Shown here: one piece after another, positions 1 to 64,000 of the stretch | Layout of the letters: each line of letters starts with the position of its first letter | Numbering within the stretch: position 1 is the first letter of the stretch | IMG/VR virus record: IMGVR_UViG_3300017992_000019 | Span: 30,892 to 94,891 of that record | Source: a virus | Length of the DNA stretch: 64,000 bases | Strand: one strand, 5' to 3' | Program-made: the position numbers and the translations under genes | The notes under the pieces: model-generated | Database searches by the model: none | The model's input: only the letters and a program-made list of their open reading frames with translations | Told to the model about the DNA's origin: nothing

Positions 1-720
1 GACACGTACATTTCGGTTCAAGACGTGCGCGACGAGGGTCTCGACGTTGCGACGTATCCCGACGACAAGGTGCTCGCCTATATCAATATCTGGCAAGCAT
101 TTCTCGAGCGCGCGTGCCGGCAATGGTTCAACGCGCGGTCGTTGATCCTCGAGGTCGACGGCGACGAGACCGACACGATCTTTCTCGGCGTGCCGATCAT
201 TTCGATCGACTACGTCAAGATCAACAACTCGGGCGAGGAGCTCGACGAGACGTTGTATCGGGTCTACAACCGCAACGGAACGCTCGACGACAGGCACAAC
301 CCGAAAATCTGCCTTGTCGGGCCCGACGCCTATCAAGATATTTTCGTTGCGCCGGTCACATGGGGCCGGTTGCGGTTTCAGAAAGGGCGACAGAATCAGG
401 AGATCAAGGGGATCTTTGGGTACGTCGAAAGCGACGGGTCAACCCCGCACCTGATCAAGCGCGCGCTCCTCAAGCTAGTGATCGAGAAACTCACCGAGCC
501 GATCTATGATGCCGCGGCCGGGAGCTCGGTCGCGCCGATCCTCGGGTCGATCCTCGAGGAGGAAACCGACGATCACCGAATCAAGTATTCCGGGGCCCCG
601 GTTACGGAACGCCGGCCGGGTCTCTCGGGGATCACCGAGGATCCCGAGATCCTCGACATAATCAAATTGTATCGGGCGCCGATCGGAGTCGCGGCGCCGT
701 CGCATTGGAGTATCACGTGA
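1..720 (+). CDS. Head-tail adaptor/neck protein (5' end truncated by window)
   Basis: Open frame from the window edge (ORF track 25..720); sits at the start of a neck-tail gene block; motif 'FLERACRQWF' and 'IKGIFGY...IKRALLKL' pattern typical of adaptors. Confidence 0.55.
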   Translation, partial: DTYISVQDVRDEGLDVATYPDDKVLAYINIWQAFLERACRQWFNARSLILEVDGDETDTIFLGVPIISIDYVKINNSGEELDETLYRVYNRNGTLDDRHNPKICLVGPDAYQDIFVAPVTWGRLRFQKGRQNQEIKGIFGYVESDGSTPHLIKRALLKLVIEKLTEPIYDAAAGSSVAPILGSILEEETDDHRIKYSGAPVTERRPGLSGITEDPEILDIIKLYRAPIGVAAPSHWSIT

Positions 721-1124
721 CCTTGCCTCGTCTCATACACCCGATCGACGTGACGATCGAAAAGATCGTCAAGGCGTCGACGTATTACGACGAGGATGCC
801 CGCGAGCCGATCCAGCAGGCCGCGCGGGCGGTGCCGGTGGTTGTCAAGGGTCAACCGAAATGGACTCGGCAGTTCGGGCTTGACATGGAAAAGGGAGGAG
901 CTCGAGAGACCGCGGCCGGGTACGTGCTATTCCGCAAGGTCGATCTCGACGCGGTGAGCGTTACGCTCGAGGACAACGATCGGATCACGAAAATGGGGCA
1001 CGTCGAGTGCGACGTGTATGTGATCCGGCTGGAATGGACCGGGCACTATCCCGATCAGGACGGGCCGAGCATGGTCAAGGCGCATTTCACAGATCGGCGA
1101 CCGTCAAAGGGAGTCGAGGACTAA
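717..1124 (+). CDS. Head closure/neck protein
   Basis: GTG overlaps the upstream TGA (GTGA); ~135 aa beta-rich protein in the stopper position. Confidence 0.5.
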   Translation: MTLPRLIHPIDVTIEKIVKASTYYDEDAREPIQQAARAVPVVVKGQPKWTRQFGLDMEKGGARETAAGYVLFRKVDLDAVSVTLEDNDRITKMGHVECDVYVIRLEWTGHYPDQDGPSMVKAHFTDRRPSKGVED

Positions 1125-1744
1125 TGCCGCGCGGTGCTATCAGATTGACCGGCAATTGGGCCGGGTTCAAGAAAGCTCTCGAGGGCCGGACTTTCACCAC
1201 GGCCGCGCGGAAAAACATGCGCCGGGCAATGGGACTCGTCGGCACACTCGTTGCTCGGGAGGTCCGAGAGCAAATCAAGCGCGGCCGGTACAAGGCAAAC
1301 GCCGCTCTCACCGTTGCGCTCAAGGGAAGCAACGAGCCGCTCAAGGGCAAGAGGACCGGCGAGCTCTGGCAGGCGATCACTCACAAGGTGATCGACGATT
1401 TCACCGTTTTCGTCGGAGTGCTCCGCACGTCCGGCGATTACAACGTCGCGGCCGCGGTGCATCAAGGGGTTTCGATTGGAGTCACTCCGCGAATGCGCGC
1501 TATGTTTTGGGCGCTCTGGAAAATGACTCTAGGCGTTCCGGGAGCGGAGCTCACCTCGAAACGGGCCGAGCAACTTTGGTCGTGGAATAAGGTTTGGTAT
1601 CCGATCTCGAGAGCAACGCAAGCGATCGTGATTCCTCCTCGGCCGTTTATGGCTCGAGCGTTTCGCAGTCGAGGCACGCAACGGATCGTGCAAAAGGTTT
1701 TGACTGAGGCGCTCGACGCGACGTTTCAGGAGTTGGTAAAGTGA
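1124..1744 (+). CDS. Neck/tail-completion protein (HK97 gp10/Mu gpG-like)
   Basis: TAATG coupling with upstream GGAG; basic protein with 'IVIPPRPFM' motif characteristic of virion morphogenesis proteins. Confidence 0.6.
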   Translation: MPRGAIRLTGNWAGFKKALEGRTFTTAARKNMRRAMGLVGTLVAREVREQIKRGRYKANAALTVALKGSNEPLKGKRTGELWQAITHKVIDDFTVFVGVLRTSGDYNVAAAVHQGVSIGVTPRMRAMFWALWKMTLGVPGAELTSKRAEQLWSWNKVWYPISRATQAIVIPPRPFMARAFRSRGTQRIVQKVLTEALDATFQELVK

Positions 1745-2991
1745 GGCTCAAGAAACTAATCAAGGAGCTCTGTTTCGAGGAGAGCGTGCGAAGTAAGATC
1801 ACGCTCGGAGCCGACACCCGTTTGCATCCCGAGTCGAGTTGGTTGCAACTCCTCGCCGATATCAACGGTGCGTATCCGACGACCGACGATCTCACCGTCA
1901 AGACATGGGTCACGAATCCGCAAAGTGTTCGTCAATGGCTCGGTTTCGAGGCCGACGTCGCGCACACCGAGATCGACGGTTCGGTCGTGACCTCGGTCAA
2001 GTTTCGTCTCGGTGACGGCACCTCCGAATTCTATTGGGACGGCGGCGCGTGGTCCGCGGCCGGCGCCTCGGATTGGAACACCGAGGAGGAGATCGCCGAC
2101 AACATTTCGGACTTTCCCGCGACCGAGCGCAAGATCCAGGTCGTGATCAACCTCAAGTCTACCAGCACGGCCGCGACTCCATTAGTGACCCGGATCAAGA
2201 TCCTGTATGCCTCCGATATCGAATTTCAAGAGGATCTGATCTATCGGTCGCTTGTGCGGTTGCTCCGAAACGAGATCCGGGTCAAGGGTCGGCACGTGAT
2301 CACGCTTTCGAGCGCGACCGACACGATCGATCTCGCCGACACATACCCGATCGAGACGCCGTACAACATCCGATCGATCGACGGGGTATTCAACCACACC
2401 GACGATTCGGAACACTGGACCGACTTGTTTTCGAGTTATAACCCGACGACCAAGGTGATCACGCTTTCGTCGACGGTCGCGGCCGGCAAGGTCGTCTGGA
2501 TCGATTTCCTTTGGGAGCCCGAGGTCGCGGTCACGACTTCGCAAGACTACTCGGAGGTCGAGAAAGTTCCGTCGCTCATAATCGACGACATTGGTTTGAT
2601 CGACGCGGTCGAGCGGGCCCGGCCGGAGTATGTGATCAACAAGTCGGCCGGGACCGGCGTCAAGGTGCCGGGCCCGTTGCAAGGGGATCTCGATCTCGTC
2701 TTGCACTTGATCACCGACAAGGGCGTCGATCAAATGCGTTTCGCCGACGAGGTCAAGCGGTTTTTCTCGAATCACCCGCAACTCGTATCAACCGGCCTCG
2801 ACGAGGAATACGACTTATGGTTGTTCGACGAGTACGACATGACCACGGCGGCAAACCGCGGAGACATACACACCGGGCGCATGAGAGCGCAGATCCGAAA
2901 CGTCTTGTTTTTTGTCCGGGAGTCGGAGGATATTTACCCGGTCGAGAAATTTATTTTGTCGGGTGATTTTGACACGATCATTCAGGCTTGA
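1741..2991 (+). CDS. Tail terminator/completion protein with N-terminal extra domain
   Basis: 416 aa ORF directly upstream of the sheath gene; GTGA overlap. Confidence 0.45.
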   Translation: MRLKKLIKELCFEESVRSKITLGADTRLHPESSWLQLLADINGAYPTTDDLTVKTWVTNPQSVRQWLGFEADVAHTEIDGSVVTSVKFRLGDGTSEFYWDGGAWSAAGASDWNTEEEIADNISDFPATERKIQVVINLKSTSTAATPLVTRIKILYASDIEFQEDLIYRSLVRLLRNEIRVKGRHVITLSSATDTIDLADTYPIETPYNIRSIDGVFNHTDDSEHWTDLFSSYNPTTKVITLSSTVAAGKVVWIDFLWEPEVAVTTSQDYSEVEKVPSLIIDDIGLIDAVERARPEYVINKSAGTGVKVPGPLQGDLDLVLHLITDKGVDQMRFADEVKRFFSNHPQLVSTGLDEEYDLWLFDEYDMTTAANRGDIHTGRMRAQIRNVLFFVRESEDIYPVEKFILSGDFDTIIQA

Positions 2992-3011
2992 ATTTCAAAG
3001 GAGGAAACAAA

Positions 3012-5303
3012 ATGTGTGCTCAGAGAAGAATCGGACCCGTTCGCGGCGCAGGCGTTGCGATCGTGGAAAAGGAAGGCGACAAACCGATCGAGGCGGGAGC
3101 TCTTGGGTGGGCGGCGTATGCCGGGATTCTGGAAAAGGGCGACGTCGGCAAGCTGATCCAAGCGAGCTCGAAAAAGGCGTTCGAGAAAAAGTGCGGCGGG
3201 TATATCGACGACTCGTTGCTCCCGGATGCCTGTTTCGACTACTACGATCTCGCTCGCGGCGCCGGCGGTCTGTTGCTTGTGAGGGTCACCGACGGAAACG
3301 AGTTGCCGTCGGAGGTGACCTTGTATGCCCGACGCACAACTCAGTCGCCTATGGGAACGCTCAAGGCGAAAAACGGGGGTCGGTGGGGCGGCAAGGCTAA
3401 CAAGTACACCGACGACATGCCCAACGGCGGCGCGACCGACCTCACGAACACGACCCTCGACACCGGGCAGGCCATGAAAACCGACGAGTGGAAAGGCGGA
3501 TACGTCGAGCTCGCCGAGGTGCCGAATGTGCAGTATCCGATCATCGGCAACGACGACGCCGGCGTGATCACCGTCGCCGCGGATCAGACCATGCTCGACG
3601 ACTGGACGGCCGGAGGCGCGACCGACGATCGGTTTTATCTTGTGCTCGAAAACGAGGGCAAGATGCTCTCCTATGAGATCCGCGACGGCGAGGAGAATCC
3701 CGACACCGAGTTCGGGCTTTTCATTTATGTCGACGGCGCGCTCGCGAACAATTGGGCCAACCTGTCGACCGATCCCGCGTCGCCGAGGTATTGGGTCAAC
3801 GTGATCAACAACGACGGCAACAACGCCGAGATCGAGGTCGTCGATCTCTGGACCGGAGCACACGTCGCGGACGTCCGGCCGGCGAATCACTACGGCGAGA
3901 TCGACACCGTGACCGCGACGGTCTTGACCGCGGTGATCCATGAGTTCAACCCGGCCGCGACCGGAGACGGCAACGGCACGTGTGCGCTCGGGACCACGAC
4001 CGACGACATGGTCGCGCAGACCTTGACGATCACTTTCACCGACCCGACCACATACGACGTCGTCTCCGACAAGTTCGGCACGGTCGCGAGCGGTGAGACC
4101 GTCGGCACTCAAACGGATCCAAACAACAAGTGGACACCTCCGTTCACCCTCACGGCCGGAGCGACCGCATGGGAGGCCGCGGACGTCGCGACCTTGACCT
4201 ACAAGCCGTTCGTGCCGGACTCGTTGATCGACGGGTACGTGTACCCGGACAAGGTCAATGCGAAGCGTGAGAAGTATCGGATCGTCGACAACGATCACGA
4301 CACGATCACCGCGGCACCGGGATCCGACCTCACCGTGAGCGGCGCGCCGGCCGACGAGTTCCTCGTCGTCGCTCCGCTGGAAATGGAGGGAGGCCGCGAC
4401 GGGATCGCCGACCTCACCGACGCGGACTATATCGCCGCGTGGGACACCGCGACCTCGTTGTTCAATCAGATCCACGGCAAGAATCTCGGGCTTGTGAAAA
4501 TGGCAACGCCGGGGATCACCTCGACCGCGGTGCAGAAAGCCGGGATCGCATACGCCGACGCGAAAAACCATCAGTATCGGATCGAGGTGCCGGACACGAC
4601 CACGACCGAGGAGTCGGCGGATCTGTACGTCAACGACACGATCGGGCGTTCCGATTTCGCCGTCGTGAATTTCCCGTCGTATGCGTATGTCACCGATCCC
4701 GACGACGACGGATCGGGCAAGCGCAAGCTCGTCTCATGCACCGGCATGATCCACGGCCGGGAGGCGCGCACGGCGGTCGACTACACCGGGTATCACAAGG
4801 CCGGCGCCGGCGTCGATCAGATCCTCCCGTCGATCCTCGAGCTCCCGACGGGAGACACGATCCTCGACGAGGAGTATCTCAACCCGCTCGGGATCGGTCT
4901 GATCAAAAAGGTCAAGGGCAATTTCGTCCTGTGGGGCGATCGCACCTTGCACGTCGATCCCGCGTGGAAGTGGAAGCATCAACGCGAGATGCTCTCGTAT
5001 TACGAGAACGTGCTCCGCGAGTCGTTCGACTGGATCATTTTCATGATCAACGATCCGGTCACCGAGAAAATGGCGCTCACTTCCATGAAAACCTTTTTCC
5101 TGCCGGAGTGGCGCAAGCGTGCGCTCCGCGGCGACACTTTCGAGGAGGCGGCGCGGATCAAGATCGACAGCGAGATCAACACCGACGTCGTGCGCGCGGC
5201 CGGCGAAATGTACGCGCAAGTCGCGTTGCAACTGGCCGACACCGTCGAGCGGTTCATCATCGAAATCGGCAAGCAGGGAATTTTCGAGTCGGTTGCCGCG
5301 TAG
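3012..5303 (+). CDS. Contractile tail sheath protein
   Basis: AAGGAGG SD then ATG 3012; C-terminal sheath motifs 'LNPLGI..I..VKG.FVLWGDRTL', 'IND..T', 'ERFIIEI'; large central insertion. Confidence 0.92.
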   Translation: MCAQRRIGPVRGAGVAIVEKEGDKPIEAGALGWAAYAGILEKGDVGKLIQASSKKAFEKKCGGYIDDSLLPDACFDYYDLARGAGGLLLVRVTDGNELPSEVTLYARRTTQSPMGTLKAKNGGRWGGKANKYTDDMPNGGATDLTNTTLDTGQAMKTDEWKGGYVELAEVPNVQYPIIGNDDAGVITVAADQTMLDDWTAGGATDDRFYLVLENEGKMLSYEIRDGEENPDTEFGLFIYVDGALANNWANLSTDPASPRYWVNVINNDGNNAEIEVVDLWTGAHVADVRPANHYGEIDTVTATVLTAVIHEFNPAATGDGNGTCALGTTTDDMVAQTLTITFTDPTTYDVVSDKFGTVASGETVGTQTDPNNKWTPPFTLTAGATAWEAADVATLTYKPFVPDSLIDGYVYPDKVNAKREKYRIVDNDHDTITAAPGSDLTVSGAPADEFLVVAPLEMEGGRDGIADLTDADYIAAWDTATSLFNQIHGKNLGLVKMATPGITSTAVQKAGIAYADAKNHQYRIEVPDTTTTEESADLYVNDTIGRSDFAVVNFPSYAYVTDPDDDGSGKRKLVSCTGMIHGREARTAVDYTGYHKAGAGVDQILPSILELPTGDTILDEEYLNPLGIGLIKKVKGNFVLWGDRTLHVDPAWKWKHQREMLSYYENVLRESFDWIIFMINDPVTEKMALTSMKTFFLPEWRKRALRGDTFEEAARIKIDSEINTDVVRAAGEMYAQVALQLADTVERFIIEIGKQGIFESVAA

Positions 5304-5336
5304 GTGTTCCGGTAGGGGGGGATCGGGAGGCCGATC

Positions 5337-5567
5337 ATGGTAGACGTGAAAAAGCAACGCGGACAAGGCGGGCCCCCGCAACGACAGGGCGGCAAGGCAA
5401 CTTGCGAATGTCCGAAGTGTGGGTTTGTCATGGAACACACCGAGCGCGGAACACCTTGCATCAAATTCAAGTGCCCGAAGTGCGGCGCCACGATGGGACC
5501 GCCCGGAGGCGAGCACGGATTCAAAAAAGAGGAAACCAAAAAAGGTTTTTGGGACGGCGTGATCTAG
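5337..5567 (+). CDS. Small double zinc-finger protein (CxCPxCG..H..G.PC....CPxCG)
   Basis: GGAGG SD; conserved Cys/His spacing. Confidence 0.6.
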   Translation: MVDVKKQRGQGGPPQRQGGKATCECPKCGFVMEHTERGTPCIKFKCPKCGATMGPPGGEHGFKKEETKKGFWDGVI

Positions 5568-5603
5568 CGTCGCACCGAAACGAAAAAACAAGGAGGATCA
5601 GTC

Positions 5604-5813
5604 ATGGCGGTAACACTGAAAAAGTATGTGGGAGACGGCGGCGCAGGTCTTGACGACTCAATGGGATTCGACAACCTGTACGACGTGCTCAAGGCACTCG
5701 CCGACGCGCAAAACGATCTGGTGACGCAGTTCAATCAGTTCCGGGCCGACTACAACGCGAGCACGGTGCCGACGACCTCGACCGATTTGGCGTCGGCCGT
5801 GACCGTCGAGTAG
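5604..5813 (+). CDS. Small virion-associated protein (head/tail fibre-like helix)
   Basis: AGGAGG SD; 'LVTQFNQFRADYN' helix. Confidence 0.45.
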   Translation: MAVTLKKYVGDGGAGLDDSMGFDNLYDVLKALADAQNDLVTQFNQFRADYNASTVPTTSTDLASAVTVE

Positions 5814-5871
5814 GCAACTCAACCCGGTCAAAGGATCTTGTAGAGGGATCCTTGCCGAAAGGAGAAAGGCA

Positions 5872-6309
5872 ATGAAAGGCGTATTGCAGAAAGATCACAT
5901 CCCGGTCAACAAGTATCAGTTGCTTGTGCTCGGGATGCCGGCGCTAACCTTCACCGAGATTTCGGGGATCGAGGAGGAGTTGCAGACGACCGAGCTCCCG
6001 GATCGCACGACCGCCAGTGGAGGGCACACGGGCCCGGTCGAGTTCACCGCGCAAACTCCGCTCTGGCATACGATCGAGCGGATCGCGCTCGAGGCGTGGC
6101 TCGTCGAGGGACAGGATCCCGTTTCGCCTCTTTACAAAAAAGAGGCGACCCTTGTGTTGCAGTCGATCTCGGGACAGACGATCGCGACCTACTCAATGCT
6201 CGGGTTGTACGTGAGCAAGAGAGGTCTCCCGGATCTCGCAATGGAAAACGAGGGCGAGGGCGCTTTCATCGAATGGACTTTCAAAGCGGATCAGTTGCTC
6301 CCGGTCTAA
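5872..6309 (+). CDS. Tail tube protein (T4 gp19/eCIS tube-like)
   Basis: 'FTEISGIEEE', 'KKEATLVL', 'LPDLAMENEGEGAFIEWTF' pattern; 145 aa; follows the sheath. Confidence 0.85.
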   Translation: MKGVLQKDHIPVNKYQLLVLGMPALTFTEISGIEEELQTTELPDRTTASGGHTGPVEFTAQTPLWHTIERIALEAWLVEGQDPVSPLYKKEATLVLQSISGQTIATYSMLGLYVSKRGLPDLAMENEGEGAFIEWTFKADQLLPV

Positions 6310-6379
6310 CCGTCGACGCAACGACCCCGCAAGGTTTTGACCTATCAAGATCGCTCCGGCGATCGATTGGAGGTAAACC

Positions 6380-7210
6380 ATGCAACCCAACGAACCCGGA
6401 AACAAGATCAATCGGACAACCCTCGGCGAGCACGGTTTGAAGCTCCCGATCGGTGTTCTCGACAGCAAGACCGGAAACCTCGGCAAGGTTTTCGAGGTCC
6501 GGCCGTGGCGCCTCAAAGAGGAACGCGAGATCGGAAAGATCCGAGCGGCCAACGAGCACGCCTCGGTCGCGGAGTATGTCGCAATGGTCCTCGCGACCAT
6601 GTGCATACGATTCGGCAACCACGATTTCGAGAAAATGAAATTCGAGGAGCGACGGTTGCTCCTTTCAACCGCGTACATGGCCGACGTGTTTTATGCTTAC
6701 GTGTGGTTGAGAAAAGACGCGGTCGGAAACGAGTTGAAACTCGATCTCACGTGCGGGAGTTGCCGGTCGAAATTCGATTTCGTCGGAGACCTCAACTCGG
6801 TCGAGGTTGGCTCGATCGACAAGATTGACGACGGAAATTGGTCGTACAAGCTCAAGACGCCGATCGAGATCCGCGGCAAGCTGATCGGCGAATTCAAGCT
6901 CGGCCCGGCGAGGTGGAACACTCTCGAGACGATCCCGGCCGGCACTCGTCGGTTCGATACTGGCGCCGCGAAGTCGGCGATCATCCGGGGATCGATCATT
7001 GAGCTCGGCGAGCTCGGAGCGATCCCGGTGACCGACAACGAGCTTGACGAGCTCACGAAATACGATCTCGAGCGGATCACAACCCTGATCAACGATCGAC
7101 CGATCGGCCCGACCATGTCGGTCGAGGGCAAGTGCACCTCATGCGGAGCACCTTTCGAGCACGCGATCGAATGGGCGACCGATGATTTTTTCGCACCTTC
7201 CTCGAGTTGA
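6380..7210 (+). CDS. Tail assembly chaperone with two internal CxxC repeats
   Basis: Lies between tube and tape measure; CGSC and CTSCG motifs; ends just after a slippery TTTTTTC. Confidence 0.75.
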   Translation: MQPNEPGNKINRTTLGEHGLKLPIGVLDSKTGNLGKVFEVRPWRLKEEREIGKIRAANEHASVAEYVAMVLATMCIRFGNHDFEKMKFEERRLLLSTAYMADVFYAYVWLRKDAVGNELKLDLTCGSCRSKFDFVGDLNSVEVGSIDKIDDGNWSYKLKTPIEIRGKLIGEFKLGPARWNTLETIPAGTRRFDTGAAKSAIIRGSIIELGELGAIPVTDNELDELTKYDLERITTLINDRPIGPTMSVEGKCTSCGAPFEHAIEWATDDFFAPSSS

Positions 7211-7374
7211 GAAAGGAGGAGGATCTCCTCGAGGAGGCGTTCGTGTTCATGTATTACCTGCCGGGGATCACGTTTCAAGACCTCCTCGGCATGACCTCGA
7301 GAGAGAGGTTATGGTTGTTGAAACGACTTGCAAAGGAGCTCAAGAGTCGCCCGCGCATGTCGCGTTTTTTCTAG
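7186..7374 (+). CDS. -1 frameshift extension of the tail chaperone (gpGT-like)
   Basis: T TTT TTC heptamer at 7186-7192; -1 frame reads RTFLELRKEEDLLEEAFVFMYYLPGITFQDLLGMTSRERLWLLKRLAKELK...FF* to TAG 7372-7374, a typical gpT-type helix pattern. Confidence 0.75.
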   Translation, partial: FFRTFLELRKEEDLLEEAFVFMYYLPGITFQDLLGMTSRERLWLLKRLAKELKSRPRMSRFF

Positions 7375-7386
7375 GAGGTTGATCAA

Positions 7387-10041
7387 GTGGCGCTCACGAA
7401 AGTCGGTCTAGGCGCGGAAATCAACGTCAACCCGCGAGGAGCGGTCAAGGGCATGGGACAGGCCCGGGATGCAATGGGCCGTTTCACAAAGTCGACGGGC
7501 GACGCGACAGCCGCGATCGGCCGGACCGAGTCGGCCGCGACTCGTGCCGCGCAGAGAATCGGGCAGGCTTTCGTCAAGGCCGGCGACAAGATTGACAAGT
7601 TCGGGCAGTCAATGCGTTCCGTTGCAATGGCGACGGCCGGAGCAACGGTCGTCGTCGGCGCCGGCGTCAAGCAAGCGGCCGACTTTGAACAAGGCATGGC
7701 CGATCTCGGTGCCGTTGTTGTTGCCGGTAAGAATCCCCCGGCCGACGCAATGGAGCAACTCACGGCGAAAGCTAAAGAGATGGGGATCATCACCGCTTTC
7801 TCCGCGAGCGAAGCGGCCGACGCAATGCAAGAGCTCGCTCGAGCCGGTGCGACTGTCGAGGAGAATGTCGGCGGGATCAAGGGAGTGCTCGACCTCGCGG
7901 CCGCGGGGAACGTGTCGTATCAAGAATCGGCAATGATCGTCGCCAATATCACCCGGGCAATGGGACGATCGTTCAAAGACTCGACGCAACTTGCCGACGT
8001 GCTCGCAATGACCTCGGCGCGGACCAATGTCACCGTGACCTCACTCGGCGACGCGTTCCGATACGCGGCGCCGCAAGCGAAAGTCATGGGCATGAGTGCC
8101 GAGGAAACCGCGGCCGTGCTCGGAAAGCTCGGCGACGCGGGTCTCAAGGGATCGATCGGCGGCACCTCCTTTACAAACATGATGGTCAAGCTCACGAAAC
8201 CGAGTGAGAAAGCCAAAAAGATAATGAAGAAGTTTCGGATCGAGCTCGAGAATACCGACGGCACTCTCAAGCCGATCTCCGATATCGTCGGGCAGTTTTC
8301 GTCAAAGCTCAAAGGCATGACAAGCTCGGTTGATCGCGCGGCGATCATGACCGAGATTTTCGGGATCCGCGGACAAAAGGCGTTCGCCGCACTCATGCAA
8401 GCCGGCGAGCAATCGATCGCCGAAATGGTTTCGGATCTCGAGCAAGCCTCCGGCGTCGCCGACAAGATGGCGCAAACCCGTCTCGCCTCTCTCAAGGGGC
8501 AACTCAAAATGATGGCGGCATCGGTCGAGGGTCTCTCGATCGAATTGTTTTCGGGACTCGGCGAGGGAATGCGAGGCACGGTCACCGAGGCAACGGCGGG
8601 TCTCAATAACATTCTGTATGCCGTGCAAGGTCTCAAGGCGGCACAAAAGGAGGGAGCGGATCAACAGGCGGTTGTCAACAAGTTGACCGAAAAATACGGC
8701 GAGACTGTCGTTGCAGTCGCACAGGGGATCATGGACGCGATCCAGTTTATGAAAGACGCTTGGAACGCGGTCGTCGACACGATCAAGTCGGTTGGCCGGG
8801 CGCTCGAGTCGGTGCTCGGCAAGCGAGGCGTTCGGGTGCTCGTCGGGATCATTGGCAAGGTGACCATGCTCGCGGCCGTGATTGCACCGATCGCCGCGGT
8901 GCTCGCCGGGATCGCGTTTGTGCTCAAGGCGGTCGTGTGGCCGGCGATTATCAAGACCGGCAAGATCGTCAACTCGACTTTCGGGAAGTGGCTGATCCTC
9001 CTCACTCTCGTCGCAAAGTTCATCGGAGACGTGAGCGAGAAAGCCGGCAAGAAAGACGCGGCCGTGCAAGCGAGGATCGATCGACTCCGGTCTCGGAACG
9101 CGGAGCGACAAAAGCTCTATGCTTGGAAAGCGTCGCGGGCCGACAGGGCGGCGGATAGTGCGAGACTTGCATCGGCTGAAAAGACATTCCAGCGAGCGCA
9201 ACAATTGCGAGATCGAGGTTCCATAAGCGAGGCGCATTTCGCGAATCAGAAAAAGATCTATGCCTCCGAAGTCGATCGACATTCCTCAACGAGCTATGAG
9301 CACCAAACTCTCAAGGCCGTCGAAATGGCGCAGACCGCGGGCGACAAGTACCAAGAGGTCGCGCAAGGCGCGGTCGACGCCGCGGGCACCGCGTCGGAGG
9401 CATGGGTCAAGGGCGCCGGCGACGTCAAGAATGGAGTCGCGCAGATCACCGCGGCCGAGGAGGAGCTCGCCGACGAGCACACCGGGTTGATCGGTCTTTT
9501 CGTTGACGGTTGGGATCTGATCACCGACGGCGCCGTGCTCGCGTATGAGGGTCTCGGCGGCACGACCGAGAGGGTCAAGCAACAACGGATCGAAATGATG
9601 CTCCTCAACAAGGAGTATGATCGCCTCGCGGCCAAGTGGTCGAGGCGCACCGGTGAATTTCGAGCGCCGGGCGCGCTAGATGTTTTGGGGCAAATGGTAC
9701 ATGAGGCAATGGAGGAGGGGCGGATCAAGGGCGAAATGGAACGCGAAAAGGAGCTCATGCGGATCGAGAAACAAAAGGAGAGGGACAAGAGAGAGCAAGA
9801 GGAATGGACAAAAGAGTTTCATGGAAAGTTCGACGATTGGGCGAAAGCTCAACGCGAGGCCGAGACAAACGTCAACATCAAAAACACGATGTGTCTTGAC
9901 GGCAAGGCGGTCTCATGGGCTCTCACGAAACAGCAACAGGAGATCCAGCAACGGGCCGGCGCGAAGTCGACCAAGTATCAGCAAACCCTTTCGCGGCAAC
10001 ACGGCGCACTCCCGGGCACGGTCAACGTGAGCTCGTCGTAA
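7387..10041 (+). CDS. Tail tape measure protein (TP901-type core)
   Basis: 'FSASEAADAMQELARAG', 'GLKGSIGGTSF', 'IFGIRG' core motifs; Ala-rich helical; hydrophobic segments. Confidence 0.93.
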   Translation: MALTKVGLGAEINVNPRGAVKGMGQARDAMGRFTKSTGDATAAIGRTESAATRAAQRIGQAFVKAGDKIDKFGQSMRSVAMATAGATVVVGAGVKQAADFEQGMADLGAVVVAGKNPPADAMEQLTAKAKEMGIITAFSASEAADAMQELARAGATVEENVGGIKGVLDLAAAGNVSYQESAMIVANITRAMGRSFKDSTQLADVLAMTSARTNVTVTSLGDAFRYAAPQAKVMGMSAEETAAVLGKLGDAGLKGSIGGTSFTNMMVKLTKPSEKAKKIMKKFRIELENTDGTLKPISDIVGQFSSKLKGMTSSVDRAAIMTEIFGIRGQKAFAALMQAGEQSIAEMVSDLEQASGVADKMAQTRLASLKGQLKMMAASVEGLSIELFSGLGEGMRGTVTEATAGLNNILYAVQGLKAAQKEGADQQAVVNKLTEKYGETVVAVAQGIMDAIQFMKDAWNAVVDTIKSVGRALESVLGKRGVRVLVGIIGKVTMLAAVIAPIAAVLAGIAFVLKAVVWPAIIKTGKIVNSTFGKWLILLTLVAKFIGDVSEKAGKKDAAVQARIDRLRSRNAERQKLYAWKASRADRAADSARLASAEKTFQRAQQLRDRGSISEAHFANQKKIYASEVDRHSSTSYEHQTLKAVEMAQTAGDKYQEVAQGAVDAAGTASEAWVKGAGDVKNGVAQITAAEEELADEHTGLIGLFVDGWDLITDGAVLAYEGLGGTTERVKQQRIEMMLLNKEYDRLAAKWSRRTGEFRAPGALDVLGQMVHEAMEEGRIKGEMEREKELMRIEKQKERDKREQEEWTKEFHGKFDDWAKAQREAETNVNIKNTMCLDGKAVSWALTKQQQEIQQRAGAKSTKYQQTLSRQHGALPGTVNVSSS

Positions 10042-10051
10042 GGAGAGGACA

Positions 10052-10837
10052 ATGCCGGGTATAAAATTCAAGTTGCCGGAGCTCGAGAGTTGGTTCCTTG
10101 CCAACGACGAAACCCTCGAGGAGTTTCAAGGGCAGTTTCCCCCGCAGGATATCGCGCACGAAATCACCGCGGCGTGGGGCGAGGATACGGCACTCAACCG
10201 GCAACACACGATCCTTTCGTTTCTGCACGGCAACGCGGAGACGCTCTCATTCCAGGCGAGGCTTTACGCGCTCGACGCGCTCGACGACGTAACAAAGCGT
10301 TTCAAGATGCTCGTCGGTTGGGTGAAACGAGATCCCGATCTGAAACGACCTCCGATCCTGCAATTCTGGATCGGGAACGCGGCCGTGAGTTTTCGCCGGT
10401 GCATCCTCGAGGCCGTGACCGGGATCGTGTATCACAGTTTCCGAAACGACGGGAGCCCGCGCGATATCGAATTTACCCTCAACTTGCGCGAGTATCACCC
10501 TTATGAGTTTGTGTTTCAGACACCCGGCGAGACAGGTCAAACCCGATACCACCGGGCCCGGTTGCACGATTACTATGAATGGCTCGCGCAACGCGAATAC
10601 CGCGATCCCATGAAAGGGATCCAGATCCGCAACGCGCACCCGGACAAGCCAAACTTGCAACCGGCCGATGTCGTCGTAATGCCGAGCAAGGATAATCTCG
10701 AGACCGGGTCGCCGGCGCCGAGCTCGATCGCATTGTCAACCGCTTTCGGCCGGGCCGACACTCCGCAACGGTCGCTCCGGCTTTCGACATTTGACTCGAG
10801 AAATCGATCTTTCACCTCGTTGATCCAAGGAGTTTGA
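10052..10837 (+). CDS. Tail tube initiator with LysM-like C-terminal domain
   Basis: N-terminal tube-initiator fold pattern 'PPILQFWIG...ILEAV'; 'YEWLAQREYRDP...IRNAHP..NLQPADVVVMP' LysM/gpX-like. Confidence 0.7.
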   Translation: MPGIKFKLPELESWFLANDETLEEFQGQFPPQDIAHEITAAWGEDTALNRQHTILSFLHGNAETLSFQARLYALDALDDVTKRFKMLVGWVKRDPDLKRPPILQFWIGNAAVSFRRCILEAVTGIVYHSFRNDGSPRDIEFTLNLREYHPYEFVFQTPGETGQTRYHRARLHDYYEWLAQREYRDPMKGIQIRNAHPDKPNLQPADVVVMPSKDNLETGSPAPSSIALSTAFGRADTPQRSLRLSTFDSRNRSFTSLIQGV

Positions 10838-10838
10838 A

Positions 10839-12053
10839 GTGCCCGAGCTCGCAATACGACCCGACCCGTCGCCGAATTTCAATATTCGGGTGCAGGGGTA
10901 TAAGCTCGATCAGCGGGTCTTGCAATTTATCAAGACGGTCGAGGTCGAGCGTTCGGATTCGATCGTCGATCAATGCAAAATTTCGATGGTCGATCCCAAC
11001 GGGATCGTTTCGAGCTCGAAAGTGTTTGCACCCGGCAACGAGATCGAGATCGACGTAGGTTGGAAAAACCTGTTGAACGTGGGCCGCTTTATTCTCATGC
11101 CGGCGAAAGTCTCGTTTCCGCTCGACGGAAACCAGACATACGATATCACCGGTTACAGCCGCGACTTTTTTCTCGGCGAGTCTCGGCCGGAGACGGGGAA
11201 CGCGATCCCTCAAAAGAAAGGACAGAAACGAGATCACCCTACGATGTGGGAGGATGCGACGGTCGAGGAGATTCTCGAGTCGATCGCGGAGCGTTGGGGA
11301 TTGACTCTTGAGGTCGACCCGGTGAAAATTCAACCCGGGAATATCATTCAAGGCGCGAAAACAACCGACCTCGAATTTCTGCATATCCTCTCGAATCTTT
11401 CGGGCATGGTTTTCTGGATCGATTATGATCCATACGGTGAGGGGAAAGGGTGGTATCTGCATTTCAGAGACAGCGACAAAGTCTACCAAGAACAGATCCC
11501 GATGAGGAAATACCAGTACAACGCGGGCGACAAGTCGACGCTCCTCAACTTCGAGCCCGACGTTTTGTTTCAATCGCATTGGACTCAACTAAGAGTGCAA
11601 GCGGCAATTCGGCACCCGTTGCTCGGCGTGATCGGGAACGAGGATGTGCTCGTCGCGGTCGATAGCAAGACGGCCGAGGGTTGGGAGATCGCTTATGAGG
11701 GTGAGCTCCTCGAGCAGATACCCGACGACGTCGAGGATCCGTCGGCCGAGGCGGTCAAGATCCTGATCGGTGATTACAGTTTCCGAGTGATCCCCTATCA
11801 GGAGATCAAGAGTCGAGCCGACCTCGAGGTATGGGCGCTCGGTTGGTTTGCTCGCAATCGAAACGAATTCATAGTCGGCAACGGCGCGGTGATCGGGGAT
11901 CCCGAGCTCGACTGTCGGCAAATACATGAGCTCCGCGGTCTCGGCCCGATGTTCGACGGGCGGTATTACTTCTCGAGAGTGCGACACCTCCTCGAGGCCG
12001 ATCGGACTTATCAATGCGAGTTCACCGCTCGCAAGGTGCTTCCGGGGTTATAA
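10839..12053 (+). CDS. Baseplate hub (P2 gpD/late control D-like)
   Basis: 'Q..TTDLEFL..L', 'IGDPEL.....EL.GLG.MFDGRYYFSRVRH' motifs. Confidence 0.85.
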   Translation: MPELAIRPDPSPNFNIRVQGYKLDQRVLQFIKTVEVERSDSIVDQCKISMVDPNGIVSSSKVFAPGNEIEIDVGWKNLLNVGRFILMPAKVSFPLDGNQTYDITGYSRDFFLGESRPETGNAIPQKKGQKRDHPTMWEDATVEEILESIAERWGLTLEVDPVKIQPGNIIQGAKTTDLEFLHILSNLSGMVFWIDYDPYGEGKGWYLHFRDSDKVYQEQIPMRKYQYNAGDKSTLLNFEPDVLFQSHWTQLRVQAAIRHPLLGVIGNEDVLVAVDSKTAEGWEIAYEGELLEQIPDDVEDPSAEAVKILIGDYSFRVIPYQEIKSRADLEVWALGWFARNRNEFIVGNGAVIGDPELDCRQIHELRGLGPMFDGRYYFSRVRHLLEADRTYQCEFTARKVLPGL

Positions 12054-12947
12054 ATGGCACGGTGGGAACGATATCTTGCAAGAGTAGTTGCCAACGACGA
12101 CGAGGCGAAGCGCGGCCGGATCCGGGTTGTGTGTCCCGACTTTACCGGGGATTCCGATAAGCAACTCCCGATCTGGATCGAGCCGGCTTACGATTGGGGT
12201 TGGTTTGTCGTGCCGGACGTCGACGAGCTCGTCGAGATCGAAGTGCTCGAGCAACAGGAAACCGACGACGTCATCGGTCAAAGCTCGGTTGTCAACCCGG
12301 TGATCAAGTGGCGCCAGAAACGCGAGTATCACGTCGAGGAGATCAAAGCAGGGATCGAGAAAGACGTTCCGATTCCACCGACGCCGGTGCATGAGGATTT
12401 CACCGCGAGCAATTACGGCAAGCGGAGAGGATTTGCGACCCCAAACGGTCACGTGCTCATGTTCGACGACACCGAGGGCTCGCAACAGATCAACTTGACA
12501 TGGCACGCGCTCGAGGGAGACGAGGACAAATACTCGTTTCTTTCTTTCCTGCCCGACGGGTCAATCGTGCTCGGCAACAAGAAAGGGTCAATGATCTTTC
12601 TGAACGCCGAGGCCGGCGAGGTGAGCATAATCGACGAGCACGGCAACCTGATCTCGAGCAACGCCGACGGCATGAAAATGATCGACGCGACCGGCAACGT
12701 GATCGAGCTCAAGGATCAAGCGGTGCAAGTGCTCGGGCAAGGTTCGGTCGTGATCAACTGCAAGACGGCGCAACTCAAGGCCGGTGCCGTCGAGCTCGGC
12801 GACGGGGCCGACACTCCGGTCATGAGGGGCGACGATTGGAAACTTTGGGCCGAGAATCACATTCACGCAACCGGAGTCGGGCCGTCGGATAAACCGACGG
12901 TTCCTCCTCCGGCGACGATATTGTCGACGGTGGTCAAAACGAAATGA
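12054..12947 (+). CDS. Baseplate central spike (gp5/gpV/VgrG-like)
   Basis: OB-fold 'DDEAKRGRIRVVCP...WFVVPDVDELVEIE'; 'TPNGHVLMFDDT' beta-helix start; C-terminal HxH (NHIHATGVGPS). Confidence 0.88.
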   Translation: MARWERYLARVVANDDEAKRGRIRVVCPDFTGDSDKQLPIWIEPAYDWGWFVVPDVDELVEIEVLEQQETDDVIGQSSVVNPVIKWRQKREYHVEEIKAGIEKDVPIPPTPVHEDFTASNYGKRRGFATPNGHVLMFDDTEGSQQINLTWHALEGDEDKYSFLSFLPDGSIVLGNKKGSMIFLNAEAGEVSIIDEHGNLISSNADGMKMIDATGNVIELKDQAVQVLGQGSVVINCKTAQLKAGAVELGDGADTPVMRGDDWKLWAENHIHATGVGPSDKPTVPPPATILSTVVKTK

Positions 12948-12956
12948 GCGGAGACC

Positions 12957-13310
12957 ATGACCGAGAGCAAGTGCGCTATACCGGCAATCCCGATTCCGCC
13001 GTTGCCGATCCCGGTGCCTCCGGCGATCCCGGCCGTGCCGGCGATCCCCTCGATCCCCGCGCTCCCGGTTGGGATCCCTCCGATCCCTCTCCCGCCGTTG
13101 CCGATTCCGCCGTTGCCGATCCCGGTGCCTCCGGCCGTACCACCGATCCCGGCGATCCCTTCGATCCCGGTGCTTCCGGTTGGGATCCCTCCGATCCCTC
13201 TCCCACCGTTGCCGATTCCACCGTTGCCAGTTCCGATCCCTCCGGCCGTGCCTCCTATCCCGGCAATACCGGCGATCCCGTTGTTGCCTCCTTGTCCGCT
13301 GGATCCGTGA
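12957..13310 (+). CDS. Pro-rich protein built from a 37-aa repeat
   Basis: GGAG SD and ATG 12957; 111-bp tandem repeat; most differences between units are synonymous or conservative in this frame. Confidence 0.7.
   Translation: MTESKCAIPAIPIPPLPIPVPPAIPAVPAIPSIPALPVGIPPIPLPPLPIPPLPIPVPPAVPPIPAIPSIPVLPVGIPPIPLPPLPIPPLPVPIPPAVPPIPAIPAIPLLPPCPLDP
12990..13290. repeat. 111-bp tandem repeat, about 2.7 copies
   Basis: ccgattcc(g/a)ccgttgcc starts at 12990, 13101 and 13212. Confidence 0.9.
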
Positions 13311-13320
13311 GGAGGTGACC

Positions 13321-13887
13321 GTGCTCGATCAGACAAAGCTCGAGACTGAATTCCGAAAGCTCATGGATCCCGACTACGGCGGGTTCGTGGGTTTCCCACC
13401 GACCAAAGACGACGCCGGCGACGCATTCGCCGACGCATACGACGCCTATGCGACCGACGCGGTCGACGAGAGCGGCGATCCGGTCGTGACCGTCAACAAG
13501 GCAGGCTTTGCCGGCATACTCAAGGCCGGGCTCGGGCCCAACCTCCCGGCCTCGGCGGCGGCGCAAATTTTCGACGATGCTTTCGTCGCATTTTGGACCG
13601 GGGGAATCTTTGCAATCGGAACGCCTCCTCAAGGAATTCCGCCTTGCCCGAATAACCCGTCGACGCCGATGGTCACCGAGGTGTCAAGTCTTGTTTCGAC
13701 GATCACGACCGGGATGCTCAAGGGATTGCTCGAGACGGAATTTGCGATCTTGACCGACAACGGCGCGGCGAAAGCGGCCGCGCTTGCCGGGTGGTTTCAT
13801 GCCGCGACAACGACCGCGATCTTTGTTTTGATCACAGGGGTTGACGGAGTAGGTTCAGGAGTGACTAACCTATGCACGATCACATGA
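13321..13887 (+). CDS. Hypothetical baseplate-region protein
   Basis: AGGAGG SD then GTG 13321; in-frame part of ORF 13069..13887. Confidence 0.6.
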   Translation: MLDQTKLETEFRKLMDPDYGGFVGFPPTKDDAGDAFADAYDAYATDAVDESGDPVVTVNKAGFAGILKAGLGPNLPASAAAQIFDDAFVAFWTGGIFAIGTPPQGIPPCPNNPSTPMVTEVSSLVSTITTGMLKGLLETEFAILTDNGAAKAAALAGWFHAATTTAIFVLITGVDGVGSGVTNLCTIT

Positions 13888-13896
13888 GGTGAGGAA

Positions 13897-14277
13897 ATGC
13901 CGAAGGGTCTAAAATTGCCGGTGGGTGTCGACGCGACGGGCGGGCTTGCGATCGTCGAGAGCGAGGAGCAAAACCAGAACGTGATCTTTTGCGCGCTCGC
14001 CGACTGCGACAACGACAACGCATTTCAGCAAGACCTCGGGATCGGCGCCGACATGATTTTCGATTTGCAAGACGAGCGAGTGAGAGCTCGCATTATCAAC
14101 AGGGTGCTCGACGCTTTCGATACCTTTGAGGCGCAACACCGATTCAAGCTCCGCACCGATTCGATCCGATGGACCGAGGACGGGGAGACCGGCGAGCTCA
14201 AGCTCGAGTTTCTCTACCACGATCTCGAGAGCGACGAGGAGCAAGCGTTCGCCCGGAATTTCCAGTCGACTAAGTAG
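13897..14277 (+). CDS. Baseplate wedge, gp25/gpW-like (sheath initiator)
   Basis: 126 aa; 'LGIGADMIFDLQD...RII' pattern; precedes the J-like gene. Confidence 0.75.
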   Translation: MPKGLKLPVGVDATGGLAIVESEEQNQNVIFCALADCDNDNAFQQDLGIGADMIFDLQDERVRARIINRVLDAFDTFEAQHRFKLRTDSIRWTEDGETGELKLEFLYHDLESDEEQAFARNFQSTK

Positions 14278-14288
14278 GAGGCGAGGCA

Positions 14289-16451
14289 ATGCCAACGACG
14301 ATCACGATCCCCGACTTCGATTTCTCGGGCTTTTATTACGGACAGATTCTCGACGCTCTGATCGACTACAAGCGCCGCAACTTACCCGAGCACACCGACG
14401 AGAGCGAGTATGATGCGCTGATCCAGATCCTCCGAGCGTTCGCACTCGTCGGTCACCTCAACAACGTCTTGATCGATCTCGTTGCCAATGAGTCGACACT
14501 CCCGACGGCAAAGCTCACCGAGACGGTGCGAAACATGCTCCGACTGATCGACTATGAGCTCGCGACCGCGTCGCCGGCGCAAGTCGATCTCGTTTGGGAG
14601 CTCTCGAAAGTCTTTACCACGGCCGCGACGTTGATCAACGAGGGGGCCCAGGCCGCGACCGAGAGGACCGGCACCGAGTCGCCGGTATGGTTTGAGGTGC
14701 TCACCGCGCTCGAGATCGCCCGGTCGGATCAACTCTCAAAAGTGTTCGCCTTGCAGGGCACGACCTACACCGATTACACCGACGAGGCAAATTCCCAAAC
14801 GACGCCGGCCGACGATTGGGATCCGTGGTCGAGCGGTCCGAGCAACGGCGACGCGATCTATTTCGGGCACTCCGATCTCATGTGGGATCAGCTCGGGTTA
14901 TGGCTCACGACTGTCGCGGCCGGGATCAGTGGGGTATGGGAGTATTACGACGGCGAGTATCGAAAGGAAAATCCCTCGAGCGTGAGCGAGGTCGCCGGGC
15001 AACTCGAGTTCGATCTCACAAGTTACCTCGGGAGCTCCAACCGGGCCGGAACGCAGATCAGGATCCAACTCAACGAAACGACGGCATACGAGGACACGAT
15101 CGTTATATGGACCGGCACGATCAACAAGGCCGTGACCAGTTTTCTCGGGCAAGTCACACCGAGCACGGATCCCGAGGATTATTCTGTCGGGTCGGCATGG
15201 GAGGAGCTCGACGATCTCGACGACGGCACCTCGGATCTTACTTCCAACGGCGACGTGACTTTCACCTTGCCGCAAGGTCTCCTTGCCAATTGGCGCAAGA
15301 CGACAGTCAACAACGTCGAGGCATATTGGTTGCGGTATCGCGTGATCGAAGCGTCCGCGGTTACTCTCCCGACGATCCAGTATGCGAGGATCGATCAGGG
15401 GAAGCAATACGCGCTCACGCCGGCGACGCAAGGCCGGTCGATCGTCGAGACGGCGCTCGCGAGCTCCGACGGCGCCGCAAACCAGGAATTCGAGACGACG
15501 AAAGACTACTATGTCAACGGCACAATGGAGGCCGACGTTGACGGGGAGGCGTGGTCACTCGTTGACAATTTTCTGACAAGCACGCCGACGTCGAAACACT
15601 TTCGCGTCGTGATCAGCGGCAACGACCGAGCGACGATCGTGTTCGGCGACGGTGTCAACGGCAGGATCCCACCGGTCGGGGTTGGTAATATCGACGCGAC
15701 CTACCGATACCTACCGAGCGGCAAGACCGACGGCAATGTCGGTTCCGACACGATCACGGTCAACAAGTCGGGCGTGACCTACGTCAACAAGGTTTGGAAT
15801 CCGAGACCCGCGGCCGGGTGGTCGGAGGCCGAGGGCGCCGACGAGGAATCCCTCGAGCGTGCCAAGATTGCCGGGCCGGCGTCTCTCCGCACCGGAACGA
15901 TCGCGGTCGGGCCGGGCGACGTTGAGACCTTGACGAAAAACTACGTCGACGACGACGGGGCCCGGCCGTTTTCGAGAGCGAAAGCGATCGAGGAGGGTTT
16001 CGGGCCCAAGACGATCGAGCTCATTGTCGTCGCCTCGGGAGGAGCACAGGCAACCAATTCGCAGATCGAAAACCTCGAGGAGTATTTCAACGGGAATCAA
16101 TACACGCACCCACCGGTCGAAAAGCATATCGTTGCAAATCAGGAGGTGCGCGTTGTCAATTTCACCGAGAAAGTGATCGACATTGAGGCAACGGTGCACG
16201 GGTTGGTCACGCTCGAGACGATCGAGAATCGTCTCGCGGCCGTATTCCAGCCGGAGGCACTCAAGGCCGACGGGGTTTCGTATGAGTGGGAATTCGGCGA
16301 GGAGGTTCCGACCTCGAGGATCATACATGAGATTTTCGAGGTCTCGGAAAATATCACGCGGGTTGACCTCACGACACCCGCGTCGAACGTCGCACTTCAA
16401 ACCCGGGAGCTCCCGGTTTTGGGAACGCTTACGATCACGATTGTCGAATAG
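14289..16451 (+). CDS. Baseplate wedge protein (gpJ/T4 gp6-like)
   Basis: 'TIVFGDGVNGRIPP', 'GADEESLERAKIAGP.SLRT..AV...D.E.L' motifs. Confidence 0.88.
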   Translation: MPTTITIPDFDFSGFYYGQILDALIDYKRRNLPEHTDESEYDALIQILRAFALVGHLNNVLIDLVANESTLPTAKLTETVRNMLRLIDYELATASPAQVDLVWELSKVFTTAATLINEGAQAATERTGTESPVWFEVLTALEIARSDQLSKVFALQGTTYTDYTDEANSQTTPADDWDPWSSGPSNGDAIYFGHSDLMWDQLGLWLTTVAAGISGVWEYYDGEYRKENPSSVSEVAGQLEFDLTSYLGSSNRAGTQIRIQLNETTAYEDTIVIWTGTINKAVTSFLGQVTPSTDPEDYSVGSAWEELDDLDDGTSDLTSNGDVTFTLPQGLLANWRKTTVNNVEAYWLRYRVIEASAVTLPTIQYARIDQGKQYALTPATQGRSIVETALASSDGAANQEFETTKDYYVNGTMEADVDGEAWSLVDNFLTSTPTSKHFRVVISGNDRATIVFGDGVNGRIPPVGVGNIDATYRYLPSGKTDGNVGSDTITVNKSGVTYVNKVWNPRPAAGWSEAEGADEESLERAKIAGPASLRTGTIAVGPGDVETLTKNYVDDDGARPFSRAKAIEEGFGPKTIELIVVASGGAQATNSQIENLEEYFNGNQYTHPPVEKHIVANQEVRVVNFTEKVIDIEATVHGLVTLETIENRLAAVFQPEALKADGVSYEWEFGEEVPTSRIIHEIFEVSENITRVDLTTPASNVALQTRELPVLGTLTITIVE

Positions 16452-16463
16452 GAGGATCGGTCA

Positions 16464-18359
16464 ATGTCATACAAAGGAAAAGTGTATACGGTGCACAATG
16501 CGGTTGAGCTTGTCGAGACTGTCAAGGATCACCTCGTCGCGTGTGGTTGGTCTCTTGTCGGGCCGAGCACGGATCTCGCGTCGAGGCAGGCGCAAGACGA
16601 CGAGCACGCGCATATCCTCGGGTGGTTTCTGCACTCCGACGGCGAGAGCGGGCAAGACGATATCAATTTGCACGGGCACGTCAATGTCACCCGGTTGTCA
16701 CAACACGTCGGGCCGCTTTTTACGTTCCTCAACGGTGCGATCACCGATCCCGACGCGACGACAATCTCGGTCGACGATGCCTCCGACATTACGGTCGGGG
16801 CGTATATCAAGATCGGGGCCGAGTCGATCTATGTCGGCAACAAGTCGGGCAACGATCTGATCAACTGCATTCGAGGAGCTCTCGGATCGACGAAAGCAAC
16901 TCACTCCGACAACGACGTCGTTTCGATCTTGTACGAAACGGTCAACGGTGAGACGTATCCGGTTTTCGAGCTCTTTGCGTTCCGGGATCTCTCCAACGCG
17001 ATCGCGGCGTCGAGCGGTGCGGTCACTCACACTATGGGGCAGTCGAGCACGACCGGCACCGTTGCCAATATGGGCGGATACGGCGACGACCGGTTCAACT
17101 ACACGACTCTTGTCCGGGTAAATGATCCCGACGGCGGCGGGCCGGGTGTTCCGGGACCGGACCACGGCAAAATGAGGTGGTGTCGAAATTACGTTTCGAC
17201 CGACGGGTCTCTCGCCTATCAGAAGTTTCTTTCTGCACCCGGTGCGGTTGATCTTGATATTGTCTCGGGTGGTTTCTTGCCGTGCATGTCGAGACGTATG
17301 TCGTCCGGGGGATCGAATCACACAAGGCAACTCGGGATTCCGTATCGACCGAGCTCGCCGCGATCGACCTCGGGTTATCCGATCTGGATCTACGGGAGCA
17401 AAGACGGTTTTGTCATGGTCGTGTTGCAGGGATCGGACTACTCCGCGTATTACTACGGGCGTTATGAGCCGTTGGGCGACGCGCTCAAGACCAATGTCAC
17501 CGCGGGGAACGACGTCTCGGCCGGCGCGCTCACCTTGTACGTCGACAACACCGACATTTTTCAAGAGGACGGGTGTTATCGGATCGTCTCGCAAAATTAT
17601 TTAGATTGGGCCGCGAACGAGGATCGCTCGGCGGATACGCTCATGGGTGCGTCGCCGGGCGATTGGGATGATTTCGATGCCGACGAGATCGCGACCGAGC
17701 TTGTGCAAGTCGCGTCGATCAACCCGGGCGCCGGCACGATCACCTTGCACCTCCCGACGATTTACAGTTACAAGGCCGGCGCGGTGATCGGCATGAATCC
17801 CGTTCCGGTCTTGCGACCGTCGTGCGGCGACGGGGCGAGTGCCACAAACCGGGACATGTTTCGATCGGAGGCAAACGGCAAGTGTGTGCATACTCCTTTC
17901 AGGCCGGTTCCCTCGAGTCGGTATCAGTCACTCTCACCGACGCACCGATCGTCGTATCGTTGTTTCGCGGACGAAAGCACTCCTTGGACTCCGAGGACAG
18001 CCCAAGGTGAGATTTACTATCCTTTTTGTTGGGACTCTACGACCTACGAGCCCGCGCATTGGGCCGAAATTTCGAGTGCGAACAGAGAACGGATGCACAA
18101 CCGACTACCGGTGCAACCTTTTGCGTTCTCGAAACACCAAACGACCGGGACAGAGACGAGCACCTACGGGCCCGATTACAACGATTGGAATTCCAGCCTC
18201 GGAACGATCCCGATGATCTATCGGATGCCGTCCTCGTTGAGTGCGGCCGACGAGGACACGGTCAAGTCGACTTTCGAGGGATCGCAAGAGGACTTCCGAG
18301 TTTTCTATCTCGACATTGCGGCGATTTGGGTTGCCGTCGGGCCCGAGATTTGGCCGTAA
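16464..18359 (+). CDS. Putative tail fibre/baseplate-associated protein
   Basis: 'ITDPDATTISVDDAS...IKIGAE.I.....RG.LGST.ATHS' module seen in virion fibre proteins; structural-operon position. Confidence 0.55.
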   Translation: MSYKGKVYTVHNAVELVETVKDHLVACGWSLVGPSTDLASRQAQDDEHAHILGWFLHSDGESGQDDINLHGHVNVTRLSQHVGPLFTFLNGAITDPDATTISVDDASDITVGAYIKIGAESIYVGNKSGNDLINCIRGALGSTKATHSDNDVVSILYETVNGETYPVFELFAFRDLSNAIAASSGAVTHTMGQSSTTGTVANMGGYGDDRFNYTTLVRVNDPDGGGPGVPGPDHGKMRWCRNYVSTDGSLAYQKFLSAPGAVDLDIVSGGFLPCMSRRMSSGGSNHTRQLGIPYRPSSPRSTSGYPIWIYGSKDGFVMVVLQGSDYSAYYYGRYEPLGDALKTNVTAGNDVSAGALTLYVDNTDIFQEDGCYRIVSQNYLDWAANEDRSADTLMGASPGDWDDFDADEIATELVQVASINPGAGTITLHLPTIYSYKAGAVIGMNPVPVLRPSCGDGASATNRDMFRSEANGKCVHTPFRPVPSSRYQSLSPTHRSSYRCFADESTPWTPRTAQGEIYYPFCWDSTTYEPAHWAEISSANRERMHNRLPVQPFAFSKHQTTGTETSTYGPDYNDWNSSLGTIPMIYRMPSSLSAADEDTVKSTFEGSQEDFRVFYLDIAAIWVAVGPEIWP

Positions 18360-18389
18360 GGAGCGTTCCGATCGCGAGGGAGTGAGCTC

Positions 18390-20843
18390 ATGTCAATGCG
18401 AATACCAGTCGACCGCGCTCATTGGGAGTTCGACGGAGTTGCGGCCGCGCTCAAGCTCCTCGGCACCGACGCCGAGGCGCCTCGTTTTGATCCGGCGCAA
18501 AACGGAAACGATTTCACCGTTGCCGGTTTCATTTCTCCCGACACGATCGCGGCCGGCGCGCGTGGTATCTTTGGCAAGTGGGTCACCTCGGGAGATAAGC
18601 GAAGCTGGCTGATCCAACAGTTCGGAGACGACCTCGAGTTTTTCATTTCGCAAACCGGAGCGGCCGGCACACTTTCCACGGTGAGCGTCCCGAATTGTTT
18701 GAGCGAGGGAGCGAAATCGTTTTTCTGTGCTCGGTACAAACACGTCGGGGCCGGCACAAGCGAAATGAAACTCCGGGTCGACGGCACCGAGAACACTCTC
18801 GGCACGGCGGTCGGCCCGGTGTATTCCTCGACCTCGGCCGACTTACTGATCGGCCGGGTCGACTCCTCGTTTTTCTCGGGTAAAAAGTTCTGGCTTGCAT
18901 ACTGGAATCGGCGACTCACCGACGCCGAGGCCGCGGGTCTCGACAACGGAACGATCTTGCCGCAACAACTCAAGCCCGACGGGTACATTGATTTTCACCG
19001 GGCAGTCGCCGCGACCTACGAAATGGATCTCCCGTGGTATACGGGGATCGATCTTACGGTCGAGGGATCACCCGAGAAAGGCGAGGAATACCTCTATTCT
19101 GATCACTATAATTTTGACGGTGTCGGCGACGCACTCCGATTGCTTGGCACCGATGCGAACGCTTTGATCTTCGATCCTCAATCGCAGAACGACGACTTTA
19201 CGATCTTTGTGCGTTTCACCCCCGACTCGATCACCACGTATCAGGGTCTACTCAGCAAATGGAATAATGCGGGAGGCAATTATCGGTCTTATGCTTTGAT
19301 CGTGACCGACGCGGGAGGGATCCGGTTTTATCTTTCCAAAGATGGGATCAGCGGATCGCAATCTATCACTATTCCGTCTTGCTTGGCAGTCGGGCAGGAA
19401 ACGGTTGTTGTTGCTAGGTACACGTATAACGGCGACGGCGATCCCGCGACTCGAATGGATCTAGCTGTTTGGAGGGCGCCGACTTGGTCCGAAAATTCGG
19501 ACAGCCTAACGTCTGCATCGGGGCCGGTTTTTTCAACGACCTCGGCCGATGTGCAGATCGGAGATTACGACGCGGCAGTCGATCGCTATTTAGACGCAGA
19601 CAAGGAGATCCTCGCGTTTTTCAACCGGCGCCTTTCTGATTATGAAACGAACGCGGTGAGGCGTGGTTGGGTTGATCCTCGAGACGTTCCCGACTGTGAC
19701 TACCTCACGACTTTTCACCGTCGGGTCGGAACGACAATGCGTTCCGATGTGCCGGCCGACGGGTCGATCGAGTTTACTGTCGAGGGAAATCCGACTCACT
19801 CGAGCCCGGCCGGAGTATCAACGGTCGATGTTGTGAAAGGCCGGATATTGCCTTTCGATCGAGGAGAGAGAATCAACGGAGACTTGCTTGACTCATGGCA
19901 CACGTTTGACGGTCTTGGTGACTACTGGAAAATTCTCGGGAGTGATCCACAAGCCGACGATTTCGACGGCCGGCACACTCTCGGTTTCACCGTGTTCGGT
20001 TTCGCCGACGTTGTGGATCTGTCGACAACCTACGGCAACGGATTGATCACGAAATACAACACGGCCGGGAATCATCGGTGTTGGGGAATTTTTCAGGAGG
20101 ACTCGAATCTTTACGCGGCGATTTCAAAAAACGGCGCATACAACGAGGGAGTCGATTCAAGCAAGCTCGGATTTCCCGGGAGTCTTGTTGCGGCAACACC
20201 GTTTTTCTGTGCGTTGACTTATCGGTATATCGGCGCCGGCGTCGGTCGCATGAGGTTTTACATGGGATTTGTTGGGGCGGCGACGCTCAACAAACTCGAG
20301 AATCTCTCGGCCGTCGGAGACGTGCACCTCGACACCTCGGCCGACGTTGCGATCGGATATCATCACGGCGCCGCAACTGATCACGAATGGGACGGCAAGA
20401 TTTACGCGACCGGATATATCGCGCGCGAGCTCGCGGATCTTGATATCCGTCGACTCTGGCGGCAAACGGTCATGCCTTGGACACTCTCGGATCATGAGGC
20501 GACTATGTATTTTCGCAAGGCGGCGACCGCAACATACGTCGAGGAATGGGGCGGTCATACCTGGACACGCAACGGCGCGCCGACACCGGGAGGCACGGGC
20601 GGCGAGATCAATATCATTACGGGAAAAACTCATTTTCCCATTTCAACCGTGAGGCAGGAAACCGCCAACATGAAAGTTCACCCAAGGGCAACAGCGCAAG
20701 AGAAAGGCCGGATCCTGATCCCGGATCCGAGTATTTGGATCCCCGGGTTGTGTCAGGAAACCGCCAACATGAAAGTTCACCCGCGAGCAACGGCACAAGA
20801 GAAAGGCCGGATCCTGATCCAGCGTAAGAAACGGAGTTTGTGA
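18390..20843 (+). CDS. Virion protein with three LamG/concanavalin-A-like domains
   Basis: Three repeats of 'FDG..D.L.LLG.D...FD....FT...F...GL..KW....RS/CW...GPV..TSADV.IG...G.I....NRRL'. Confidence 0.8.
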   Translation: MSMRIPVDRAHWEFDGVAAALKLLGTDAEAPRFDPAQNGNDFTVAGFISPDTIAAGARGIFGKWVTSGDKRSWLIQQFGDDLEFFISQTGAAGTLSTVSVPNCLSEGAKSFFCARYKHVGAGTSEMKLRVDGTENTLGTAVGPVYSSTSADLLIGRVDSSFFSGKKFWLAYWNRRLTDAEAAGLDNGTILPQQLKPDGYIDFHRAVAATYEMDLPWYTGIDLTVEGSPEKGEEYLYSDHYNFDGVGDALRLLGTDANALIFDPQSQNDDFTIFVRFTPDSITTYQGLLSKWNNAGGNYRSYALIVTDAGGIRFYLSKDGISGSQSITIPSCLAVGQETVVVARYTYNGDGDPATRMDLAVWRAPTWSENSDSLTSASGPVFSTTSADVQIGDYDAAVDRYLDADKEILAFFNRRLSDYETNAVRRGWVDPRDVPDCDYLTTFHRRVGTTMRSDVPADGSIEFTVEGNPTHSSPAGVSTVDVVKGRILPFDRGERINGDLLDSWHTFDGLGDYWKILGSDPQADDFDGRHTLGFTVFGFADVVDLSTTYGNGLITKYNTAGNHRCWGIFQEDSNLYAAISKNGAYNEGVDSSKLGFPGSLVAATPFFCALTYRYIGAGVGRMRFYMGFVGAATLNKLENLSAVGDVHLDTSADVAIGYHHGAATDHEWDGKIYATGYIARELADLDIRRLWRQTVMPWTLSDHEATMYFRKAATATYVEEWGGHTWTRNGAPTPGGTGGEINIITGKTHFPISTVRQETANMKVHPRATAQEKGRILIPDPSIWIPGLCQETANMKVHPRATAQEKGRILIQRKKRSL
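20655..20820. repeat. 67-bp direct repeat (period 99 bp) encoding QETANMKVHPRATAQEKGRILI
   Basis: 20655-20721 vs 20754-20820; 5 differences, all synonymous. Confidence 0.95.
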
Positions 20844-20844
20844 C

Positions 20845-22077
20845 ATGGCAGAGAAAGGGCGAATTCTCCGACCCGATCGCGAGAGTGCGGGTCAATACGG
20901 AACGCCGAAAGTCGAAAAGGCCGAAGCGATCGACGAGCTCACCGTGCGGGTTACTTTCGATCAGGACATGGAACGCGACGACTCGGGCGCGACCGACGAC
21001 GCGACCAATCCGGCAAACTACACTTTCGTCGTGACTGGCGGTGTTTCGGTCTCGGCCGTGTCGTGCTCGGTTGCTCGAGACTTCCCGACGTGGATCGATA
21101 TCACGCTCAACCGGGAAATGACCGCGAGCTCACAGATCGAGGTCACCGTTGCGTCGACGGTCAAGTCGAGTCGCGGCGTCAACATGGATCCGAATTACGA
21201 CTCGTATGAGTTCACCGGGTACGGTATCCGGCCGACAGTCGACAGCGCAACGGCCGTCGACGGGGTGATCGTGTACGTCGATTTTGACGAGGATATGAAT
21301 CAGAACGCCGCGTTGACTCTTGCGACGAATTACGTGCTCACCTCGCCGACCGATCCCACACCTCCCGGCGTTGACGAGGTGCGGATCCAAACGGGCTCGA
21401 GGGTCGAGCTCTGGCTCGACTCTGCACTCGAGATCGGCGACGACTACACGGTCACCGTGAGCAACGTCGAGGATCTCGCCGGAAATCCGATCCAGGGACC
21501 ACCCAACAACCAAGCCGATTTTGTCGGTGTTGCGATCGTGACCAAGCTCGAGAGCGCGGTGCCTCGAGACGAGAACACCGTGCGGTTGACTTTCGATCGA
21601 CAAATGAAGCGTGCGGATCTCGCCGACATTGGCAATTTTACACTCGAGCCGATCGAGGCCGGCGCCGCGATTCTGTATTACAGCGGCGTTTTGTTGCCGG
21701 CCGACACATACCCGACTTATGTTGATATCGTGTGTTCCGAAATGACCGACGGGAAAGACTACCGCGCGACGGTCGACCCGTCGGTTCGGGATAAATGGGA
21801 CAACACGATCTCACCGCTTTTCGATACGCAAGATTTCGAGGGTGTCGGGACCGAGCCGAGGATCGTTCGGGTTGTTGCGTCGACTCTCAACAAGTGCACC
21901 GTCGTTTTCGACGAGAGCATGAGAGACAACGCCGACCTCCGGGATCCGGCGCGGTATTCATTTGACAAGGGGTTGCAAGTTCTAGCGGTGCTCGACGTGC
22001 GAGGGAGCGAGGTTGATCTCTCGACGTCCGAGCAGACAGCCGGGGAGCTCTACACCTTGACGATCTCGCAACCGTAG
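20845..22077 (+). CDS. Virion protein with four Ig-like (Big) domains
   Basis: Four repeats of 'V..A.A.....V.V.FD..M......NY/F'; 'YTVTVSNVEDLAGN' Ig motif. Confidence 0.8.
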   Translation: MAEKGRILRPDRESAGQYGTPKVEKAEAIDELTVRVTFDQDMERDDSGATDDATNPANYTFVVTGGVSVSAVSCSVARDFPTWIDITLNREMTASSQIEVTVASTVKSSRGVNMDPNYDSYEFTGYGIRPTVDSATAVDGVIVYVDFDEDMNQNAALTLATNYVLTSPTDPTPPGVDEVRIQTGSRVELWLDSALEIGDDYTVTVSNVEDLAGNPIQGPPNNQADFVGVAIVTKLESAVPRDENTVRLTFDRQMKRADLADIGNFTLEPIEAGAAILYYSGVLLPADTYPTYVDIVCSEMTDGKDYRATVDPSVRDKWDNTISPLFDTQDFEGVGTEPRIVRVVASTLNKCTVVFDESMRDNADLRDPARYSFDKGLQVLAVLDVRGSEVDLSTSEQTAGELYTLTISQP

Positions 22078-22088
22078 GAGTGTGAGCA

Positions 22089-23351
22089 ATGGCGATCACG
22101 GATCTGGCATACAATCCTCTCTCGGTTGCGGGCTCGACCGCGGCAATGCTCGGATACCTCGAGCCGGTCGCCGGCGCCGAGGAGCTCAATCTCAGGATCT
22201 ACGATTTCATAATCAAGCCACACCGCGACGCGGATCAGACGAGAGAGGGCAAGCTGTTTTTGCAACGTATGCTCGAGGGCCCACAAGAGGCATGGAAAAC
22301 GATCCAGTCAAAGATTTTCGCGCTCAAGGATCTATGGTCGGTGACCGATATCGACGACGAGCATTTGCAATACTTGCAACGGATCGTCGGCTGGACTTCC
22401 GACCTTGACTATATCACCGAGCAACTCGACGCGGCGACGCTCCGGCGATTGATTGCGATCAGCGTTCCGATGTGGCGCTCGCGCACGACCGAGGATTCGC
22501 TCGTTGCGATCATGAATACTCTCGTGCCGGCCCGAGCTCGAGTGCTCTCATGGTTCGACAAGCGGTGGATCCTTGATACGACGATCATGAGCGAGGAGCA
22601 TCAAGGTCGGGATCCGTGGCTTGTGAGTTTCCCGGGCGGCACGGGCACCGACGAGTTTTGGTCGACGATCCGAGTCGTGGATCCGGGAGTCGAGGCAAGC
22701 AAGGATCTCCTGATCGATGTGATCAAACTTGTGCGGCCGTGCGGCGAGAGGTACGACGTCGTATGGCTCAAGTTCCTCGATCAATTCACGATCGACGGCG
22801 ACGTGAGTCAATGGGATATCACAAGCGGCACTCCGACAGTCTCGGGCGGCAAAGTGAGCTTGACCGACAACTCGACCGAGGAGGGTATCGTTTGCAGCAT
22901 TGAGGATTCCGACGAGTGGGAAAACTACGTCGTGACCGCGAGGGTCAAAGGCAACCACGACACGGGGCTCGGTTTCGGAGTTGCGTTCTATTTGCAATCG
23001 GTTTCACCGCGGACTTTTTATTACGTCGTGATCGACATACCGAATCAACAAGTGCTCCTTGCGAAATTCATTTCGGGAGCTTTCACTCCGCTTGTGAATT
23101 GGTATGCGAACCCGGCCGGTCGGTTTCTCCTTTCCGACACATGGTACGGGTTGAGGATCCAGGCATCACCGGAAGGGGCGAACACGCGGATCAAGGTTTA
23201 TCTCGACGGCGAGGAGATCATAAGCACGACCGATCCCGATCTCGACAAGGGTACGATCGCGGTTCTTCATTCTCTTTGCTCGGTCGAGTGTGACGAAATA
23301 GAGGTCTTGGGTCTCCCGGTTGACTCCGAGGAAATCCTGATCAACATATAG
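22089..23351 (+). CDS. Baseplate/tail protein (P2 gpI-like) with C-terminal lectin-like domain
   Basis: 'IDDEHLQYL..IVGW...LRRLI......WRSR.T' gpI motif; 'W.NYVVTARVK...WY.LRI....IKVYLDG' ConA-like domain. Confidence 0.75.
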   Translation: MAITDLAYNPLSVAGSTAAMLGYLEPVAGAEELNLRIYDFIIKPHRDADQTREGKLFLQRMLEGPQEAWKTIQSKIFALKDLWSVTDIDDEHLQYLQRIVGWTSDLDYITEQLDAATLRRLIAISVPMWRSRTTEDSLVAIMNTLVPARARVLSWFDKRWILDTTIMSEEHQGRDPWLVSFPGGTGTDEFWSTIRVVDPGVEASKDLLIDVIKLVRPCGERYDVVWLKFLDQFTIDGDVSQWDITSGTPTVSGGKVSLTDNSTEEGIVCSIEDSDEWENYVVTARVKGNHDTGLGFGVAFYLQSVSPRTFYYVVIDIPNQQVLLAKFISGAFTPLVNWYANPAGRFLLSDTWYGLRIQASPEGANTRIKVYLDGEEIISTTDPDLDKGTIAVLHSLCSVECDEIEVLGLPVDSEEILINI

Positions 23352-23363
23352 GAGGATCTTGCT

Positions 23364-26300
23364 ATGGCGACAGGCGACAAATGGGCATGGATCACCGCTC
23401 AAAGAATTCTCGGGTACGATACTCTCCGCGACAACGTGATCGGGTTTTTCCGGGATTGGGACAAAGACATTCTCGCGTCGGTTTTTCGCGCGTCGGGATA
23501 CTTCCAAGAAATTTCGATTGTCGGCGACGGTGCCAACAAGATCAAGCTCACCGGATACCCGACCGACGGCAACCCGAGCGGGATCGACGGCGCCGGCGAG
23601 CTCCTCGATCTATACGCGAGATATCTCGACGTCGAGGATTTGCAATTCGAGAATATCACCGGCGAGACGTATCACGTCGCGCTCAAGGGTGCATATATCC
23701 CGACCGGGCTTTCGATCGGCCAGGGCGACGGAATGCCTCAATGGAACACCTTTGAGGAAATCGTCGGAGTGAGCAGCACGCCGGCCTCGGTCGTCGACAA
23801 TGGCAACGGCACCTTGACTTTTGTTGTCGACACGGTCACCGAGGTAGGAGTATCGAATGCCGGCCGCAAGGTGATCGTCTATCGCACGACCCCGACCAAA
23901 AACGCCGTGACCGAAGCGATCGCAAAGGAGGAGTGTACGGTCACATGGGACGGGAGCAACAACAAGATCACAACCGTCGGCGACCTCGGATTGCTTTCGG
24001 GCGAAACTCCGGTTTGGTCCGATTACACCGTTGTTCTAGTCGGGCCGCACATTGTGAGAGACACCGATCTCTCGGCCGACGATTCGTATGCGTATATCGG
24101 CACGGTCGACGGCAACACCGGCGCGCAACCGTCGAGCTTTGACACGACCTTGCAAAACGTAATGAGCGTTCCGATCTCCGACCTCACACAGATCACAAGG
24201 TACGAAAGTTTTCCGACGCCGGATCGTCTCAAGGTTGACGTCAAAGCGGTCGCGGCCGAGGAGGGTGAGAATCTCGATCAGATCCGGGTCACCGGGTGGG
24301 ATGGCGGCGGATCGAGCTTGGTTGTGTTCAGGGTCGACGAGCTCGGCAACGTGACGATCGAGGGCGACCTCGAGGTCAAGGGCACGACCACACAACAAGA
24401 CGTCGTGCAAGTCAACGCCGACGAAACGATCACCGAGAATCTCACGTGCGGCGACGAGGACTCCGACTCGCATTTGATCAAGGGGATCTGGACACACAAG
24501 AACGCGGCCGAGACCGCGAATCTCTTGCAAGTGCATCCGACCAACGGAGTCGGGATCGGCACGACCGCGCATTTCTCCGGGTCTTATTCCATGTATGTCG
24601 ACGGCGACGTCTTGTTTTCAGACGACGTGAGGTTTGCCGGCAACGCGATTCCGCACACCGCGGCGCAAGACCTCGGCGAGTCGGGCAACAAGTGGGCGAA
24701 TCTGTACGTGTCGAATATCTATGCCGACGCAACCTCGGTCGGTGGTCACATGAACCCGGACACGACCGACGTTTACGACTTGGGAGAAAATACGACTCCG
24801 CTCCGTTGGCGCTCGATCTATGTCAATCATGCTTATATCATCGATCCGACGGAGGCGTTGCTTGCGATCCGCGAGCTCGACGCCTCTCTCAACGAAAAAA
24901 ATTGGCAGGTCCGGGCGGCGGGAGGGGATCTTTATTTCGAGTGCGTCAACGATGCCGAGACACTTGCCGCGTCTTTTATGCAAATAACTCGGAGCGGACA
25001 GAACCCGACCTCGTTGACCATGTTTGCCTCTATATTCGCAGGAACGTCCGGCCTTGAAATCGGGCAGAGCTCCGAGCCTTTCGAGTTTATTTATGGGCAA
25101 GACTGGCGCTCGGCCCGGCCGTCGGTTGGGACAAGTGAAAAAAATTGGCGCCAGTGGATCCAACAAGATTCGAGCGGCGATTATACCGGGCAAGAGGTCA
25201 TGCGCTTTTCGACGTCAACCGACGCATGGGCACTCGGCACCGCTTTTCTCACGATTGCGCGCGTGGTCGACTCAACCGACGTCGACGAGGTCGTGCTCGC
25301 GAGCGACGGATCGATCAAGCTCACTCCGGCGTCGGGAAGCGATCTTGACGTCGTGCTCCTTGGCGGCGGCAATCTTGTCGTCGTGGATCACAAGTTCACG
25401 GGTCAAGATTTCTGGAATGTGAATGTAGGCAACAACCTCGGCACGACTTCATATCCTTGGGTCAGCGTGTACGGCGCGACGTATTACGCACAAGCGGATC
25501 AACCGAGGTATCGCCTCGACGACACAAACACAACTTATGGAAACTGGCAACTTTGGATCGACGGTGTCGTCGCGAAATTTTCGTGCATGTCGGATGATTG
25601 GAGCACGGCGTACAACTTTATCACTTTCACTCGGAGCGGCGAGACTGTCGCAAGCGAGATCGGTCTCATTGCCGACGTCGTTTTCACCGGAGACGTCAAG
25701 AGCAATATCAAGCCGACGGATCCCGGCACTTACTCGCTCGGCGTCAATAACTACGAATGGGATCTCTTGCGGGTCAACGAGAGCGGGGTTATCTGGCGCA
25801 CAACCGACGTCGGTCTCACCATACATGAGCGCAAGTTCCGAATGATCGTTTCCAACATCGGCAACGCCGGAGTGTTCCGAATCCAGGGCATTGACGACAA
25901 CGAGACCGCGCAGGCCGACGCAATTGTGATCACCAAAAACGACACGACGTACACGATCGACGACGTCTCGATCTACGGTGACACGATCAACTTGCAGGGC
26001 CCGACAACGGTCACCGGAAACCTAACGGCAACGGGCGGGCTTGAAACCCAAAACGACCCGGTGAGATTCCGCGGCATTGACGCGATCGGGAATTTCGAGA
26101 TCGAGGGCGCAACGCCGACAATCCAGTTCGACCAAGACGATCAGGCCAACGATTATAAGTATTGGGACATAATCGTTTCGAGTGGATCGTTTCAACTCAG
26201 GAGTTACAACCAAGCGCACTCGTCGTCTGAAACGGCGATCCAGGTCACGAAAGGCGGCACCTCGGATTATACGGTCGACCGGATTGCGTTCGTCTGTGAT

Positions 26301-27053
26301 CGGATCACCGTCAACTCGTCGCTCACAACCGACGGGTTTGTGATATTCAGTGATCCGACCGACAACGTCTTGATCACCGGCAACGACGCGGCACTAATGT
26401 TTCGAGACGCCGGCGCCGGGAGTAACGAAAAGGTTTGGTCGATCTCCTTTGACGACTCGAGCGGCGATCTTGTGATCGGTGCGCGCGACGACGACTATAC
26501 TTGGGGCACCCATTGGGTGCAGTTCCACCGGGGCACCGGTTCCGGCCGGGTCGACTGGACACCGGGCGGCGGCGAAGCGGGGATCTCATTCCTTTCGTCT
26601 TTGCAATTAGAATCCTTGAGTACCAACGGCGAGACGGCGCTCCTTTTCGACGCGAGCGGATCCCATACCGACGCGCAAATGGGAATCGTGCACCAAGTCG
26701 TTTCGGGATCTCCCGACAACATGCAATTGCAGTTTCGGATCTTCAAAAACTCGACGTGGGACGCGGTCACGAATTGGCCGCTTTCGATTCGATCGAAATA
26801 TAACGCGGGCGACGGCGAGTGGCAGGCGAGCGGGATCCATGCACAGTGTCACCCGGATCAAGCGGGTCACCTTGCGCTCGTTGGGAACATGGCGCTCGCG
26901 ATCAAAAACGATGATCCCGGAGGGTATGGTACAAACCATGTCACCTTGACAGGAGTTACCTCGACTGGTACACCCTCGGGCACGGCGCGCTTTATGAAAG
27001 TCTATTGGGGCACAACTGCATATTACATTAGGATGTGGCCGACTCTAACCTAG
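23364..27053 (+). CDS. Long tail fibre / receptor-binding protein
   Basis: 1229 aa at the end of the tail module; repeated 'YDLG....RW..IY' and 'NEKNW' modules. Confidence 0.8.
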   Translation: MATGDKWAWITAQRILGYDTLRDNVIGFFRDWDKDILASVFRASGYFQEISIVGDGANKIKLTGYPTDGNPSGIDGAGELLDLYARYLDVEDLQFENITGETYHVALKGAYIPTGLSIGQGDGMPQWNTFEEIVGVSSTPASVVDNGNGTLTFVVDTVTEVGVSNAGRKVIVYRTTPTKNAVTEAIAKEECTVTWDGSNNKITTVGDLGLLSGETPVWSDYTVVLVGPHIVRDTDLSADDSYAYIGTVDGNTGAQPSSFDTTLQNVMSVPISDLTQITRYESFPTPDRLKVDVKAVAAEEGENLDQIRVTGWDGGGSSLVVFRVDELGNVTIEGDLEVKGTTTQQDVVQVNADETITENLTCGDEDSDSHLIKGIWTHKNAAETANLLQVHPTNGVGIGTTAHFSGSYSMYVDGDVLFSDDVRFAGNAIPHTAAQDLGESGNKWANLYVSNIYADATSVGGHMNPDTTDVYDLGENTTPLRWRSIYVNHAYIIDPTEALLAIRELDASLNEKNWQVRAAGGDLYFECVNDAETLAASFMQITRSGQNPTSLTMFASIFAGTSGLEIGQSSEPFEFIYGQDWRSARPSVGTSEKNWRQWIQQDSSGDYTGQEVMRFSTSTDAWALGTAFLTIARVVDSTDVDEVVLASDGSIKLTPASGSDLDVVLLGGGNLVVVDHKFTGQDFWNVNVGNNLGTTSYPWVSVYGATYYAQADQPRYRLDDTNTTYGNWQLWIDGVVAKFSCMSDDWSTAYNFITFTRSGETVASEIGLIADVVFTGDVKSNIKPTDPGTYSLGVNNYEWDLLRVNESGVIWRTTDVGLTIHERKFRMIVSNIGNAGVFRIQGIDDNETAQADAIVITKNDTTYTIDDVSIYGDTINLQGPTTVTGNLTATGGLETQNDPVRFRGIDAIGNFEIEGATPTIQFDQDDQANDYKYWDIIVSSGSFQLRSYNQAHSSSETAIQVTKGGTSDYTVDRIAFVCDRITVNSSLTTDGFVIFSDPTDNVLITGNDAALMFRDAGAGSNEKVWSISFDDSSGDLVIGARDDDYTWGTHWVQFHRGTGSGRVDWTPGGGEAGISFLSSLQLESLSTNGETALLFDASGSHTDAQMGIVHQVVSGSPDNMQLQFRIFKNSTWDAVTNWPLSIRSKYNAGDGEWQASGIHAQCHPDQAGHLALVGNMALAIKNDDPGGYGTNHVTLTGVTSTGTPSGTARFMKVYWGTTAYYIRMWPTLT

Positions 27054-27104
27054 AACACTTTTTCCAATTGGCCGCGATAACGGCGGCACAAGGAGGAGAG
27101 ACCA

Positions 27105-27533
27105 ATGCCAATGACAGAAAAACAGGTCAATGAGTACATGAGCAACTTGCTCGACGGAAAGATTCCGGCGCCGGCCGGGCTCGAGGGCGACGCCTTGAAT
27201 CAGTTTCGCAAGATCACCGGCGAGCTCACCCAAACCGATCAGCGGTTGCGACTCGCGCAACGGGAAGTCGAGCAACTCACCGACAAGCTCAAGCAATTGG
27301 TCGGGCAACGCACGGCGTATGTCAACATCCTGATCATGGCCGAGAACGCGAGGAGAGGCTCGGTCAAGCCGACACCTCCGACCGAAGATCCTCCGGCCGA
27401 CGACAAGCCGGTCGACCTCGCCGGGCTCAAGGAAAAGATGGGAGCGGACAAGGTCGAGGTGACCGACGGCGAGGGCAACGTGCTCGACTCGACCGAGGAG
27501 GATTCCCCGGCCGCGGATACTCCGGCCGACTGA
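27105..27533 (+). CDS. Coiled-coil protein, possible fibre chaperone
   Basis: AGGAGG SD; central heptad region; follows the fibre gene. Confidence 0.45.
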   Translation: MPMTEKQVNEYMSNLLDGKIPAPAGLEGDALNQFRKITGELTQTDQRLRLAQREVEQLTDKLKQLVGQRTAYVNILIMAENARRGSVKPTPPTEDPPADDKPVDLAGLKEKMGADKVEVTDGEGNVLDSTEEDSPAADTPAD

Positions 27534-27546
27534 GGAGGTTTCGATC

Positions 27547-28230
27547 ATGGCACTCAAGACCGGGAGCAAGGGCGAGGCCGTCCGCGAGGTGCAAGAGAAC
27601 CTCAAGGTGCTCGGGTTGTACCATGCGCCGATCGACGGTGATTTCGGCCGACGCACCCGGGAGGCCGTGCTCGCATTTCAGGAACGCTTTTTCGTCGACG
27701 GGATCATTGACAAGACAACCGAGCAAGCGATCAATGCCGCGGTTGTCGCGTGGTCGAAACGTGAGCGCGAGATCCTTGTGCCGGTGCCGAATGGACTCAA
27801 GGAGCTCGAGGCGAAGTTCTGCGAGATCGAGTTCAAGGAGGCCGGCGCCGGGTGGGTCGAGATCACAAACGACTTTCCCGAAAATATCGTGCGGCACGAA
27901 TTCCCGGTCGTCGGAGTGCAATGCTTTCACCGCGACCTTGTGCCGGTGCTCGAGAAAGTGCTCGAGGAGATCAAGCACAAGGGTCTCGACGGTGAGATCC
28001 GACAGTTCGGCACGTGGGCACCTCGACACAAGATGCACGATTCCTCGAGAGGTCTCTCGACTCACTCATGGGGGATCGCGGTCGACGTGAATTGGGCAAC
28101 CAACGCCGTCGGAACGCGCGGCGATCTCGACTCGGGGATCGTCGAGGCTTTCGAGCGTTTCGGTTTCGAGTGGGGCGGTCGTTGGCGATATAAAGATCCG
28201 ATGCACTTTCAATATGTGACCGGGTACTGA
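27547..28230 (+). CDS. Endolysin: PG-binding domain plus M15-type peptidase
   Basis: 'LKTGSKGEAVREVQ..L......DGDFG..T..AV.AFQ....VDGI'; 'LSTHSWGIAVDVN', 'WGGRW..KDPMHFQ'. Confidence 0.92.
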   Translation: MALKTGSKGEAVREVQENLKVLGLYHAPIDGDFGRRTREAVLAFQERFFVDGIIDKTTEQAINAAVVAWSKREREILVPVPNGLKELEAKFCEIEFKEAGAGWVEITNDFPENIVRHEFPVVGVQCFHRDLVPVLEKVLEEIKHKGLDGEIRQFGTWAPRHKMHDSSRGLSTHSWGIAVDVNWATNAVGTRGDLDSGIVEAFERFGFEWGGRWRYKDPMHFQYVTGY

Positions 28231-28253
28231 TACCCAAACGAAAGGAGGAGGTC

Positions 28254-28736
28254 ATGCGACGGAAAGCAAGAGGCATCGTTGCGTTCATCGTGGCATCGGT
28301 TGCCGCGGTGACTCTCACTCTGTACGCGGGAGCGGCGCTCTCGCAACCGGCCGATCAACCGGCCGTCGACGCGGGCACACCCGACGCCGGCGTTGTCACC
28401 GACACCGGCGCCGAGGAGGTCACGACCGATCAGATCAAGGAGGCGATCAAGAAAGCGATCGAGGATTGGGAAACCCTCGGTTGGATTGGCGGCATGGCCG
28501 CGGTGATCGGCGTGTTGCTCCTATTGCTACGTTTCAAACCTCTCGACAAGCTACTCGAGGACAAGGGGATCAAATGGATCAAACCCTATCTCGCAGTCGC
28601 ACTCGGGGCGCTCGGTGGTTTCTTTTCCACGTTTGCGACGGGCAAGTCGATCCTGTTTTCGATCGTCGCCGGAATAGTCGCCGGGGTTGCGTCGCCGGGG
28701 TTGCACTTGCTCCTCACTAAGGGGAACAAGAGTTGA
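28254..28736 (+). CDS. Membrane protein, holin candidate
   Basis: Signal-like N-terminus plus about 3 hydrophobic helices, adjacent to the endolysin. Confidence 0.55.
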   Translation: MRRKARGIVAFIVASVAAVTLTLYAGAALSQPADQPAVDAGTPDAGVVTDTGAEEVTTDQIKEAIKKAIEDWETLGWIGGMAAVIGVLLLLLRFKPLDKLLEDKGIKWIKPYLAVALGALGGFFSTFATGKSILFSIVAGIVAGVASPGLHLLLTKGNKS

Positions 28737-29038
28737 CCCCGAAAGCCAACACGGCCGGCGACTGGTTCAAGAAATGGGGATTGTGGATCCTCCTCGTGCT
28801 CGCGGTGATCCTCGTCTTGCTCGCGAAACTGTTTCCGAGCAACGGTGAGAAACCGAAAATCTTGCAGGCCGCGAAAGACGGAGCAAAGAAATTGCACGAC
28901 GCGGCCGACAAGGCACACGAGGAACACACCGCGGAAATGAAAAAGCGCGAGGAGGAGCTCGAGACGATCAAGGCGATCACCGACGAGGAGGAACGCTTGC
29001 GTCGCCTCGCCGAGTTCGCAAACCGGAGGTCGACATGA
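28733..29038 (+). CDS. Membrane-anchored coiled coil (i-spanin-like)
   Basis: N-terminal TM helix then charged helix; lysis cassette. Confidence 0.45.
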   Translation: MTPKANTAGDWFKKWGLWILLVLAVILVLLAKLFPSNGEKPKILQAAKDGAKKLHDAADKAHEEHTAEMKKREEELETIKAITDEEERLRRLAEFANRRST

Positions 29039-29469
29039 GATTCCGATCCGCGGTTGTCGCTTTTCTCGTTGCTTTCTTGTCAGTCGCTCCGGCCGTGTTA
29101 GCAGATCCCCCGGCCGGTGTCTCCGACGACACCGGTGCGGAGACAGTGTCTCTCGACCCGGCCGACAAGCCGGCCGACGTGACACCTCTCCTCAAAGGCA
29201 AGCCCGCACCTCACTCGGGTCTCCTTGTGCTCGAGGGTCGATTCACCCGGATGCTCAAAGCCGAGCAACGGGTCAAGACCGTCGACGGCACGCTCGAGAT
29301 CGAGCGCAAATTGCGCGCCGACCTCGAGGCGTTGTATACTAGGAAACTGGAGGAGGCGACCAAGCCGGAGCCGTGGTATAAGTCAGGTTGGATCTATTTC
29401 GGTCTCGGCGTTTTGGTCACCGTTGGCGCGATATACGGAGGCGCGCAGTTAGTCAAAGCGGCCAACTGA
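29035..29469 (+). CDS. Secreted/membrane protein of the lysis cassette (spanin-like)
   Basis: Signal peptide, coiled coil, 'PWYKS' and C-terminal TM. Confidence 0.45.
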   Translation: MRFRSAVVAFLVAFLSVAPAVLADPPAGVSDDTGAETVSLDPADKPADVTPLLKGKPAPHSGLLVLEGRFTRMLKAEQRVKTVDGTLEIERKLRADLEALYTRKLEEATKPEPWYKSGWIYFGLGVLVTVGAIYGGAQLVKAAN

Positions 29470-29490
29470 AACGAGGCGGGATGCACTCCA

Positions 29491-29712
29491 ATGGAAACAG
29501 TCTTGATCGAGATCGCAAAGCAGGGCGGGTTCGCATTTGTCGCGGCGCTCGCGATCTGGTTTGCGTTGAAAAAAGATCGGCAAGTGTCGCAGCTATACGA
29601 TCGACTCGAGCGAAAGTCAGAAAAGTACGTCGAGAAATATCAGGCGCTTTCGCGTGAGCTCAACGACACCGTCGCGGCACTTGCGGACGCACTCGATCTC
29701 GAGGTCGAGTGA
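29491..29712 (+). CDS. Small holin-like protein (BhlA-like)
   Basis: 'METVLIEIAKQGGFAFVAALAIWFALK' single TM plus coiled coil. Confidence 0.55.
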   Translation: METVLIEIAKQGGFAFVAALAIWFALKKDRQVSQLYDRLERKSEKYVEKYQALSRELNDTVAALADALDLEVE

Positions 29713-30116
29713 AACCGATCGGGGAGGTCTCTCCCATGTGGCCGTTCTCGCGTTTCAGAAAAAAGAAAGTGCAAGTCGAAACCAAAAAAGAGGGGGGAAA
29801 CGGGGAGGCAACCGACGTCGAGGTTGCACGCGAGAATCAAGTCACTCCTGTTGAGATTCTCCTCGCCGACTGCGAGGAGATCGAATCCCTTGACAGCGAG
29901 CCCGTAGTAGAGGACAACACCGGGGAGTTCCCCGAGGTCTACAACAAGCCGGGGATCGTCGTGAAAGAAAAAACGAGAGCTCAACGGCTACACAAACACG
30001 ATTCACAATCGCGGCGTGTCCTATGCGACATTGACAAACAGATCGAGCGGCTGAAAAAGATCCGGGAAAAGATCAAGGGAGGAACACTCAATGGGAAAGC
30101 AAAGGCGGAAACCTAA
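29709..30116 (+). CDS. Hypothetical protein (ATG 29736 is an alternative start)
   Basis: ORF with genome-typical codon usage, overlapping neighbours. Confidence 0.5.
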   Translation: MKPIGEVSPMWPFSRFRKKKVQVETKKEGGNGEATDVEVARENQVTPVEILLADCEEIESLDSEPVVEDNTGEFPEVYNKPGIVVKEKTRAQRLHKHDSQSRRVLCDIDKQIERLKKIREKIKGGTLNGKAKAET

Positions 30117-30417
30117 ATCGACGCCGACCTCGATCGAGATCCCACCGTGCGTCGGTTACTATGAGAAAGTCGAGATCGCTTGCGACGGCGACCCGGTCGG
30201 CGAAACCGAAATCGATCGGGTGCCGTGCTCGTGGCGAGACCATTGCCGCGCGTTCCGATCGCACCTTGAGCTCGCCGGACAATCGCCGGCGTCGCACATT
30301 GTCGAGGTGAGCAACGGCAACGGCCGACGGATTGGAAAACCAATCGCCGGCGAGGAGGCATTCCTCGAGTTGCTCGAGGAGAGTCTCCGCGGCTGGCAAG
30401 CAAGGGGGCAGGCATGA
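30091..30417 (+). CDS. Hypothetical Cys-rich protein
   Basis: GGAGG SD; PPC.G.Y...C...C.W..HC. Confidence 0.55.
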   Translation: MGKQRRKPKSTPTSIEIPPCVGYYEKVEIACDGDPVGETEIDRVPCSWRDHCRAFRSHLELAGQSPASHIVEVSNGNGRRIGKPIAGEEAFLELLEESLRGWQARGQA

Positions 30418-30794
30418 GCAAGACACGACGCGAACCCGAAGTGATCGACAACTCACCTCTCGTCGACGTCAAGATCGACGAGGTCGAATACAAGCTCACG
30501 CCGAAACGACTCCGGGATCTTGCCGGCGACATGCTCCTCGAGGAGCTCCTCCGGGTCGGCAATCTCCTCGGCGAGGCCGAGTCGCGACTCGTGCTCGTCG
30601 ACGCCGAGTATCGATCGTTCCGCGGCGTTGCAGTCAAGGCCGAGCTCGACAAGGATCCGAAACTGTCCGAGTGGAAAATCAAGGCGCGGATCGAAGCGAG
30701 CGCGGAGTTCCAGAAATTCAAGATCGGGATCGCGAAAGCGACGCGCGAGGTGCACGTGCTCCGCGAGACCCTCGCGACTCTCCGACTCCGGTGA
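30414..30794 (+). CDS. Hypothetical coiled-coil protein
   Basis: ATGA overlap; helical composition. Confidence 0.55.
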   Translation: MSKTRREPEVIDNSPLVDVKIDEVEYKLTPKRLRDLAGDMLLEELLRVGNLLGEAESRLVLVDAEYRSFRGVAVKAELDKDPKLSEWKIKARIEASAEFQKFKIGIAKATREVHVLRETLATLRLR

Positions 30795-30899
30795 TCGTCC
30801 GGCCGACTTGATTGTCGGGATCGGGCGAGACCTCCGAATCGAAAAACCGAGCTCGAGCTCGCGACCGGATCGCGAGACCCGGAACACCGATCCCGTGGC

Positions 30900-31135
30900 G
30901 ACGGGATCGACCTCCCGGCCGGGAGGGATCCAGCCGGGCACCCGGCCGGACTCCCACCGGGCCCCGGGCCGATCCAGCCGGGCGCCGGCGACCTCGAGGC
31001 CGACCTCCCGGCCGGGCCGGACTCCCACCGGCACCCACCGGCACCCACCGGCACCCACCGAGATCCACCGGCCGGATCCCTGATCTCGGGTCGAGCTCGA
31101 GGCCGACGGATCTTTTTTCGGGTTTTTTCGGGCCC
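30900..31135. repeat. GC-rich interspersed and tandem repeat region
   Basis: cgacctcccggccggg x2, gatccagccgggc x2, ggccggactcccaccgg x2, (cccaccggca)x3 plus a partial copy, ttttttcggg x2. Confidence 0.85.
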
Positions 31136-31484
31136 GGATCGCGGGTGCTCGTTGTGTGGTGCTCTGTGGCGCCTCACAGGACGGGCCGAGATCCGGGCGC
31201 AAACCCCGTGCCAGGCAGGGCCCCGGATCCCGGGAGACCGGGCGCGCCAGAATAGGCGCCTCGAGACGTCTCTCCGCGTCTCCTACGCTTGCCGGGCCGG
31301 ACACGACCCGACACCCCGGATCCCAGGCCGGAGGCCGCACAGGGCCCGCAATCGCCTCGCGCGAATTTCCCAAACAAAACGAGGCACTTACAAGAGGGTG
31401 AGCGAAAACTCGTTTTCGGTCAAGGGGTTGGCCGCTTGCAAGTATGCGTTCCGTAAGTGGAAAACGTACCGGCGAAAATAGTTG

Positions 31485-31513
31485 TTGCAATACGCGAAAC
31501 GGTGCCGTATACT
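31485..31513 (+). promoter_or_regulatory. Sigma70-type promoter
   Basis: TTGCAA-17 bp-TATACT with an A-rich upstream segment. Confidence 0.7.
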
Positions 31514-31547
31514 GTAAACATGAGGCCGGAGACCAAGACAAGCCCGA

Positions 31548-31567
31548 AACTGTGCAACGGCACAGTT
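31548..31567. promoter_or_regulatory. Dyad, putative enhancer (UAS) or operator
   Basis: AACTGTGC-aacg-GCACAGTT perfect 8-bp inverted repeat; second TGT-N8-ACA at 31597-31610. Confidence 0.55.
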
Positions 31568-31689
31568 CTTGCCCTGGATCCCCTACCTCGCAAAAATGTT
31601 CAAAAGCACACTATGAAAAATGTACTTTTTACACACCGTTTCTGCACCGCGTCACGGGCTAACTCGCTGAAACATAAGAGTTCAGGAGT

Positions 31690-31705
31690 TGGCACGCGGT
31701 TTGCA
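31690..31705 (+). promoter_or_regulatory. Sigma54 (RpoN) -24/-12 promoter
   Basis: TGGCAC-GCGGT-TTGCA, exact consensus spacing, in the AT-rich intergenic region. Confidence 0.8.
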
Positions 31706-31716
31706 GTAACATACTA

Positions 31717-32087
31717 ATAGTTGCTCATTGACAAAGGAACGGCGAAGCGAAGCAGGGACGGCCGGAAACAGTCCCACCGGGGCAACCCTCCCGGAGCTAG
31801 CAGGAAACACCGAGACCAACAAAAGCTAGTGTGACCCTACGGGGCACGGGTAGACGGGCGAAGCAAGGAGGAGCCGACAATGCCTCCGAGACCCGGGCGA
31901 CGAAACGGCCACATGACAAGCATGGGGCACGAGTAAAAAAGAGAGACGGCCGGCGAGAGTCGGCCACATGGGCGCGCACCGCGAGGCGGTCGCCGCGAGG
32001 TCGTACCTCGGCGCGCTCCTTTTGAGAGTTGAGAGATTGAAACCCTTTTGACCTTGTCGCGGACAAGGAAACCTTTTGGAGGATACC
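31717..32087 (+). ncRNA. Long structured 5' leader or candidate ncRNA
   Basis: About 370 nt without a credible gene; hairpins ggccggc-gaga-gtcggcc, accgc-gag-gcggt, cgagg-tcgta-cctcg, ccttgtc-gcg-gacaagg. Confidence 0.45.
31722..31734 (+). promoter_or_regulatory. boxA-like antitermination element
   Basis: TGCTCATTGACAA, 11/13 match to rrn boxA TGCTCTTTAACAA, just after the predicted sigma54 start. Confidence 0.5.
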
Positions 32088-33029
32088 ATGACCGCTAATA
32101 TCGAAACCCTGAAGTCTCAGACCTTCGGCGTCGAAATTGAATTCGTAGGTTGCACCCAGGAACGCGCCGCTCGCGCGGTGCACTCCGTTGTCGGCGGTCG
32201 GATCTTCGACCGCACCGTCGTTGCTCCCGACGGTCGCAAGTGGAAAGTCGTCTCCGACGGGTCGGTCGCCGGTGTCGGCGGCGAGCTCGTGACTCCGGTC
32301 CTCAAGTACGACGACATGGAAACCCTGCAAGAGGTCGTGCGGGCCATGCGTCGCGCCGGTTGCCGCAAGCACTCCTCGGCCGGTATTCACGTGCACGTCG
32401 GCGCTCGCGACATGACCGCCAAGCAGATCGTCAACGTGGTCAAGACTTGGAATCGGCAGGAACGGATCATTGTCAAGGCGCTCGACATTGAGGGTCGCAC
32501 CTACGGCACCAACGGTGCTCGCACTTGGGCCGCGTCTGCAAACCGCGACGTGATCCCCCGGATCCTCCGGTCCAAGCCTAAGACCATGAACAAGCTCGCG
32601 GCCGCTTGGTACGGCGAGAGCAACTATGAGTCGCGCACCTATCGCAAGTATGACTCGAGCCGGTATCACGCGATCAACCTGCACAACCTTTTTTATGGGT
32701 CGCACGGCACCATCGAATTTCGTTGCTTCAACTCGACCATGCACGCCGGCGAAATCCGCTCCTACGTCGTGCTCGCTCTCGCAGTCGTCGCCAAGGGTCG
32801 CAACGGCCGCGGCGCCTCGGTTGAGCAGCGCGCTTTCAATCCCGAAACCGCGAAATTCGATTTTCGCCAGTGGATGATCAAGCTCGGCATGATCGGCGCC
32901 GAGTTCAAGAATGTCCGCAAGCACCTTATGAAGCGCCTCCCGGGATCCTCCCGGTCGGCCAACACTGGCCGGACTCGCGGCGGTCACGCTCGCCGGAACA
33001 ACAACGTCGAGAATCACGCGAGCGTGTAA
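32088..33029 (+). CDS. Amidoligase (COOH-NH2 ligase type 2)
   Basis: 'TFGVEIEF', 'WKVVSDGSV', 'ELVTPVL', 'SAGIHVHVG', 'RYHAINL', 'GTIEFRCFNST'. Confidence 0.92.
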   Translation: MTANIETLKSQTFGVEIEFVGCTQERAARAVHSVVGGRIFDRTVVAPDGRKWKVVSDGSVAGVGGELVTPVLKYDDMETLQEVVRAMRRAGCRKHSSAGIHVHVGARDMTAKQIVNVVKTWNRQERIIVKALDIEGRTYGTNGARTWAASANRDVIPRILRSKPKTMNKLAAAWYGESNYESRTYRKYDSSRYHAINLHNLFYGSHGTIEFRCFNSTMHAGEIRSYVVLALAVVAKGRNGRGASVEQRAFNPETAKFDFRQWMIKLGMIGAEFKNVRKHLMKRLPGSSRSANTGRTRGGHARRNNNVENHASV

Positions 33030-33063
33030 GTCAACCTCAACCCCGGGCGCTCCGGCGCCCGGG

Positions 33064-33130
33064 TGTCGAAACGCCGGCAACGCGCCGGCGTCTATCGGGG
33101 ATCGCCTCCCGATACTGACGAGACAGGCGA
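33064..33130 (+). ncRNA. Type II hammerhead ribozyme with pseudoknot
   Basis: tgtc-GAAA-cgccggc/gccggcg-TC^-tatcggg/cccgata-CTGACGA-gaca; loop I tcgcc pairs with 3' ggcga; predicted cleavage after C33092. Confidence 0.92.
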
Positions 33131-33158
33131 CGACAAGGAAACCGAAAAGGAGGAAACC

Positions 33159-33551
33159 ATGTCTTGCAAAGTGTTCGTGTATGGCACGCTCCTCGAGGGC
33201 GAGCCGAATCACAGGGTGCTCGGCGACTCCGAGCTCCTCGGCACCGCGACGACTCGGCCGGCTTTCCGGTTTGTCGATTGCGGATACTACCCGGCCGCAC
33301 TCACCGACGGCGAAACGGCGATCGTCGGCGAGGTCTACCGGGTCAACGACGAGACGCTCGAGGATCTCGATCGTCTCGAGGGTGTTCCTCGGTTGTACCA
33401 GCGCAAGCGGATCAAGCTCGCCGACGGATCGGTTGCTTGGATCTACTTGCTCAACCCCGAGGGTTACTACGGCCGGCGCGAAATGCCGGCGATCGAGTGC
33501 GGCGACTGGCGCGCGCACCTCGACGCGAAATACGGCGCGGCCGCGTCGTGA
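33159..33551 (+). CDS. Gamma-glutamylcyclotransferase (AIG2/YtfP-like)
   Basis: 'VFVYGTLLEGEPNH', 'GEVYRV....LEDLDRLEG.P.LYQR', 'I..GDW'. Confidence 0.92.
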   Translation: MSCKVFVYGTLLEGEPNHRVLGDSELLGTATTRPAFRFVDCGYYPAALTDGETAIVGEVYRVNDETLEDLDRLEGVPRLYQRKRIKLADGSVAWIYLLNPEGYYGRREMPAIECGDWRAHLDAKYGAAAS

Positions 33552-33561
33552 GGAGGAAACC

Positions 33562-33795
33562 ATGACACCCGAAATCACAGTCGAGCAGAGACGGAAGTAC
33601 AGAGAGATCGACACCCGGAATCTCCGGGCGATCTTCATTGCCAACCCGCGCGGCGAAATGCGGCGCATCTTTCCGAAAGCGGCACGACAGGGAATCGGCG
33701 CTCGGAGCGTGAGCGAGATCGTCGTGTGCTTGATCCACGTCGGCGAGCTCAAGGTCGACACCGACTCCGGCCGGTATGAGTGGATCGGAAACTGA
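33562..33795 (+). CDS. Hypothetical small protein (winged-helix-like)
   Basis: AGGAGGAAACCATG start. Confidence 0.55.
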   Translation: MTPEITVEQRRKYREIDTRNLRAIFIANPRGEMRRIFPKAARQGIGARSVSEIVVCLIHVGELKVDTDSGRYEWIGN

Positions 33796-33810
33796 AAAGT
33801 GTTCGAGATA

Positions 33811-33893
33811 GGGGATCCCGGTATCCGGCCCGACAGGCATTGACTCCCAATGTCTCGCGTTTCCCCGACGCGACGGCCGGCGCCGGGATCCCC
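33811..33893 (+). ncRNA. Stalked double-hairpin element (family B, copy 1)
   Basis: 11-bp + 6-bp stalk enclosing ggcattg-actcc-caatgtc and tcgcgt-ttccccg-acgcga. Confidence 0.6.
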
Positions 33894-33902
33894 ACTTTAT
33901 CA

Positions 33903-33962
33903 TTTCCGAGGGAGGAATCGCAACCCTCCCCGACTTGTGTCCCGGCGATACGGGATCGGAAA
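33903..33962 (+). ncRNA. Three-way-junction motif A, copy 1
   Basis: P1 tttccga/tcggaaa; P2 gggagg/cctccc; junction CGACTTGTG; P3 tcccg/cggga. Confidence 0.75.
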
Positions 33963-33998
33963 CCCAAACAGGCAAGGAAACCTTGCAAGGAGGAAACC

Positions 33999-34325
33999 AT
34001 GCACGACTTTGACATGAGAAAAAGACGGATCCGAATGACCCTCGAGGAGACGAGGAAAAAGATCGTCGAATTCGCAAACAAGAACGACGTCGGTTTCGAC
34101 TTTCACGAGCCCGACTGTCCCAACGGAGTCAAGGCCAAGGTCCGCGGGATCTGCTTTGACAACGCGCACGGCGATCACGGCGGCGAGTACACGACCCGCA
34201 CCGGCAAGCGGCGCGGTCCTTACGAAATGATCGTGATCCTCACCGACGACGACGGCAACAAGATCCGCGTCAACCTCGCGACGCTCTTTGCGCTCGCGAC
34301 AATGGATCACCGGAACAAGTTGTAG
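33999..34325 (+). CDS. Hypothetical protein
   Basis: AAGGAGGAAACCATG start. Confidence 0.65.
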   Translation: MHDFDMRKRRIRMTLEETRKKIVEFANKNDVGFDFHEPDCPNGVKAKVRGICFDNAHGDHGGEYTTRTGKRRGPYEMIVILTDDDGNKIRVNLATLFALATMDHRNKL

Positions 34326-34334
34326 GAGGGCGCC

Positions 34335-34664
34335 ATGAGTGCACAAGCAAAATGGAGGGAGCTCGCGGTGAGGTTGAGCTCGGCGTTCGTGACCGAGTAT
34401 CGGGTGAGCGGAAAACTCGACAGGCTCGTTTCGCGCACCGCGAATTTTATCCTCGAGGATCCCGAGAACAACGAGTCGGTCGCGGCCGGGCATATCAAGA
34501 TCGAGCTCGAGGAGGATTATCGCGACATGCTCGGGTATTACAAAGACACCCAAGACGAGATCAAGCGGTTGACGATCGAGCTCGGATTCGAGCTCGCGAT
34601 CGCGGCGTTTGTGGTCTCGGTCAAGAGCGCGGCCATGCGTCGCGTCAAGGAGTGCCGGCAATGA
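34335..34664 (+). CDS. Hypothetical protein
   Basis: GGAGG SD; helical ORF. Confidence 0.6.
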   Translation: MSAQAKWRELAVRLSSAFVTEYRVSGKLDRLVSRTANFILEDPENNESVAAGHIKIELEEDYRDMLGYYKDTQDEIKRLTIELGFELAIAAFVVSVKSAAMRRVKECRQ

Positions 34665-35185
34665 AACCGAAAACCATATTACGCAAGGGCCGGCGCGACT
34701 ACGGCCGGCCGAGTCTCAACGAAACACTCAAGCTCGGCGTGTTGGTCTTTGCCTACGGGAGCAACCTCGACGTCGATCAGATGTTTCGCCGTTGTCCCGA
34801 CTCGCTCGTCGTTGGTCCGGCGTTCCTCCCGGGATACTCGCTCGAGTTTGTCGGGCACTCCCGCGGGTGGGCCGGCGCCGTCGCGAATGTCTACAAGTCG
34901 AGCCGAGGGTGTAACGTGCCGGGCATGGTCTACCGGGTGACACCGGAGGATCTCGCGCACCTCGACGCTTGCGAGGGTGTGCCGTACACATACGAGCGGG
35001 TCAAGGTCCGGGTGAAAATGTTCGACGGCAAGCGGCGCACCGTGCACGTGTATCTCCGACAGGGAGATCCCGAGCTCGGGTATCCGTCGGTCCGATACTT
35101 CCGGGCGATCTATCGCGGTTACATGCTCTGGCAGTTTCACACAAACCACATTACCCGACTGTTTCGCGCGGCCGGGTATTCATAA
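34661..35185 (+). CDS. Second gamma-glutamylcyclotransferase
   Basis: 'VFAYGSNLDVDQM.RRCP', 'LDACEGVPY.YER', 'PS..YF..I..GY'. Confidence 0.9.
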   Translation: MKPKTILRKGRRDYGRPSLNETLKLGVLVFAYGSNLDVDQMFRRCPDSLVVGPAFLPGYSLEFVGHSRGWAGAVANVYKSSRGCNVPGMVYRVTPEDLAHLDACEGVPYTYERVKVRVKMFDGKRRTVHVYLRQGDPELGYPSVRYFRAIYRGYMLWQFHTNHITRLFRAAGYS

Positions 35186-35198
35186 GAAAGGAGATTGA

Positions 35199-35257
35199 CC
35201 TCGCGGAGAGCTCGTCGCGGAGCTCTCCGACTTTTGCTCCGGCGTAGGAGCGCGAGG
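35199..35257 (+). ncRNA. Three-way-junction motif A, copy 2
   Basis: P1 cctcgcg/cgcgagg; P2 gagagctc/gagctctc; junction CGACTTTTG; P3 ctcc-ggcgta-ggag. Confidence 0.75.
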
Positions 35258-35281
35258 GAAACGAAAACCAAGGAGGGAATC

Positions 35282-35659
35282 ATGCCCGCACATTGTCAAA
35301 CGGAAATGTACGACGACCGCAACCCGCTCGCGAAGTGGCGGATCACTCACTCATGGATCGAGGAGGTCGGCGTCGTGGGAGACGAGAGAAAGAAAACCCC
35401 GATCGACGTCGTCGGCCCGAGGACTTGTCCTCCCGACGAGGACGATCACAAATTCAAGTGGACCGAGTTTCGGATCTACGACGACGACGGCGAGCTCTAC
35501 TATGAGGGGATCATGAACGAGCATTGCGAGGGGCTCGACCCGCTCGACGACTTCGGCACGCCGAATGCCGGCGCGACCGAGTTGCGGATCAAGGTCAAGG
35601 ATCAGGAGTGCCCGACGTGCAAGGGCACCGGCAAATGCGACCGTTGGGAAACGGTCTGA
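35282..35659 (+). CDS. Hypothetical protein with C-terminal CxxCxGxG
   Basis: 'FRIYDDDGELYYEG...PLDDFG.PNAGATE' conserved phage-type motif. Confidence 0.65.
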   Translation: MPAHCQTEMYDDRNPLAKWRITHSWIEEVGVVGDERKKTPIDVVGPRTCPPDEDDHKFKWTEFRIYDDDGELYYEGIMNEHCEGLDPLDDFGTPNAGATELRIKVKDQECPTCKGTGKCDRWETV

Positions 35660-35672
35660 AAGGAGATCGGTC

Positions 35673-36257
35673 ATGGTACGGTTACCGATACGGGTTCCGA
35701 CGGCCGAGGAGAGGTACAACGAAAAGCTCGAGTTGATCGCACGCTTCGCGCACGTGCCGGAGTCGGTCGTGCGCGCCTTGCATCGATCCTACATGAGAGT
35801 CGGCCGGATGAAATGCTACACCGACGGCGGGCCGGTCACGCGCAAGCATCGACGGGCCGGTCACGACAGCATGAGAAAGCGCGCGCTCGACGAGCTCCGG
35901 CGCACGATGCTCGAGATCCTCGGCGGTCCTTTCGCCGGGTCAAGCGCGTTGTGGTATCGCGGTCTCCGCGAGCAAGCTCACGCCGATCGCGCGTGGTCGT
36001 TGCTCAATGACCTCGTCGAGGCATACGACGCGCGGCGCGAGCACGACGGTTTGTGTTCCCCGGAGACGATCGCGAAAGTGATCCACGATCACATGAGCAA
36101 GGATCAGCGGCGCGGGTATTTCCGCGAGCAATTTTTCGGCGACAACGCTTTCGAGGAGATCCTCGGAAAGGTCAAGCTCCCGGACTTCTCGCACTTGCAC
36201 CTCGCCGAGATCCTCGACGCTCTCGAGAGTCTCTTGTATCCCAACGCGGCCGAGTGA
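35673..36257 (+). CDS. Hypothetical protein
   Basis: AAGGAG SD, ATG 35673. Confidence 0.6.
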   Translation: MVRLPIRVPTAEERYNEKLELIARFAHVPESVVRALHRSYMRVGRMKCYTDGGPVTRKHRRAGHDSMRKRALDELRRTMLEILGGPFAGSSALWYRGLREQAHADRAWSLLNDLVEAYDARREHDGLCSPETIAKVIHDHMSKDQRRGYFREQFFGDNAFEEILGKVKLPDFSHLHLAEILDALESLLYPNAAE

Positions 36258-36273
36258 TATCACCGGCCGGCAA

Positions 36274-36336
36274 GGTCTCGCGAGGCGCGCGTCGCGGCGC
36301 GCCTCGACTTGTGCTCCGGCGTAGGAGCGCGAGACC
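36274..36336 (+). ncRNA. Three-way-junction motif A, copy 3
   Basis: P1 ggtctcgcg/cgcgagacc; P2 aggcgcgc/gcgcgcct; junction CGACTTGTG; P3 ctcc-ggcgta-ggag. Confidence 0.75.
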
Positions 36337-36400
36337 GTCTCGCGGGTCTCCCCGGCCGCGAGACGTGCCAACCACGGGGAGGCGACTAAAGGAGGGACTC

Positions 36401-38323
36401 ATGCCACGAACAGATCCATACGAGGGACTCAACGACGCACAACGCGAGGTCGTTGCTTTCAACGAGGGCAAGATCGTCGTGTGTAGCGTTGCGGGGTCGG
36501 GCAAGACGTTGACGGTGATCCGTCGCATGTCGAGGCTCGAGCTCGACGGGCAGGATCCAAAGCGGATCGTTGCAACGACTTTCACAACCAAAGCGGCCGG
36601 CGAAATGAACGACAGGCTCGCGGCCGAGGGTTGCCCGGTACGCGGCCGGGGATCCGACGAGGGCGCCCGGGTCGGCACCTTTCACTCGGTGTCGCTTGAG
36701 GTGATCCGGGACGGTGCACCCGAGGCAAACTACAAGGTCGACGGCAAGAATCGCATGAAACTCGAGCTCAAGAAAATCCTCGGGCACACTCAAATGGATT
36801 GGAAAGGCGTCGACCTCACCGAGGTCGAATCCTGGATCGCTCACAACAAGCATGAGCTTGTGCGGCCGGAGGAGTCGAGACACCCGGAGGATCGCAGATT
36901 CGACGAGGCATACGCGCGGCATGAGGAGACCCGGGACTCTCTCGGGTTGATCACTTTCGACGACATGCCAATGCTCGCGGTTGAGTATTTGCGTTCCGAT
37001 CGCGACGCTCGCGACCGGTGGTCGACTGCTTACGATCACGTGATCGTCGACGAGGCCCAGGACGCTAACAAGGCGCAATGGGCGCTCGCCGAGATCCTCG
37101 GCGAAAACGCAAAGTCGATCATGCTCGTCGGTGACGACGATCAGTCGATCTATGAGTGGCGCGGCGCCGTGCCGGCATACCTGATCGAGTATGCGAAGCG
37201 CGCGACCGTGGTCAAGCTCGAGATCAACTACCGGTGCCGGCCGGAAATCGTCGACGCCGGCAACAAGGTGATCAAGCACAACACCGACAGGATCAAGAAA
37301 TCGGCGACGGCCGCGCGGCCGGATGCCGCGACCGTGAAATACCGACGAGTATACAACCTCGACGCCGAGGCCGAGCTCGCGCTCGAGCAGATCCGCGAGA
37401 TCGTTGCCGACGGTGTCAAGTATGGTGAGATCGCGATCCTGTATAGGACCAACGCGCAAAGCCGGGCTTTCGAGGAGGTCTTTTTGCGCGAGTCGATCCC
37501 GCACGTCGTGATCGGCGGGACCGATTTTTACGACCGCAAGGAGGTCAAGGATCTCCTCAACTACCTCAAGCTCGCAAGCAAGCTCACCGACAACAAGGCG
37601 TTTCGGGATTGCGTCAACCGGCCTTTCCGTTTCATTGGAAAGCAGACGATCGAGAAAATGCAAAGCGAGGCCGAGTCGCGCGGGATCTCAATGTGGAAAG
37701 TGTGCCGCATGGTTGCCGAGGGCGAGATCAGATTGCCGCGGGTCAATGCGTCACAACTTCGCAACCTCCGAGAGTTTCGCCGGACGGTCAAAAAAGCTCG
37801 CTCGATCCTCAAGGAGGAGAGCTCGAGGATCTCCGATGTGTTCCTCTCGGTGCTCCGCGAATCGAAATACCTGGAATGGCTCAAGCGCGACGAGGGATCC
37901 GACACGTCGGAGAATTCCCGCGAGAGCAACGTGCGAGAGTTGATCCGCACCTCGGATCGTTTCGAGACCGTCAAGGAGTTCCTCGAGTATCTCGACAACC
38001 TCGCGGCCGAAAAGCGCAAGCGGAAAAACGGAGAGACCGGAAACCTGATCCAGCTTATGACCGTGCACAAGTCAAAGGGTCTCGAGTTTCCCGTCGTGTT
38101 CGTATCGGGCGCGACCGAGTTGATCCTCCCGCACGCTCGCACGGCCAACCCGGAGGAGGAGCGCCGGTTGTATTACGTCGCGATCACCCGGGCCCGGGAT
38201 CAACTGTATGTCACCTCGCCGGCGTGTCTACTCGTCGGCGGCAAGGTGACCGAGCTCGACCCGTCGCGCTTTGTCAACGAGTCGGAGGTCAACCGCTACG
38301 CGGCCGAGGAGGCGACAGCATGA
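36401..38323 (+). CDS. uvrD: UvrD/PcrA-family SF1 helicase
   Basis: 'LNDAQREVV', 'AGSGKT', 'TFTTKAA.EM', 'VDEAQD', 'VGDDDQSIYEWRGA', 'LMTVHKSKGLEF', 'EERRLYYVAITRAR'. Confidence 0.95.
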   Translation: MPRTDPYEGLNDAQREVVAFNEGKIVVCSVAGSGKTLTVIRRMSRLELDGQDPKRIVATTFTTKAAGEMNDRLAAEGCPVRGRGSDEGARVGTFHSVSLEVIRDGAPEANYKVDGKNRMKLELKKILGHTQMDWKGVDLTEVESWIAHNKHELVRPEESRHPEDRRFDEAYARHEETRDSLGLITFDDMPMLAVEYLRSDRDARDRWSTAYDHVIVDEAQDANKAQWALAEILGENAKSIMLVGDDDQSIYEWRGAVPAYLIEYAKRATVVKLEINYRCRPEIVDAGNKVIKHNTDRIKKSATAARPDAATVKYRRVYNLDAEAELALEQIREIVADGVKYGEIAILYRTNAQSRAFEEVFLRESIPHVVIGGTDFYDRKEVKDLLNYLKLASKLTDNKAFRDCVNRPFRFIGKQTIEKMQSEAESRGISMWKVCRMVAEGEIRLPRVNASQLRNLREFRRTVKKARSILKEESSRISDVFLSVLRESKYLEWLKRDEGSDTSENSRESNVRELIRTSDRFETVKEFLEYLDNLAAEKRKRKNGETGNLIQLMTVHKSKGLEFPVVFVSGATELILPHARTANPEEERRLYYVAITRARDQLYVTSPACLLVGGKVTELDPSRFVNESEVNRYAAEEATA

Positions 38324-38730
38324 AAAAGGACAAGGAGAAAAAGGTGATCGTGATCGACAACACCGGCGAGGGCAAGGGCGGCAAGCGGCGCCGGCCGGGC
38401 AAGCGGCGCCGGCAGAAATCCGCACCGCGGCCGAGCATCGTGCCGGAGGATGGGCCCGAGTTGCACCCGCGGACTCGCAACAAGATCCTCCGGCAACTTG
38501 CGGCCGAAGCGCGCAAGGTCGGCGGATCGTGCGTCGCGTTGCGGTGCTCGCTCGACCACGTCGGCGACGTGCTTGTGCTGGCGCCTCTCCTCGAGGCGAT
38601 CGTGCGTCTCAAGGAGATCGAAAAAGACGCGGTCAAGCTCGGATACAAGCCGGACAGATTCGCGCCCGCAACCCGGGGCGCGTTTCTCTCCGGTCTGATC
38701 GAGACCCTACGGATCAAAGGGAGGAGGTGA
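38320..38730 (+). CDS. Hypothetical basic protein
   Basis: ATGA overlap; GGAGG SD. Confidence 0.55.
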   Translation: MKKDKEKKVIVIDNTGEGKGGKRRRPGKRRRQKSAPRPSIVPEDGPELHPRTRNKILRQLAAEARKVGGSCVALRCSLDHVGDVLVLAPLLEAIVRLKEIEKDAVKLGYKPDRFAPATRGAFLSGLIETLRIKGRR

Positions 38731-38903
38731 TCGTGCACGCGAGGATCAAAGCGGTGATCGGAGACGGCGAGCGACAAGCGGTTCGTTTTGAGTGCCCGCA
38801 TTGCAAGCAAGAGACCACGGTCGAGGTTCCGGTCGGGACCGACAACTACCACGGCCGGGCGGTCGTGTGCTCCTATTGCAAGCGGACTCTCTCGCTCGAT
38901 TGA
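38727..38903 (+). CDS. Small zinc-ribbon protein
   Basis: CPHC...CSYC; GTGA overlap. Confidence 0.55.
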   Translation: MIVHARIKAVIGDGERQAVRFECPHCKQETTVEVPVGTDNYHGRAVVCSYCKRTLSLD

Positions 38904-38916
38904 ATCGAAAGGAGGT

Positions 38917-38969
38917 GCACCGAGGGAGGGTGAAATCCCCTCCCCGACTTTTGCCCGAAAGGGCGGTGC
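38917..38969 (+). ncRNA. Three-way-junction motif A, copy 4
   Basis: P1 gcaccg/cggtgc; P2 gggaggg/ccctccc; junction CGACTTTTG; P3 ccc-GAAA-ggg. Confidence 0.75.
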
Positions 38970-38992
38970 CGGAAACCCGAAAGGAGGATGCT

Positions 38993-39913
38993 ATGCCTTG
39001 CATTTGCTATGTCGAAAAGAATTTCTCGGCGGGCTCGCGCGAAGTGATCGCGCAAGCAAACGAGATCGTCGAGGCGTACCAAGCACAGGATCTTGTGCTC
39101 ACCTTGCGTCAACTGTATTACCGGTTTGTCGCGAGCGATCTGATTCCCAACACCGACCGGTCGTACAAGAGACTCGGGTCGATAATCAACGACGCGAGAC
39201 TCGCCGGCGAGATCGATTGGAACGCGATCGAGGATCGCGGTCGCAACCTGATCCGGCGCTCGCATTGGAGCACACCGGGCGGGATCATTTCCTCGGCCGC
39301 GGCGTCGTATGCGATCGACAAGTGGAAAGGTCAAGACAACTACGTCGAGGTTTGGGTCGAGAAACAGGCGCTCGAGGCAATCATCGATCAGGCGTGCGAG
39401 CCTCTCGACGTCAACTGTATCGCGTGCAAGGGATACATGAGTCAATCCGAAATGTGGCGCGCGTCGATCCGTTACAGGGAAATGATCCAGGCCGACCGGA
39501 CGCCGGTGATCATTCACCTCGGCGACCACGACCCGAGCGGTCTGGACATGACCCGCGACATACAAGATCGTCTCGAGATTTTCGGCGTGCAAATGGAGGT
39601 CAACAGGATCGCGCTCAACATGGATCAAGTCGAGGAGTTTGATCCTCCTCCGAATCCCGCGAAGCTCTCCGACAGTCGCGCGGCCGGATATATCACCGAA
39701 TTCGGATCGGAGTCGTGGGAGCTCGACGCGCTCGAGCCGGCCGTGCTCCGGGATCTGATCCGCAAGACGATCCGGTCGTACCTCAACAAGAAAAAGTTCA
39801 AGGCGCGCGAGCAACGCGAGGAATCGGAACGCAACGCGCTCGAGGAGGTTTCGGATCGGTGGAACGAGGTTGTCGAATTTCTCGAGATCGAGAGCACCGA
39901 CGAGGAGGATTGA
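38993..39913 (+). CDS. Topo VI-A/Spo11-like winged-helix + TOPRIM protein
   Basis: 'TLRQLYYRFV', 'VEVWVEK', 'HLGDHDPSGLDM', 'RIAL...Q', 'WELDAL'. Confidence 0.8.
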   Translation: MPCICYVEKNFSAGSREVIAQANEIVEAYQAQDLVLTLRQLYYRFVASDLIPNTDRSYKRLGSIINDARLAGEIDWNAIEDRGRNLIRRSHWSTPGGIISSAAASYAIDKWKGQDNYVEVWVEKQALEAIIDQACEPLDVNCIACKGYMSQSEMWRASIRYREMIQADRTPVIIHLGDHDPSGLDMTRDIQDRLEIFGVQMEVNRIALNMDQVEEFDPPPNPAKLSDSRAAGYITEFGSESWELDALEPAVLRDLIRKTIRSYLNKKKFKAREQREESERNALEEVSDRWNEVVEFLEIESTDEED

Positions 39914-39917
39914 TCCA

Positions 39918-40169
39918 ATGGGCGACGGGATTTGCAATTTTTGCTTGATCCGAAATATCCGGGCGCGCGCAAAAACCAAAGGTCTCGAGGTGACCGTGCT
40001 CCCGTCTCCCGACGACGAGGAGGCGGGACTCAAGCCACCCGGGAACGATGTTTTCATGCACCCCCCGGGGATCTCGGTCAAGCTCCTCGAGGAGGATCGA
40101 CCCGACGACGGGCCCGGCGACTTTTGGGTTTGTTGGGTCTGGACGATCCCCAAGAAATGCGAATGTTGA
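39918..40169 (+). CDS. Hypothetical Cys-containing protein
   Basis: GGAGG SD; CNFC ... C-terminal CEC. Confidence 0.55.
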   Translation: MGDGICNFCLIRNIRARAKTKGLEVTVLPSPDDEEAGLKPPGNDVFMHPPGISVKLLEEDRPDDGPGDFWVCWVWTIPKKCEC

Positions 40170-40173
40170 TCTT

Positions 40174-40249
40174 GACGCCGGCGTCGGAGGCCCGACCGGG
40201 ATCCCTCCCCGCGGCCGGGTTACGCGCCCGGCGCCGGCGTCTTTTTTTT
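40174..40249 (+). terminator. Long hairpin plus U8, intrinsic terminator or attenuator
   Basis: 14-bp stem gacgccggcgtcgg/ccggcgccggcgtc followed by T8. Confidence 0.7.
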
Positions 40250-40269
40250 GGAGGGGAAAGGAGTTTCTC

Positions 40270-40512
40270 ATGTCAGTCAAAACCTACACACTCGATCCCG
40301 ATCTCAAGGGAATCGGCGGCGACCATGCCGGCAAGTTGCTCGCGAGAGCATACGACAACGGCGGCGAGCTCGAGCTCCTCAAGACCGCGGGCGACATGTT
40401 TGTCGACATGCTTCCGAGCAAGGAGGAGCTCGTCGCGATCGCGACAGGCAAGGCGATCCTTGTCGGTCACGGTCTCGAGCTCATGTATGCAGTCAACCGC
40501 GAAAGGAGTTGA
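40270..40512 (+). CDS. Hypothetical protein
   Basis: AAGGAG SD, ATG 40270. Confidence 0.55.
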   Translation: MSVKTYTLDPDLKGIGGDHAGKLLARAYDNGGELELLKTAGDMFVDMLPSKEELVAIATGKAILVGHGLELMYAVNRERS

Positions 40513-40514
40513 TC

Positions 40515-40979
40515 ATGCCTCCCCGCTTTATCCAGTACACGGCCGACGAGGTCAAGGCGAAGCTCGAGCCGGCCGGGTTCAAGGTCGTGAGACTGCACCG
40601 GTGCGGCGAGCTTGTGCTCGAGCGCGAGATCGATGATCACCCGGACGTCAAGATCCGGGTATACTCCTCGATCGCGATCCACAACGGCGACGCACGCGAA
40701 GTCGGCACCGACGCCGGCCGGGTGCTCCTGATCGATCGCAAGACCGACAAGCCGGTTTGGAAATCGAAGCGTGCACACCGCACGCAAAACTTTCTCGACG
40801 CGCTCCTCGCAAGGTGCCGCGTCGCATACAAGGCCGTCTCTACTCTCCCGCGGTGTCCCGTCTGCAAGGGATACATGGTCGAGCGATCCAAGCGCGGCGA
40901 GCGCAAGCCGTCGTTTCTCGGTTGCTTGAAATTTCCGGCGTGCCGTGGTACGCGAAACATTCCCCGGGGCCGGAGGTGA
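40515..40979 (+). CDS. Protein with C-terminal topoisomerase-type C4 zinc finger
   Basis: 'CPVCKGYMVER......FLGCLKFPACRGTR'. Confidence 0.7.
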   Translation: MPPRFIQYTADEVKAKLEPAGFKVVRLHRCGELVLEREIDDHPDVKIRVYSSIAIHNGDAREVGTDAGRVLLIDRKTDKPVWKSKRAHRTQNFLDALLARCRVAYKAVSTLPRCPVCKGYMVERSKRGERKPSFLGCLKFPACRGTRNIPRGRR

Positions 40980-40982
40980 CCA

Positions 40983-41198
40983 ATGGGTCGGATCATGAAA
41001 TGCCGACATTGCGACGCCGAGCTTGTATGCAAGGCGTGCGGCGAAAAGCAAACCCAACGCAAGAAAACCGAGACCAAGAAACTCACCGTGCACGTCGATC
41101 CGGCGCGCGACGAGGAGCTCACGGCCGAGGCCGAAAAACTCGGGATCAGTAAGTCGGAGCTTGTGCGGCGTCGACTTGCGGCCGGAGGCGAGGAGTGA
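40983..41198 (+). CDS. Zinc finger + ribbon-helix-helix (CopG-like) regulator
   Basis: CRHC..CKAC; 'KKLTVHVD.....L..EAEKLGISKSELVRR'. Confidence 0.7.
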   Translation: MGRIMKCRHCDAELVCKACGEKQTQRKKTETKKLTVHVDPARDEELTAEAEKLGISKSELVRRRLAAGGEE

Positions 41199-42763
41199 TC
41201 CCGGTTCGCACGCGCCTCGACACTCACCTTGTGCTCGACATTGACGATCTCGGTCCGCGCGCAACGAATGCACTCCGCGAGGAATTCACGCGGAGCAATC
41301 CGGCGTTTTTCAAAAAGCGACGAATGGGTCACTGGATCGGCGACACGCCGAGCAAGCTCAAGTCGTGGGCCCTCGAGGGTCGTTGGTTGATTCTCCCTCG
41401 AGGGTCTCTCGACCGGGTCGAGGAGACGCTCTCGAGCCTCGAGAGGCGCCTCGACCCGATACGCGACCGGATGCACTCATGCGAGCCGGCCGGGCTTTCC
41501 CTGCGAGCCGGGCGGGCCATGAGGCCATACCAGATCCCCGCGGTGCGGCACCTCGTTGACAACGGCCGGCCGGGCGCGATCGTCCGGGGCGGTTGCGGAT
41601 CGGGCAAGACCGTCGTGCTCCTCGGAGCGATCGCCGAGATCAATCAACCGGCGATCGTTGTCGTGCACTCGATCCCTCTCCTCAACCAATGGCGCAAAGC
41701 CGTCTCTCACTGGCTCGGTGTTATCCCGGGAGAGATCCGCTCGGGCAAGTTCAAGCTCGGGACGATCACGATCGCGACGCAAGCGAGTTTGTGGTCGCAG
41801 TACAAGAAAGGCAAGCTCGACTGGTTTGACCGATACGGCGTTCTTGTCGGCGACGAGATCCACCGATGGGCCGCGAAAACCTTTCAAGCGGTCGCGTCCG
41901 TTTTCCCGGCCGCGTATCGGATCGGTGCCTCGGCCGACGAGCGACGCAAGGATCAAATGGAGCACCTGATCTATGAGACGTTCGGATCCGAGGTCTACAA
42001 GATCAAGCGCGACGAGTGTCTCGCGGCCGGGTCTCTCCTCCCGGTGAAATTCGAGGTCGTGCCGACCGGATACTCCGACCTTGTGTATCTGTCGTCGGTC
42101 CGCACCGCTCACATTTGCGAGACGTGCAACGCCGAGCTCCGGGCCCCGGACATGCGAGCGAAAGCGAAACCCGGCCGGCTGAAATACTGCCCGGTATGTG
42201 ATCGCAACGTCGAGCCCGAGGTTCCTGATTGGGGCGGGATGATCAATCGCATGGTCGACGACGAGGAACGCAACGACTTGATCGAGGAACACGTGCACCG
42301 GGTGATCCAGGATCCCAAGACGCGGATCTTGATTCTCAACGAGCGGGTCGAGGCGTGCCGTAGTTGGGCCGCGCGTCTCGAGCTCCGCGGTGTGCCGGCC
42401 GGGCTCATGATCGGCGGGCCCGAGAATCGCAAGGAGCTCGACCGCACTATCTCCGGGATCCGCTCCGGCACGATCCGGGTTGCCGTCGGCACGTCCGTCG
42501 CCGACGAGGGTCTCGATCTCCCCGCGCTCTCGCACGTGTTTTGTTCCTGCCCGGTGCACACCCACAAGAAACGACTCAAGCAAATGATCGGACGCGCGGC
42601 CCGGCCGCATGAGGACAAGCAACACGCGACGTGCGTTTATTTTTGGGATCAAAATCTTTTCCCTCCTCAGTATGACGGCCACAACCCGGAGGCGTATCAG
42701 AAAGCAAAGGAGTCGTTTCTCCGATCGCTCAAGCGATCCGGCGACTCGCTCGTTGTGTTGTAG
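41195..42763 (+). CDS. SF2 DExH helicase (UvsW/XPB-like) with zinc-ribbon insertion
   Basis: 'MRPYQ', 'GCGSGKT', 'DEIH', 'GASA', 'DEGLDLP', 'QMIGRAAR'; CETC...CPVC insert. Confidence 0.9.
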   Translation: MIPVRTRLDTHLVLDIDDLGPRATNALREEFTRSNPAFFKKRRMGHWIGDTPSKLKSWALEGRWLILPRGSLDRVEETLSSLERRLDPIRDRMHSCEPAGLSLRAGRAMRPYQIPAVRHLVDNGRPGAIVRGGCGSGKTVVLLGAIAEINQPAIVVVHSIPLLNQWRKAVSHWLGVIPGEIRSGKFKLGTITIATQASLWSQYKKGKLDWFDRYGVLVGDEIHRWAAKTFQAVASVFPAAYRIGASADERRKDQMEHLIYETFGSEVYKIKRDECLAAGSLLPVKFEVVPTGYSDLVYLSSVRTAHICETCNAELRAPDMRAKAKPGRLKYCPVCDRNVEPEVPDWGGMINRMVDDEERNDLIEEHVHRVIQDPKTRILILNERVEACRSWAARLELRGVPAGLMIGGPENRKELDRTISGIRSGTIRVAVGTSVADEGLDLPALSHVFCSCPVHTHKKRLKQMIGRAARPHEDKQHATCVYFWDQNLFPPQYDGHNPEAYQKAKESFLRSLKRSGDSLVVL

Positions 42764-42793
42764 CAACGAGTTCCGCGCGGCCGCAATTTTCTC

Positions 42794-42822
42794 TTGACAG
42801 ACGATCCCCCTTGCCATACCGT
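42794..42822 (+). promoter_or_regulatory. Sigma70 promoter of the replication operon
   Basis: TTGACA-17 bp-TACCGT in an intergenic region. Confidence 0.7.
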
Positions 42823-42888
42823 CGCGACTCTAGGCGTCGGAGGATCTATTGCTGCACAGACCGTTGATCTTTTTTTGTGGGTAAGAAT

Positions 42889-42954
42889 CGGGTTCCCTCG
42901 GGTCTCTCGGGCCGACCGCGTTGGTCCCCCGACGCCTAAGCCCGAGGGGGCCCG
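42889..42954 (+). ncRNA. Stalked hairpin element (family B) in the replication leader
   Basis: 15-bp stalk with G-U pairs enclosing gcgttgg-tccc-ccgacgc. Confidence 0.55.
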
Positions 42955-42975
42955 TCTTTTGAAAAGAGAGGGGCA

Positions 42976-43779
42976 ATGCCGAAACGTCGTCGAGTGCCAA
43001 CGGAGCAAGGGCAACAACACGTCGTCGAGCTCGCAAACCTGATCGATCGACTGGCACTCCGAAAAGTTCCGACAGCCTCTCGCATGATAGCACTCGCCGT
43101 TTTCAATCTCTGCAAGCAAAACGGAAACTGGACCGAGACCGCAACGGATCGGATCGGTTGGTTCGCCGGCATGGGTTGGCGACAAGCCGTCCGACACATT
43201 CGGAATCTCGAGACGCTCGGGATCCTCGAGGTGGAACGCCGAGCGGGTCAAAGCATGAGGATCCGAATTCGTCCCGGTGTCATTGGTGACACCGGTCGAG
43301 AGACGGTGTCTCCCGAAACCCCTGTCACCGGTGACACCCGGGGGGTTGCGAATTCCTCGGGGGGTTATATACATAGTATAGACAAGCGTGATCAGGATCT
43401 AGATCCAAAAACAAGACATAACAGATCAACGAACCGAGCAGAGATCGAAAAGGGTGCGATCGAGGTGATCCGATTGTACCGGGTTCGATGGGGCAAGGTG
43501 TACGGATCGAGTTGCGTTGTCTCCGGCCGGGATCGTAGCAAGGCCGTCGAGCTTGTGCGAAAGCTCGGGCTCGAGGAGGTAGGTGTTAGACTGGAACGCT
43601 ATTTTGAAGATCGGGATCCGTGGCTCGTTGACAAGGCGCACTCGTTCCCGATCTTCGCCGCGAAGATCAATCAATACGTGGGACGGAAAAATGGGCAAGC
43701 GACGATCGCTCGACATGAGGACTTTGACCGAGAAGTTGAGAAGTTTGAGAAAAGCCAGCGTCGACCGCCAAAAGGGTGA
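42976..43779 (+). CDS. Replication initiator (HTH, lambda O-like organisation)
   Basis: N-terminal wHTH 'IGWFAGMGWRQAVRHIRNLETLGILEVERR', internal palindromic repeats, upstream of loader and DnaB. Confidence 0.75.
   Translation: MPKRRRVPTEQGQQHVVELANLIDRLALRKVPTASRMIALAVFNLCKQNGNWTETATDRIGWFAGMGWRQAVRHIRNLETLGILEVERRAGQSMRIRIRPGVIGDTGRETVSPETPVTGDTRGVANSSGGYIHSIDKRDQDLDPKTRHNRSTNRAEIEKGAIEVIRLYRVRWGKVYGSSCVVSGRDRSKAVELVRKLGLEEVGVRLERYFEDRDPWLVDKAHSFPIFAAKINQYVGRKNGQATIARHEDFDREVEKFEKSQRRPPKG
43274..43385. other. Putative replication origin (palindromic iterons plus AT-rich tract)
   Basis: ccggtgtca-ttgg-tgacaccgg and tgtcaccggtgaca dyads, then ttatatacatagtata. Confidence 0.65.
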
Positions 43780-44323
43780 AATGCGTTGGCGGTCCGGGAT
43801 CGGCGACCTCGGCGCCCGAATGACATTCGAGGTTTTCGACATGCTAAAAGGCAAAGAGGGTGCGGTCGAGGTTGCGAGGACATGGGATCCGAAAGCGGAT
43901 CCCGGAGTTGTTTTCTATGGGCCGACGGGCACGGGCAAGACTCACCTCGCGTGTGCGATCATTCACCGACTGATCGACGAGGGGATCTTTTGTGTGTTCC
44001 TCCCGACGGTGCGGATCCCTCGCAACGACTCCGAGGCGATCGAGAAATTGACCGATCCCTCCGAGGTGCCGGTCTTGATCCTCGACGACGTCGGCGCCGA
44101 AAAGCTCACCGAGCGTGCGCTCGAGTGTCTGTACGAAATCGTCGACGGCCGGATCTGGAATCGGGCGCCGTTGGTCGTGACAACCAATTTCAAAAAGGAG
44201 GAGCTCCGGCGTCGGATCAATCTCGCCGGCGACGGGCACGGGGATCGTCTCGTCGGCCGACTCGAGAAAACGTGCCGGTGGGTTCCCGTAGGTGGTAAGG
44301 ACATGCGCCGGGGTGCCAAGTGA
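43691..44323 (+). CDS. DnaC/IstB-like helicase loader
   Basis: 'GPTGTGKTHLACAI', 'LILDDVGAEK', 'VTTN', 'DRLVGRL'. Confidence 0.9.
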   Translation: MGKRRSLDMRTLTEKLRSLRKASVDRQKGEMRWRSGIGDLGARMTFEVFDMLKGKEGAVEVARTWDPKADPGVVFYGPTGTGKTHLACAIIHRLIDEGIFCVFLPTVRIPRNDSEAIEKLTDPSEVPVLILDDVGAEKLTERALECLYEIVDGRIWNRAPLVVTTNFKKEELRRRINLAGDGHGDRLVGRLEKTCRWVPVGGKDMRRGAK

Positions 44324-45702
44324 CAAAACCATACGACCTTGAGAATGAGCGCGCGGTGATCGTCGCGTGCTTGTTGGATCCAGTAAGCCGGCGCCGGGCC
44401 GTCGGGTCGGTCTCGCCGGAGGATTTCCAGGGCATGAGATACCGGGCGATCTTTGAGGCGATCGTCGAATGCGAACGCAAGGGGGCCGAGCCGGACCAAG
44501 ACGCGATCGCGGTGCTCGCCGACGGCGCCGACTACGGCGGGCTTGAATTCCTGCAAATGCTTTTCGGGCTCACGCCGACCAAGAATATAGAATTGCACCT
44601 CGCGCGACTCCGGCGTGACTCGGTCCGGTTGCAGATACGATCGCAAGCTCTCCCCGAGTTGACCGAGCTCCTCGCCGATCGGTCTATCGATCACACCGAG
44701 TGTATAAAGCAGACCGCGGAGATCCTGAACGCTCTCCGGGTTACCGAGGGGGCCAACCTGGATCCCTGCAAGGAGTGGATCGACGTGCTCGACGCGCGGT
44801 GTGCGGGCGGCGGGCATTTCGTCTCGAGCGGGTACGAGCCTCTCGACTCCGAGTTCGTCGAGGGATTCGCGGCCGGCAACGTCTCTCTGATCGCCGGCCG
44901 GCCGAGCAACGGCAAGTCAACATTCGTGACCGACATGGTCCGGCGTCTCCTCGCCGGGATCAAGAAACCAAAGATCCTCGCGGCGCCTCTCGAGATCGGG
45001 CGCCTCCGGTTTATCGACAAACTTGTGAGCTCGGCGACTCTAGTTGCGACCAACAAGCTCCGCAAGTTTCCCGAGGAGCTCACCCTCGAGGAACGCGACT
45101 TGATCCGACAGTCGGTGCACAAGCTCCTCGCAACCGACGACCGGTTGACGGTGATCGACAATCCGTTTTTCACTCTCGCGAAACGCTCCGGGAAATGGGA
45201 CAACGACGCGGCGCTCGACAAGATCGAGGAGATCCTCGCCGAGGGCAATTACGATCTCACGGTTTGGGATCTGTTTCAGCGGTCGCTCTCGACGATCACA
45301 CCCAACGACGTTGAGACCGCGCTTGTGCGCGTGCAACACATGGCGCGCCGGTACGGAACGCATTTCGTGATCGTGCATCAAATCTCGCGCAAGGTTGAGG
45401 AGCGAAAGGACAAGCACCCGCGGATCGAGGATCTCAAGGGGTCGGGAGGATACGAGGAGATCCCGGATCTGATTCTCCTGATCCATCGTGAAAAGGCATA
45501 CAAGAAATTTATGGAGACCGACGACATTGAGATCAACGTCGGGAAGCAACGCGACGGGCCGGCCGGCCGGACCATGATCGCCGAGTTCTATCCCGAGGTT
45601 TCCAGGCTATACAACGAAAAGCTCACCGACACGGCGCCCGAGAGCTCGGGCACCGACGAGGAGGGCAAGGCCGGATTCAAGGGAGGCGACGCTCCGGTTT
45701 AG
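44320..45702 (+). CDS. dnaB: DnaB-like replicative helicase
   Basis: 'ENERAVI..CLLDP', 'IAGRPSNGKS', 'HQISR', 'PRIEDLKGSG.YEE..D', 'KQRDGP'. Confidence 0.88.
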   Translation: MTKPYDLENERAVIVACLLDPVSRRRAVGSVSPEDFQGMRYRAIFEAIVECERKGAEPDQDAIAVLADGADYGGLEFLQMLFGLTPTKNIELHLARLRRDSVRLQIRSQALPELTELLADRSIDHTECIKQTAEILNALRVTEGANLDPCKEWIDVLDARCAGGGHFVSSGYEPLDSEFVEGFAAGNVSLIAGRPSNGKSTFVTDMVRRLLAGIKKPKILAAPLEIGRLRFIDKLVSSATLVATNKLRKFPEELTLEERDLIRQSVHKLLATDDRLTVIDNPFFTLAKRSGKWDNDAALDKIEEILAEGNYDLTVWDLFQRSLSTITPNDVETALVRVQHMARRYGTHFVIVHQISRKVEERKDKHPRIEDLKGSGGYEEIPDLILLIHREKAYKKFMETDDIEINVGKQRDGPAGRTMIAEFYPEVSRLYNEKLTDTAPESSGTDEEGKAGFKGGDAPV

Positions 45703-45703
45703 G

Positions 45704-45741
45704 GGTGTCACCGGTGACACCGGTCGGGAGACAATGTCTCC
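45704..45741. repeat. Second copy of the 38-bp origin-like palindromic repeat
   Basis: 33/38 identical to 43276-43313; intergenic between dnaB and primase. Confidence 0.9.
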
Positions 45742-45764
45742 GGCCGGGAGGGAGCGAGCAGAGC

Positions 45765-46793
45765 ATGAAATTGCAGGGTCGACGCCGCAAGATGGGTGCC
45801 AGGGAGGCGAGAAAGCTCCGAGAGACGTTCGAGGTCGAGGCTTTGCTAGTCACCCTCGGGATCGAGTATGAGAGGCGCGACGACGACCTATATGCGATTT
45901 GCCCGCACCCGGGGCACAAGGAGAGGGATCCGTCGTGGCATATCCGGGCCGTGACCGGAGACCCGAAAAACGGAGTGTTCAATTGTTGGTCGTGCAAGTG
46001 GGCCGGCGACGTCTACACCCTGATCCAGTCGATTCGCCGGTGCGACTTCCCGGCCGCGGTCAAGTTTCTCAAGGAGCTCACGCCGGCGCGCGTTCCACAC
46101 CGACCCGCGGCCGAGCTCCGGTCGGTCGACTACGAAACCAATCTCCGGCCGTATGAGCCGGGCCCGATTGGTTTCAAGTGGCGCCGATCCAAAAAGGAGC
46201 CCTTGCACACTTTCACACCCGATCCGATTCTCCCGGGGTCGGCCGCGAGCGAGTATCTTTTCGGCCGGTGGATCGGGCCCGGGTTTGTCACCCGGCACAA
46301 CCTCCTCGACTGGCGCGAGCAACGCCGGATCGTCGTGCCGATCGTGCGAAAGGGATCGATGATCTCATGGGTCGCACGATCGTACAACGACGAGCACCCG
46401 AAAACCATTGCACCCGAGGGGGCGCCGAAGCGGTGGGAAATTTTCGCGCTCGATCACCTCGACCGGGATCGTCGCGAGGTGCACCTTGTCGAGGGTTGGG
46501 TCGATCAGATCCGCGTTTCGCAGATCGGGATCAAGAACGTGATCGCGATCTGCGGATCGAAGCTCACCGAGTTTCAAGCCGAGGAGATCCTTTTCGCGGA
46601 AAGGATCACCGTGTGGCTTGACGGCGACAAGGCCGGCGAAGTGTTTGGGATCGACGTACACGATTGGTTTGCACACCGACAACTCTTTGTTGTAAAGATG
46701 CCCGACGGAAAAGATCCCGGGGATTTTTCCCCGAGTGAGTTATCAAAATTTCAACCCTCTCCCTTTCACAGGAGGCAACCATGCCCGAAGTAA
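45765..46793 (+). CDS. DNA primase (CHC2 zinc finger + TOPRIM)
   Basis: 'CPHPGH.E..PS...FNCWSC..AGD', 'LVEGWVD', 'WLDGDKAG', 'KDPGD'. Confidence 0.88.
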   Translation: MKLQGRRRKMGAREARKLRETFEVEALLVTLGIEYERRDDDLYAICPHPGHKERDPSWHIRAVTGDPKNGVFNCWSCKWAGDVYTLIQSIRRCDFPAAVKFLKELTPARVPHRPAAELRSVDYETNLRPYEPGPIGFKWRRSKKEPLHTFTPDPILPGSAASEYLFGRWIGPGFVTRHNLLDWREQRRIVVPIVRKGSMISWVARSYNDEHPKTIAPEGAPKRWEIFALDHLDRDRREVHLVEGWVDQIRVSQIGIKNVIAICGSKLTEFQAEEILFAERITVWLDGDKAGEVFGIDVHDWFAHRQLFVVKMPDGKDPGDFSPSELSKFQPSPFHRRQPCPK

Positions 46794-47845
46794 CTTTTAT
46801 TGCAGCGTGTGCGCTTGACTATGCACAGAAGAACAAGATCAAGCTCCCGAAAAAAGCCAAGGAGGATCCCGACCTCCTCCTCGAGGTCATGCAAGAGGAG
46901 CTCGAGCGACGGAGCAAGGAGGAGTCGGGCGACGAACAACCTTTCGAGTGCGAGCGGTGCCGAAAGGTCGTGCTCGAGGCCGACGTGTTTTGCTGGTATT
47001 GCGGGTTCGATGTGAGCGACGACGGATCGGGAGGTTGGAAACCTCCGGCCGAGGAAAAGCCGGAAGTTTCCAAGCCGGAGGAAAAGCCAGCGGAAACAAC
47101 GACCGGCGAGCAACAGGCGCCGGAAACCACCGAGGAGGATCCCGAGGTGACACCGGAGGAGATCGAAGCGGCCGCGAGCGAGGAATCGGAGACGACAGGG
47201 GAACGCAAGGAGTATGCCGGGCCGACAACCGCGGAGAATCCGTCGAGGGTTGCGGAGCCGGGAGGCAAGAAAACTCTCAAGGAGTACACCGAGACGATCG
47301 TGCGGCGCGACGGCGACAGCGGACACGGCGCTTGGATGATCGGCCGAGACCTCCTCGAAGTCGACGCCGACAATCTGTTTCTCGACGGGGGATACGATAC
47401 CCTCGAGGAGTATGCCGCGGCCGACCTCGCGATATCGTGGAAAATGGCGACCGACTACATGCGGATCGCCGGCGCGCTCACCGAGGAGCAAAGCAAGCTC
47501 GTCGGGATCTTCAAACTGAAACTGATCGTCGCGGCAAAAGACGAGGAGCACCGCGAGCGGTTGCTCAAGGCAGGCACGGCAAAAGCTCTCGGCGGCGAGG
47601 GATACGACCGAGACCAACTCAAGGATCTCAAGGATCAACTCGAGGGCAAGGGCGGCGGCGACGGCGGCGGGTCGAGCGGCGAAAAGAAAAAGCGATCGCC
47701 TTTTCTCAAGCTGATCAAGGAGGGCACTTTCGAGGGCCGGCGCACCGAGGATCGCCTTGCGATCGATCTCGACGACGACGTTGTGCTCCGGGTCGAGGTG
47801 CTCAAGACCAAGGGCAAGGCGTGGTTTGAAAAGAGGGAGGATTGA
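46781..47845 (+). CDS. Hypothetical protein (zinc ribbon, acidic linker, DUF3102-like helix bundle)
   Basis: CERC..CWYCG; 'W.IGRDLLEV...GYDTLEEY.....ISWKMATDYMRIA'. Confidence 0.6.
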   Translation: MPEVTFIAACALDYAQKNKIKLPKKAKEDPDLLLEVMQEELERRSKEESGDEQPFECERCRKVVLEADVFCWYCGFDVSDDGSGGWKPPAEEKPEVSKPEEKPAETTTGEQQAPETTEEDPEVTPEEIEAAASEESETTGERKEYAGPTTAENPSRVAEPGGKKTLKEYTETIVRRDGDSGHGAWMIGRDLLEVDADNLFLDGGYDTLEEYAAADLAISWKMATDYMRIAGALTEEQSKLVGIFKLKLIVAAKDEEHRERLLKAGTAKALGGEGYDRDQLKDLKDQLEGKGGGDGGGSSGEKKKRSPFLKLIKEGTFEGRRTEDRLAIDLDDDVVLRVEVLKTKGKAWFEKRED

Positions 47846-47851
47846 TCCGGC

Positions 47852-50392
47852 GTGGTTGATTTCGGGAAAGCACTTCGCGAGCAACGCGAGCGCCAGTACA
47901 CCGCGGGATATTTCGATCGAAAGGGTGTGCACCTCGCGTTTTGGAAAGGCGACGAGAAATACCTCAACTCGATCGACTACCATTGGTTTTTCTACGCGCA
48001 CGCCGGCGCGGTCAAGCGAGAGCGGAGACGGGTCGAGCGACTCCCGGGCGTCGTTGGTCTCGAGCCGACACCCGACGGCCGGTGGGTCAAAGTGTTCGCC
48101 GACTATTTTGAGCGCCGGGATCTGATTCAGGGTTTCGACGACATCGGGGTCGAGCCTCTCGAGGCCGACGTCAATCCTTTCGATCGGTATATGGCCGAGC
48201 ACGACGTCAACCTCGATCCGAATCCGCGCGTGCTCTGGTACGATCTCGAGACCGACGGCGCGACCGGTTGGGAGGATATCGAAGGGCACCGGATCCTCTC
48301 GATCGCATATCAGGAACACAACGCCGACAAGATTGAGTTCCGTTGTGTCGACACGGCCGACGACGCCGGCGAGAAAAAACTCCTTGACGGTTTCCTCGAC
48401 GTGGTCTCCCGGCACGATCTCCTCGTCGCGTGGAATGGCGACGCATACGACGAGATCGTCGTGCGGGCCCGGTGCAAGCGTCTCGGGTTTTCTCCGGTGT
48501 GGCGCCTTGTCAACTTTCTCGACATGCTCGAGCTTTTCAAAAAGTATTACGGCCGCGACGCCGAGGGCGAGGGCGTGCGAGTGAGTTTCTCTCTCGAGAA
48601 TATCGCGCAAACCGTTCTCGGCAAGGGCAAAGTCCCGGACGTGCCGAAACACAAGATGCTCGAGGTTTGGCGCAATCAACGCGAGGTGCTCGAGGAATAC
48701 AACAAGCGAGACGTCGAGATCATGCTCGAGCTCGAGGAGAAACTCGAGTATCTCAAGACGCACTCGATCCTTTCGCACTTGTGCAAGCGGTTCCTATGTA
48801 GTCGATCCCTCAAGCAAGCCTATGTCACCGACGGGTTTGTGTTGCATCATGGCGCGCACAACTCGCAACATTTCCCGACGAAACGGTACGGCGACGACGC
48901 ACCCGAGCGCGAAAAATTTGAGGGTGCACACGTCGAGCCTCCGGTCAAGGGATTGCATGAGGGTGTCGTCGATCTCGACTTCTCGAGCCTGTATCCGAAT
49001 ATAGTTATGGCTTTCAATATCTCGACCGAGACCTACATGAAACAGGAGGAGCAAGCGGTCGCGATAAAAGCGCCGACTGCGACGGCCGCAAATGGGTCGG
49101 TGTTCCGCACCGACACCGAGGGAGTATTCCCGGCCGTCTCCCGGATCGCGGTCGACGGCCGGCAAGAGTTTTACAGGCGCGCGGTCGAGCTCGAGAAAGC
49201 CGGCAAGGAGGGCACACCGGAACACCTCAAGGCGTTGCAAACGAGCATGGTCTACAAGATCCTCGCGAATGCTTTTTTCGGAGGCATGAGCTCACCCTAT
49301 ACCCGGTATTATCAACCGCGGTGCGGCGAGGCGATCACGCTCACCGGGCAAGCGGCGATCAAAACGTGTTTCGATCTCGCAAGGCAAAAAGGAATCCCGG
49401 TGATCTACGGTGACACCGATTCCGCGTTCCTCAAGTGTCCCATTCCGATCGCCGACCAATTCATTGAGCTCGTTGCCGAGGAGCTCGACAAGTATGCAGA
49501 CAGCCGCGGAGCAAAGACAGGTGGATTCCGTCTCAAGGTCGACGCCGAATTCCTGCGGATCTTTTTCACGCGGAAAAAGAAATACGCCGGCAAGAAAGCA
49601 ACCGGCAAGGTCGACGTTCGCGGGCTCGAGCTCATACGCTCGGACAACACGCGGTTCGCGCGAGAGTTACAACGCCGCATGATCGAGGTGATCCTCGAGT
49701 CGCGCACGCCGACCGCCCGGATCGCCGAGGCCGTCGTGCGAAAATGGGCGATCAAGTTATTCAAGAGAGAGGCGACGACCGACGATCTCAAGTATGCCGA
49801 GACTCTCTCGCAACCTTTCGAGTCGTACAAGGCCGAAACGATCCACGTGCGGATCGCGAAGCACCTCCGAGACACCGGCCGCGAGGTTTACGTCGGGATG
49901 AAAATTCCGTACATCCTCGTCGGCAAGGAGGGCGATCGACTCAAGGCCGTGCACGTCGACGACTTCGACGGTGAATACGACGCCGGGTTGTATTGGGGGA
50001 AAGTCTATCCCCCGACGCAACGGGTGCTCGAGGTTTGCTTTCCCGAGCAAGAGGCGACTTGGAAACGGTTGCTCAAGTGGCGACCCGATGCACCGCAAGG
50101 GGATCTTTTTGAGCGGCCGGTTGATCTCGACGACTCCCGGCCGGTTGTGTTCCGATTCGACCCGAGAGACCGAGGCAAGCTCGAGGAGCTCAAGGCAGAA
50201 ATGGAACGATACCCGGGCGGGCATCCGGTGCAACTCGACCTCCGAGTCGACGGGATCGAGGTCGATCTCTCGACACCGGTCAAGGTCGCGCTCCGGCCGG
50301 AGTTGATCAAGGGACTCGAGAAAATTGTCGGTCATCGGGTTTATCATGGTCCCGAGCAATGGGACAGGGAGGCGACGAATGGGCAAGGTTAG
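47852..50392 (+). CDS. Family B DNA polymerase with proofreading exonuclease and C-terminal extension
   Basis: Exo 'YDLETD', 'WNGDAYD', 'YNKRD'; pol 'DFSSLYPNI', 'KILANAFFG', 'YGDTDS', 'KKKYAG'. Confidence 0.96.
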   Translation: MVDFGKALREQRERQYTAGYFDRKGVHLAFWKGDEKYLNSIDYHWFFYAHAGAVKRERRRVERLPGVVGLEPTPDGRWVKVFADYFERRDLIQGFDDIGVEPLEADVNPFDRYMAEHDVNLDPNPRVLWYDLETDGATGWEDIEGHRILSIAYQEHNADKIEFRCVDTADDAGEKKLLDGFLDVVSRHDLLVAWNGDAYDEIVVRARCKRLGFSPVWRLVNFLDMLELFKKYYGRDAEGEGVRVSFSLENIAQTVLGKGKVPDVPKHKMLEVWRNQREVLEEYNKRDVEIMLELEEKLEYLKTHSILSHLCKRFLCSRSLKQAYVTDGFVLHHGAHNSQHFPTKRYGDDAPEREKFEGAHVEPPVKGLHEGVVDLDFSSLYPNIVMAFNISTETYMKQEEQAVAIKAPTATAANGSVFRTDTEGVFPAVSRIAVDGRQEFYRRAVELEKAGKEGTPEHLKALQTSMVYKILANAFFGGMSSPYTRYYQPRCGEAITLTGQAAIKTCFDLARQKGIPVIYGDTDSAFLKCPIPIADQFIELVAEELDKYADSRGAKTGGFRLKVDAEFLRIFFTRKKKYAGKKATGKVDVRGLELIRSDNTRFARELQRRMIEVILESRTPTARIAEAVVRKWAIKLFKREATTDDLKYAETLSQPFESYKAETIHVRIAKHLRDTGREVYVGMKIPYILVGKEGDRLKAVHVDDFDGEYDAGLYWGKVYPPTQRVLEVCFPEQEATWKRLLKWRPDAPQGDLFERPVDLDDSRPVVFRFDPRDRGKLEELKAEMERYPGGHPVQLDLRVDGIEVDLSTPVKVALRPELIKGLEKIVGHRVYHGPEQWDREATNGQG

Positions 50393-50963
50393 AGTCGGGC
50401 AACGGAGAAAACCAACAACGACGGCGCCGGAGGGCACCTCGGGCCCGGTGCAATTTTTCCGGCGAGCGTTCGCGATCGACGTGGTCAAGGAGTATGAGCG
50501 ACTCAAGGAGATCGCGACCATGCCGGCCAACGACTATCGGGATCGCATGAGACTCTCGGCCGCGATCAACGGCGCCGCGCTCAACGCATACCGGGCAAAC
50601 ATGATCTTTCTCAAGGCGAAGCGCGAGCGCGAGCTTTTCAAGATCCCATTTGCGAAACGTATGAGGGAGCTCAAGCGAGAGGCGACCAAGAATTGCGACG
50701 CATGGTTGAAAGCAAACAAGCTCGCCTCGAAAAAACAGATCACGGTCGACATGGTCAACGAGGAGCTCGCGAGCAACGAGGCACTCGCGCCGAGATACAA
50801 GGCACTCCTTGAGGAGCAAGAGGATCTCAGAGAGATCCGGGACAACTGCAAGTCGCTCGCCGAGCAATGGGCCGATCGAAAGTCGTTGTTGCAGACACAA
50901 GCGCGCCTCCTATCCGAGGAAAAGGAGGTCGTGTTCGGAGGAGTGAAAGGAGATCAGTCGTGA
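50379..50963 (+). CDS. UvsY-like recombination mediator (coiled coil)
   Basis: 'ITVDMVNEEL...Y..L.....L......SL...W.DR.SLLQT' pattern; upstream of SSB-like and RecA genes. Confidence 0.5.
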   Translation: MGKVRVGQRRKPTTTAPEGTSGPVQFFRRAFAIDVVKEYERLKEIATMPANDYRDRMRLSAAINGAALNAYRANMIFLKAKRERELFKIPFAKRMRELKREATKNCDAWLKANKLASKKQITVDMVNEELASNEALAPRYKALLEEQEDLREIRDNCKSLAEQWADRKSLLQTQARLLSEEKEVVFGGVKGDQS

Positions 50964-51145
50964 AAGTCATAACCGTAAACGTGAGCAAAGGTCGGACCGT
51001 CAACCTCGGCGACTACAACTCGGTACAGTTTCGATATGGCATGACAGTCGAGCTCGAGGAGGGCGACACGTACAAGGAGGCGTTCGACTTTGCCGAGAAA
51101 AATGTCGACGACAGGCTCGACGAGGAACACTCCCGCTGGAAATAG
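50960..51145 (+). CDS. Small conserved phage protein
   Basis: 'ITVNVSKGRTVNLGDYNS...Y....ELEEGD'. Confidence 0.6.
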   Translation: MKVITVNVSKGRTVNLGDYNSVQFRYGMTVELEEGDTYKEAFDFAEKNVDDRLDEEHSRWK

Positions 51146-51169
51146 CGGGCAAGAAAGGAGAGGCAAGAA

Positions 51170-52504
51170 ATGGGTAAAGTCAACAGAGCGAAGTTCAAGA
51201 AAGATGCGGAGCGCGGAAATTTCACAGGTTCAAAATACTTCGCGCTCAAGAAAACGAAACTTGAGAAAGGACACTTGCACCCGATCGTCGGTCTTTTCGA
51301 GCGATTCTGTCACGGGTCGATCCCGATCTATGAGCAGTATCGCAAAGACGGCGAGACGGTGACCAAGTTCCGAAACCGTCGGTACAACTGTATCGGAGAG
51401 GAACGCGAGGCGGTGCCGAGTGGGGATTGCCCGACGTGTCTCTTGCAAGAGTTCGCGATCGAAATGAAAGCGAAAGGGCACGACGGCAAAACAATTCTCC
51501 TCGAGGGCCGAGACGAAAACGGCGAGCCGGTGACCGCGTCTCTCTCAAAGCTCGCCGGCGACGCCGGATACAAGGGCGACCCGAAAGCGAAGCAAGAGAT
51601 CGCTTTCGTCTGGATCCCCGAGGGAGCGAAAGCAACCGACAAGCTCAAGGAGTCGGTGCAGATCGCGACCATGCCGCAAACTCTCGGCACCGCAATGATC
51701 GAGGTGATCGATTCGGAGATCGAGGATCGCGGCGAGCTCAAGGGCAACCTCGAGCTCCCCGAGGGATACGAGCTCAAGCTCCGCAAGGGTCAACTTACTC
51801 TCGTCAACGGCGAGGAGGAACACCCTTTCGATCCGTATCCGCTCAAGCTCAAGTATGATCCGAAAGCGGATCCCTCGCTCATGTATAAGGCCGAGAAAAT
51901 GGATCGTGATCTTGTGCCGGTGACCGACGACGTCAAGCAAATAATGCTCGCGACTCCCGACGAGCTCGACATTGATCTCGGCAAGATGTGCGCGCCCGAC
52001 GAGGCCGGCGAAATGTTGAAAGGGATCGAATCCTCTTGGGTGTCACGCGAGATCCCTTATGAGGTGTTCGCCGACTACGTCGCGAGCAAGACCGGAGGCA
52101 AGGCAACGGCGAGCAAGCCGGCCGCGGAAAAGTCGACACCCTCGAGCAAGCCGGCCGAGAGCAAGCCCGCGGCCGAGGGCGGATCGTTCTGTGCTGAGTG
52201 CGGCAACAATCTCGGCGCCGGTGCGAAGTTTTGCCAGCGGTGCGGCAAGCCGGTCGAGGGAGGAGCTCCGGCCGCGGCCGAGAGCAAGCCGGCCGAGACT
52301 CCGGCGCCGGCGAGCAAGCCGGCCGAGGAGGAACGCAAGCCGGCCGGCGACACGTCGATCGACAACAAGCCGATCCGGGTCAAGTGCGAGGAGTGCGGCG
52401 AGGATGTTGAGCTCATGGTGCCGTCGTTCCGGTGTGAGCTCTGCGGTCACGTGCACGCGAAACTCAAGGCGCAAATGCAGGCCGACGGCGACGTGCCGTT
52501 TTAG
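51170..52504 (+). CDS. Putative ssDNA-binding protein (gp32-like) with zinc ribbons and acidic DVPF tail
   Basis: H..C..CPxC zinc site; PA-rich linkers; CAECG..FCQRCG; C-terminal DGDVPF; between polymerase and RecA. Confidence 0.6.
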   Translation: MGKVNRAKFKKDAERGNFTGSKYFALKKTKLEKGHLHPIVGLFERFCHGSIPIYEQYRKDGETVTKFRNRRYNCIGEEREAVPSGDCPTCLLQEFAIEMKAKGHDGKTILLEGRDENGEPVTASLSKLAGDAGYKGDPKAKQEIAFVWIPEGAKATDKLKESVQIATMPQTLGTAMIEVIDSEIEDRGELKGNLELPEGYELKLRKGQLTLVNGEEEHPFDPYPLKLKYDPKADPSLMYKAEKMDRDLVPVTDDVKQIMLATPDELDIDLGKMCAPDEAGEMLKGIESSWVSREIPYEVFADYVASKTGGKATASKPAAEKSTPSSKPAESKPAAEGGSFCAECGNNLGAGAKFCQRCGKPVEGGAPAAAESKPAETPAPASKPAEEERKPAGDTSIDNKPIRVKCEECGEDVELMVPSFRCELCGHVHAKLKAQMQADGDVPF

Positions 52505-52510
52505 AGTGGG

Positions 52511-52574
52511 CGGGCGCCGGGTCCGTCGATTTGAGACTGACCCGGTCTCGCCTCCCGGCGCGACTCGGCGCCCG
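52511..52574 (+). ncRNA. Stalked double-hairpin element (family B) before recA
   Basis: 13-bp stalk enclosing gagactg-acc-cggtctc and gcc-tccc-ggc, followed by gtttt. Confidence 0.55.
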
Positions 52575-52591
52575 GTTTTCGGAGGCAAGAA

Positions 52592-53674
52592 ATGGGCAAA
52601 GCGAGAAAGAACAAACCGAAACCTTCCATGAGAGAGGCGCTTGCGATCGTGTCCAAAGGAGTCAAGGGCATGATCACTGTCAACGATATGGAGGAGGAGA
52701 TCATTTGCCCGACGATTATCACGTCGCTCAACCGGGCAACCGGTGTCGGCGGGATTCCGAAACGGAAAATGATCGTGATCCACGGTCCAAACTCAACGGG
52801 CAAGAGTGTTCTCGCGGCCGCGCTCCTCGAGTCGTTGCGCCGTGCGCTCGACGTGCCGGCGTTGTACGAATGCGAGTTCTCGGCCGAGTCGCGTTGGTTG
52901 AATCGACTTGTGCTCGGAGAGGATACTCTTTTCAAGATGCCTCTCACAATGGACGAGCTATTCGGCGACATACAACTCAACCTCGACAACCTCGAGAAAG
53001 GAAAGACCGCGGGCAAGTTGCCTGACTCAATGGGTCTTGCGATCGGGATTGACACGCTTACGAAACTGATCCCTCAAGAACAATGGAACACGATCATGAA
53101 AGACGGGATCAAGAAATCGTTTCCTATGGCCGCGTTGTGGGTCTCGGTCTGGACAAAGATCATTGTGCCGCAAGCCTATCGGAGCAACTCGACGTTTGTG
53201 ATCGTGTTACAAGAGCGACAGAAAATGGAGACCTCCGGGCCGTTCGACAAAAAGCGCAAGCCGACTCTCGGTGAGTCTCTCTTGTATGACGTCTCGATCA
53301 GGATCGAGTGCACTCACTCGACGCCGGTCAAGGTTGGCACAAAGGAGAACGCGGTCGTCGTTGGGGTCGAGCATCACTACAAGCTCGAGAAAAACAAGGT
53401 CGACGGATTCACCGCGCAAAAGGGATCTCTTTTCACCTCGACCGGGAAAGGCGACACGCCGGCCGGGTTCGACTATGTCCGCGAAGCGATTGCCGAGGGT
53501 CGACGCCGCGGTGTGCTTGACAACAACCGCAAGCGGGTTCTCGCGACATTCGGAGACGAGGTGCATGAGGTGTCGGGCGGTTGGGAGGATTTCCGCGAGC
53601 ACCTCCTCAAGGATCAGAAAGTGCTCGACTGGTTTATCGGCAAGCTCAACGAGCAAGCGAGGAGGCAGTCGTGA
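52592..53674 (+). CDS. RecA/UvsX-like recombinase
   Basis: 'SLNRATGVGGIP..KM.VIHGPNSTGKS', 'IGIDTL..LIP', 'Q.RQK', 'GESL.Y..SIRI', 'KNKV'. Confidence 0.88.
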   Translation: MGKARKNKPKPSMREALAIVSKGVKGMITVNDMEEEIICPTIITSLNRATGVGGIPKRKMIVIHGPNSTGKSVLAAALLESLRRALDVPALYECEFSAESRWLNRLVLGEDTLFKMPLTMDELFGDIQLNLDNLEKGKTAGKLPDSMGLAIGIDTLTKLIPQEQWNTIMKDGIKKSFPMAALWVSVWTKIIVPQAYRSNSTFVIVLQERQKMETSGPFDKKRKPTLGESLLYDVSIRIECTHSTPVKVGTKENAVVVGVEHHYKLEKNKVDGFTAQKGSLFTSTGKGDTPAGFDYVREAIAEGRRRGVLDNNRKRVLATFGDEVHEVSGGWEDFREHLLKDQKVLDWFIGKLNEQARRQS

Positions 53675-54408
53675 GGATCCTCGGTTTCGGTGACGTGCAC
53701 CTCGGGCTCAAGTCGGCCGGGTACGATTGTTTCGACGACACGATCCGTGCGTTGCGCGCGGCCGTTGCGAAAACACATCACGCGGATCTCTTTGTCTTGT
53801 GGGGCGACCTATTCCACCGGCCGGCACCCGAGCCCCGGGAGACGGCCGCGGCGATCGAGATCCTGTATCAGGCCGGGTGCCCGGCCGTGATCTTTCCGGG
53901 CAACCACGACGTCGGCAAGGGAGGAGTGCACCGGGTTATCGGAGGCAAGCCGATCCCGGCGCCCGATGCGCTCGAGCCGTTGCGCCGGATATCGTGGTCG
54001 CAAGAGACCTTGATTCCCGAGTCGCCAGTCGTTGCGACGATCGACGGCAAGCGGTTCTTGTTTGCATGTCACCTTTCCGACGCTCGAGCTCGGCACCTCT
54101 CCGACGGTGAGCTCAACGCTCAAGGTGTGGTCGACGAAATGTTTGAGGAGGCCGCGATCGAGGGAGTCGACGCGGTCTTTTCGCACCTTAGTTGCGACGG
54201 CGCGACCACCGGGACCGAGGGAGCGTTCCTCGTCGGAGGTGACTTGCAGATCCCAAAGCAGATCGCGAAGCGGTTGCAATGCCCGATCGTCAACGGGCAC
54301 ATTCACAAGCGGCAACGAGTCGGCCAGATCGATATTCCTGGATCATTGGTCCCGACAGACTTTGGCGACCGGGACGGCAACAAGGGATTCGTAACCCTCG
54401 AGGTGTGA
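53671..54408 (+). CDS. Mre11/SbcD-like metallophosphoesterase nuclease (catalytic domain only)
   Basis: 'GDVHLG', 'GDLFH', 'GNHD', 'FSH', 'GHIHKRQ', 'PGSL...DFGD'. Confidence 0.9.
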   Translation: MRILGFGDVHLGLKSAGYDCFDDTIRALRAAVAKTHHADLFVLWGDLFHRPAPEPRETAAAIEILYQAGCPAVIFPGNHDVGKGGVHRVIGGKPIPAPDALEPLRRISWSQETLIPESPVVATIDGKRFLFACHLSDARARHLSDGELNAQGVVDEMFEEAAIEGVDAVFSHLSCDGATTGTEGAFLVGGDLQIPKQIAKRLQCPIVNGHIHKRQRVGQIDIPGSLVPTDFGDRDGNKGFVTLEV

Positions 54409-54409
54409 C

Positions 54410-56881
54410 ATGGGAAAGGTGAGACGACCAAAGAAAGCGGCCGAGGCCGAAGTGCTCGAGGGAGGCGTGCTCGAGTTTCACTCGGTGCCGACTCGGAAAA
54501 TGATCAACCTCGAGATCGACCGGTTCAAGTTTTCGAGTTTCGACAACGAGACCGGGATCGCCAACATCGATCCAACCGGCAACGGGATCGACGGGGCGAT
54601 CGTCAAGATCGTGTGTCGGTATCGCGCCGGCGACGAGGAGGCGACCGATCAGTATCTCAAGCACCTCGTCGACATGCTCCGCGAGCGTGCTCACTATGTG
54701 AGACCACCGAAACGGATCGCGGTGCATGAGATACAGAAACGGATCCAGGAAATCAAGGTCGACCTCAAGCCGATCGACGCGGCGAAATTTTGGCTCGACA
54801 AGCGCAAGCCGAAACACGTCAACCGGCGTTTTGTGATCGACAGGCTCAACGGATACCTCGAGGAGGTGAGCAACCTCGAGAGAGACTCGCGGCCGACGCC
54901 GGCGTCGGTCTGGATCCGCATGAGCACGATTTGCAATTTCATGCCGTTCAAAGGCGAGCACAGTCTCTTGCATTTCCCCGACGGTGTGATCGGAGTGATC
55001 GGAAAGTACACCGAGGAGGAGTCGCGATCCAACCGGGCCGGCAAGAGTGCGTTCCTCGACGCGATCCTATTCGGGCTTTTCGGAGAGGCGAGAGGTCTCT
55101 CGACGATCGACAAGCACATTCACGACGGCGAAAAGGAGCTCGACGTCGGGCTCGGTCTCGACGTCGGAAATCAATTCGTGCCTTTCTCTCGTCGACTGGC
55201 GCGAGGCAAGACCGGCCGAGTCAAGAGCTCGCTCTCGATCGGCGACGCGCTCGTCGGGATCAAAGACGGCAACCCAAAGATCGTCGAGCTCCTCGGCATG
55301 AGTCGCGACGATTTTCTCAAGACGTGCTATGTCAAGCAAGGCGACCTCACAAAGATCCTCGAGGCGACCTCCGGCCAACTGAAAGCAGATATCATCCGGT
55401 GGAAAAATCTCGACGTGTGGAACGCTTTGTTTCGTGCGGTCGGTCGTGACCTCGCGAAGCTCGAGGAGGAGACCGCGGATCTCGAGACGCGCAAGACAAC
55501 GGCCGAGGAAACAGTCAAGCGCGGCCGGCCGACCACCGAGGAGCACGACCGGGTCAATGCCCGACTCAAGCTCGCGCTCAAGTACAACGAGCAAGTCGCC
55601 GCGGCCGAGGCGAAAGTCAAGGAGCTCCGACAGCGGTTGCGGTATCACGAACAACGGGCCCGGACTCTCGAGGAGATCGAGAGGGCCGAGGGGATCGTCG
55701 CCGGCAAGGTCGACCTCGAGGCCCGACAGGGCCCGGCCGAGACCGCGCTCGCCGAGGTCGACGCCGACCTCGCGAAAGCCCGGGAGGCCGAGGGAGCGGC
55801 ACGCCGGGAGGCCAACGAAAAACGCTTACTGGCAAAGGAGGGTTTCGACGGAATATGCCCGGTAGATAAGGGCGATTGCCCGAGAAAAGACGAAATAAAC
55901 GCCGATTGTGCCGCGGCCGATAGGAGCCTCGAGGAGGCGCTCGGGCGGTTGACGGTATGTCGTGACACCCGAAAGGAGGTCGAGGCCCGTGCTGCCCCCC
56001 TGCAATCGACTCTCCGAGGCATTGTCGAGGGTCTCGCCGGCGTGAAACGGGCCGAGGAGTATCTCGCGACAGCCGATCCCGGGGAGGTCGACGACACCCC
56101 GGCCGAGGTCGAGGCCAAGCTCGAGGAGGCGCTCGAGGCATTACAGGAGGAGCGGATCGACACCCGGGCGATCACCGAGGAGCTCGCCGACCTCAAGGCG
56201 CGGATCCAGGTGTACGAAGTCGCGGCCGGACAGATCGAGGCGCTCACCGAGGAGCTCGAGCGACACAACACCGAGCGACGGTTGCTCTCTTATCTCCGGC
56301 ATATCACCGGCAAGACCGGGATCCCGAGCATGATGATCGAGGATGCTCTCCTCGAGATCGCGGATCAGGTCAACGGGATCCTCGAGGAGCTCGGCACCGA
56401 TCACCGTCTCGAGTTTGAATTCGAGCGAGAGTTGCGCCGGCCGGAAAGATCGTGCTCGGGTTGCGGCGAAGTGTTCCCCGAGAGTGAGCGGGTCAAGTTC
56501 TGCGATCAATGCGGAGCACCTCGCGGCCGGGAGAAATCCGACGAGCTCCGACCAATGGTCCGAGAGGGTGACCGGTTGCAAGAGTTCGATCAGGACTCCG
56601 GCGCCGGCCGGGATCTCCTCGCGCTCGCGACCCGGGTTGTGATCTCTCGGTTCCTCGGAGCGACGATCCTTTTCCTCGACGAGGTCGGCGGGTCAATGGA
56701 CGATTATCACCTCCCGGCAATGATCCGGTTGCTCCGACGGTTGCCGGCTTACGGATTCAATCAGGTGTTTGTGATCTCTCACCAACAACAGATCGCCGAG
56801 GCCATGCCTCGAAACATCCTCGCGTTGAGAGACCCGGCCGCGCAATGCACCTCGCTTACATGGGAGGAGGCGCCGGCGTGA
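54410..56881 (+). CDS. Rad50/SbcC-like SMC ATPase with N-terminal extension
   Basis: 'NF.PF', Walker A 'SNRAGKS', Q-loop 'YVKQG', coiled coils with central CPV, 'DSGAG', 'LFLDE', 'VISH'. Confidence 0.9.
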   Translation: MGKVRRPKKAAEAEVLEGGVLEFHSVPTRKMINLEIDRFKFSSFDNETGIANIDPTGNGIDGAIVKIVCRYRAGDEEATDQYLKHLVDMLRERAHYVRPPKRIAVHEIQKRIQEIKVDLKPIDAAKFWLDKRKPKHVNRRFVIDRLNGYLEEVSNLERDSRPTPASVWIRMSTICNFMPFKGEHSLLHFPDGVIGVIGKYTEEESRSNRAGKSAFLDAILFGLFGEARGLSTIDKHIHDGEKELDVGLGLDVGNQFVPFSRRLARGKTGRVKSSLSIGDALVGIKDGNPKIVELLGMSRDDFLKTCYVKQGDLTKILEATSGQLKADIIRWKNLDVWNALFRAVGRDLAKLEEETADLETRKTTAEETVKRGRPTTEEHDRVNARLKLALKYNEQVAAAEAKVKELRQRLRYHEQRARTLEEIERAEGIVAGKVDLEARQGPAETALAEVDADLAKAREAEGAARREANEKRLLAKEGFDGICPVDKGDCPRKDEINADCAAADRSLEEALGRLTVCRDTRKEVEARAAPLQSTLRGIVEGLAGVKRAEEYLATADPGEVDDTPAEVEAKLEEALEALQEERIDTRAITEELADLKARIQVYEVAAGQIEALTEELERHNTERRLLSYLRHITGKTGIPSMMIEDALLEIADQVNGILEELGTDHRLEFEFERELRRPERSCSGCGEVFPESERVKFCDQCGAPRGREKSDELRPMVREGDRLQEFDQDSGAGRDLLALATRVVISRFLGATILFLDEVGGSMDDYHLPAMIRLLRRLPAYGFNQVFVISHQQQIAEAMPRNILALRDPAAQCTSLTWEEAPA

Positions 56882-57177
56882 GCAAGACGATCAAAGCTCT
56901 CGCGGTTGTGCTCGCGATCGTTGCAGTCGTTGAGGCGTTCGGGATCTTGTGGCTCTCATACGAGACTCAACTCGCAACGGAACGCGCTCGACTGATCGAG
57001 GAGTCGCTCCGACTATCCGAGGAGATCCGTCGGAGCGAGTGCGAGCTTGCCGAGTTGCGCGAGAATCTTTGTCGTGCTTATCATCGGACGCTCACCGGAT
57101 TGACCGAGAGACTCAACATTGCCCGACCGGGAAGCGCGGCCGAAATGTTACTCGGCGCAATGGGAGGCCCGGAATAG
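56878..57177 (+). CDS. Membrane-anchored coiled-coil protein
   Basis: N-terminal TM; GTGA overlap. Confidence 0.55.
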   Translation: MSKTIKALAVVLAIVAVVEAFGILWLSYETQLATERARLIEESLRLSEEIRRSECELAELRENLCRAYHRTLTGLTERLNIARPGSAAEMLLGAMGGPE

Positions 57178-57899
57178 TGGGAAAGCAACGCCGAAAACAC
57201 TGGACCGAGAAACAAGTGATCGTGCAAGGGTGGGATCTTTCCCTCAACCATGCCGGCTTTGTCGAGCTCGTCGACGGAGAGCTCGGTCGATTCTGGTATG
57301 TCTCCGACCGGGTCGGGTGTGCGAAGCGTTCCAAGACTGGCACCTTGATCAAGATCCCGAAGTGCGAGGATCGGATGCAAGAGTCGATCGATCGGATCCT
57401 GTTCTGGCGCAAGTATCTCGTCGAGCACGCGATCAGGTCTTGCCCGGCCTATGTAGGGATCGAGGATTATGCGCTCGACGGCGGCGCGCACGGAGCACAC
57501 TACAAGGGAGAGCTCGGAGGGATCGCGCGACTGGCGGCGCTCGACGTCAAGGCTCGAGTGAGGTTGCACGACCCGGGCTCGGTCAAGATGTTTACGACCC
57601 ACCGAGGCGACGCCGACAAGGCGTGGATCGAGGCCGCGGTCAAGGAGCGTTGGGGAGTCGACTTCTCGCGATACAACCTCCCGGCGAAACCAGGCAAGAA
57701 AGAAAACCGAGAGACGAGCGAGGATCTCGCTGACGCTTTCGCGGTTGCTCAACTCGTTTGGACCGAGATCCAGCTCCGACGCGGAACGCTCATGCTCTCG
57801 TCGTTGCATGAAAAGGAGATCCAGGTTTTCAACCGCACGACGAAAGCCTACCCGGTCAACATACTCGGTCGGGAATGGATCACAAGGAGGGCGGCATGA
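57177..57899 (+). CDS. RuvC-like Holliday junction resolvase
   Basis: 'GWDLSLNHAG', 'VGIEDYA', 'GELGGI.R', 'P.SVKMF.T..G.ADK', 'DLADAFAVA'. Confidence 0.82.
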   Translation: MGKQRRKHWTEKQVIVQGWDLSLNHAGFVELVDGELGRFWYVSDRVGCAKRSKTGTLIKIPKCEDRMQESIDRILFWRKYLVEHAIRSCPAYVGIEDYALDGGAHGAHYKGELGGIARLAALDVKARVRLHDPGSVKMFTTHRGDADKAWIEAAVKERWGVDFSRYNLPAKPGKKENRETSEDLADAFAVAQLVWTEIQLRRGTLMLSSLHEKEIQVFNRTTKAYPVNILGREWITRRAA

Positions 57900-58216
57900 A
57901 AATCGCCGACGACGAAAAAGCGATCTTTCAACCGATCTTTCTATCGATCGCGCAAGCGGCGACGACATGGCAACGACAAGGCCGGTCGTTGCAACGCTTT
58001 GTGATTCTCCTCGGCGGTGCGATTCTCACCTCGGCGATCGAGGTGACCAAGCAATTGATCAGAGTGCCGATCAAGTCGGAGTCGATCGCCGCGGATTTTA
58101 TTCAAGGCGTTATGAAGTGGGCCGAGACAACTCTTGACTCGCCGGAGGATGCCGGGATCATCACACCGGAACGCCTCGAGTTCATACACATGGATCCAGT
58201 CGGGCCGAAACAATAG
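57896..58216 (+). CDS. Hypothetical protein
   Basis: ATGA overlap; GGAGG SD. Confidence 0.5.
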   Translation: MKIADDEKAIFQPIFLSIAQAATTWQRQGRSLQRFVILLGGAILTSAIEVTKQLIRVPIKSESIAADFIQGVMKWAETTLDSPEDAGIITPERLEFIHMDPVGPKQ

Positions 58217-58225
58217 GAGGAGCTT

Positions 58226-58609
58226 GTGCCGGAGGAAAAAGAAAGCAAGGCGCCGGAGGAAAAGAAAGTCGAGACCAACATACCGACGACACCGGAGGGT
58301 CGGAGGCAACTCAACACGAAAATGATCCGCGACCTAATGAAGATCAAAAAGTATCGCGGCAACCCGAAAGACTATTTCGCGATCACCGGCGAGACTGTGC
58401 TCGACGTGTTCGGAGTCTACAAGGTCAAGCGGATCGACGACACCGGATCCGACGAGCTCCTCCTTTTTCACAAGCGTTACATGCACCGCTTTATTGATCC
58501 CGAGGAGGCGGCAATGTTTTGGAATCTGAAACTCGGGATCAGAGTGCCGAGGAGGATCGTCAATGGTGTTGCGGAATTTCCGAAGCGTCCGGCAAAAGTT
58601 CAATCCTGA
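58226..58609 (+). CDS. Hypothetical protein
   Basis: AGGAGG SD + GTG. Confidence 0.55.
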   Translation: MPEEKESKAPEEKKVETNIPTTPEGRRQLNTKMIRDLMKIKKYRGNPKDYFAITGETVLDVFGVYKVKRIDDTGSDELLLFHKRYMHRFIDPEEAAMFWNLKLGIRVPRRIVNGVAEFPKRPAKVQS

Positions 58610-58619
58610 AAAGGATTAC

Positions 58620-59009
58620 ATGACACCGGCCGAGCTCCTGTACTTTCGCAACATGCGAGAGGTCGGAGAGATCACTTTCTTTCGGTGCGGTTTTTGTGAG
58701 ACGTGCCGCACCGAGGTTTTGAAAAGCAAACGATTCTGTTCCAAACAATGCAAGGAGAAAAAAATGAGCGAGTTGAATTGGACAATCGACGTCAAGGCAA
58801 TGCTCGGCAAGGAGGTCAAGGTCGAGACCAAAGACGGGATTTATCTCGCCGGGCGATTCACCGATCTGATCACCGAGGAGATCCGCTTTTGTGGTGAGAG
58901 TGTTCCGGTGCCGATCGTGATCGAGCTCGACGGTGATCCCGAAAAGCGGGTCGACGTGAGCCGGTTGGTCGCGGTCGATCTCATGGGAGAGGATCATGCA
59001 ACCGACTAG
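58620..59009 (+). CDS. Hypothetical protein (Cys-rich N-terminus, Sm-like C-terminus; start may be 58764)
   Basis: C..C..FCS..C then 'LGKEVKVETKDG..L.G.F'. Confidence 0.45.
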   Translation: MTPAELLYFRNMREVGEITFFRCGFCETCRTEVLKSKRFCSKQCKEKKMSELNWTIDVKAMLGKEVKVETKDGIYLAGRFTDLITEEIRFCGESVPVPIVIELDGDPEKRVDVSRLVAVDLMGEDHATD

Positions 59010-59295
59010 ACGACGGCCGCGGCCGACGAAAAAGAAAAAGCCCGACAAGCCGAAACCGAAACCCAAGCGCGGGAATTTCTACCGGTGCGAGCTCATGGAC
59101 GGCGAGACCATGTATGTCGGGACCGGTGCAACAAAAGAGAAAGCAGAGCGCGACGCGCTCCGAGTTGCTTTCAAGCGTTCCGGTCAAGAGAGATACGACG
59201 TCAAGGATTTTGACAAGCACAAGACCAAACTACAACGCGGGCCCCAACGACGGATCTCCGACGAGGAAAAAGAAAAGAAAGCGAAAGGAGCCTGA
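58996..59295 (+). CDS. Hypothetical basic protein
   Basis: GAGG SD; Lys/Arg-rich. Confidence 0.5.
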   Translation: MQPTRRRPRPTKKKKPDKPKPKPKRGNFYRCELMDGETMYVGTGATKEKAERDALRVAFKRSGQERYDVKDFDKHKTKLQRGPQRRISDEEKEKKAKGA

Positions 59296-59297
59296 TC

Positions 59298-60164
59298 ATG
59301 TTCGGGGTCGACATTATCCGAAAGCCGGATCCGGTGCCCGAGGGTCTCAAGCGGATCTATGAAGTATGCGCGCTCGAGGGCAAACTCGTTGTCGTTGTCT
59401 CCGAGGGTGTCGTCTACAACGGGTATCTGATCCAACACGCGGGATCGACTTTCTCGGCGATACAAGAGAGGGTGAGATCCGACGACTACCCGATCGAGAG
59501 CGGCCCGGATCCCGCGGCGCCTCCCTCCTCGCCGGATCCCGAGTTGCTCGAGCACAAACGGATCCAATGGTGGCCGGAGGCGGTCGTGTGTTCCAATTGC
59601 GACGCGACGGTCGAGCTCAAGGAGGAGCCGACGGCATACGTGGTCGAGTGTCCTTTCTGCACTCACATGATCGTGATTCAACCGATCGCCGACGCCGACG
59701 ACAACGCACCCATGACTCGCGCGCAATTCAACGAGCTCCTCGACAACACCGCGGACAGGGTCGCAGGCGAGGCGGTCAAGGAGGCTGCACTCGGCCGGTC
59801 GCCGAAAGTCGAGGAGACGATCAAGAAAGCGGCGTCGAACGCAGTCAACAAAGCGAGGACAGGCGCGAGCGCCGAGGAGATCGCCGAGGGTCTCAAGGAG
59901 GATCTCGTTGCACCCTCGCCGGCCGGGTTCATTGAGGTCAAGCCCGAGGGAGACGACCTCGCACGATACGAGGCGCGCGACTGCAAGGAGACGGTCGACC
60001 GGATCATTGCCGAGGAGGACGGCCGGGCGGTGTGTTCCGGTTGCAACGGGTACGACGGCAAGCACACCCGGCCGGATTGCAACGGCGAGTTTATCAAGAC
60101 GCTCCCGGCCGACCTTGCGGAACTTGACAAGGAGATCGCCGAGTCGGAGAGTCGCGGCACATGA
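59298..60164 (+). CDS. Hypothetical protein with zinc ribbons
   Basis: CSNC..CPFC, CSGC..H..C. Confidence 0.55.
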   Translation: MFGVDIIRKPDPVPEGLKRIYEVCALEGKLVVVVSEGVVYNGYLIQHAGSTFSAIQERVRSDDYPIESGPDPAAPPSSPDPELLEHKRIQWWPEAVVCSNCDATVELKEEPTAYVVECPFCTHMIVIQPIADADDNAPMTRAQFNELLDNTADRVAGEAVKEAALGRSPKVEETIKKAASNAVNKARTGASAEEIAEGLKEDLVAPSPAGFIEVKPEGDDLARYEARDCKETVDRIIAEEDGRAVCSGCNGYDGKHTRPDCNGEFIKTLPADLAELDKEIAESESRGT

Positions 60165-60349
60165 AACAGAAAACAACAATCGGCGAGTGCTTTATCTGCA
60201 AGCGTAAACTCAAAAGGCACGAAGTGAGCCCCCCATTGCCGGCCGACGTTGTTGCGATCAAGGTCGTGATCTCCGGTGTGGAACGCTTCGCGTGTCTCAA
60301 GCACCCGGGAGTCGAGGAGTTGAAACGATGCCAGGCGACTACAAAGTGA
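60161..60349 (+). CDS. Small Cys/His protein
   Basis: CFIC...CLKHPGV. Confidence 0.5.
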   Translation: MKQKTTIGECFICKRKLKRHEVSPPLPADVVAIKVVISGVERFACLKHPGVEELKRCQATTK

Positions 60350-60981
60350 TCTATGCGGATCCCCCGTGGCAGTATCGGGACAAGGGCAACTCGGGCAAGC
60401 GCGGCGTTGTTTACAAGTATCCCGTGCTCAACCTGAAACAGATCAAGGCGCTCCCGGTTGCCGACCTCGCGGCCGACGACGCGGTGCTTTTCTTGTGGTC
60501 GACTTTTCCCATGACTCGCGAGGCACACGAAACGATCGAGGCGTGGGGTTTCACTTTCAAGACGATCGGTTTTTTGTGGGTCAAGACCAATCGCAAGGAT
60601 CGGTGCTTGACATGCAAGGCCGGGTCGCTCGCGTGGGGCATGGGCAACTGGACAAGGAGCAACTCCGAGCCGTGTCTCCTCGCGATCAAGGGCAAGCCGA
60701 AACGCGCCTCGGCCGGAGTGCACTCGGTGATCATGGCGCCGCGATTGGAACACTCGCGCAAGCCGGCCGAGACTTACGTGAGGATCGAGGAGCTCGTCGG
60801 CGACGCGAAACGGATCGAGTTATTCGCTCGCCGGCGCCGGCGAGGATGGGACGCATGGGGCAATGAGCTCGAGGATTCCGACGTCGAGCTTGTGACCAAT
60901 GCCAACAACGGATCGATGATATGGATCCCGGGCCCGGTCGCACGTGCCGGGTCATACTTACCAAGTCAAGTCGGAGGTTGA
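60328..60981 (+). CDS. MT-A70 family N6-adenine methyltransferase
   Basis: 'YKVIYADPPW', 'LFLW', 'WGF.FKT', 'GMGNWTRSNSE.CL', 'HSRKP', 'IELFAR', 'GWDAWGNE'. Confidence 0.95.
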   Translation: MPGDYKVIYADPPWQYRDKGNSGKRGVVYKYPVLNLKQIKALPVADLAADDAVLFLWSTFPMTREAHETIEAWGFTFKTIGFLWVKTNRKDRCLTCKAGSLAWGMGNWTRSNSEPCLLAIKGKPKRASAGVHSVIMAPRLEHSRKPAETYVRIEELVGDAKRIELFARRRRRGWDAWGNELEDSDVELVTNANNGSMIWIPGPVARAGSYLPSQVGG

Positions 60982-60984
60982 AAC

Positions 60985-61128
60985 ATGGGGCGACGCGATA
61001 AAAGGCGCCGCAAGAAAAAGAAAGCCAAAAAGCGCAAGGAGGTCGGCGACGCTTTCAAGCGTCCGGTTGTACCGGCCAAGGAGGAACGCGAACAATGGGA
61101 GAGGGAAACGGAAAAACTCGCATCCTGA
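60985..61128 (+). CDS. 47-aa highly basic peptide (not in ORF track)
   Basis: GGAGG SD; MGRRDKRRRKKKKAKKRKEVGDAFKRPVV... Confidence 0.45.
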   Translation: MGRRDKRRRKKKKAKKRKEVGDAFKRPVVPAKEEREQWERETEKLAS

Positions 61129-61559
61129 TCACGGTGCTCAAAGTGATCGGGGCGATCGCCGTTGCCGGTCTCGGGGCATACGGGTCGATCAAGTCGACGC
61201 AAGCAAGCTCGGAGATCACACAAGCGATCGAGATACTCAAGGCGACGGCCGACCGGATCGACGTCAAGGTGATCCCCCGGATGCAAAAGGAGCTCGACCG
61301 GCAACAGGGAGACGACAAGACGCTCGTCGAGATATGCGCGAAGCTCCGCGAGAGAGTCGCGCACCTCGAGGGGAGACTCGGGCGGGTCGCGCACCTCGAG
61401 CGCCGGCCGCGACCGACTGCGACAGCCGCGGGCATGGGACCACCGGCACCCGAGCCGGAGGCGATCAAGCTCGACAAGATTCTCAAGCGCAAGTCGGACA
61501 AGATCCCCGACGTGGATTTCGACGGCGTGCAAATGATGGTACAGAAAGCAGCGGAGTGA
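61095..61559 (+). CDS. Membrane-anchored coiled-coil protein
   Basis: AGGAGG SD; N-terminal TM. Confidence 0.55.
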   Translation: MGEGNGKTRILITVLKVIGAIAVAGLGAYGSIKSTQASSEITQAIEILKATADRIDVKVIPRMQKELDRQQGDDKTLVEICAKLRERVAHLEGRLGRVAHLERRPRPTATAAGMGPPAPEPEAIKLDKILKRKSDKIPDVDFDGVQMMVQKAAE

Positions 61560-61563
61560 ACCA

Positions 61564-62235
61564 ATGACCGACACGACACGGATCGAAGTAGACGAACGCG
61601 CGGCGGTGATCGCCGACAAGGATCTCGCCGGCGAGGAGCTCCTTGATTGGTTCCTTGACACGACGACCTTTCATTTCAGAGACAAGCAAGCGACGCTCCG
61701 CGAGATCATTGTGCACGCGGTCAAGGGTATGGTTGCGGCCGACGCGCAGAAAGCGATCGGAAAGATCGAGGAGCTCCTCGGCAAGCATACCAACACGTCG
61801 CCGGCCGGGCCGACTGCACCTCCGGCGCCGACGAAACCTCCGACTCTGCCCGATGCTTTTCTCGAGAAGTTATCACCGGAGGAGCGCGAAGTGTTCCGGG
61901 AGGGTTGGAAGGATCGCAACGAGGGCAAGGCCGATCCCGGGGCCCGCGGCAAGTATGTTGACCCGGTGCTCGCGAGATACTACGCGGCCGGCTGGCATGA
62001 GGCCAACCGGCGCGGAGTTCCTTTCCCTTACTCGGGCACGACGTGCTCGGTATGCAAGCGGCCGCAATACGTGACCACGTCCGGGCTCATGTGCGACGAG
62101 GGTCACGGCGGCGCCGATCCGGCCGAGGAGGATCACGCGGTTTGTCTCAACTGCGAGATCCCTCTCGGGTGGGTGCCGACGCTCAAGCAACGGTGTCCTC
62201 GGTGCGGTGCGTATCCGACGCGAAAGGAGGAGTGA
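61564..62235 (+). CDS. Hypothetical protein with zinc ribbons
   Basis: 'EGW...Y.AGWHEA' motif; several CxxC. Confidence 0.55.
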   Translation: MTDTTRIEVDERAAVIADKDLAGEELLDWFLDTTTFHFRDKQATLREIIVHAVKGMVAADAQKAIGKIEELLGKHTNTSPAGPTAPPAPTKPPTLPDAFLEKLSPEEREVFREGWKDRNEGKADPGARGKYVDPVLARYYAAGWHEANRRGVPFPYSGTTCSVCKRPQYVTTSGLMCDEGHGGADPAEEDHAVCLNCEIPLGWVPTLKQRCPRCGAYPTRKEE

Positions 62236-62238
62236 TCA

Positions 62239-62724
62239 TTGTTCTTGGTATTCGTCGACGGGCGACTCGTCGATCCGCTTTACTACCGGGTGATCGTCAA
62301 CGAGCCCAACGAGCGGCCGCGTCTCGTTTTGAGATTCGAGCCGGAGGTGCTCAAGAAAATCGGACCGCCAACGCGCGACCGGGTCAAGGTGCTATACCTA
62401 CCGCGCGAGGCCCGATGGATCGGTGCCGACCGTGACGAGTGCGGTGAGTTGAAAATCATAAACTCGGAGGGAGTGCAAGCCTATGCCGGAGACCAAAGGA
62501 AAAAGAAAAAGCAAGAAAGCGACGAGCGGATCAGTCACTTCGGAAAGCGTCGCCGTCGAAAGCCTCGACGTAAATCTCGAGGAGCTCGCAAAGTCGATCG
62601 AGCAAGTGGCGGCGGCGACGAGAAAGATCAACAACTCGAGACTCACTCGGAAAGCGATCGTGATTCTGATCCAACAAGGGATCACCGGGTCGATCAGTCG
62701 TGCGGCGATCGAGGCGGTGCTTGA
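62239..62724 (+). CDS. Hypothetical protein (3' half overlaps next gene)
   Basis: SD + TTG; first ~80 aa look globular. Confidence 0.35.
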   Translation: MFLVFVDGRLVDPLYYRVIVNEPNERPRLVLRFEPEVLKKIGPPTRDRVKVLYLPREARWIGADRDECGELKIINSEGVQAYAGDQRKKKKQESDERISHFGKRRRRKPRRKSRGARKVDRASGGGDEKDQQLETHSESDRDSDPTRDHRVDQSCGDRGGA

Positions 62725-62776
62725 CACCGCGGCGGATCTCGATCGCTTGTACCTGAAAAAAGCGAGGAGGAAATGA
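62483..62776 (+). CDS. Hypothetical protein
   Basis: GGAGG SD; 'L..KAIVILIQ' helix. Confidence 0.55.
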   Translation: MPETKGKRKSKKATSGSVTSESVAVESLDVNLEELAKSIEQVAAATRKINNSRLTRKAIVILIQQGITGSISRAAIEAVLDTAADLDRLYLKKARRK

Positions 62777-63075
62777 ACGAGAATCAATTGCGAGAAGTCT
62801 ACCCGGACCTACAAAACACCCTGATCAAGATCGAGCAAGAGCTCGACAACTTCGCGTATTACGTGCGGGGTCATGATCCAGACGACACCCGTCTCGACGT
62901 GATCGAGCTTGTGCTCCTTGCGGCCGCGCGTTCCGGTTTAGTGCTCCGACCGATGCTCGAGGTTTTGCCGGCGCTCTCGATCAACTCACCCGGGCAAGAG
63001 GTAACAAACAAGCTCGAGCGCGTTGCAGCGGCGCTCGAAAATATTTCCGAGCTCATGCTCCGAAACCAAAGATAG
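62773..63075 (+). CDS. Hypothetical protein
   Basis: ATGA overlap; AGGAGG. Confidence 0.55.
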   Translation: MNENQLREVYPDLQNTLIKIEQELDNFAYYVRGHDPDDTRLDVIELVLLAAARSGLVLRPMLEVLPALSINSPGQEVTNKLERVAAALENISELMLRNQR

Positions 63076-63084
63076 GAGGCGACC

Positions 63085-63486
63085 ATGTCAGAACAGAAAG
63101 CAAAGTCTCTCGGGATCACCGACGTCAAAGGTGCTCACGACAATATTTCCGACCTCGAGGTGTTCGGAAACGGGGATACCTTTCAACTGATTTGCAAGGC
63201 GAGCTCCGAGGCCGAGGGCTGGATGAAAAGCACAAAGGCAATGGAGATCCCGCACCTCGGTTGTGTCGTGCAAGTCACGACTCAACAACGCAACCCCGAC
63301 GGGTCGTATGCGATCGCCGAGGCGCTTGCATACGTGCCGGGTGCGCGGATTGTCGAAGATCAAAAGGGAGTCGAGCGCGGCGAGATATACGGCCGGCGCC
63401 TCGAGGCGTTCCCGATGGTCAAGAAAGCACAGGAGGCGATCGAGGAGGGACTCGAGGAGGGAGAGCGCCGTGCAAAAGACACGTGA
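63085..63486 (+). CDS. Conserved phage hypothetical protein
   Basis: 'GNGDTF.LI.KASSE.EGWMKSTKAMEIP..GCVVQVTTQQ'. Confidence 0.65.
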   Translation: MSEQKAKSLGITDVKGAHDNISDLEVFGNGDTFQLICKASSEAEGWMKSTKAMEIPHLGCVVQVTTQQRNPDGSYAIAEALAYVPGARIVEDQKGVERGEIYGRRLEAFPMVKKAQEAIEEGLEEGERRAKDT

Positions 63487-63763
63487 GTTGATCAGGCGGG
63501 CGCGTGAGGCCGCGCGAGGCACGGGCAACCGTGAGCTCCTCCTCGAGCTCGCAACCTCTCTCGAGGAGCACGCCGACACCGTCGAGACTGCGATCGAGGT
63601 CGTGCACAACAAAGAGATCGCTCACGTGCTGATCTATCCGGTCAAGGGAGACCCGGTCGGTTTTCTCGAATACCTCGAGCGGGTTGGAGGCAAACACAAA
63701 CCACCTCGCAACACGTCGCTCGACGAGGCTCTCAACTCGGGCGACGGGAGTTACAAACCATGA
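63470..63763 (+). CDS. Hypothetical protein
   Basis: SD + GTG; ends 'LDEALNSGDGSYKP'. Confidence 0.5.
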   Translation: MQKTRELIRRAREAARGTGNRELLLELATSLEEHADTVETAIEVVHNKEIAHVLIYPVKGDPVGFLEYLERVGGKHKPPRNTSLDEALNSGDGSYKP

Positions 63764-64000
63764 AAGCGATCACACTCTGGCAACCGTGGGCAAGCATGGT
63801 CGCTCTCGGTCTCAAGAAAGTCGAAACCCGATCGTGGGGTCCGCGGCACCGGGGCCCGCTTGCGATCCATGCCGCGAAGTCGATCCCGATGGGAGCTCGA
63901 GCAATGGCAAGAGAGATCGCGCGGCAATTCGATCTCGACCTCGACTCACTCCCTCGAGGCAAGATCGTCGCGGTGTGTGTGCTCGACTCGATCAAGCCGA
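63760..64000 (+). CDS. ASCH-domain protein (3' truncated)
   Basis: 'MKAITLWQPWASMVALGLKKVETRSW...RGPLAIHAA'. Confidence 0.9.
   Translation, partial: MKAITLWQPWASMVALGLKKVETRSWGPRHRGPLAIHAAKSIPMGARAMAREIARQFDLDLDSLPRGKIVAVCVLDSIKP

Follow-up and report, generated by a model that had tools for sequence, protein, structure and literature searches.

Repeated three-way-junction RNA motif and a type II hammerhead ribozyme at gene-unit boundaries in a phage early operon

The early operon of an uncultured tailed phage contains, in four of its intergenic gaps, a branched RNA motif (motif A) which constitutes an RNA family of its own, with a shared fold and compensatory base changes above the level of controls. 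At the first boundary of the same operon lies a type II hammerhead ribozyme, and further boundaries carry terminator-like hairpins. The reading preferred here, which is given about an even chance of being right, is that a long transcript would be cut or terminated at these boundary elements to give hairpin-protected units of 1-4 genes. Motif A is a candidate for a new processing signal.

The operon, an early/DNA-metabolism operon transcribed rightward, occupies 31.5-43 kb of the window, i.e. the whole 64,000-nt stretch of DNA analysed, which belongs to a record of ~95 kb (94.9 kb). Its successive units comprise 1, 2, 3, 2, 3, 2 and 4 genes and are divided by gaps of 129, 203, 96, 143, 89 and 100 nt; a further gap of 212 nt comes after the last unit. 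These gaps are far wider than those of the structural operon, which are mostly 0-36 nt, and the gene map is as the initial annotation had drawn it. The products include an amidoligase (g1), two GGACT enzymes, a UvrD helicase (g9), a topoisomerase-like protein, zinc-ribbon proteins, an SF2 helicase and the previously noted RHH protein g16, which was confirmed. Among the proteins of the operon no RNA-binding or antiterminator family was detected. The window indeed lacks a CI-like repressor and a sigma factor, an HTH_3 protein being located outside it (G000:7140-7466), and neither an RNA polymerase motif nor a sigma factor was found in the phage as a whole.

Judging from the sequences that precede g1 (Table 1), the host RNA polymerase probably transcribes the operon, starting at two promoters, one sigma-70-like and one of sigma-54 type. 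Promoter-like sequences had been proposed earlier and both were seen again; the sigma-54-type box matches the consensus TGGCAC-N5-TTGCW (-24 GG / -12 GC) perfectly, and the sigma-70-like match is weak. Three perfect sigma-54 matches are present in the record, all on the + strand, the chance expectation estimated from the information content of the pattern being ~0.1. A block of ~150 nt flanking the box in front of the operon is 73% identical to G000:2172-2317. No sigma-54 activator (PF00158) is encoded by the phage. The leader that follows had been described as strongly folded and as containing a boxA. Its folding energy is not unusual (MFE z = 0.0; thirds of the leader +0.4, -0.9 and 0.0), and the boxA-like match cannot be told from a chance occurrence, since four matches of this quality occur genome-wide and a reversed control pattern is equally frequent at the 3-mismatch level.

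Table 1. Promoter-like sequences, leader features and intergenic RNA elements of the early operon
Feature	Position	Strand	Basis
Sigma-70-like promoter, TTGCAA-17-TATACT	31485-31513	+	Consensus scan, 9/12 matches, weak
Sigma-54-type promoter box, TGGCACGCGGTTTGCA	31690-31705	+	Perfect consensus match; predicted start near 31716
Operon 5' leader	31716-32087	+	Read from sequence
BoxA-like 13-mer in leader	31722-31734	+	11/13 match
18-codon ORF with AAGGAGG ribosome site, in leader	31880-31936	+	Sequence
Branched hairpin in leader, then UCCUUUUG	31972-32016	+	Sequence
g1, Amidoligase_2 protein, first unit	32088-33029	+	Pfam PF12224, E = 4.5e-50
9-bp GC hairpin directly 5' of ribozyme	33042-33063	+	Fold of gap 33030-33158
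Type II hammerhead ribozyme	33064-33132	+	Rfam RF02276, 48.5 bits (gathering 37), E = 1.3e-7
B1, 18-bp GC stalk enclosing two hairpins, then ACUUUAUCAUUU	33811-33893	+	MFE -55 kcal/mol, z = -6.8
Motif A copy 1 (P1 / P2 / CGACUUGUG / P3)	33903-33962	+	Model R1, 67.6 bits
Motif A copy 2	35199-35257	+	Model R1, 85.8 bits
Motif A copy 3	36276-36334	+	Model R1, 83.3 bits
Motif A copy 4	38917-38969	+	Model R1, 68.1 bits
Motif A linkers, copies 1-4	33931-33939, 35228-35236, 36305-36313, 38945-38953	+	
Terminator-like element, 10-bp GC stalk enclosing two hairpins, then U8	40174-40249	+	Fold and terminator scan
End of operon / g18 leader	42764-42975	+	Sequence
TTGACA; weak stem plus T7 run, in the 42764-42975 gap	42805-42810; run ending 42876	+	Sequence
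B3 hairpin	42889-42954	+	Core z = -2.9

The hammerhead reported earlier is borne out by a match to RF02276 that extends over the full length of the model (positions 1-66 of 66). Its catalytic core is intact, with CUGACGA (consensus CUGANGA), CGAAAC (GAAA) and GUC followed by U, and the cut is predicted after C33092. Stem II is short; stems III and I are paired along their whole length, save for a single non-standard pair at the stem I tip. In addition, loop I (AUCGCC) is complementary to the 3' tail GGCGA (33126-33130), a complementarity that points to a putative pseudoknot. By these sequence features the element is a genuine canonical type II hammerhead; it is the only RNA element of the operon for which an activity is established, and its cutting at this site is predicted.

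Hammerheads that flank genes in prophages were proposed in 2011 to process long phage transcripts, and hammerheads cut polycistronic constructs of ~2 kb in vitro (Perreault et al. 2011, PMC3088659), so that the operon is not the undescribed system it had been taken for. Phage operons punctuated by ribozymes or hairpins are already known, and only the repeated fold of motif A is new. In common with the prophage clusters, the phage operon has a type II hammerhead in a gap between genes, with a pseudoknot (here putative) joining loop I and the 3' tail, and the proposed role is shared too, in which a long transcript would be cut into gene- or block-length messages. Unlike those clusters, the present operon has a single hammerhead, its other boundaries being occupied by motif A and terminator-like hairpins and by no other known ribozyme class.

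Motif A consists of three helices of 5-7, 6-10 and 3-6 bp round a junction with strands of 0-1, 9 and 0 nt. The 9-nt strand is the linker CGACUUKUG, which is invariant across the copies while the stems vary. A covariance model built from the motif in this analysis (R1) gives scores of 68-86 bits for the four copies, the next best match in the window scoring 18 bits and lying within a coding region. All copies are on the + strand and in the early operon only, no more being present in the whole record. The linker as an exact 9-mer (CGACTTKTG) occurs seven times on the forward strand and neither on the reverse strand nor in the control. The repeated family claimed by the initial annotation is upheld by covariation: 9 of the 19 pairs are changed on both sides, which none of 500 shuffles reached, slid controls are lower, and compensatory changes are present in all three stems. 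Copies 2 and 3 are 84% identical, with P2 exchanged between them through compensatory changes. The three-way junction is the MFE fold of copies 1, 2 and 4 (with an ensemble frequency of 0.78 in copy 2); the MFE fold of copy 3 is an alternative with two extended hairpins, into which the linker can pair. The stems contain Watson-Crick pairs only, without G-U pairs, and the pairing therefore cannot prove which strand is the folded form, nor that it is RNA rather than DNA. A cmscan of positions 31000-43500 against Rfam at E <= 10 gave no family over any copy, and the junction layout does not fit a hammerhead core.

Each of the copies follows a stop codon and precedes the next ribosome-binding site. 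Copies 2, 3 and 4 start 13-18 nt past the stop codon (13 nt past that of g6, 18 nt past that of g8 and 13 nt past that of g11, respectively), and all four copies end 23-66 nt before the next ATG, the distance being 36 nt for copy 1 (g4), 24 nt for copy 2 (g7) and 23 nt for copy 4 (g12). Between copy 3 and the UvrD helicase gene g9 lies a 30-nt hairpin (36336-36365).

The B elements, which had been regarded as a second repeated family, show no such relationship. B1 has no sequence relatives in the genome, no BLAST similarity exists between B1, B2 and B3, and their RNAalifold consensus (-5.25 kcal/mol) has an unfavourable covariation term of +1.55; a single B family was rejected for lack of shared sequence and covariation. 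As GC-rich branched hairpins followed by U-runs (UUUUCGG after B2 and UCUUUUGA after B3) they have the look of terminators. Between g13 and g14, where a terminator had been placed before, a terminator-like stalk (40174-40241) plus U8 was seen. No promoter-like site was found after this element, and consequently g14-g17 need read-through. The motif A hairpin followed by ACUU(U/G)UG resembles the terminator-like tails GUCUUUUUUUUG at 40240 and GUCUUUUGA after B3. Similar U-run tails follow the equivalent hairpins in the two syntenic relatives used for comparison (L216/G002 and L217/G001; 35-53% protein identity).

The statement that every large gap is strongly folded holds for the gaps with the hammerhead (MFE z = -3.3 to -3.7), B1 plus copy 1 (-5.05), copy 2 (-2.4) and copy 3 (-2.2), but not for those with copy 4 (-0.8) and at 42764-42975 (-0.25), the coding controls giving z = -0.39 +/- 0.94. 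With the terminator gap (-1.4) counted, folding is clearly stronger than in these controls in five of the seven gaps, four of them with z <= -2.2. Strong hairpins are also found in short gaps of the structural operon (z = -4.8 and -2.7).

The occurrence of a ribozyme, four covarying junctions and terminator-like hairpins at unit boundaries makes RNA-level punctuation a reasonable reading. Of the broader proposal that expression of the operon is programmed at the RNA level, the RNA elements at 1-4-gene boundaries remain, whereas the B family, the folded leader and the conservation of the elements have fallen away. In the scheme preferred here, each cleavage, termination and stability step of which is a prediction, the boundary elements would divide the long transcript by creating or protecting RNA ends. 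Self-cleavage after C33092 would leave an amidoligase message ending in two hairpins, and a downstream message that starts with a 5'-OH, followed by the hairpin of stem I. Motif A, in its four copies, would form boundaries by the same logic. P2, a GC-rich hairpin extendable by a CG/CG clamp, precedes the U-rich single-stranded linker. A 3' end may arise at this linker, through leaky intrinsic termination or through endonuclease cleavage of the exposed strand, and the sequence before the next start codon would keep a folded 5' part formed by P3 and P1. Intrinsic termination or attenuation of graded strength would be the role of the B elements and of the stalk plus U8, and the combined elements would yield 1-4-gene units that differ in abundance and stability. 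Several observations speak against this scheme. The motif A tails (ACUUUUG or ACUUGUG) have short U-tracts (4 U, or UUGUG), and a simple terminator scan flags one of the four copies (copy 2, P2 plus tail). No ribonuclease was recognised among the proteins of the operon, and a terminator or cleavage site alone leaves the retention of P1 and P3 unexplained.

Conservation of the elements in related phages had been named as a test of the earlier proposal. The hammerhead and motif A are missing from both syntenic relatives, and they were not found in 2.4 Mb of UvrD-anchored phage loci or in pattern scans of IMG/VR and GTDB genomes, so that conservation gives no argument for function. L217 contains one weak look-alike of motif A (13.8 bits) with a different linker, CGGAGUCUG, in which 4 of the 9 bases are changed. 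Upstream of the helicase the gene content differs wholly between the relatives. L217 carries a different covarying hairpin in seven copies, 6 nt 5' of the ribosome site of early genes and fused to a conserved CAAAACAGGGAGG ribosome site, and L216 has repeated promoter boxes as well as a 14-bp hairpin and a strong promoter in the gap equivalent to 42764-42975. Terminator-like stalk-plus-U-run hairpins are present near the helicase block in both. Since the relatives have cassettes or boxes of their own, boundary punctuation recurs in the lineage, although the elements themselves are not conserved.

It is possible, though unlikely, that motif A is a protein-binding site, in which the three helices present the CGACUUKUG strand to a phage or host factor. 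Stems that all vary around an invariant linker are the usual mark of a structural scaffold on which a specific sequence is recognised. The factor could repress or activate translation of the next gene, as the position of the copies just 5' of ribosome-binding sites would allow, or it could load onto RNA polymerase for antitermination and carry transcription through the downstream terminator-like hairpins. The lambda nut site (boxA plus boxB) and HK022 put, the latter a pair of adjacent stem-loops, are structured RNA sites that act in cis for antitermination behind early promoters, with a single occurrence in each operon arm, near the promoter. The present operon resembles these systems in having structured RNA sites downstream of early promoters and in containing terminators. 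In contrast to those systems, the present one has yielded no N-like or Nus-recruiting protein. The boxA-like 13-mer follows the sigma-54 start, but its match is not significant, and B1 lies upstream and not downstream of copy 1. A candidate factor might be g10, with its arginine-rich N-terminus (KRRRPGKRRRQK), but three of the four copies lie upstream of this gene and, as noted, no RNA-binding or antiterminator family was detected. The differing linker of the possible L217 homologue also argues against a protein site.

A rather improbable reading takes motif A for an intergenic cassette which has been duplicated and does no more than insulate translation, with no RNA end formed. A stable fold, an A-rich spacer and a strong ribosome-binding site would then shield the start region from neighbouring coding RNA, the copies being alike through recent duplication together with gene cassettes. 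The near-identity of copies 2 and 3 agrees with this, as do the GGAAAC that follows the fold in three of the four copies and the AGGAGG-type ribosome-binding site that follows it in all four, a hairpin-AAAC-GGAGG layout that also precedes g1 and g4. The hairpin fused to a ribosome site in L217 and the different gene content upstream of the helicase, as cassette turnover predicts, point the same way. Insulation, however, leaves two features without explanation, the U-rich linker that does not vary and the complete compensatory exchange of P2 between near-identical copies, and many genes of the operon are translated without motif A.

Very unlikely is a reading of motif A as a self-cleaving ribozyme of a new class, doing at four boundaries what the hammerhead would do at the first. 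The type of slot is that of the genuine hammerhead, the fold is a junction with invariant junction nucleotides, and Rfam offers no match; new ribozyme classes came from conserved folds near known ribozymes, but the majority of such motifs did not cleave when tested (PMC5737381). With ~9 invariant nucleotides on one junction strand and 0-1 nt on the others, the core would be very small next to those of known classes. A single genome with four copies provides no depth of conservation, the possible L217 homologue differs within the linker, and the linker of copy 3 can pair into the extended hairpins. Hardly probable at all is that the repeats work at the DNA level, for instance as the site of a promoter specific to the phage, as a site of recombination or at a cassette boundary, or as a hairpin in single-stranded DNA, with an incidental RNA fold, for although Watson-Crick-only stems fold equally on either strand or as DNA, the phage has no recognised RNA polymerase motif or sigma factor, all copies are gene-oriented and fixed in their placement relative to stop codons and ribosome-binding sites, and the compensatory changes keep three branched helices not needed by duplex DNA sites.

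If the transcript is divided at boundary elements, as preferred here, motif A may be set beside two other systems. The early mRNA of phage T7 is cut at intergenic RNase III sites (Dunn and Studier), which leaves a 3' hairpin on the upstream message and yields separately stable mRNAs, and the operon ends in a terminator. Repeated structured RNA elements in the gaps and transcription by the host polymerase, probable in the present phage, are common to both operons. The T7 sites are long near-continuous duplexes of about two helical turns (~20 bp) with an internal loop, whereas motif A has three short helices (3-10 bp) and a 9-nt single strand; without such a duplex it is not an obvious RNase III substrate. 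In bacterial operons such as malEFG, REP or intercistronic stabiliser hairpins and leaky terminators set differential mRNA stability and polarity. Like REP elements, the copies of motif A are GC-rich palindromic repeats between cistrons with stems that vary by compensatory change. REP elements are simple hairpins that occur host-wide in hundreds of copies, whereas motif A is branched, has an invariant linker and is confined to four gaps of one operon.

The repeated RNA motif that the initial annotation had proposed for the gaps of the early operon is real, and it is the single new object in this operon. This motif A occurs in four copies with a common three-way-junction layout (P1, P2, linker, P3) and covarying stems. 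Nine of its 19 base pairs are changed on both sides, a number reached in none of 500 shuffles, and slid controls score lower. With a covariance model built from the copies, these score 68-86 bits, while the next best match in the window, within a coding region, reaches 18 bits. The copies match no Rfam family at any E up to 10. Where the clamp lengthens P2, an A is bulged out in copies 1 and 4 and forms an A-U pair in copy 3; copy 2 has no such A. Copies 2-4 start 13-18 nt 3' of a stop codon and copy 1 comes after element B1; the distance from the end of a copy to the next ATG is 23-66 nt in all four. No further copies are found in the whole genome, and no antisense partner of the linker exists within the phage, as CAMAAGTCG does not occur on the + strand. 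A generic three-way-junction descriptor lacking the linker constraint is uninformative in this GC-rich DNA (50 matches against 44-71 in controls). A coding function was rejected, since no open frame is common to the copies. Just 5' of copies 2 and 4 stands a ribosome-site-like GAAAGGAG(A/G) with no usable start codon, which we take to resemble a 5' stabiliser of the STAB-SD type.

Features of the early operon, its surroundings and its relatives (window coordinates, unless given for the whole record, G000, or for a named contig or locus)
Feature	Position	Description
Motif A, copy 1	33903-33962	
Motif A, copy 2	35199-35257	
Motif A, copy 3	36276-36334	
Motif A, copy 4	38917-38969	
Motif A, P1		closing helix, 5-7 bp
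Motif A, P2		hairpin, 6-8 bp; CG/CG clamp can extend it to 10 bp
Motif A, linker		CGACUU(G/U)UG, invariant
Motif A, P3		hairpin, 3-6 bp, continuous with 3' strand of P1
Ribosome-site-like sequences	35186-35198, 38904-38916	5' of motif A copies 2 and 4
Hammerhead cleavage site	after C33092	predicted
B2	52505-52591	outside the early operon region (31485-42975)
U8 element	40174-40249	tail, U8
Sigma-54 boxes	31548-31705; G000:2171-2317; G000:4540-4555	TGGCAC-N5-TTGCA, perfect, + strand
Sigma-54 box of leader	31690-31705	perfect
Second promoter region	G000:2172-2317	
Leader ORF	31880-31936	18 codons (MPPRPGRRNGHMTSMGHE)
Tandem 10-mer	31024-31073	about four copies
T-runs	31108-31130	
g1		Amidoligase_2
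g2, g6		GGACT / AIG2-like
g9		UvrD-type helicase
g10	38320-38730	136 aa
g11, g15		zinc-ribbon proteins
g12		PHROG 'DNA topoisomerase'
g16		RHH protein, 71 aa
g17		SF2 helicase
Nine small proteins		no functional assignment; sole match of g7, phrog_12268 (function unknown)
Replication module		next after the 17 genes: g18, DnaC-like ATPase, DnaB
HTH_3 protein	G000:7140-7466	Cro/CI-type, ~108 aa
1101-aa protein	G000:17709-21014 (L197:709-4014)	
tRNA-Pro(CGG) call	G000:21718-21812 (L197:4718-4812)	95 nt, minus strand
Hairpin family of L217	L217:5752-12798	seven copies
Motif-A look-alike	L217:9518-9575	13.8 bits
Tandem 18-nt unit	L216:9015-9590	~22 copies

The hammerhead ribozyme proposed for the same operon is also genuine: it matches the Rfam type II model over its full length, at 48.5 bits where the gathering score is 37, and has the core CUGACGA / GAAA / GUC. 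It is preceded by a 9-bp hairpin, and the entire hammerhead gap folds with a z of -3.3 to -3.7. The second proposed family did not hold: B1, B2 and B3, which are GC-rich branched hairpins, have no detectable shared sequence, and their consensus fold amounts to only -5 kcal/mol, its covariation term being unfavourable. Each consists of a very stable GC-rich stalk around a single small hairpin or a pair of them, and a U-rich run comes after it (z of -6.8 for B1, -2.3 to -2.8 for B2 and -2.9 for B3), and the U8 element is built in the same way. The simplest reading of these elements is that they are intrinsic terminators or attenuators of graded strength. Strong folding of every large gap, as had been claimed, is observed in four of seven gaps (z <= -2.2, against -0.39 +/- 0.94 for coding controls), whereas the gaps of motif A copy 4 and of the U8 element, and the 42764-42975 gap taken whole, are unremarkable. 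Strong hairpins are also found in two short gaps of the structural operon; the two operons do differ in the size of their gaps.

The virus record comprises 94,891 bases (estimated completeness 94%), and the window takes up its right-hand 64 kb; nearly all genes are on the + strand. Seventeen genes were called between 32.1 and 42.8 kb; terminase, portal and a MuF-like protein are encoded upstream in the same phage. The terminase shows no more than 32.5% identity to its counterparts in cultured phages, and the phage therefore represents an uncharacterised lineage; megablast against cultured phages gave no match. Seven recorded contigs encode the phage's helicase protein P0001, and related proteins exist at 45-56% identity. 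An IMG/VR query with two helicase homologues recovered the contigs L216 (30 kb) and L217 (IMGVR_UViG_3300017971_007887, 71.5 kb), which share g9, g15, g17, g18, g19 and g20 in the same order with the window's phage, at 35-53% protein identity and ~59% GC. Homologues of g1-g8 are lacking in both contigs, and IMG/VR contains no near relative of g1. A plain listing of the ORFs of at least 200 aa at the two ends of the 'provirus' L217 contains no named host gene.

Conservation of the elements at unit boundaries in relatives had been set beforehand as a test. Both the hammerhead and motif A are missing from L216 and L217, and the specific elements are therefore not conserved. L217 contains one weak motif-A look-alike. 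This intergenic three-way junction, on the same strand as the genes, carries the linker CGGAGUCUG, has a bulged A ahead of P2 and precedes a hairpin of the stalk-plus-U-run kind; it is taken as suggestive only, because the relaxed descriptor gives 1-3 chance matches per 95 kb. The loop of the hairpin that follows, CCUCCC, is complementary to a GGGAGG farther downstream. At successive early genes L217 has a hairpin family of its own, in which UAU, a 5-7-bp covarying hairpin with the loop AAUNNN, and CAAAACAGGGAGGUAG-N-AUG follow each other. Neither the window's phage nor L216 has this family; in L216, repeated sigma-70 promoter boxes stand in its place. Both contigs carry stalk-plus-U-run hairpins just 5' of the helicase block. 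The placing of a private structured signal ahead of early genes does recur across the lineage, but the specific elements do not. Nor does motif A occur in a further 2.4 Mb of UvrD-anchored loci or in loci where g12 homologues are encoded; weak matches to its model in loci L028, L029 and L178 were rejected, being located within coding regions. Pattern scans (linker, GGAAAC and AGGAGG) returned 19 stretches in IMG/VR and 7 in GTDB (185,579 species genomes), none of which has the fold. A metagenome search gave locus L108 as the only close match among the matches listed, in a different context.

Division of messages by RNA elements is familiar from other systems. In T7 early mRNA, RNase III cuts at intergenic sites, and REP-type hairpins confer differential stability within operons. 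Prophage hammerheads flank single genes or short blocks; ~2-kb polycistronic constructs were cleaved in vitro, and processing to operon-length or gene-length mRNAs was proposed (Perreault et al., PMC3088659). It is plausible that the early operon, too, is divided by RNA elements, and the precedents are clear. The broader view that it is programmed at the RNA level is partly supported, as the hammerhead and motif A stand as observed, while the B family and the folded leader do not.

Cleavage by the hammerhead would produce an upstream message with two terminal hairpins, while the message downstream of the cut would open with a 5'-OH and a hairpin. The geometry of motif A matches that of these predicted products, with a hairpin, an exposed U-rich strand and a second hairpin, and P2 together with ACUU(U/G)UG resembles the tails after terminator-like stalks in the window's phage and its relatives. 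On the basis of this geometry and tail likeness we favour, with about even confidence, motif A as a boundary element where a 3' end is made. The end could arise by leaky termination or by an endonuclease cut in the linker, and the rest of the fold may shield the downstream 5' region and leave the ribosome-binding site clear. However, the U-tracts are weak, end formation alone leaves P1 and P3 unexplained, and no nuclease is recognised among the operon's proteins.

Alternatively, motif A might be a protein-binding operator or a nut/put-like antitermination site, which is unlikely but deserves the first place among the alternatives. A possible RNA-binding partner of the repeated motif is g10, which has an N-terminal arginine-rich stretch (KRRRPGKRRRQK) and matched no family. 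Rather doubtful is a purely translational insulator that spread through cassette duplication: copies 2 and 3 are 84% identical, but P2 has been replaced wholesale by compensatory changes. It is improbable that motif A is a new small self-cleaving ribozyme class or a dedicated substrate of a phage or host endoribonuclease, performing the hammerhead's job at four gene-block boundaries; the lineage would then keep the principle and exchange one RNA 'punctuation mark' for another (hammerhead, three-way junction, AAUNNN-loop hairpin). Self-cleavage taken by itself is more improbable still. A hammerhead variant was rejected, both the GAA strand and CUGANGA being missing. A signal at the DNA level is the least probable reading of this covarying fold.

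To our knowledge, no accepted explanation exists for the occurrence of self-cleaving ribozymes between phage genes. An operon whose equivalent slots are taken by a hammerhead and by a repeated fold unrelated to it provides a compact test case for the role of intergenic ribozymes. If motif A also makes RNA ends, selection would act on the slot and not on ribozyme chemistry, and motif A would count as a new processing signal and perhaps as a new ribozyme; failing that, it would exemplify a translational or antitermination signal private to this phage. In both cases the elements are short and portable, and L217, with a seven-copy cassette of its own, can serve as a natural counterpart for comparison. 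Twister-sister, pistol and hatchet were discovered by searching near known ribozymes (PMC5737381).

The leader ahead of g1 is preceded directly by one of three perfect sigma-54 boxes, each of which precedes a gene block. The ~150-nt block around this box is 73% identical to a second, paralogous promoter region. Phage promoters dependent on sigma-54 are unusual, and no Sigma54_activat protein is encoded by the phage. The boxes are accompanied by conserved upstream boxes (GCAAAATGTGCAA..CACACC). No sigma factor and no RNA polymerase motif is found in the phage, and the operon is therefore presumably transcribed by the host polymerase. As the initial annotation had stated, the window is also free of a CI-like repressor, but an HTH_3 protein is encoded outside it, so that the phage does possess a helix-turn-helix regulator.

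The leader had been described as structured, but its folding is ordinary (z = 0.0 overall; +0.4, -0.9 and 0.0 for its thirds). The boxA-like 13-mer is matched at 11 of 13 positions; the genome contains four such matches, and a reversed control pattern is equally frequent at the 3-mismatch level. The leader ORF has an AAGGAGG site 8 nt upstream, and 35 nt downstream of the ORF lies a branched hairpin, followed by UCCUUUUG, which makes leader-peptide attenuation possible.

Several further features were observed. The 1101-aa protein encoded outside the window has three parts, namely a 2H phosphoesterase domain (2_5_RNA_ligase2), an N6-adenine methyltransferase of the Dam type and a protease of the XkdF type; substrates of 2H enzymes are 2',3'-cyclic phosphates, the end chemistry of hammerheads, and also cyclic-nucleotide defence signals. 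The tRNA-Pro(CGG) called by ARAGORN is doubtful, because the Rfam tRNA model stays below its gathering score there. In L216, the tandem 18-nt unit (GGTGACAGGGTAAAACTC) apparently lies within an open frame, just 5' of the helicase gene. In the window, the tandem 10-mer CCCACCGGCA, followed by the T-runs, lies in ~1.6 kb of poorly coding DNA that separates the structural operon from the early promoters.

Follow-up and report, generated by a model that had tools for sequence, protein, structure and literature searches.

Cleavage by a hammerhead ribozyme leaves a 2′,3′-cyclic phosphate on one product and a 5′-hydroxyl (5′-OH) on the other. Phage messages are also divided by protein, and in the early operon of T7 RNase III cuts intergenic RNA structures, so that each upstream mRNA is left with a 3′ hairpin that stabilises it.

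Hammerhead clusters, with two to four ribozymes close together, have been described in prophages of Agrobacterium tumefaciens, Azorhizobium caulinodans and Clostridium scindens; multiple hammerheads flank individual prophage genes, and the role proposed for them is the cutting of long transcripts to gene-length mRNAs (PMC3088659). Processing of the polycistronic transcript has likewise been proposed for hammerheads that flank the genes of prophage operons (PMC3088659; PMC6765202). This processing by bacterial hammerheads is a suggestion awaiting proof, and the purpose of the bacterial and phage ribozymes is a still-open question (PMC6765202).

The locus described here lies in an uncultured phage (IMG/VR record of 94,891 bases, estimated to be 94% complete), from which a stretch of 64,000 nucleotides, hereafter the window, was analysed. 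By its sequence, window 33064–33132 reads as a canonical, complete type II hammerhead, located in the 129-nt spacer between an amidoligase gene and a gene of the GGACT/AIG2-like gamma-glutamyl cyclotransferase family. It shares with the members of RF02276 (Perreault et al. 2011, PMC3088659) the core, the permutation in which stems I and III are capped and stem II is open, and the pseudoknot, as well as a phage, intergenic and same-strand context. Nothing structural separates it from those members, whereas its occurrence as a single copy rather than in a cluster is different and the 9-bp hairpin that abuts it is uncommon. As in the prophage clusters, the ribozyme stands between co-oriented phage genes; this genome, however, has one hammerhead and is not a case of clustering, and the next gaps of the operon hold an unclassified RNA motif instead. 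The locus is a fresh instance of an element that phages have been known to carry since 2011, involves no new mechanism, and adds one clean type II hammerhead to the thousands known.

Our main reading, to which we assign a probability of roughly 0.8, is that this hammerhead splits the amidoligase–GGACT message between C33092 and U33093, probably to uncouple the two genes. We infer co-transcription, activity in vivo and any effect on stability or translation.

Anatomy and detection of the hammerhead

The elements of the ribozyme (Table 1) follow one another in the type II order, that is, the 5′ strand of stem II, GAAA, stem III, H17, stem I, CUGANGA and the 3′ strand of stem II. The invariant core is complete (C3 U4 G5 A6 N7 G8 A9, G12 A13 A14, A15.1–U16.1 and H17) and corresponds column for column to RF02276, with CUGACGA at 33115–21, GAAA at 33068–71, U33091 and C33092. 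Hammerheads have been accepted on the basis of an invariant core together with intact core-closing pairs (PMC3088659), and all of these pairs are intact here: U33093–A33114 (1.1–2.1), G33122–C33067 (10.1–11.1) and A33071–U33091 (15.1–16.1). Stems I, II and III comprise 8, 4 and 8 bp with no mismatch; stem III joins A33071–C33078 to G33084–U33091, and stem I joins 33093–33100 to 33107–33114 by seven Watson–Crick pairs and one G·U. Within loop I, UCGCC at 33102–06 is fully complementary to GGCGA at 33126–30 over five Watson–Crick pairs, and the pairing begins at the first nucleotide past stem II. From this complementarity a pseudoknot between loop I and the 3′ tail is predicted, a tertiary contact that most type II hammerheads have with 4 bp or more and that is needed for fast cleavage at 0.5 mM Mg2+ (PMC3088659).

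Table 1. Positions of the ribozyme, its neighbours and the structured RNAs with which it is compared (positions with no locus prefix are those of the window)
Feature	Position	Strand	Basis
Candidate sigma-70-like promoter TTGCAA-17-TATACT, upstream of the amidoligase leader	31485..31513	+	consensus scan only
Amidoligase_2 gene, ORF of 317 aa (called product P0001, 313 aa)	32076..33029	+	PF12224 E 4.8e-50; phrog_2443
Amidoligase stop codon TAA	33027-29	+	sequence
9-bp G+C-rich hairpin, loop UCCG	33042..33063	+	sequence; in MFE fold
Type II hammerhead	33064..33132	+	RF02276 full model match; descriptor
Stem II, 5′ strand TGTC	33064-67	+	sequence
GAAA core strand	33068-71	+	sequence
Stem III hairpin, 8 bp, A15.1-U16.1 included, loop AACGC	33071..33091	+	sequence, fold
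C17, predicted scissile phosphate between 33092 and 33093	33092	+	Rfam alignment (GUC, then stem I)
Stem I hairpin, 8 bp	33093..33114	+	sequence, fold
Catalytic core strand CUGACGA (C3-A9)	33115..33121	+	sequence; aligned to model CUGAUGA
Stem II, 3′ strand GACA	33122-25	+	sequence
3′ tail GGCGA, loop I pseudoknot partner	33126..33130	+	sequence
Shine-Dalgarno AAGGAGGA	33147..33154	+	sequence
GGACT/AIG2-like gamma-glutamyl cyclotransferase-family gene, 130 aa	33159..33551	+	PF06094 E 4e-27, residues 5-118
Unclassified three-way-junction RNA, four copies	33903-62, 35199-57, 36274-336, 38917-69	+	shared design
L029-clade type I array	L029:3892-3944, 4386-4443		relaxed descriptor
L029-clade type I array	L072:2920-2976, 3872-3928, 4331-4387, 4729-4797		relaxed descriptor
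L029-clade type I array	L314:3395-3463, 4163-4233, 5108-5167, 5836-5888		relaxed descriptor
AGCUUYCAAAUCAAG leader	L311:3382-3491, L307:3385-3519, L313:3382-3482 and relatives

When both strands of the whole 64-kb window were searched with cmscan against all 4227 Rfam families, RF02276 (Hammerhead_II) aligned end to end (model positions 1–66) to 33064–33132 on the + strand; the match scored 48.5 bits, where the gathering score is 37, with E 6.6e-7. It was the sole match above a gathering score in the window, where nothing credible beyond Hammerhead_II was found at E ≤ 1. RF02276 searched alone against the whole 94.9-kb record gave one match (E 2.3e-10), Hammerhead_1 gave none in that record, and the 31 kb outside the window had no Rfam match at E ≤ 1; the ribozyme is the single Rfam-detectable RNA and the single hammerhead of this phage record. 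A strict descriptor that is independent of Rfam, consisting of the exact core and three perfect stems, recovers the ribozyme at 33064–33125 with stems III, I and II of 8, 8 and 4 bp, and only the type II form of the descriptor fits, types I and III failing to do so. In RNAfold predictions for 33030–33165 (z = −4.46 versus shuffles), the minimum free energy and centroid structures are both compatible with a hammerhead and form stems I and III as well as the hairpin upstream.

The initial annotation had called a complete type II hammerhead between amidoligase and GGCT-type genes, and the Infernal score above the cut-off, the descriptor match and the Pfam assignments of both neighbours uphold that call. 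The core, the three stems and their coordinates can be read from the sequence as it had given them, and the cut that it predicted after C33092 agrees with the Rfam alignment.

A pattern built on the consensus stem III of the family (CGAAACGCC...GGCGUC...CUGANGA) matched more than 118 IMG/VR contigs, often repeatedly per contig, and in the matched contigs the descriptor confirmed 129 type II hammerheads. Stems I, II and III in this set usually have 6–8, 3–4 and 5–8 bp, a distribution within which the 8, 4 and 8 bp of the window ribozyme fall. At least five Watson–Crick pairs joining loop I to the stretch of 10 nt past stem II were present in 28 per cent of the 129 and in 2.7 per cent when tails were shuffled; the 5-bp pseudoknot, also foreseen in the initial annotation, falls in this enriched class.

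Some hammerhead-like RNAs have been reported to be inactive, and a chance G+C-rich look-alike that is catalytically dead might be imagined here as well; however, the inactive cases had deviations in the core (PMC3088659), of which the window ribozyme has none. It also stands 11.5 bits beyond the curated threshold, with an E value obtained against all of Rfam, and the strict descriptor had no second match in 0.56 Mb (the window and related loci). A dead look-alike is accordingly an extremely improbable explanation, and we consider it highly probable that the RNA self-cleaves in vitro.

Flanking genes and the proposed split of the message

The product of the upstream gene matches phrog_2443, 'amidoligase enzyme', with E 7.9e-69, and 465 amidoligase homologs were found at E ≤ 1e-20. 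All plausible neighbouring genes share the + strand of the ribozyme. The consensus scan found no other promoter-like site on this strand between the candidate upstream of the amidoligase leader and the ribozyme, and the interval from the amidoligase stop to the GGACT start held neither a promoter-like nor a terminator-like site; co-transcription of amidoligase, ribozyme and GGACT would be the simplest reading. The Shine–Dalgarno sequence AAGGAGGA belongs to a GGAAACC...AAGGAGG leader that the phage places ahead of several genes.

The listed open reading frame 33063..33551 opens with GTG and engulfs the ribozyme. The GGACT Pfam domain begins at residue 37 of that frame, or residue 5 when numbering starts at ATG 33159, and the ortholog in the metagenomic locus L083 begins at the equivalent methionine (MHTVFVYGTL there, MSCKVFVYGTL here). 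Because of the position of the domain, four residues past the ATG, and the start of the ortholog, the gene start is corrected from 33063 to 33159, and the N-terminal extension is false, as had been suspected from the sequence. No Pfam-supported frame on either strand needs the ribozyme stretch, and the small frames that overlie it lack any Pfam match. An antisense frame of 654 aa (31797..33761, − strand) spans the amidoligase gene, the ribozyme and the GGACT gene and has no Pfam match; the most suitable interpretation is an artefact of high G+C content, whose apparent conservation in relatives mirrors the sense genes.

Further downstream, the 277-aa product of 34352–35185 (+) carries in its C-terminal half a second GGACT/AIG2 domain (PF06094 E 1.9e-14, phrog_2520), has an N-terminal half of ∼130 aa with no family match, and is also kept in L083, L029, L034 and L079. 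A gene for a UvrD-type helicase comes after it. Neither tblastn of the amidoligase and helicase against cultured phages (at most 39 per cent identity, to phages of unrelated hosts) nor a scan of genome contigs (three matches only, to metagenome-assembled genomes) pointed to a host. Outside the window, a 95-nt tRNA-Pro(CGG) was called at L363:1818–1912 (−), about G000 21718–21812, antisense to phage genes; it is unusually long, and an intron or a mis-call is possible.

Immediately upstream of the ribozyme, and directly abutting the 5′ strand of stem II, is the 9-bp hairpin CCCGGGCGC-TCCG-GCGCCCGGG (33042–63). If this hairpin ended transcription of the amidoligase gene, GGACT would be transcribed separately and the hammerhead would rarely be part of a polycistron. 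That arrangement could draw on the strength of a G+C hairpin that starts 13 nt past the amidoligase stop codon, and on L083, where a short hairpin likewise spans the stop codon. It is nevertheless very unlikely, as the hairpin is followed by UGUCGAAACG and not by a U-tract, is absent from the calls of the terminator scan, and is not succeeded by any promoter-like site before GGACT. With no U-rich tract within 0–2 nt, 33042–63 was rejected as an intrinsic (rho-independent) terminator.

The abutting hairpin was also rejected as a trait of the type II family: hairpins whose end lies no more than 3 nt from stem II accompanied 8.7 per cent of phage type II hammerheads and 7.9 per cent of control positions. 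The only abutting hairpin of 9 bp among those surveyed is that of the window. Mispairing is possible between CCGGCGC in the hairpin (33052–58) and GCGCCGG in the 3′ arm of stem III (33082–88), and could slow folding of the ribozyme.

The steps by which the message would be split, as in our main reading, can be laid out from the predicted structure. Once transcribed, stems III and I would fold as hairpins, the 4-bp stem II would close the three-way junction, and loop I would pair with the 5 nt past stem II and hold stems I and II parallel, after which the 2′-OH of C33092 would attack its own 3′ phosphate. The upstream amidoligase mRNA would then have a 3′ end formed by stem III and a 2′,3′-cyclic phosphate, with the 9-bp hairpin behind, and the downstream GGACT mRNA would carry its 5′-OH on the first base-paired nucleotide of stem I, about 55 nt before the Shine–Dalgarno sequence. 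The two parts could thereafter differ in stability, with the downstream ribosome-binding site in a fixed context, and the likely purpose would be a host-independent uncoupling of the first gene from those that follow it in the operon. In the initial annotation the protection of the amidoligase mRNA had been assigned to the 9-bp hairpin; the hairpin is present, but the first 3′ barrier would instead be stem III, which ends 1 nt ahead of the cut, the 9-bp hairpin lying 29 nt further upstream.

From the type II topology, and in contrast to type I, both products are predicted to end in a hairpin cap, and such ends fit a stabilising, insulating role. The outcome would be analogous to that of processing in the T7 early operon, although the T7 sites need a host protein enzyme and yield other end chemistry, whereas the window RNA would cut itself. 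For a host of proteobacterial type, the suggestion in the initial annotation that the 5′-OH would make the downstream mRNA a poor substrate for RNase E is plausible. The odds that cleavage raises or insulates downstream expression appear to us about even.

An effect in the opposite direction would be expected if an RNase J-type 5′ exonuclease acted on the 5′-OH product, such that an active ribozyme lowered expression of GGACT and the later genes. In work attributed to Collins et al. from 2007, RNase J1 reportedly acts on the 5′-OH product of glmS cleavage. The glmS ribozyme resembles the element described here in being a bacterial self-cleaving RNA within an mRNA; its 5′-OH product decides the fate of that mRNA, and its cleavage in Gram-positive hosts is followed by degradation of the message by cellular RNases (PMC6765202). 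It is, however, metabolite-dependent, located in a 5′ UTR and destabilising for its message, and there is no sign of a ligand for the window ribozyme. Lowered expression is unlikely here, where the new 5′ end would itself be base-paired, opening an 8-bp hairpin that lacks a single-stranded overhang, and where the strong Shine–Dalgarno sequence and conserved leader suggest that GGACT is meant for good translation. A 5′-terminal hairpin without an overhang generally hinders nucleases that depend on the 5′ end.

Relatives of the locus and of the ribozyme

Metagenome runs from five studies, of sediment and of seawater, contain the ribozyme-bearing stretch, and its DNA is letter-identical across the four runs that were compared, with no variant in the ribozyme. 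In one sediment run (X6), which contains only 8 per cent of the words of the stretch, a 43-nt contig resembles window 33096–33131 with four differences; it takes in the stem I and core part of the ribozyme and may represent a related hammerhead in another phage. There was no match to window 31000–36000 among GenBank phages by blastn, and single-protein searches of viral and metagenome contigs gave no close relatives for the amidoligase and one match, at 41 per cent identity, for GGACT. The closest amidoligases, P0002 and P0003, are 89 and 71 per cent identical to that of the window.

The nearest syntenic relative found is L083/L084, in which the amidoligase, the GGACT protein and the second GGACT protein are 52, 60 and 49 per cent identical to those of the window (L083 module at 4653–6988 of metagenome contig Ga0180437_10017359). 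The amidoligase–GGACT spacer is only 30 nt there and consists of a short hairpin and a Shine–Dalgarno sequence, with no hammerhead by Rfam or by the descriptor. Because the L083/L084 module does without it, the ribozyme is dispensable for an amidoligase–GGACT module; on the sequences compared it would have been gained or lost within the lineage of this phage, and it may be a recent gain. L083/L084 is a natural minus-ribozyme comparator, and the same module with the ribozyme (the window phage) and without it (L083/L084) offers a natural comparison. With junctions matched in this way, the effect of cleavage on the stability and translation of the flanking genes becomes directly testable.

It might be supposed from the same relative, with its 30-nt spacer, and from the presence of a lone hammerhead in the genome, that the ribozyme is a recently acquired and near-neutral passenger, cleaving or not, that is kept only through its youth. 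We regard this as rather unlikely. No flaw is seen in the core, in any of the three stems or in the 5-bp pseudoknot, the ribozyme shares its frame of stop codon, RNA, leader and ATG with four other structured elements of the operon, and another amidoligase clade has hammerheads at this very junction (both described below). Splitting of the message remains the reading that we prefer.

A general linkage of type II hammerheads to amidoligase or GGACT genes was unsupported in the samples tested. Among 118 phage loci with type II hammerheads, none had a GGACT gene and only two had an amidoligase, in both cases distant and about 1 kb off, and none of 50 other amidoligase-bearing phage records had a Hammerhead_II match above the cut-off. 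A weak match of 19 bits in one record (G050) was rejected because it lacks the CUGANGA core. A literature search, outside which lay the ribozyme-associated gene lists of Roth 2014 and Weinberg 2015, found nothing that links a hammerhead or other ribozyme to amidoligase.

Structured RNAs at equivalent junctions

Many of the 90–160-nt spacers that follow the stop codon at 171 distinct amidoligase loci hold both CUGANGA and GAAA. With a relaxed descriptor that tolerates one unpaired nucleotide beside stem II, a type I hammerhead was found within 120 nt past the amidoligase stop at 42 of 245 loci, which represent 25 distinct type I sequences starting 0–42 nt past the stop. These ribozymes are confined to one clade: they are present at 24 of the 38 distinct loci that share 55 per cent or more amidoligase identity with L029, and at none of the 137 distinct loci with a more distant amidoligase. 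Thus about two thirds of the members of a distant clade carry a type I hammerhead at the junction occupied in the window by a type II ribozyme, the amidoligase of the window being 41 per cent identical to that of L029. Members with type I hammerheads include L029, L034, L051, L072, L079 and L304–L319.

Further type I copies are frequent, often 2–4 per locus at a spacing of about 0.4–0.9 kb (examples in Table 1; others are in L079, L310, L312 and L316), and the resulting arrays punctuate an accessory operon headed by the amidoligase gene, an arrangement that matches the prophage one of Perreault et al. 2011. An alignment of 34 type I sequences, comprising the amidoligase-adjacent copies and neighbouring ones, has an invariant core and double compensatory changes at 11 of 15 stem pairs. 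The clade hammerheads nevertheless score below Rfam thresholds (RF00163, 23 bits versus 34). Their stem I, CCCGC/GCGGG, is open, and the stem II loop (GGCA/GGCU) can pair with an AGCC just 3′ of stem I. No other known ribozyme class was found in 20 amidoligase loci picked for their long downstream spacers.

The clade and the window share the position of the ribozyme past the Amidoligase_2 stop, at the same junction and followed by a leader and a Shine–Dalgarno sequence. They differ in that the clade has the type I permutation, usually in arrays, and the window a single type II ribozyme. Because stem I of type I is open, almost all of the ribozyme would stay with the upstream product after a cut in the clade. 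The presence of post-amidoligase hammerheads of different permutation in two distant lineages amounts to two independent events, a pattern that is suggestive although it is not statistically strong.

In the operon of the window itself, the four copies of the unclassified RNA share a layout of P1, a P2 hairpin, an invariant CGACUUKUG strand, a P3 hairpin and P1′. Their stems covary, with double changes at five of the eight P2 pairs. Each copy follows a stop codon and precedes the GGAAACC...AAGGAGG leader of the next ATG, the same slot as that of the hammerhead, and in the L029 clade the equivalent positions are taken by the hammerhead arrays. Even with the limit relaxed to E ≤ 10, no Rfam family matched the motif (searched in a 1.2-kb slice), and about 2.6 Mb of other loci yielded no further copies. 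One could speculate that the hammerhead is the recognisable one of five operon cassettes, that the other four belong to a new self-cleaving or processing class which substitutes for hammerheads, and that the 3′ boundary of the amidoligase gene is a convergent ribozyme site; taken together this is a long shot. The three-way-junction RNAs are, in any event, a more novel lead than the hammerhead.

In the L029 clade, the type I hammerheads have a conserved AGCUUYCAAAUCAAG leader, followed by a Shine–Dalgarno sequence, on either side of them, a pattern that looks like insertion of the ribozyme into a standard 5′ leader or duplication of the two together.

Follow-up and report, generated by a model that had tools for sequence, protein, structure and literature searches.

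Four elements of 53-63 nt, all on the + strand of an uncultured tailed phage, share the order P1, P2 hairpin, CGACUUKUG, P3 hairpin and P1', and the evidence supports a real, repeated and covarying three-way junction whose single-stranded core is conserved. Tentatively, with a probability of roughly 40%, we interpret these elements (e1 to e4) as an intercistronic processing/stability module, in which an RNase E-like site would lie between protective hairpins.

Architecture and operon context

The elements belong to a single early operon. Its features are given below with positions in the window, that is, the whole stretch of 64,000 nt analysed:

32088-40169, + strand: early operon with all five RNA elements (ORF and Shine-Dalgarno calling, intergenic folds, Pfam, PHROGs)
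33064-33132, + strand: type II hammerhead, full length (Rfam RF02276, E 6.6e-7)
33811-33895, + strand: separate structured element just upstream of e1 (fold of 33796-33998)
33903-33962, + strand: e1, fold -24.8 kcal/mol, z = -1.8 against dinucleotide shuffles; P1 33903-33909/33956-33962; P2 33910-33915/33925-33930, loop AAUCGCAAC; junction CGACUUGUG, 33931-33939; P3 33940-33944/33951-33955, loop GCGAUA; 36 nt from the 3' end to ATG at 33999
35199-35257, + strand: e2, own fold, z = -3.39; P1 35199-35205/35251-35257; P2 35206-35213/35220-35227, loop GUCGCG; junction CGACUUUUG, 35228-35236; P3 35237-35240/35247-35250, loop GGCGUA; 24 nt to ATG at 35282
36274-36336, + strand: e3, own fold, z = -4.09; P1 36274-36282/36328-36336; P2 36283-36290/36297-36304, loop GUCGCG; junction CGACUUGUG, 36305-36313; P3 36314-36317/36324-36327, loop GGCGUA; 64 nt to ATG at 36401
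36337-36364, + strand: hairpin directly 3' of e3, its stem GUCUCGCG/CGCGAGAC repeating e3 P1, with a C-rich loop
38917-38969, + strand: e4, own fold, z = -3.34; P1 38917-38922/38964-38969, then unpaired A 38923; P2 38924-38930/38938-38944, loop UGAAAUC; junction CGACUUUUG, 38945-38953; P3 38954-38956/38961-38963, GAAA tetraloop; 23 nt to ATG at 38993
40174-40249, + strand: branched intrinsic terminator (stalk plus inner hairpins) with a U8 tail, closing the operon

Sequence reading and folding bore out the coordinates and architecture proposed for the four copies in a first-pass annotation, which had placed their ends some 25-65 nt before start codons, the exact distances being 36, 24, 64 and 23 nt; e1 stood overall, with its P2 corrected to GGGAGG/CCUCCC and a 9-nt loop. 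The operon begins with amidoligase, the hammerhead gap, GGCT and a 77 aa protein, followed by e1; proteins of 108 aa and 109 aa and a GGCT-like one of 174 aa are encoded between e1 and e2, proteins of 125 aa and 194 aa between e2 and e3, a UvrD helicase and proteins of 136 aa and 56 aa between e3 and e4, and a phrog_6247 'topoisomerase' (306 aa) and an 83 aa protein after e4. The elements mark off sets of two or three genes. Five operon gaps exceed 35 nt, and the motif occupies four of them and the hammerhead the first, between the amidoligase and GGCT genes, all in gene orientation; motif and hammerhead hold the same kind of position, as had been claimed. The hammerhead itself, also predicted beforehand, scores 48.5 bits, above the gathering score of 37. 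A leader of the same kind (GGAAACC...GAAA...AGGAGG-ATG) follows the hammerhead and each element. The terminator was located by the fold of 40170-40269 and by a terminator-like scan (stem 40224-40240, then CTTTTTTTT), and the hairpin at 36337-36364 is predicted to offer an alternative partner for e3 P1/P1'. Upstream of e1, the structure at 33811-33895 consists of a long stalk around two hairpins whose loops are rich in C; a U-rich stretch comes after it.

Covariation and the conserved junction

Each element folded alone forms the three-way junction, with minimum free energies from -24.8 to -44.3 kcal/mol across the four. The first-pass annotation had claimed covarying stems around a conserved single-stranded junction, and the alignment agrees: 13 of the 19 stem pairs changed on both sides and are still paired, whereas only one of nine junction columns varies (the base K). 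Paired cells amount to 98.6%, a value that none of 500 shuffles reached, and slid controls were 33-65% paired. Judging from these double-sided changes and paired cells, the structure is under selection. Around the junction, ~15-17 bases are invariant while the stems covary, and the spacing of CGRRG-N19-CGAC is constant in 4/4 copies; K does not track the sub-groups described below (G in e1, U in e4; U in e2, G in e3). The three junction strands contain 9, 0-1 and 0 single-stranded bases. Predicted unpaired probabilities for the central junction bases are ~0.7-1.0, both alone and with 40-nt flanks, with e3 partly excepted: here they are high at A and UU only, and ~0.3 for the 3' KU. The pair probability of e3 P1 falls to 0.05 with 100-nt flanks.

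The four copies are two half-related pairs. The P2 stem is common to e1 and e4, and P3, its loop and inner P1 are common to e2 and e3; the 3' half and P2 loop of e3 are identical to those of e2 save for K, with paired changes at five positions of the P2 stem. Because of these common parts, the copies are not four independent witnesses. All 70 paired cells are Watson-Crick, without any G-U pair, and the reverse strand folds equally well, so pairing alone cannot tell the strand, nor RNA from DNA; G-U pairs are likewise absent from the hammerhead and terminator of the same phage. No tertiary contact is conserved across the four copies: complementarity between the P2 and P3 loops reaches 5 bp in e1 and 3 bp in e2 and e3, and is absent in e4, and loop lengths in e1/e2/e3/e4 are 9/6/6/7 nt for P2 and 6/6/6/4 nt for P3.

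Occurrence of the motif and known families

CGACTTKTG occurs six times in the window, always on the + strand, against 1.48 expected, and none of 100 shuffles reached six; the two extra copies (40118 and 52904) are within ORFs and non-folding (z -1.35 and -1.08). When the 94,891-nt virus contig was scanned with a descriptor that tolerated one mismatch in the junction, only e1-e4 had good stems (P1 6-9 bp, P2 6-8 bp, P3 3-5 bp), and no further copy was found in the remaining 86 kb of the phage outside the operon. Covariance model R1, built from e2 and e3 alone, recovers e1 (36.6 bits, E 2.6e-6) and e4 (20.3 bits); with R2 the scores are 67.7 and 43 bits, respectively.

No homologue was found in eleven related viral contigs (helicase 36-50% identical), in ~1.1 Mb of fetched loci, in three core-pattern scans of IMG/VR (nor any identical or near-identical copy outside the phage), or among the matches listed in a core-pattern scan of GTDB genomes; on the basis of these collections, then, only one phage species has the motif, which makes it an orphan. 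The lack of covarying homologues elsewhere, found here for the collections searched, had been named in the first-pass annotation as one of three observations that would jointly refute function. In the closest relative within reach, with a helicase 50% identical, promoters and terminators take the place of both motif and hammerhead, and conservation is thus unusable as support. A scan of Rfam 15, set beforehand as a novelty check, matched no existing family to the motif even at E<=10, including the hammerhead, twister, twister-sister, pistol, hatchet and HDV models, whose cores the motif had been said to lack. ARAGORN reported nothing tRNA-like in the elements.

Proposed processing module and alternative readings

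Given that the motif has no catalogued family and no counterpart in any other genome searched, its probable role is that of a signal for cutting or stabilising the transcript, with a ribozyme unproven. We infer that the elements act as RNA and are cut, as well as the site and agent of the cut: they would be cis-acting modules punctuating the ~8-kb early transcript. P1 would clamp two GC-rich hairpins and keep GACUUKU, the only U-run in the purine-rich gaps, single-stranded between them, and an RNase E-type protein endoribonuclease, if the host has one, would cut the junction strand. RNase E prefers RN|WUU, with U at +2, in single-stranded AU-rich RNA (PMC5222698); AC|UUU in e2 and e4 fits this rule exactly, and AC|UUG in e1 and e3 fits at the W and U+2 positions, the third being G, not U. 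After the cut, the message upstream would keep P2 at its 3' end as a protective hairpin, and the one downstream would begin with the P3 hairpin as a 5' cap, followed closely by an A-rich leader and a strong Shine-Dalgarno. The operon would be split into two- or three-gene messages, each with its own stability, the same job as that of the hammerhead in the first gap. Segmental mRNA stability elements are exemplified by the intercistronic hairpins of the Rhodobacter puf operon. The same role is found in T7, where an early precursor of ~7,000 nt made by the host polymerase is cleaved at five structured intercistronic RNase III sites (R0.3, R0.5, R1, R1.1 and R1.3) into mono- to tri-cistronic messages with protective hairpins (PMC4858673). 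The phage operon resembles it in its five structured gaps within ~8 kb. However, each T7 site is one irregular hairpin of ~20 bp that has an internal loop and is cleaved in its double-stranded RNA, whereas the motif is a three-way junction with a longest helix of 8-10 bp and a single-stranded conserved part. The U-rich strand with adjoining stable hairpins is also like RNase E sites, and by analogy such hairpins could shield the ends left by a cut; RNase E sites are ordinarily degenerate, with no clamping helix, unlike the nine bases and adjacent CG pairs of the motif, near-invariant in a fixed geometry. Against the module, the halves after the cut would still be joined by P1 (6-9 bp), the lack of G-U pairs leaves room for a DNA-level role, and a bare nuclease site has no obvious need for conserved CG, CGAC and constant 19-nt spacing, which hint that the partner is more specific or that catalysis is involved.

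Catalysis would imply a new small self-cleaving ribozyme class, with 5'-CG(A)-P2-CGACUUKUG-P3-(U)CG-3' as candidate core, cutting the operon transcript like the neighbouring hammerhead. We regard this as unlikely, despite the same kind of gap as the confirmed hammerhead, a conservation similar to that of small ribozyme cores (the invariant bases, covarying stems and constant spacing) and the lack of a match to known families. Hammerhead and mixed ribozyme arrays were reportedly described between phage and prophage genes by Perreault et al. in 2011 and Weinberg et al. in 2015. Not all motifs found beside ribozymes are known to cleave, the Drum motif being an example. The clustering of self-cleaving ribozymes with each other and near phage genes, invoked in the first-pass annotation, is documented, twister-sister, pistol and hatchet were found by proximity to known ribozymes, and a role for ribozymes in processing polycistronic transcripts linked to phages has been proposed (PMC6765202). 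Arrays reviewed there lie, as the motif does, after one stop codon and before the following ribosome-binding site, and both share consecutive gaps, a three-helix junction and similar size, one gap here holding a real type II hammerhead; unlike a hammerhead, the motif has no CUGANGA / GAAA / UH core, no Rfam ribozyme model scores, and single-stranded bases are in one junction strand instead of three. Furthermore, the copies are only four, paralogous, and confined to one species as two half-related pairs, so invariance may partly reflect recent duplication; tertiary contacts are not conserved, loop lengths vary, and P3 of e4 has only 3 bp, with a GAAA loop. The candidate new RNA class stands as an orphan covarying fold without Rfam match, and its ribozyme reading gained no direct support. 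A specific partner would instead make the elements a platform for a host factor (Hfq, NusB/S10) or phage protein recognising single-stranded CGACUUKUG between two hairpins and controlling downstream translation, antitermination or Rho access, which is rather unlikely. The sequence-specific single strand between stems of free sequence is in its favour, the classical Hfq site being a U-rich single strand between stem-loops, and 7 of the 13 operon proteins, without family assignment, could include the partner; but no RNA-binding or antiterminator family was detected by Pfam and PHROGs in the ten operon proteins scanned, no N-like protein was identified, and the elements, 23-64 nt from start codons, do not occlude Shine-Dalgarno sites. 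Lambda-type nut sites (boxA plus boxB hairpin) similarly place a short conserved single-stranded box by a hairpin in an early phage transcript, yet the likeness to boxA (CGCUCUUUA) is weak, at 5/9 positions, antitermination sites are normally found singly, close to a promoter, and not in every gap, and P1 closes the motif.

A leaky intrinsic terminator or hairpin-dependent pause, in which P2 plus the U-rich junction would lower transcription step by step through the operon, modulated by P1 and P3, seems improbable. With P2 extended by 2 bp (10 bp) and followed by ACUUUUG, e2 tops the list of a consensus terminator-like scan, and GGGGAGG-loop-CCTCCCC-GACTTTTG lies directly before the ribosome-binding site in four unrelated IMG/VR phage groups, where it looks like an ordinary hairpin-plus-U terminator. 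Nevertheless, only one of four copies was flagged, e1 and e3 carry UUGUG and not a U-tract, the conserved 4-nt CGAC between stem and U-run makes poor geometry in e1 and e4, whereas the clear terminator of this phage has its U8 tail right at the stem, and P1 and P3 are left unexplained. Very improbable, finally, is a DNA-level element, either a recombination or cassette-joint site (integron attC, T4-type PeSL) or a small mobile insertion, whose hairpins would matter in DNA with the RNA fold incidental. The exclusively Watson-Crick pairing, the equal folding of the reverse strand, the marking off of small gene groups and the mosaic halves common to e1/e4 and e2/e3 agree with it, and the hairpin duplicated at 36337-36364 without the P2-J-P3 insert could look like an empty site. 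PeSL-type cassette-joint modules were reportedly described by Arbiol et al. in 2010; like the motif, those of T4-like and crAss-like phages are short, sharply bounded, hairpin-forming and non-coding, at joints of small early gene groups, but their copies in different phages are almost identical in sequence and include promoters, whereas stem sequences are free in the motif, which has no promoter consensus and, in the three IMG/VR scans, no near-identical copy outside the phage, in contrast to modules truly exchanged. Both the attC core (RYYYAAC/GTTRRRY) and a target-site duplication are absent, the elements are strictly co-oriented with transcription in one operon only, and the genuine RNA structures of the phage share the all-Watson-Crick pairing.

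The early operon and its intergenic elements

The window is part of a virus contig of 94,891 nt in which all genes lie on the + strand and which encodes a myovirus (tail sheath, tape measure and baseplate genes are present). The phage has no cultured relative, the closest match to its PolB among 50,697 phage records being only 25% identical; identical phage sequence occurs in public metagenome runs of several studies, under the labels sediment (2018) and seawater (2021). Its early operon encodes an amidoligase, two gamma-glutamyl cyclotransferase-like proteins, a UvrD helicase, a protein matching the PHROG “topoisomerase” family and seven further proteins without functional family, one of which matches a PHROG of unknown function. 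Five intergenic gaps of the operon exceed 35 nt: the first contains a hammerhead ribozyme, and each of the other four contains one copy of a three-way-junction motif (e1–e4). The first-pass annotation had described this motif as an unrecognised four-copy RNA, candidate for a new ribozyme or regulatory class, and had placed a hammerhead about 0.8 kb upstream; the latter was identified by Rfam in the first gap. The features are the following:

32088-40169, + strand, early operon, preceded by a 1.3-kb non-coding region
33064-33132, type II hammerhead, full-length (Rfam RF02276; 48.5 bits, the gathering threshold being 37)
33903-33962, + strand, element e1, read directly from the sequence
35199-35257, + strand, element e2, read directly from the sequence
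36274-36336, + strand, element e3, read directly from the sequence
38917-38969, + strand, element e4, read directly from the sequence
40174-40249, branched terminator at the operon end (10-bp GC stalk around hairpins with C-rich loops, then U8)

The start of the operon (32088-35185) comprises the amidoligase (PF12224) and the two GGACT/AIG2-like cyclotransferases, with the hammerhead situated between the amidoligase and the first cyclotransferase; such peptide-ligase/cyclotransferase gene sets are known from phages. The operon terminator appears to be a member of a second family of stalk-plus-two-hairpin elements, the others being found at 33811-33895 and ~42880-42960. An A-rich leader and a strong Shine-Dalgarno site are common to the 3' side of the hammerhead and of every element.

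Each element consists, in order, of helix P1 (6-9 bp), a P2 hairpin (6-8 bp, loop of 6-9 nt), the junction strand CGACUU(G/U)UG, a P3 hairpin (3-5 bp, loop of 4-6 nt) and P1', beyond which the sequence is purine-rich. P1 and P2 are contiguous or one unpaired base apart, P3 and P1' are directly adjacent, and the single-stranded bases thus lie on one junction strand. The four copies and the architecture first described were confirmed, as the sequence, the separate folds and a descriptor scan agree, and every copy adopts the three-way fold on its own (z -1.8 to -4.1). Including the closing pairs, the conserved core can be written as 5'-CG(A)-[P2]-CGACUUKUG-[P3]-(U)CG-3' (K = G/U), and the spacing from CGRRG to CGAC is exactly 19 nt in 4/4 copies. 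In the window the junction 9-mer is present six times where 1.5 are expected, and every occurrence is on the + strand; the two surplus copies are unstructured and within genes. Its central bases are predicted to be unpaired with probabilities of ~0.7-1.0 in three of the four copies (for the 3' KU of e3 the value falls to ~0.3), and it constitutes the sole U-run of otherwise purine-rich gaps.

The covariation of the stems around a conserved junction, also claimed at first reading, was reproduced by a structure-guided alignment, in which 98.6% of cells are paired and 13 of 19 pairs show changes on both sides. No shuffle reached this level of covariation, and pairing fell to 33-65% when the partners were slid. 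A covariance model built from e2 and e3 alone recovers e1 (36.6 bits) and e4 (20.3 bits). No fifth copy came to light when the entire contig was scanned with a descriptor, or when the 64-kb window was scanned exhaustively with a covariance model. Generic three-way folds are detected by a loose descriptor about once per kb per strand in this GC-rich DNA, and the signal therefore lies in the shared junction and the compensated stems, not in the fold shape alone. Only one of the nine junction columns is variable, vs. 13 of the 19 stem pairs; by our arithmetic, if the junction varied at the stem-pair rate, one or fewer variable columns would arise in under one case per thousand. Nonetheless, the four copies are not independent samples, since they share halves: e1 and e4 have a GGGAGG/CCUCCC P2 stem in common, and e2 and e3 have the same P3, both loops and inner P1, differing almost only in five compensated P2 pairs. 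The junction base K crosses these pairings (G in e1, U in e4; U in e2, G in e3). G-U pairs are absent from the elements, as well as from the hammerhead and the terminator of this phage, so that pairing can tell neither the strand nor RNA from DNA.

Comparison with known families and search for homologues

At gathering thresholds, Rfam 15 returned the hammerhead at 33064-33132 only. The elements match no family even at E<=10, in accordance with the novelty initially proposed: scans of 33700-40300, and of an 81-nt e2 stretch with the laxest filters, gave only chance matches to miRNA, snoRNA, sRNA, lncRNA and CRISPR-repeat models, with no score from hammerhead, twister, twister-sister, pistol, hatchet, HDV, hairpin, Drum or tRNA models. 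The CUGANGA/GAAA/UH hammerhead core is present in 0/4 elements and no hammerhead model (RF00163, RF00008, RF02275-7) matches at E<=10; hammerheads display single-stranded bases on three junction strands, whereas the motif does so on one. Derivation from the adjoining hammerhead was also rejected, the motif and hammerhead models giving no cross-match. A T7-type RNase III site presents about two helical turns (~20 bp) of nearly unbroken duplex, along with proximal and distal boxes; the motif does not conform to this type, its longest continuous helix being of 8-10 bp and its conserved bases single-stranded. Screening for intrinsic terminators (GC-rich hairpin with a U-tract within 0-2 nt) flagged only e2, with an extended P2; in e1 and e4 the hairpin is followed by a spacer of 4 nt, and the U-rich stretch of e1 and e3 reads UUGUG.

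Other candidates were discarded on specific grounds. ARAGORN predicted 0 genes in 30000-43000 and no Rfam tRNA match was obtained, against a tRNA- or tmRNA-like nature. The P1 arms are mutually unrelated and lack the R''/R' cores (RYYYAAC/GTTRRRY) of integron attC sites, and three pattern scans of IMG/VR revealed no near-identical copies of the kind expected from an exchanged cassette-joint module. The lambda nut boxA consensus is CGCUCUUUA(ACA); by direct comparison with this consensus, the junction agrees at only 5/9 positions. Complementarity for conserved pseudoknots or kissing loops is inconsistent between copies, and the complement of the junction, which an antisense partner would require, is absent from the non-coding + strand RNA of the phage. 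No element (0/4) contains a + strand sigma-70 promoter-like match, the closest one being on the minus strand (39015-38988), 19 nt downstream of e4; hairpin promoters of a phage RNA polymerase were also dismissed, no such polymerase being recognised among the large proteins. The motif is uncatalogued and real, and it is located where ribozyme hunters look.

Homologues were sought in IMG/VR with three patterns based on sequence and two based on the core, and in GTDB genomes with one; the matches listed were due to chance. The IMG/VR scans with CGACTTKTGYYCCGGCG (26 stretches) and CCTCCCCGACTTKTG (49 stretches) yielded nothing beyond chance matches and simple terminators of the hairpin-plus-U kind. 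The core patterns CGAGG-N17-CYCGACTTKTGY and CGGAG-N17-YCCGACTTKTGY gave 13 and 6 IMG/VR matches, together with at least 120 in GTDB genomes; a loose junction filter was passed by 3 of the 139 matches listed, with marginal stems, and none was convincing. Two loci (L248 and L256) have a vaguely similar fold which overlaps an ORF on the opposite strand. The covariance model from all four copies, R2, found no convincing match in the fetched loci (~1.1 Mb), in ten similar-sized IMG/VR contigs whose helicase is 36-41% identical to that of the operon, or in contig L385, whose helicase (P0008) is 50% identical; among the contigs that encode the nearest helicases (P0002-P0027, 42-56% identical), the search covered that of P0008. 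A 22-bit R2 match among the ten contigs, in L188, lacks the junction. Homologues were thus not encountered with the patterns, in the fetched loci or in the related contigs, and on the evidence of these sequence searches the motif is an orphan, known so far from one uncultured phage species only. The same phage is represented in contigs of four DNA runs, where the elements are identical throughout and thus offer no natural variation.

The early genes of L385, a contig with no hammerhead, no three-way-junction motif and no Rfam RNA, are divided by sigma-70-like promoters and hairpin-plus-U terminators; RNA punctuation thus appears to have replaced, or to have been replaced by, transcriptional punctuation in this phage group. 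A promoter region is found in place of the motif in L028 (1.8 kb, helicase 53% identical). Furthermore, L205, L207, L235, L201 and their relatives, IMG/VR loci from four unrelated phage groups, present GGGGAGG-loop-CCTCCCC followed by GACTTTTG, a ribosome-binding site and a start codon. These signals appear to be of the ordinary hairpin-plus-short-U intergenic type; their letters recall P2 and the junction, but P1 and P3 are absent.

Proposed intercistronic processing and alternative readings

From the established placement, fold and accessibility of the elements we infer, tentatively (with a probability of about 40%), an intercistronic processing and stability module that would be cut by an RNase E-type nuclease. 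This is the simplest account given the gap placement beside the hammerhead, the co-orientation, the free stems around a fixed strand, the unpaired U-run and the shared leader. With the junction severed, the upstream message would carry the P2 hairpin at its 3' end, and the downstream message the P3 hairpin at its 5' end. RNase E recognizes the motif RN|WUU, with an important U at +2 (PMC5222698); the junction resembles such a single-stranded site both in sequence and in predicted unpairedness, AC|UUU (e2, e4) being exact and AC|UUG (e1, e3) retaining the critical U+2. The nearest functional precedent for the proposed division of the operon is the early transcript of T7, of ~7,000 nt, with five intercistronic RNase III cuts (PMC4858673), and phage hammerhead arrays have been proposed to divide transcripts likewise (PMC6765202). 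The motif may be classed with the structured intercistronic punctuation of phage operons.

A gap position equivalent to that of the hammerhead and an unexpectedly rigid core are what a new class of small self-cleaving ribozyme (~55 nt, with the CGACUUKUG strand and the closing CG pairs as its core) would also present alongside the hammerhead; the absence of a conserved tertiary contact, the variable loops, the stunted e4 and the narrow sampling nonetheless make it unlikely. The displayed single strand suits a protein-binding site controlling translation, antitermination or Rho, a reading that we consider improbable, as the analysis revealed no partner and it would be unusual for such a site to recur four times in an operon. 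Leaky termination or pausing is distinctly improbable, since it suits e2 alone. As to a joint or mobile unit acting at the DNA level, the entirely Watson-Crick stems and the duplication of a P1 hairpin after e3 (36337-36364) speak for it, but strict co-orientation, restriction to one operon and the failure to find copies elsewhere render it very improbable.

Should the elements be cut, whether by a nuclease as in the processing reading or by themselves, this phage would show hammerheads and an unrelated second RNA device to be interchangeable dividers of an early operon, and this interchangeability, if true, would bear on the long-open question of the purpose of bacterial and phage self-cleaving ribozymes. 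A compact module of 55 nt in which two protective hairpins flank an exposed, defined cleavage site would also be useful for insulating genes in synthetic operons; were it self-cleaving, it would represent a new natural ribozyme class.

Open frames and local sequence features

The frames of the downstream genes are open backwards through the elements (33780-34325, 35195-35659, 36053-38323 and 38792-39913), and the junction shares the frame of the downstream gene (as CGA CUU KUG) in every element except e1. A coding role was rejected, as e1 is off frame, the stem changes are non-synonymous and strong SD-ATG starts lie downstream; the open frames were judged an effect of GC content.

Adjoining e3, a hairpin with a C-rich loop (36337-36364) contains the exact P1 stem of this element (GUCUCGCG/CGCGAGAC). 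Each strand has thus two competing partners, and the duplication could be a switch or a scar; the pairing probability of e3 P1 falls to 0.05 when 100-nt flanks are included. Shine-Dalgarno-like GAAAGGAG(G) sequences at 35187-35195 and 38907-38915 precede e2 and e4 by 2-5 nt and are not followed by any usable start codon, and in the P2 of e1 and e4 the GGGAGG strand is paired with an anti-SD-like CCUCCC.
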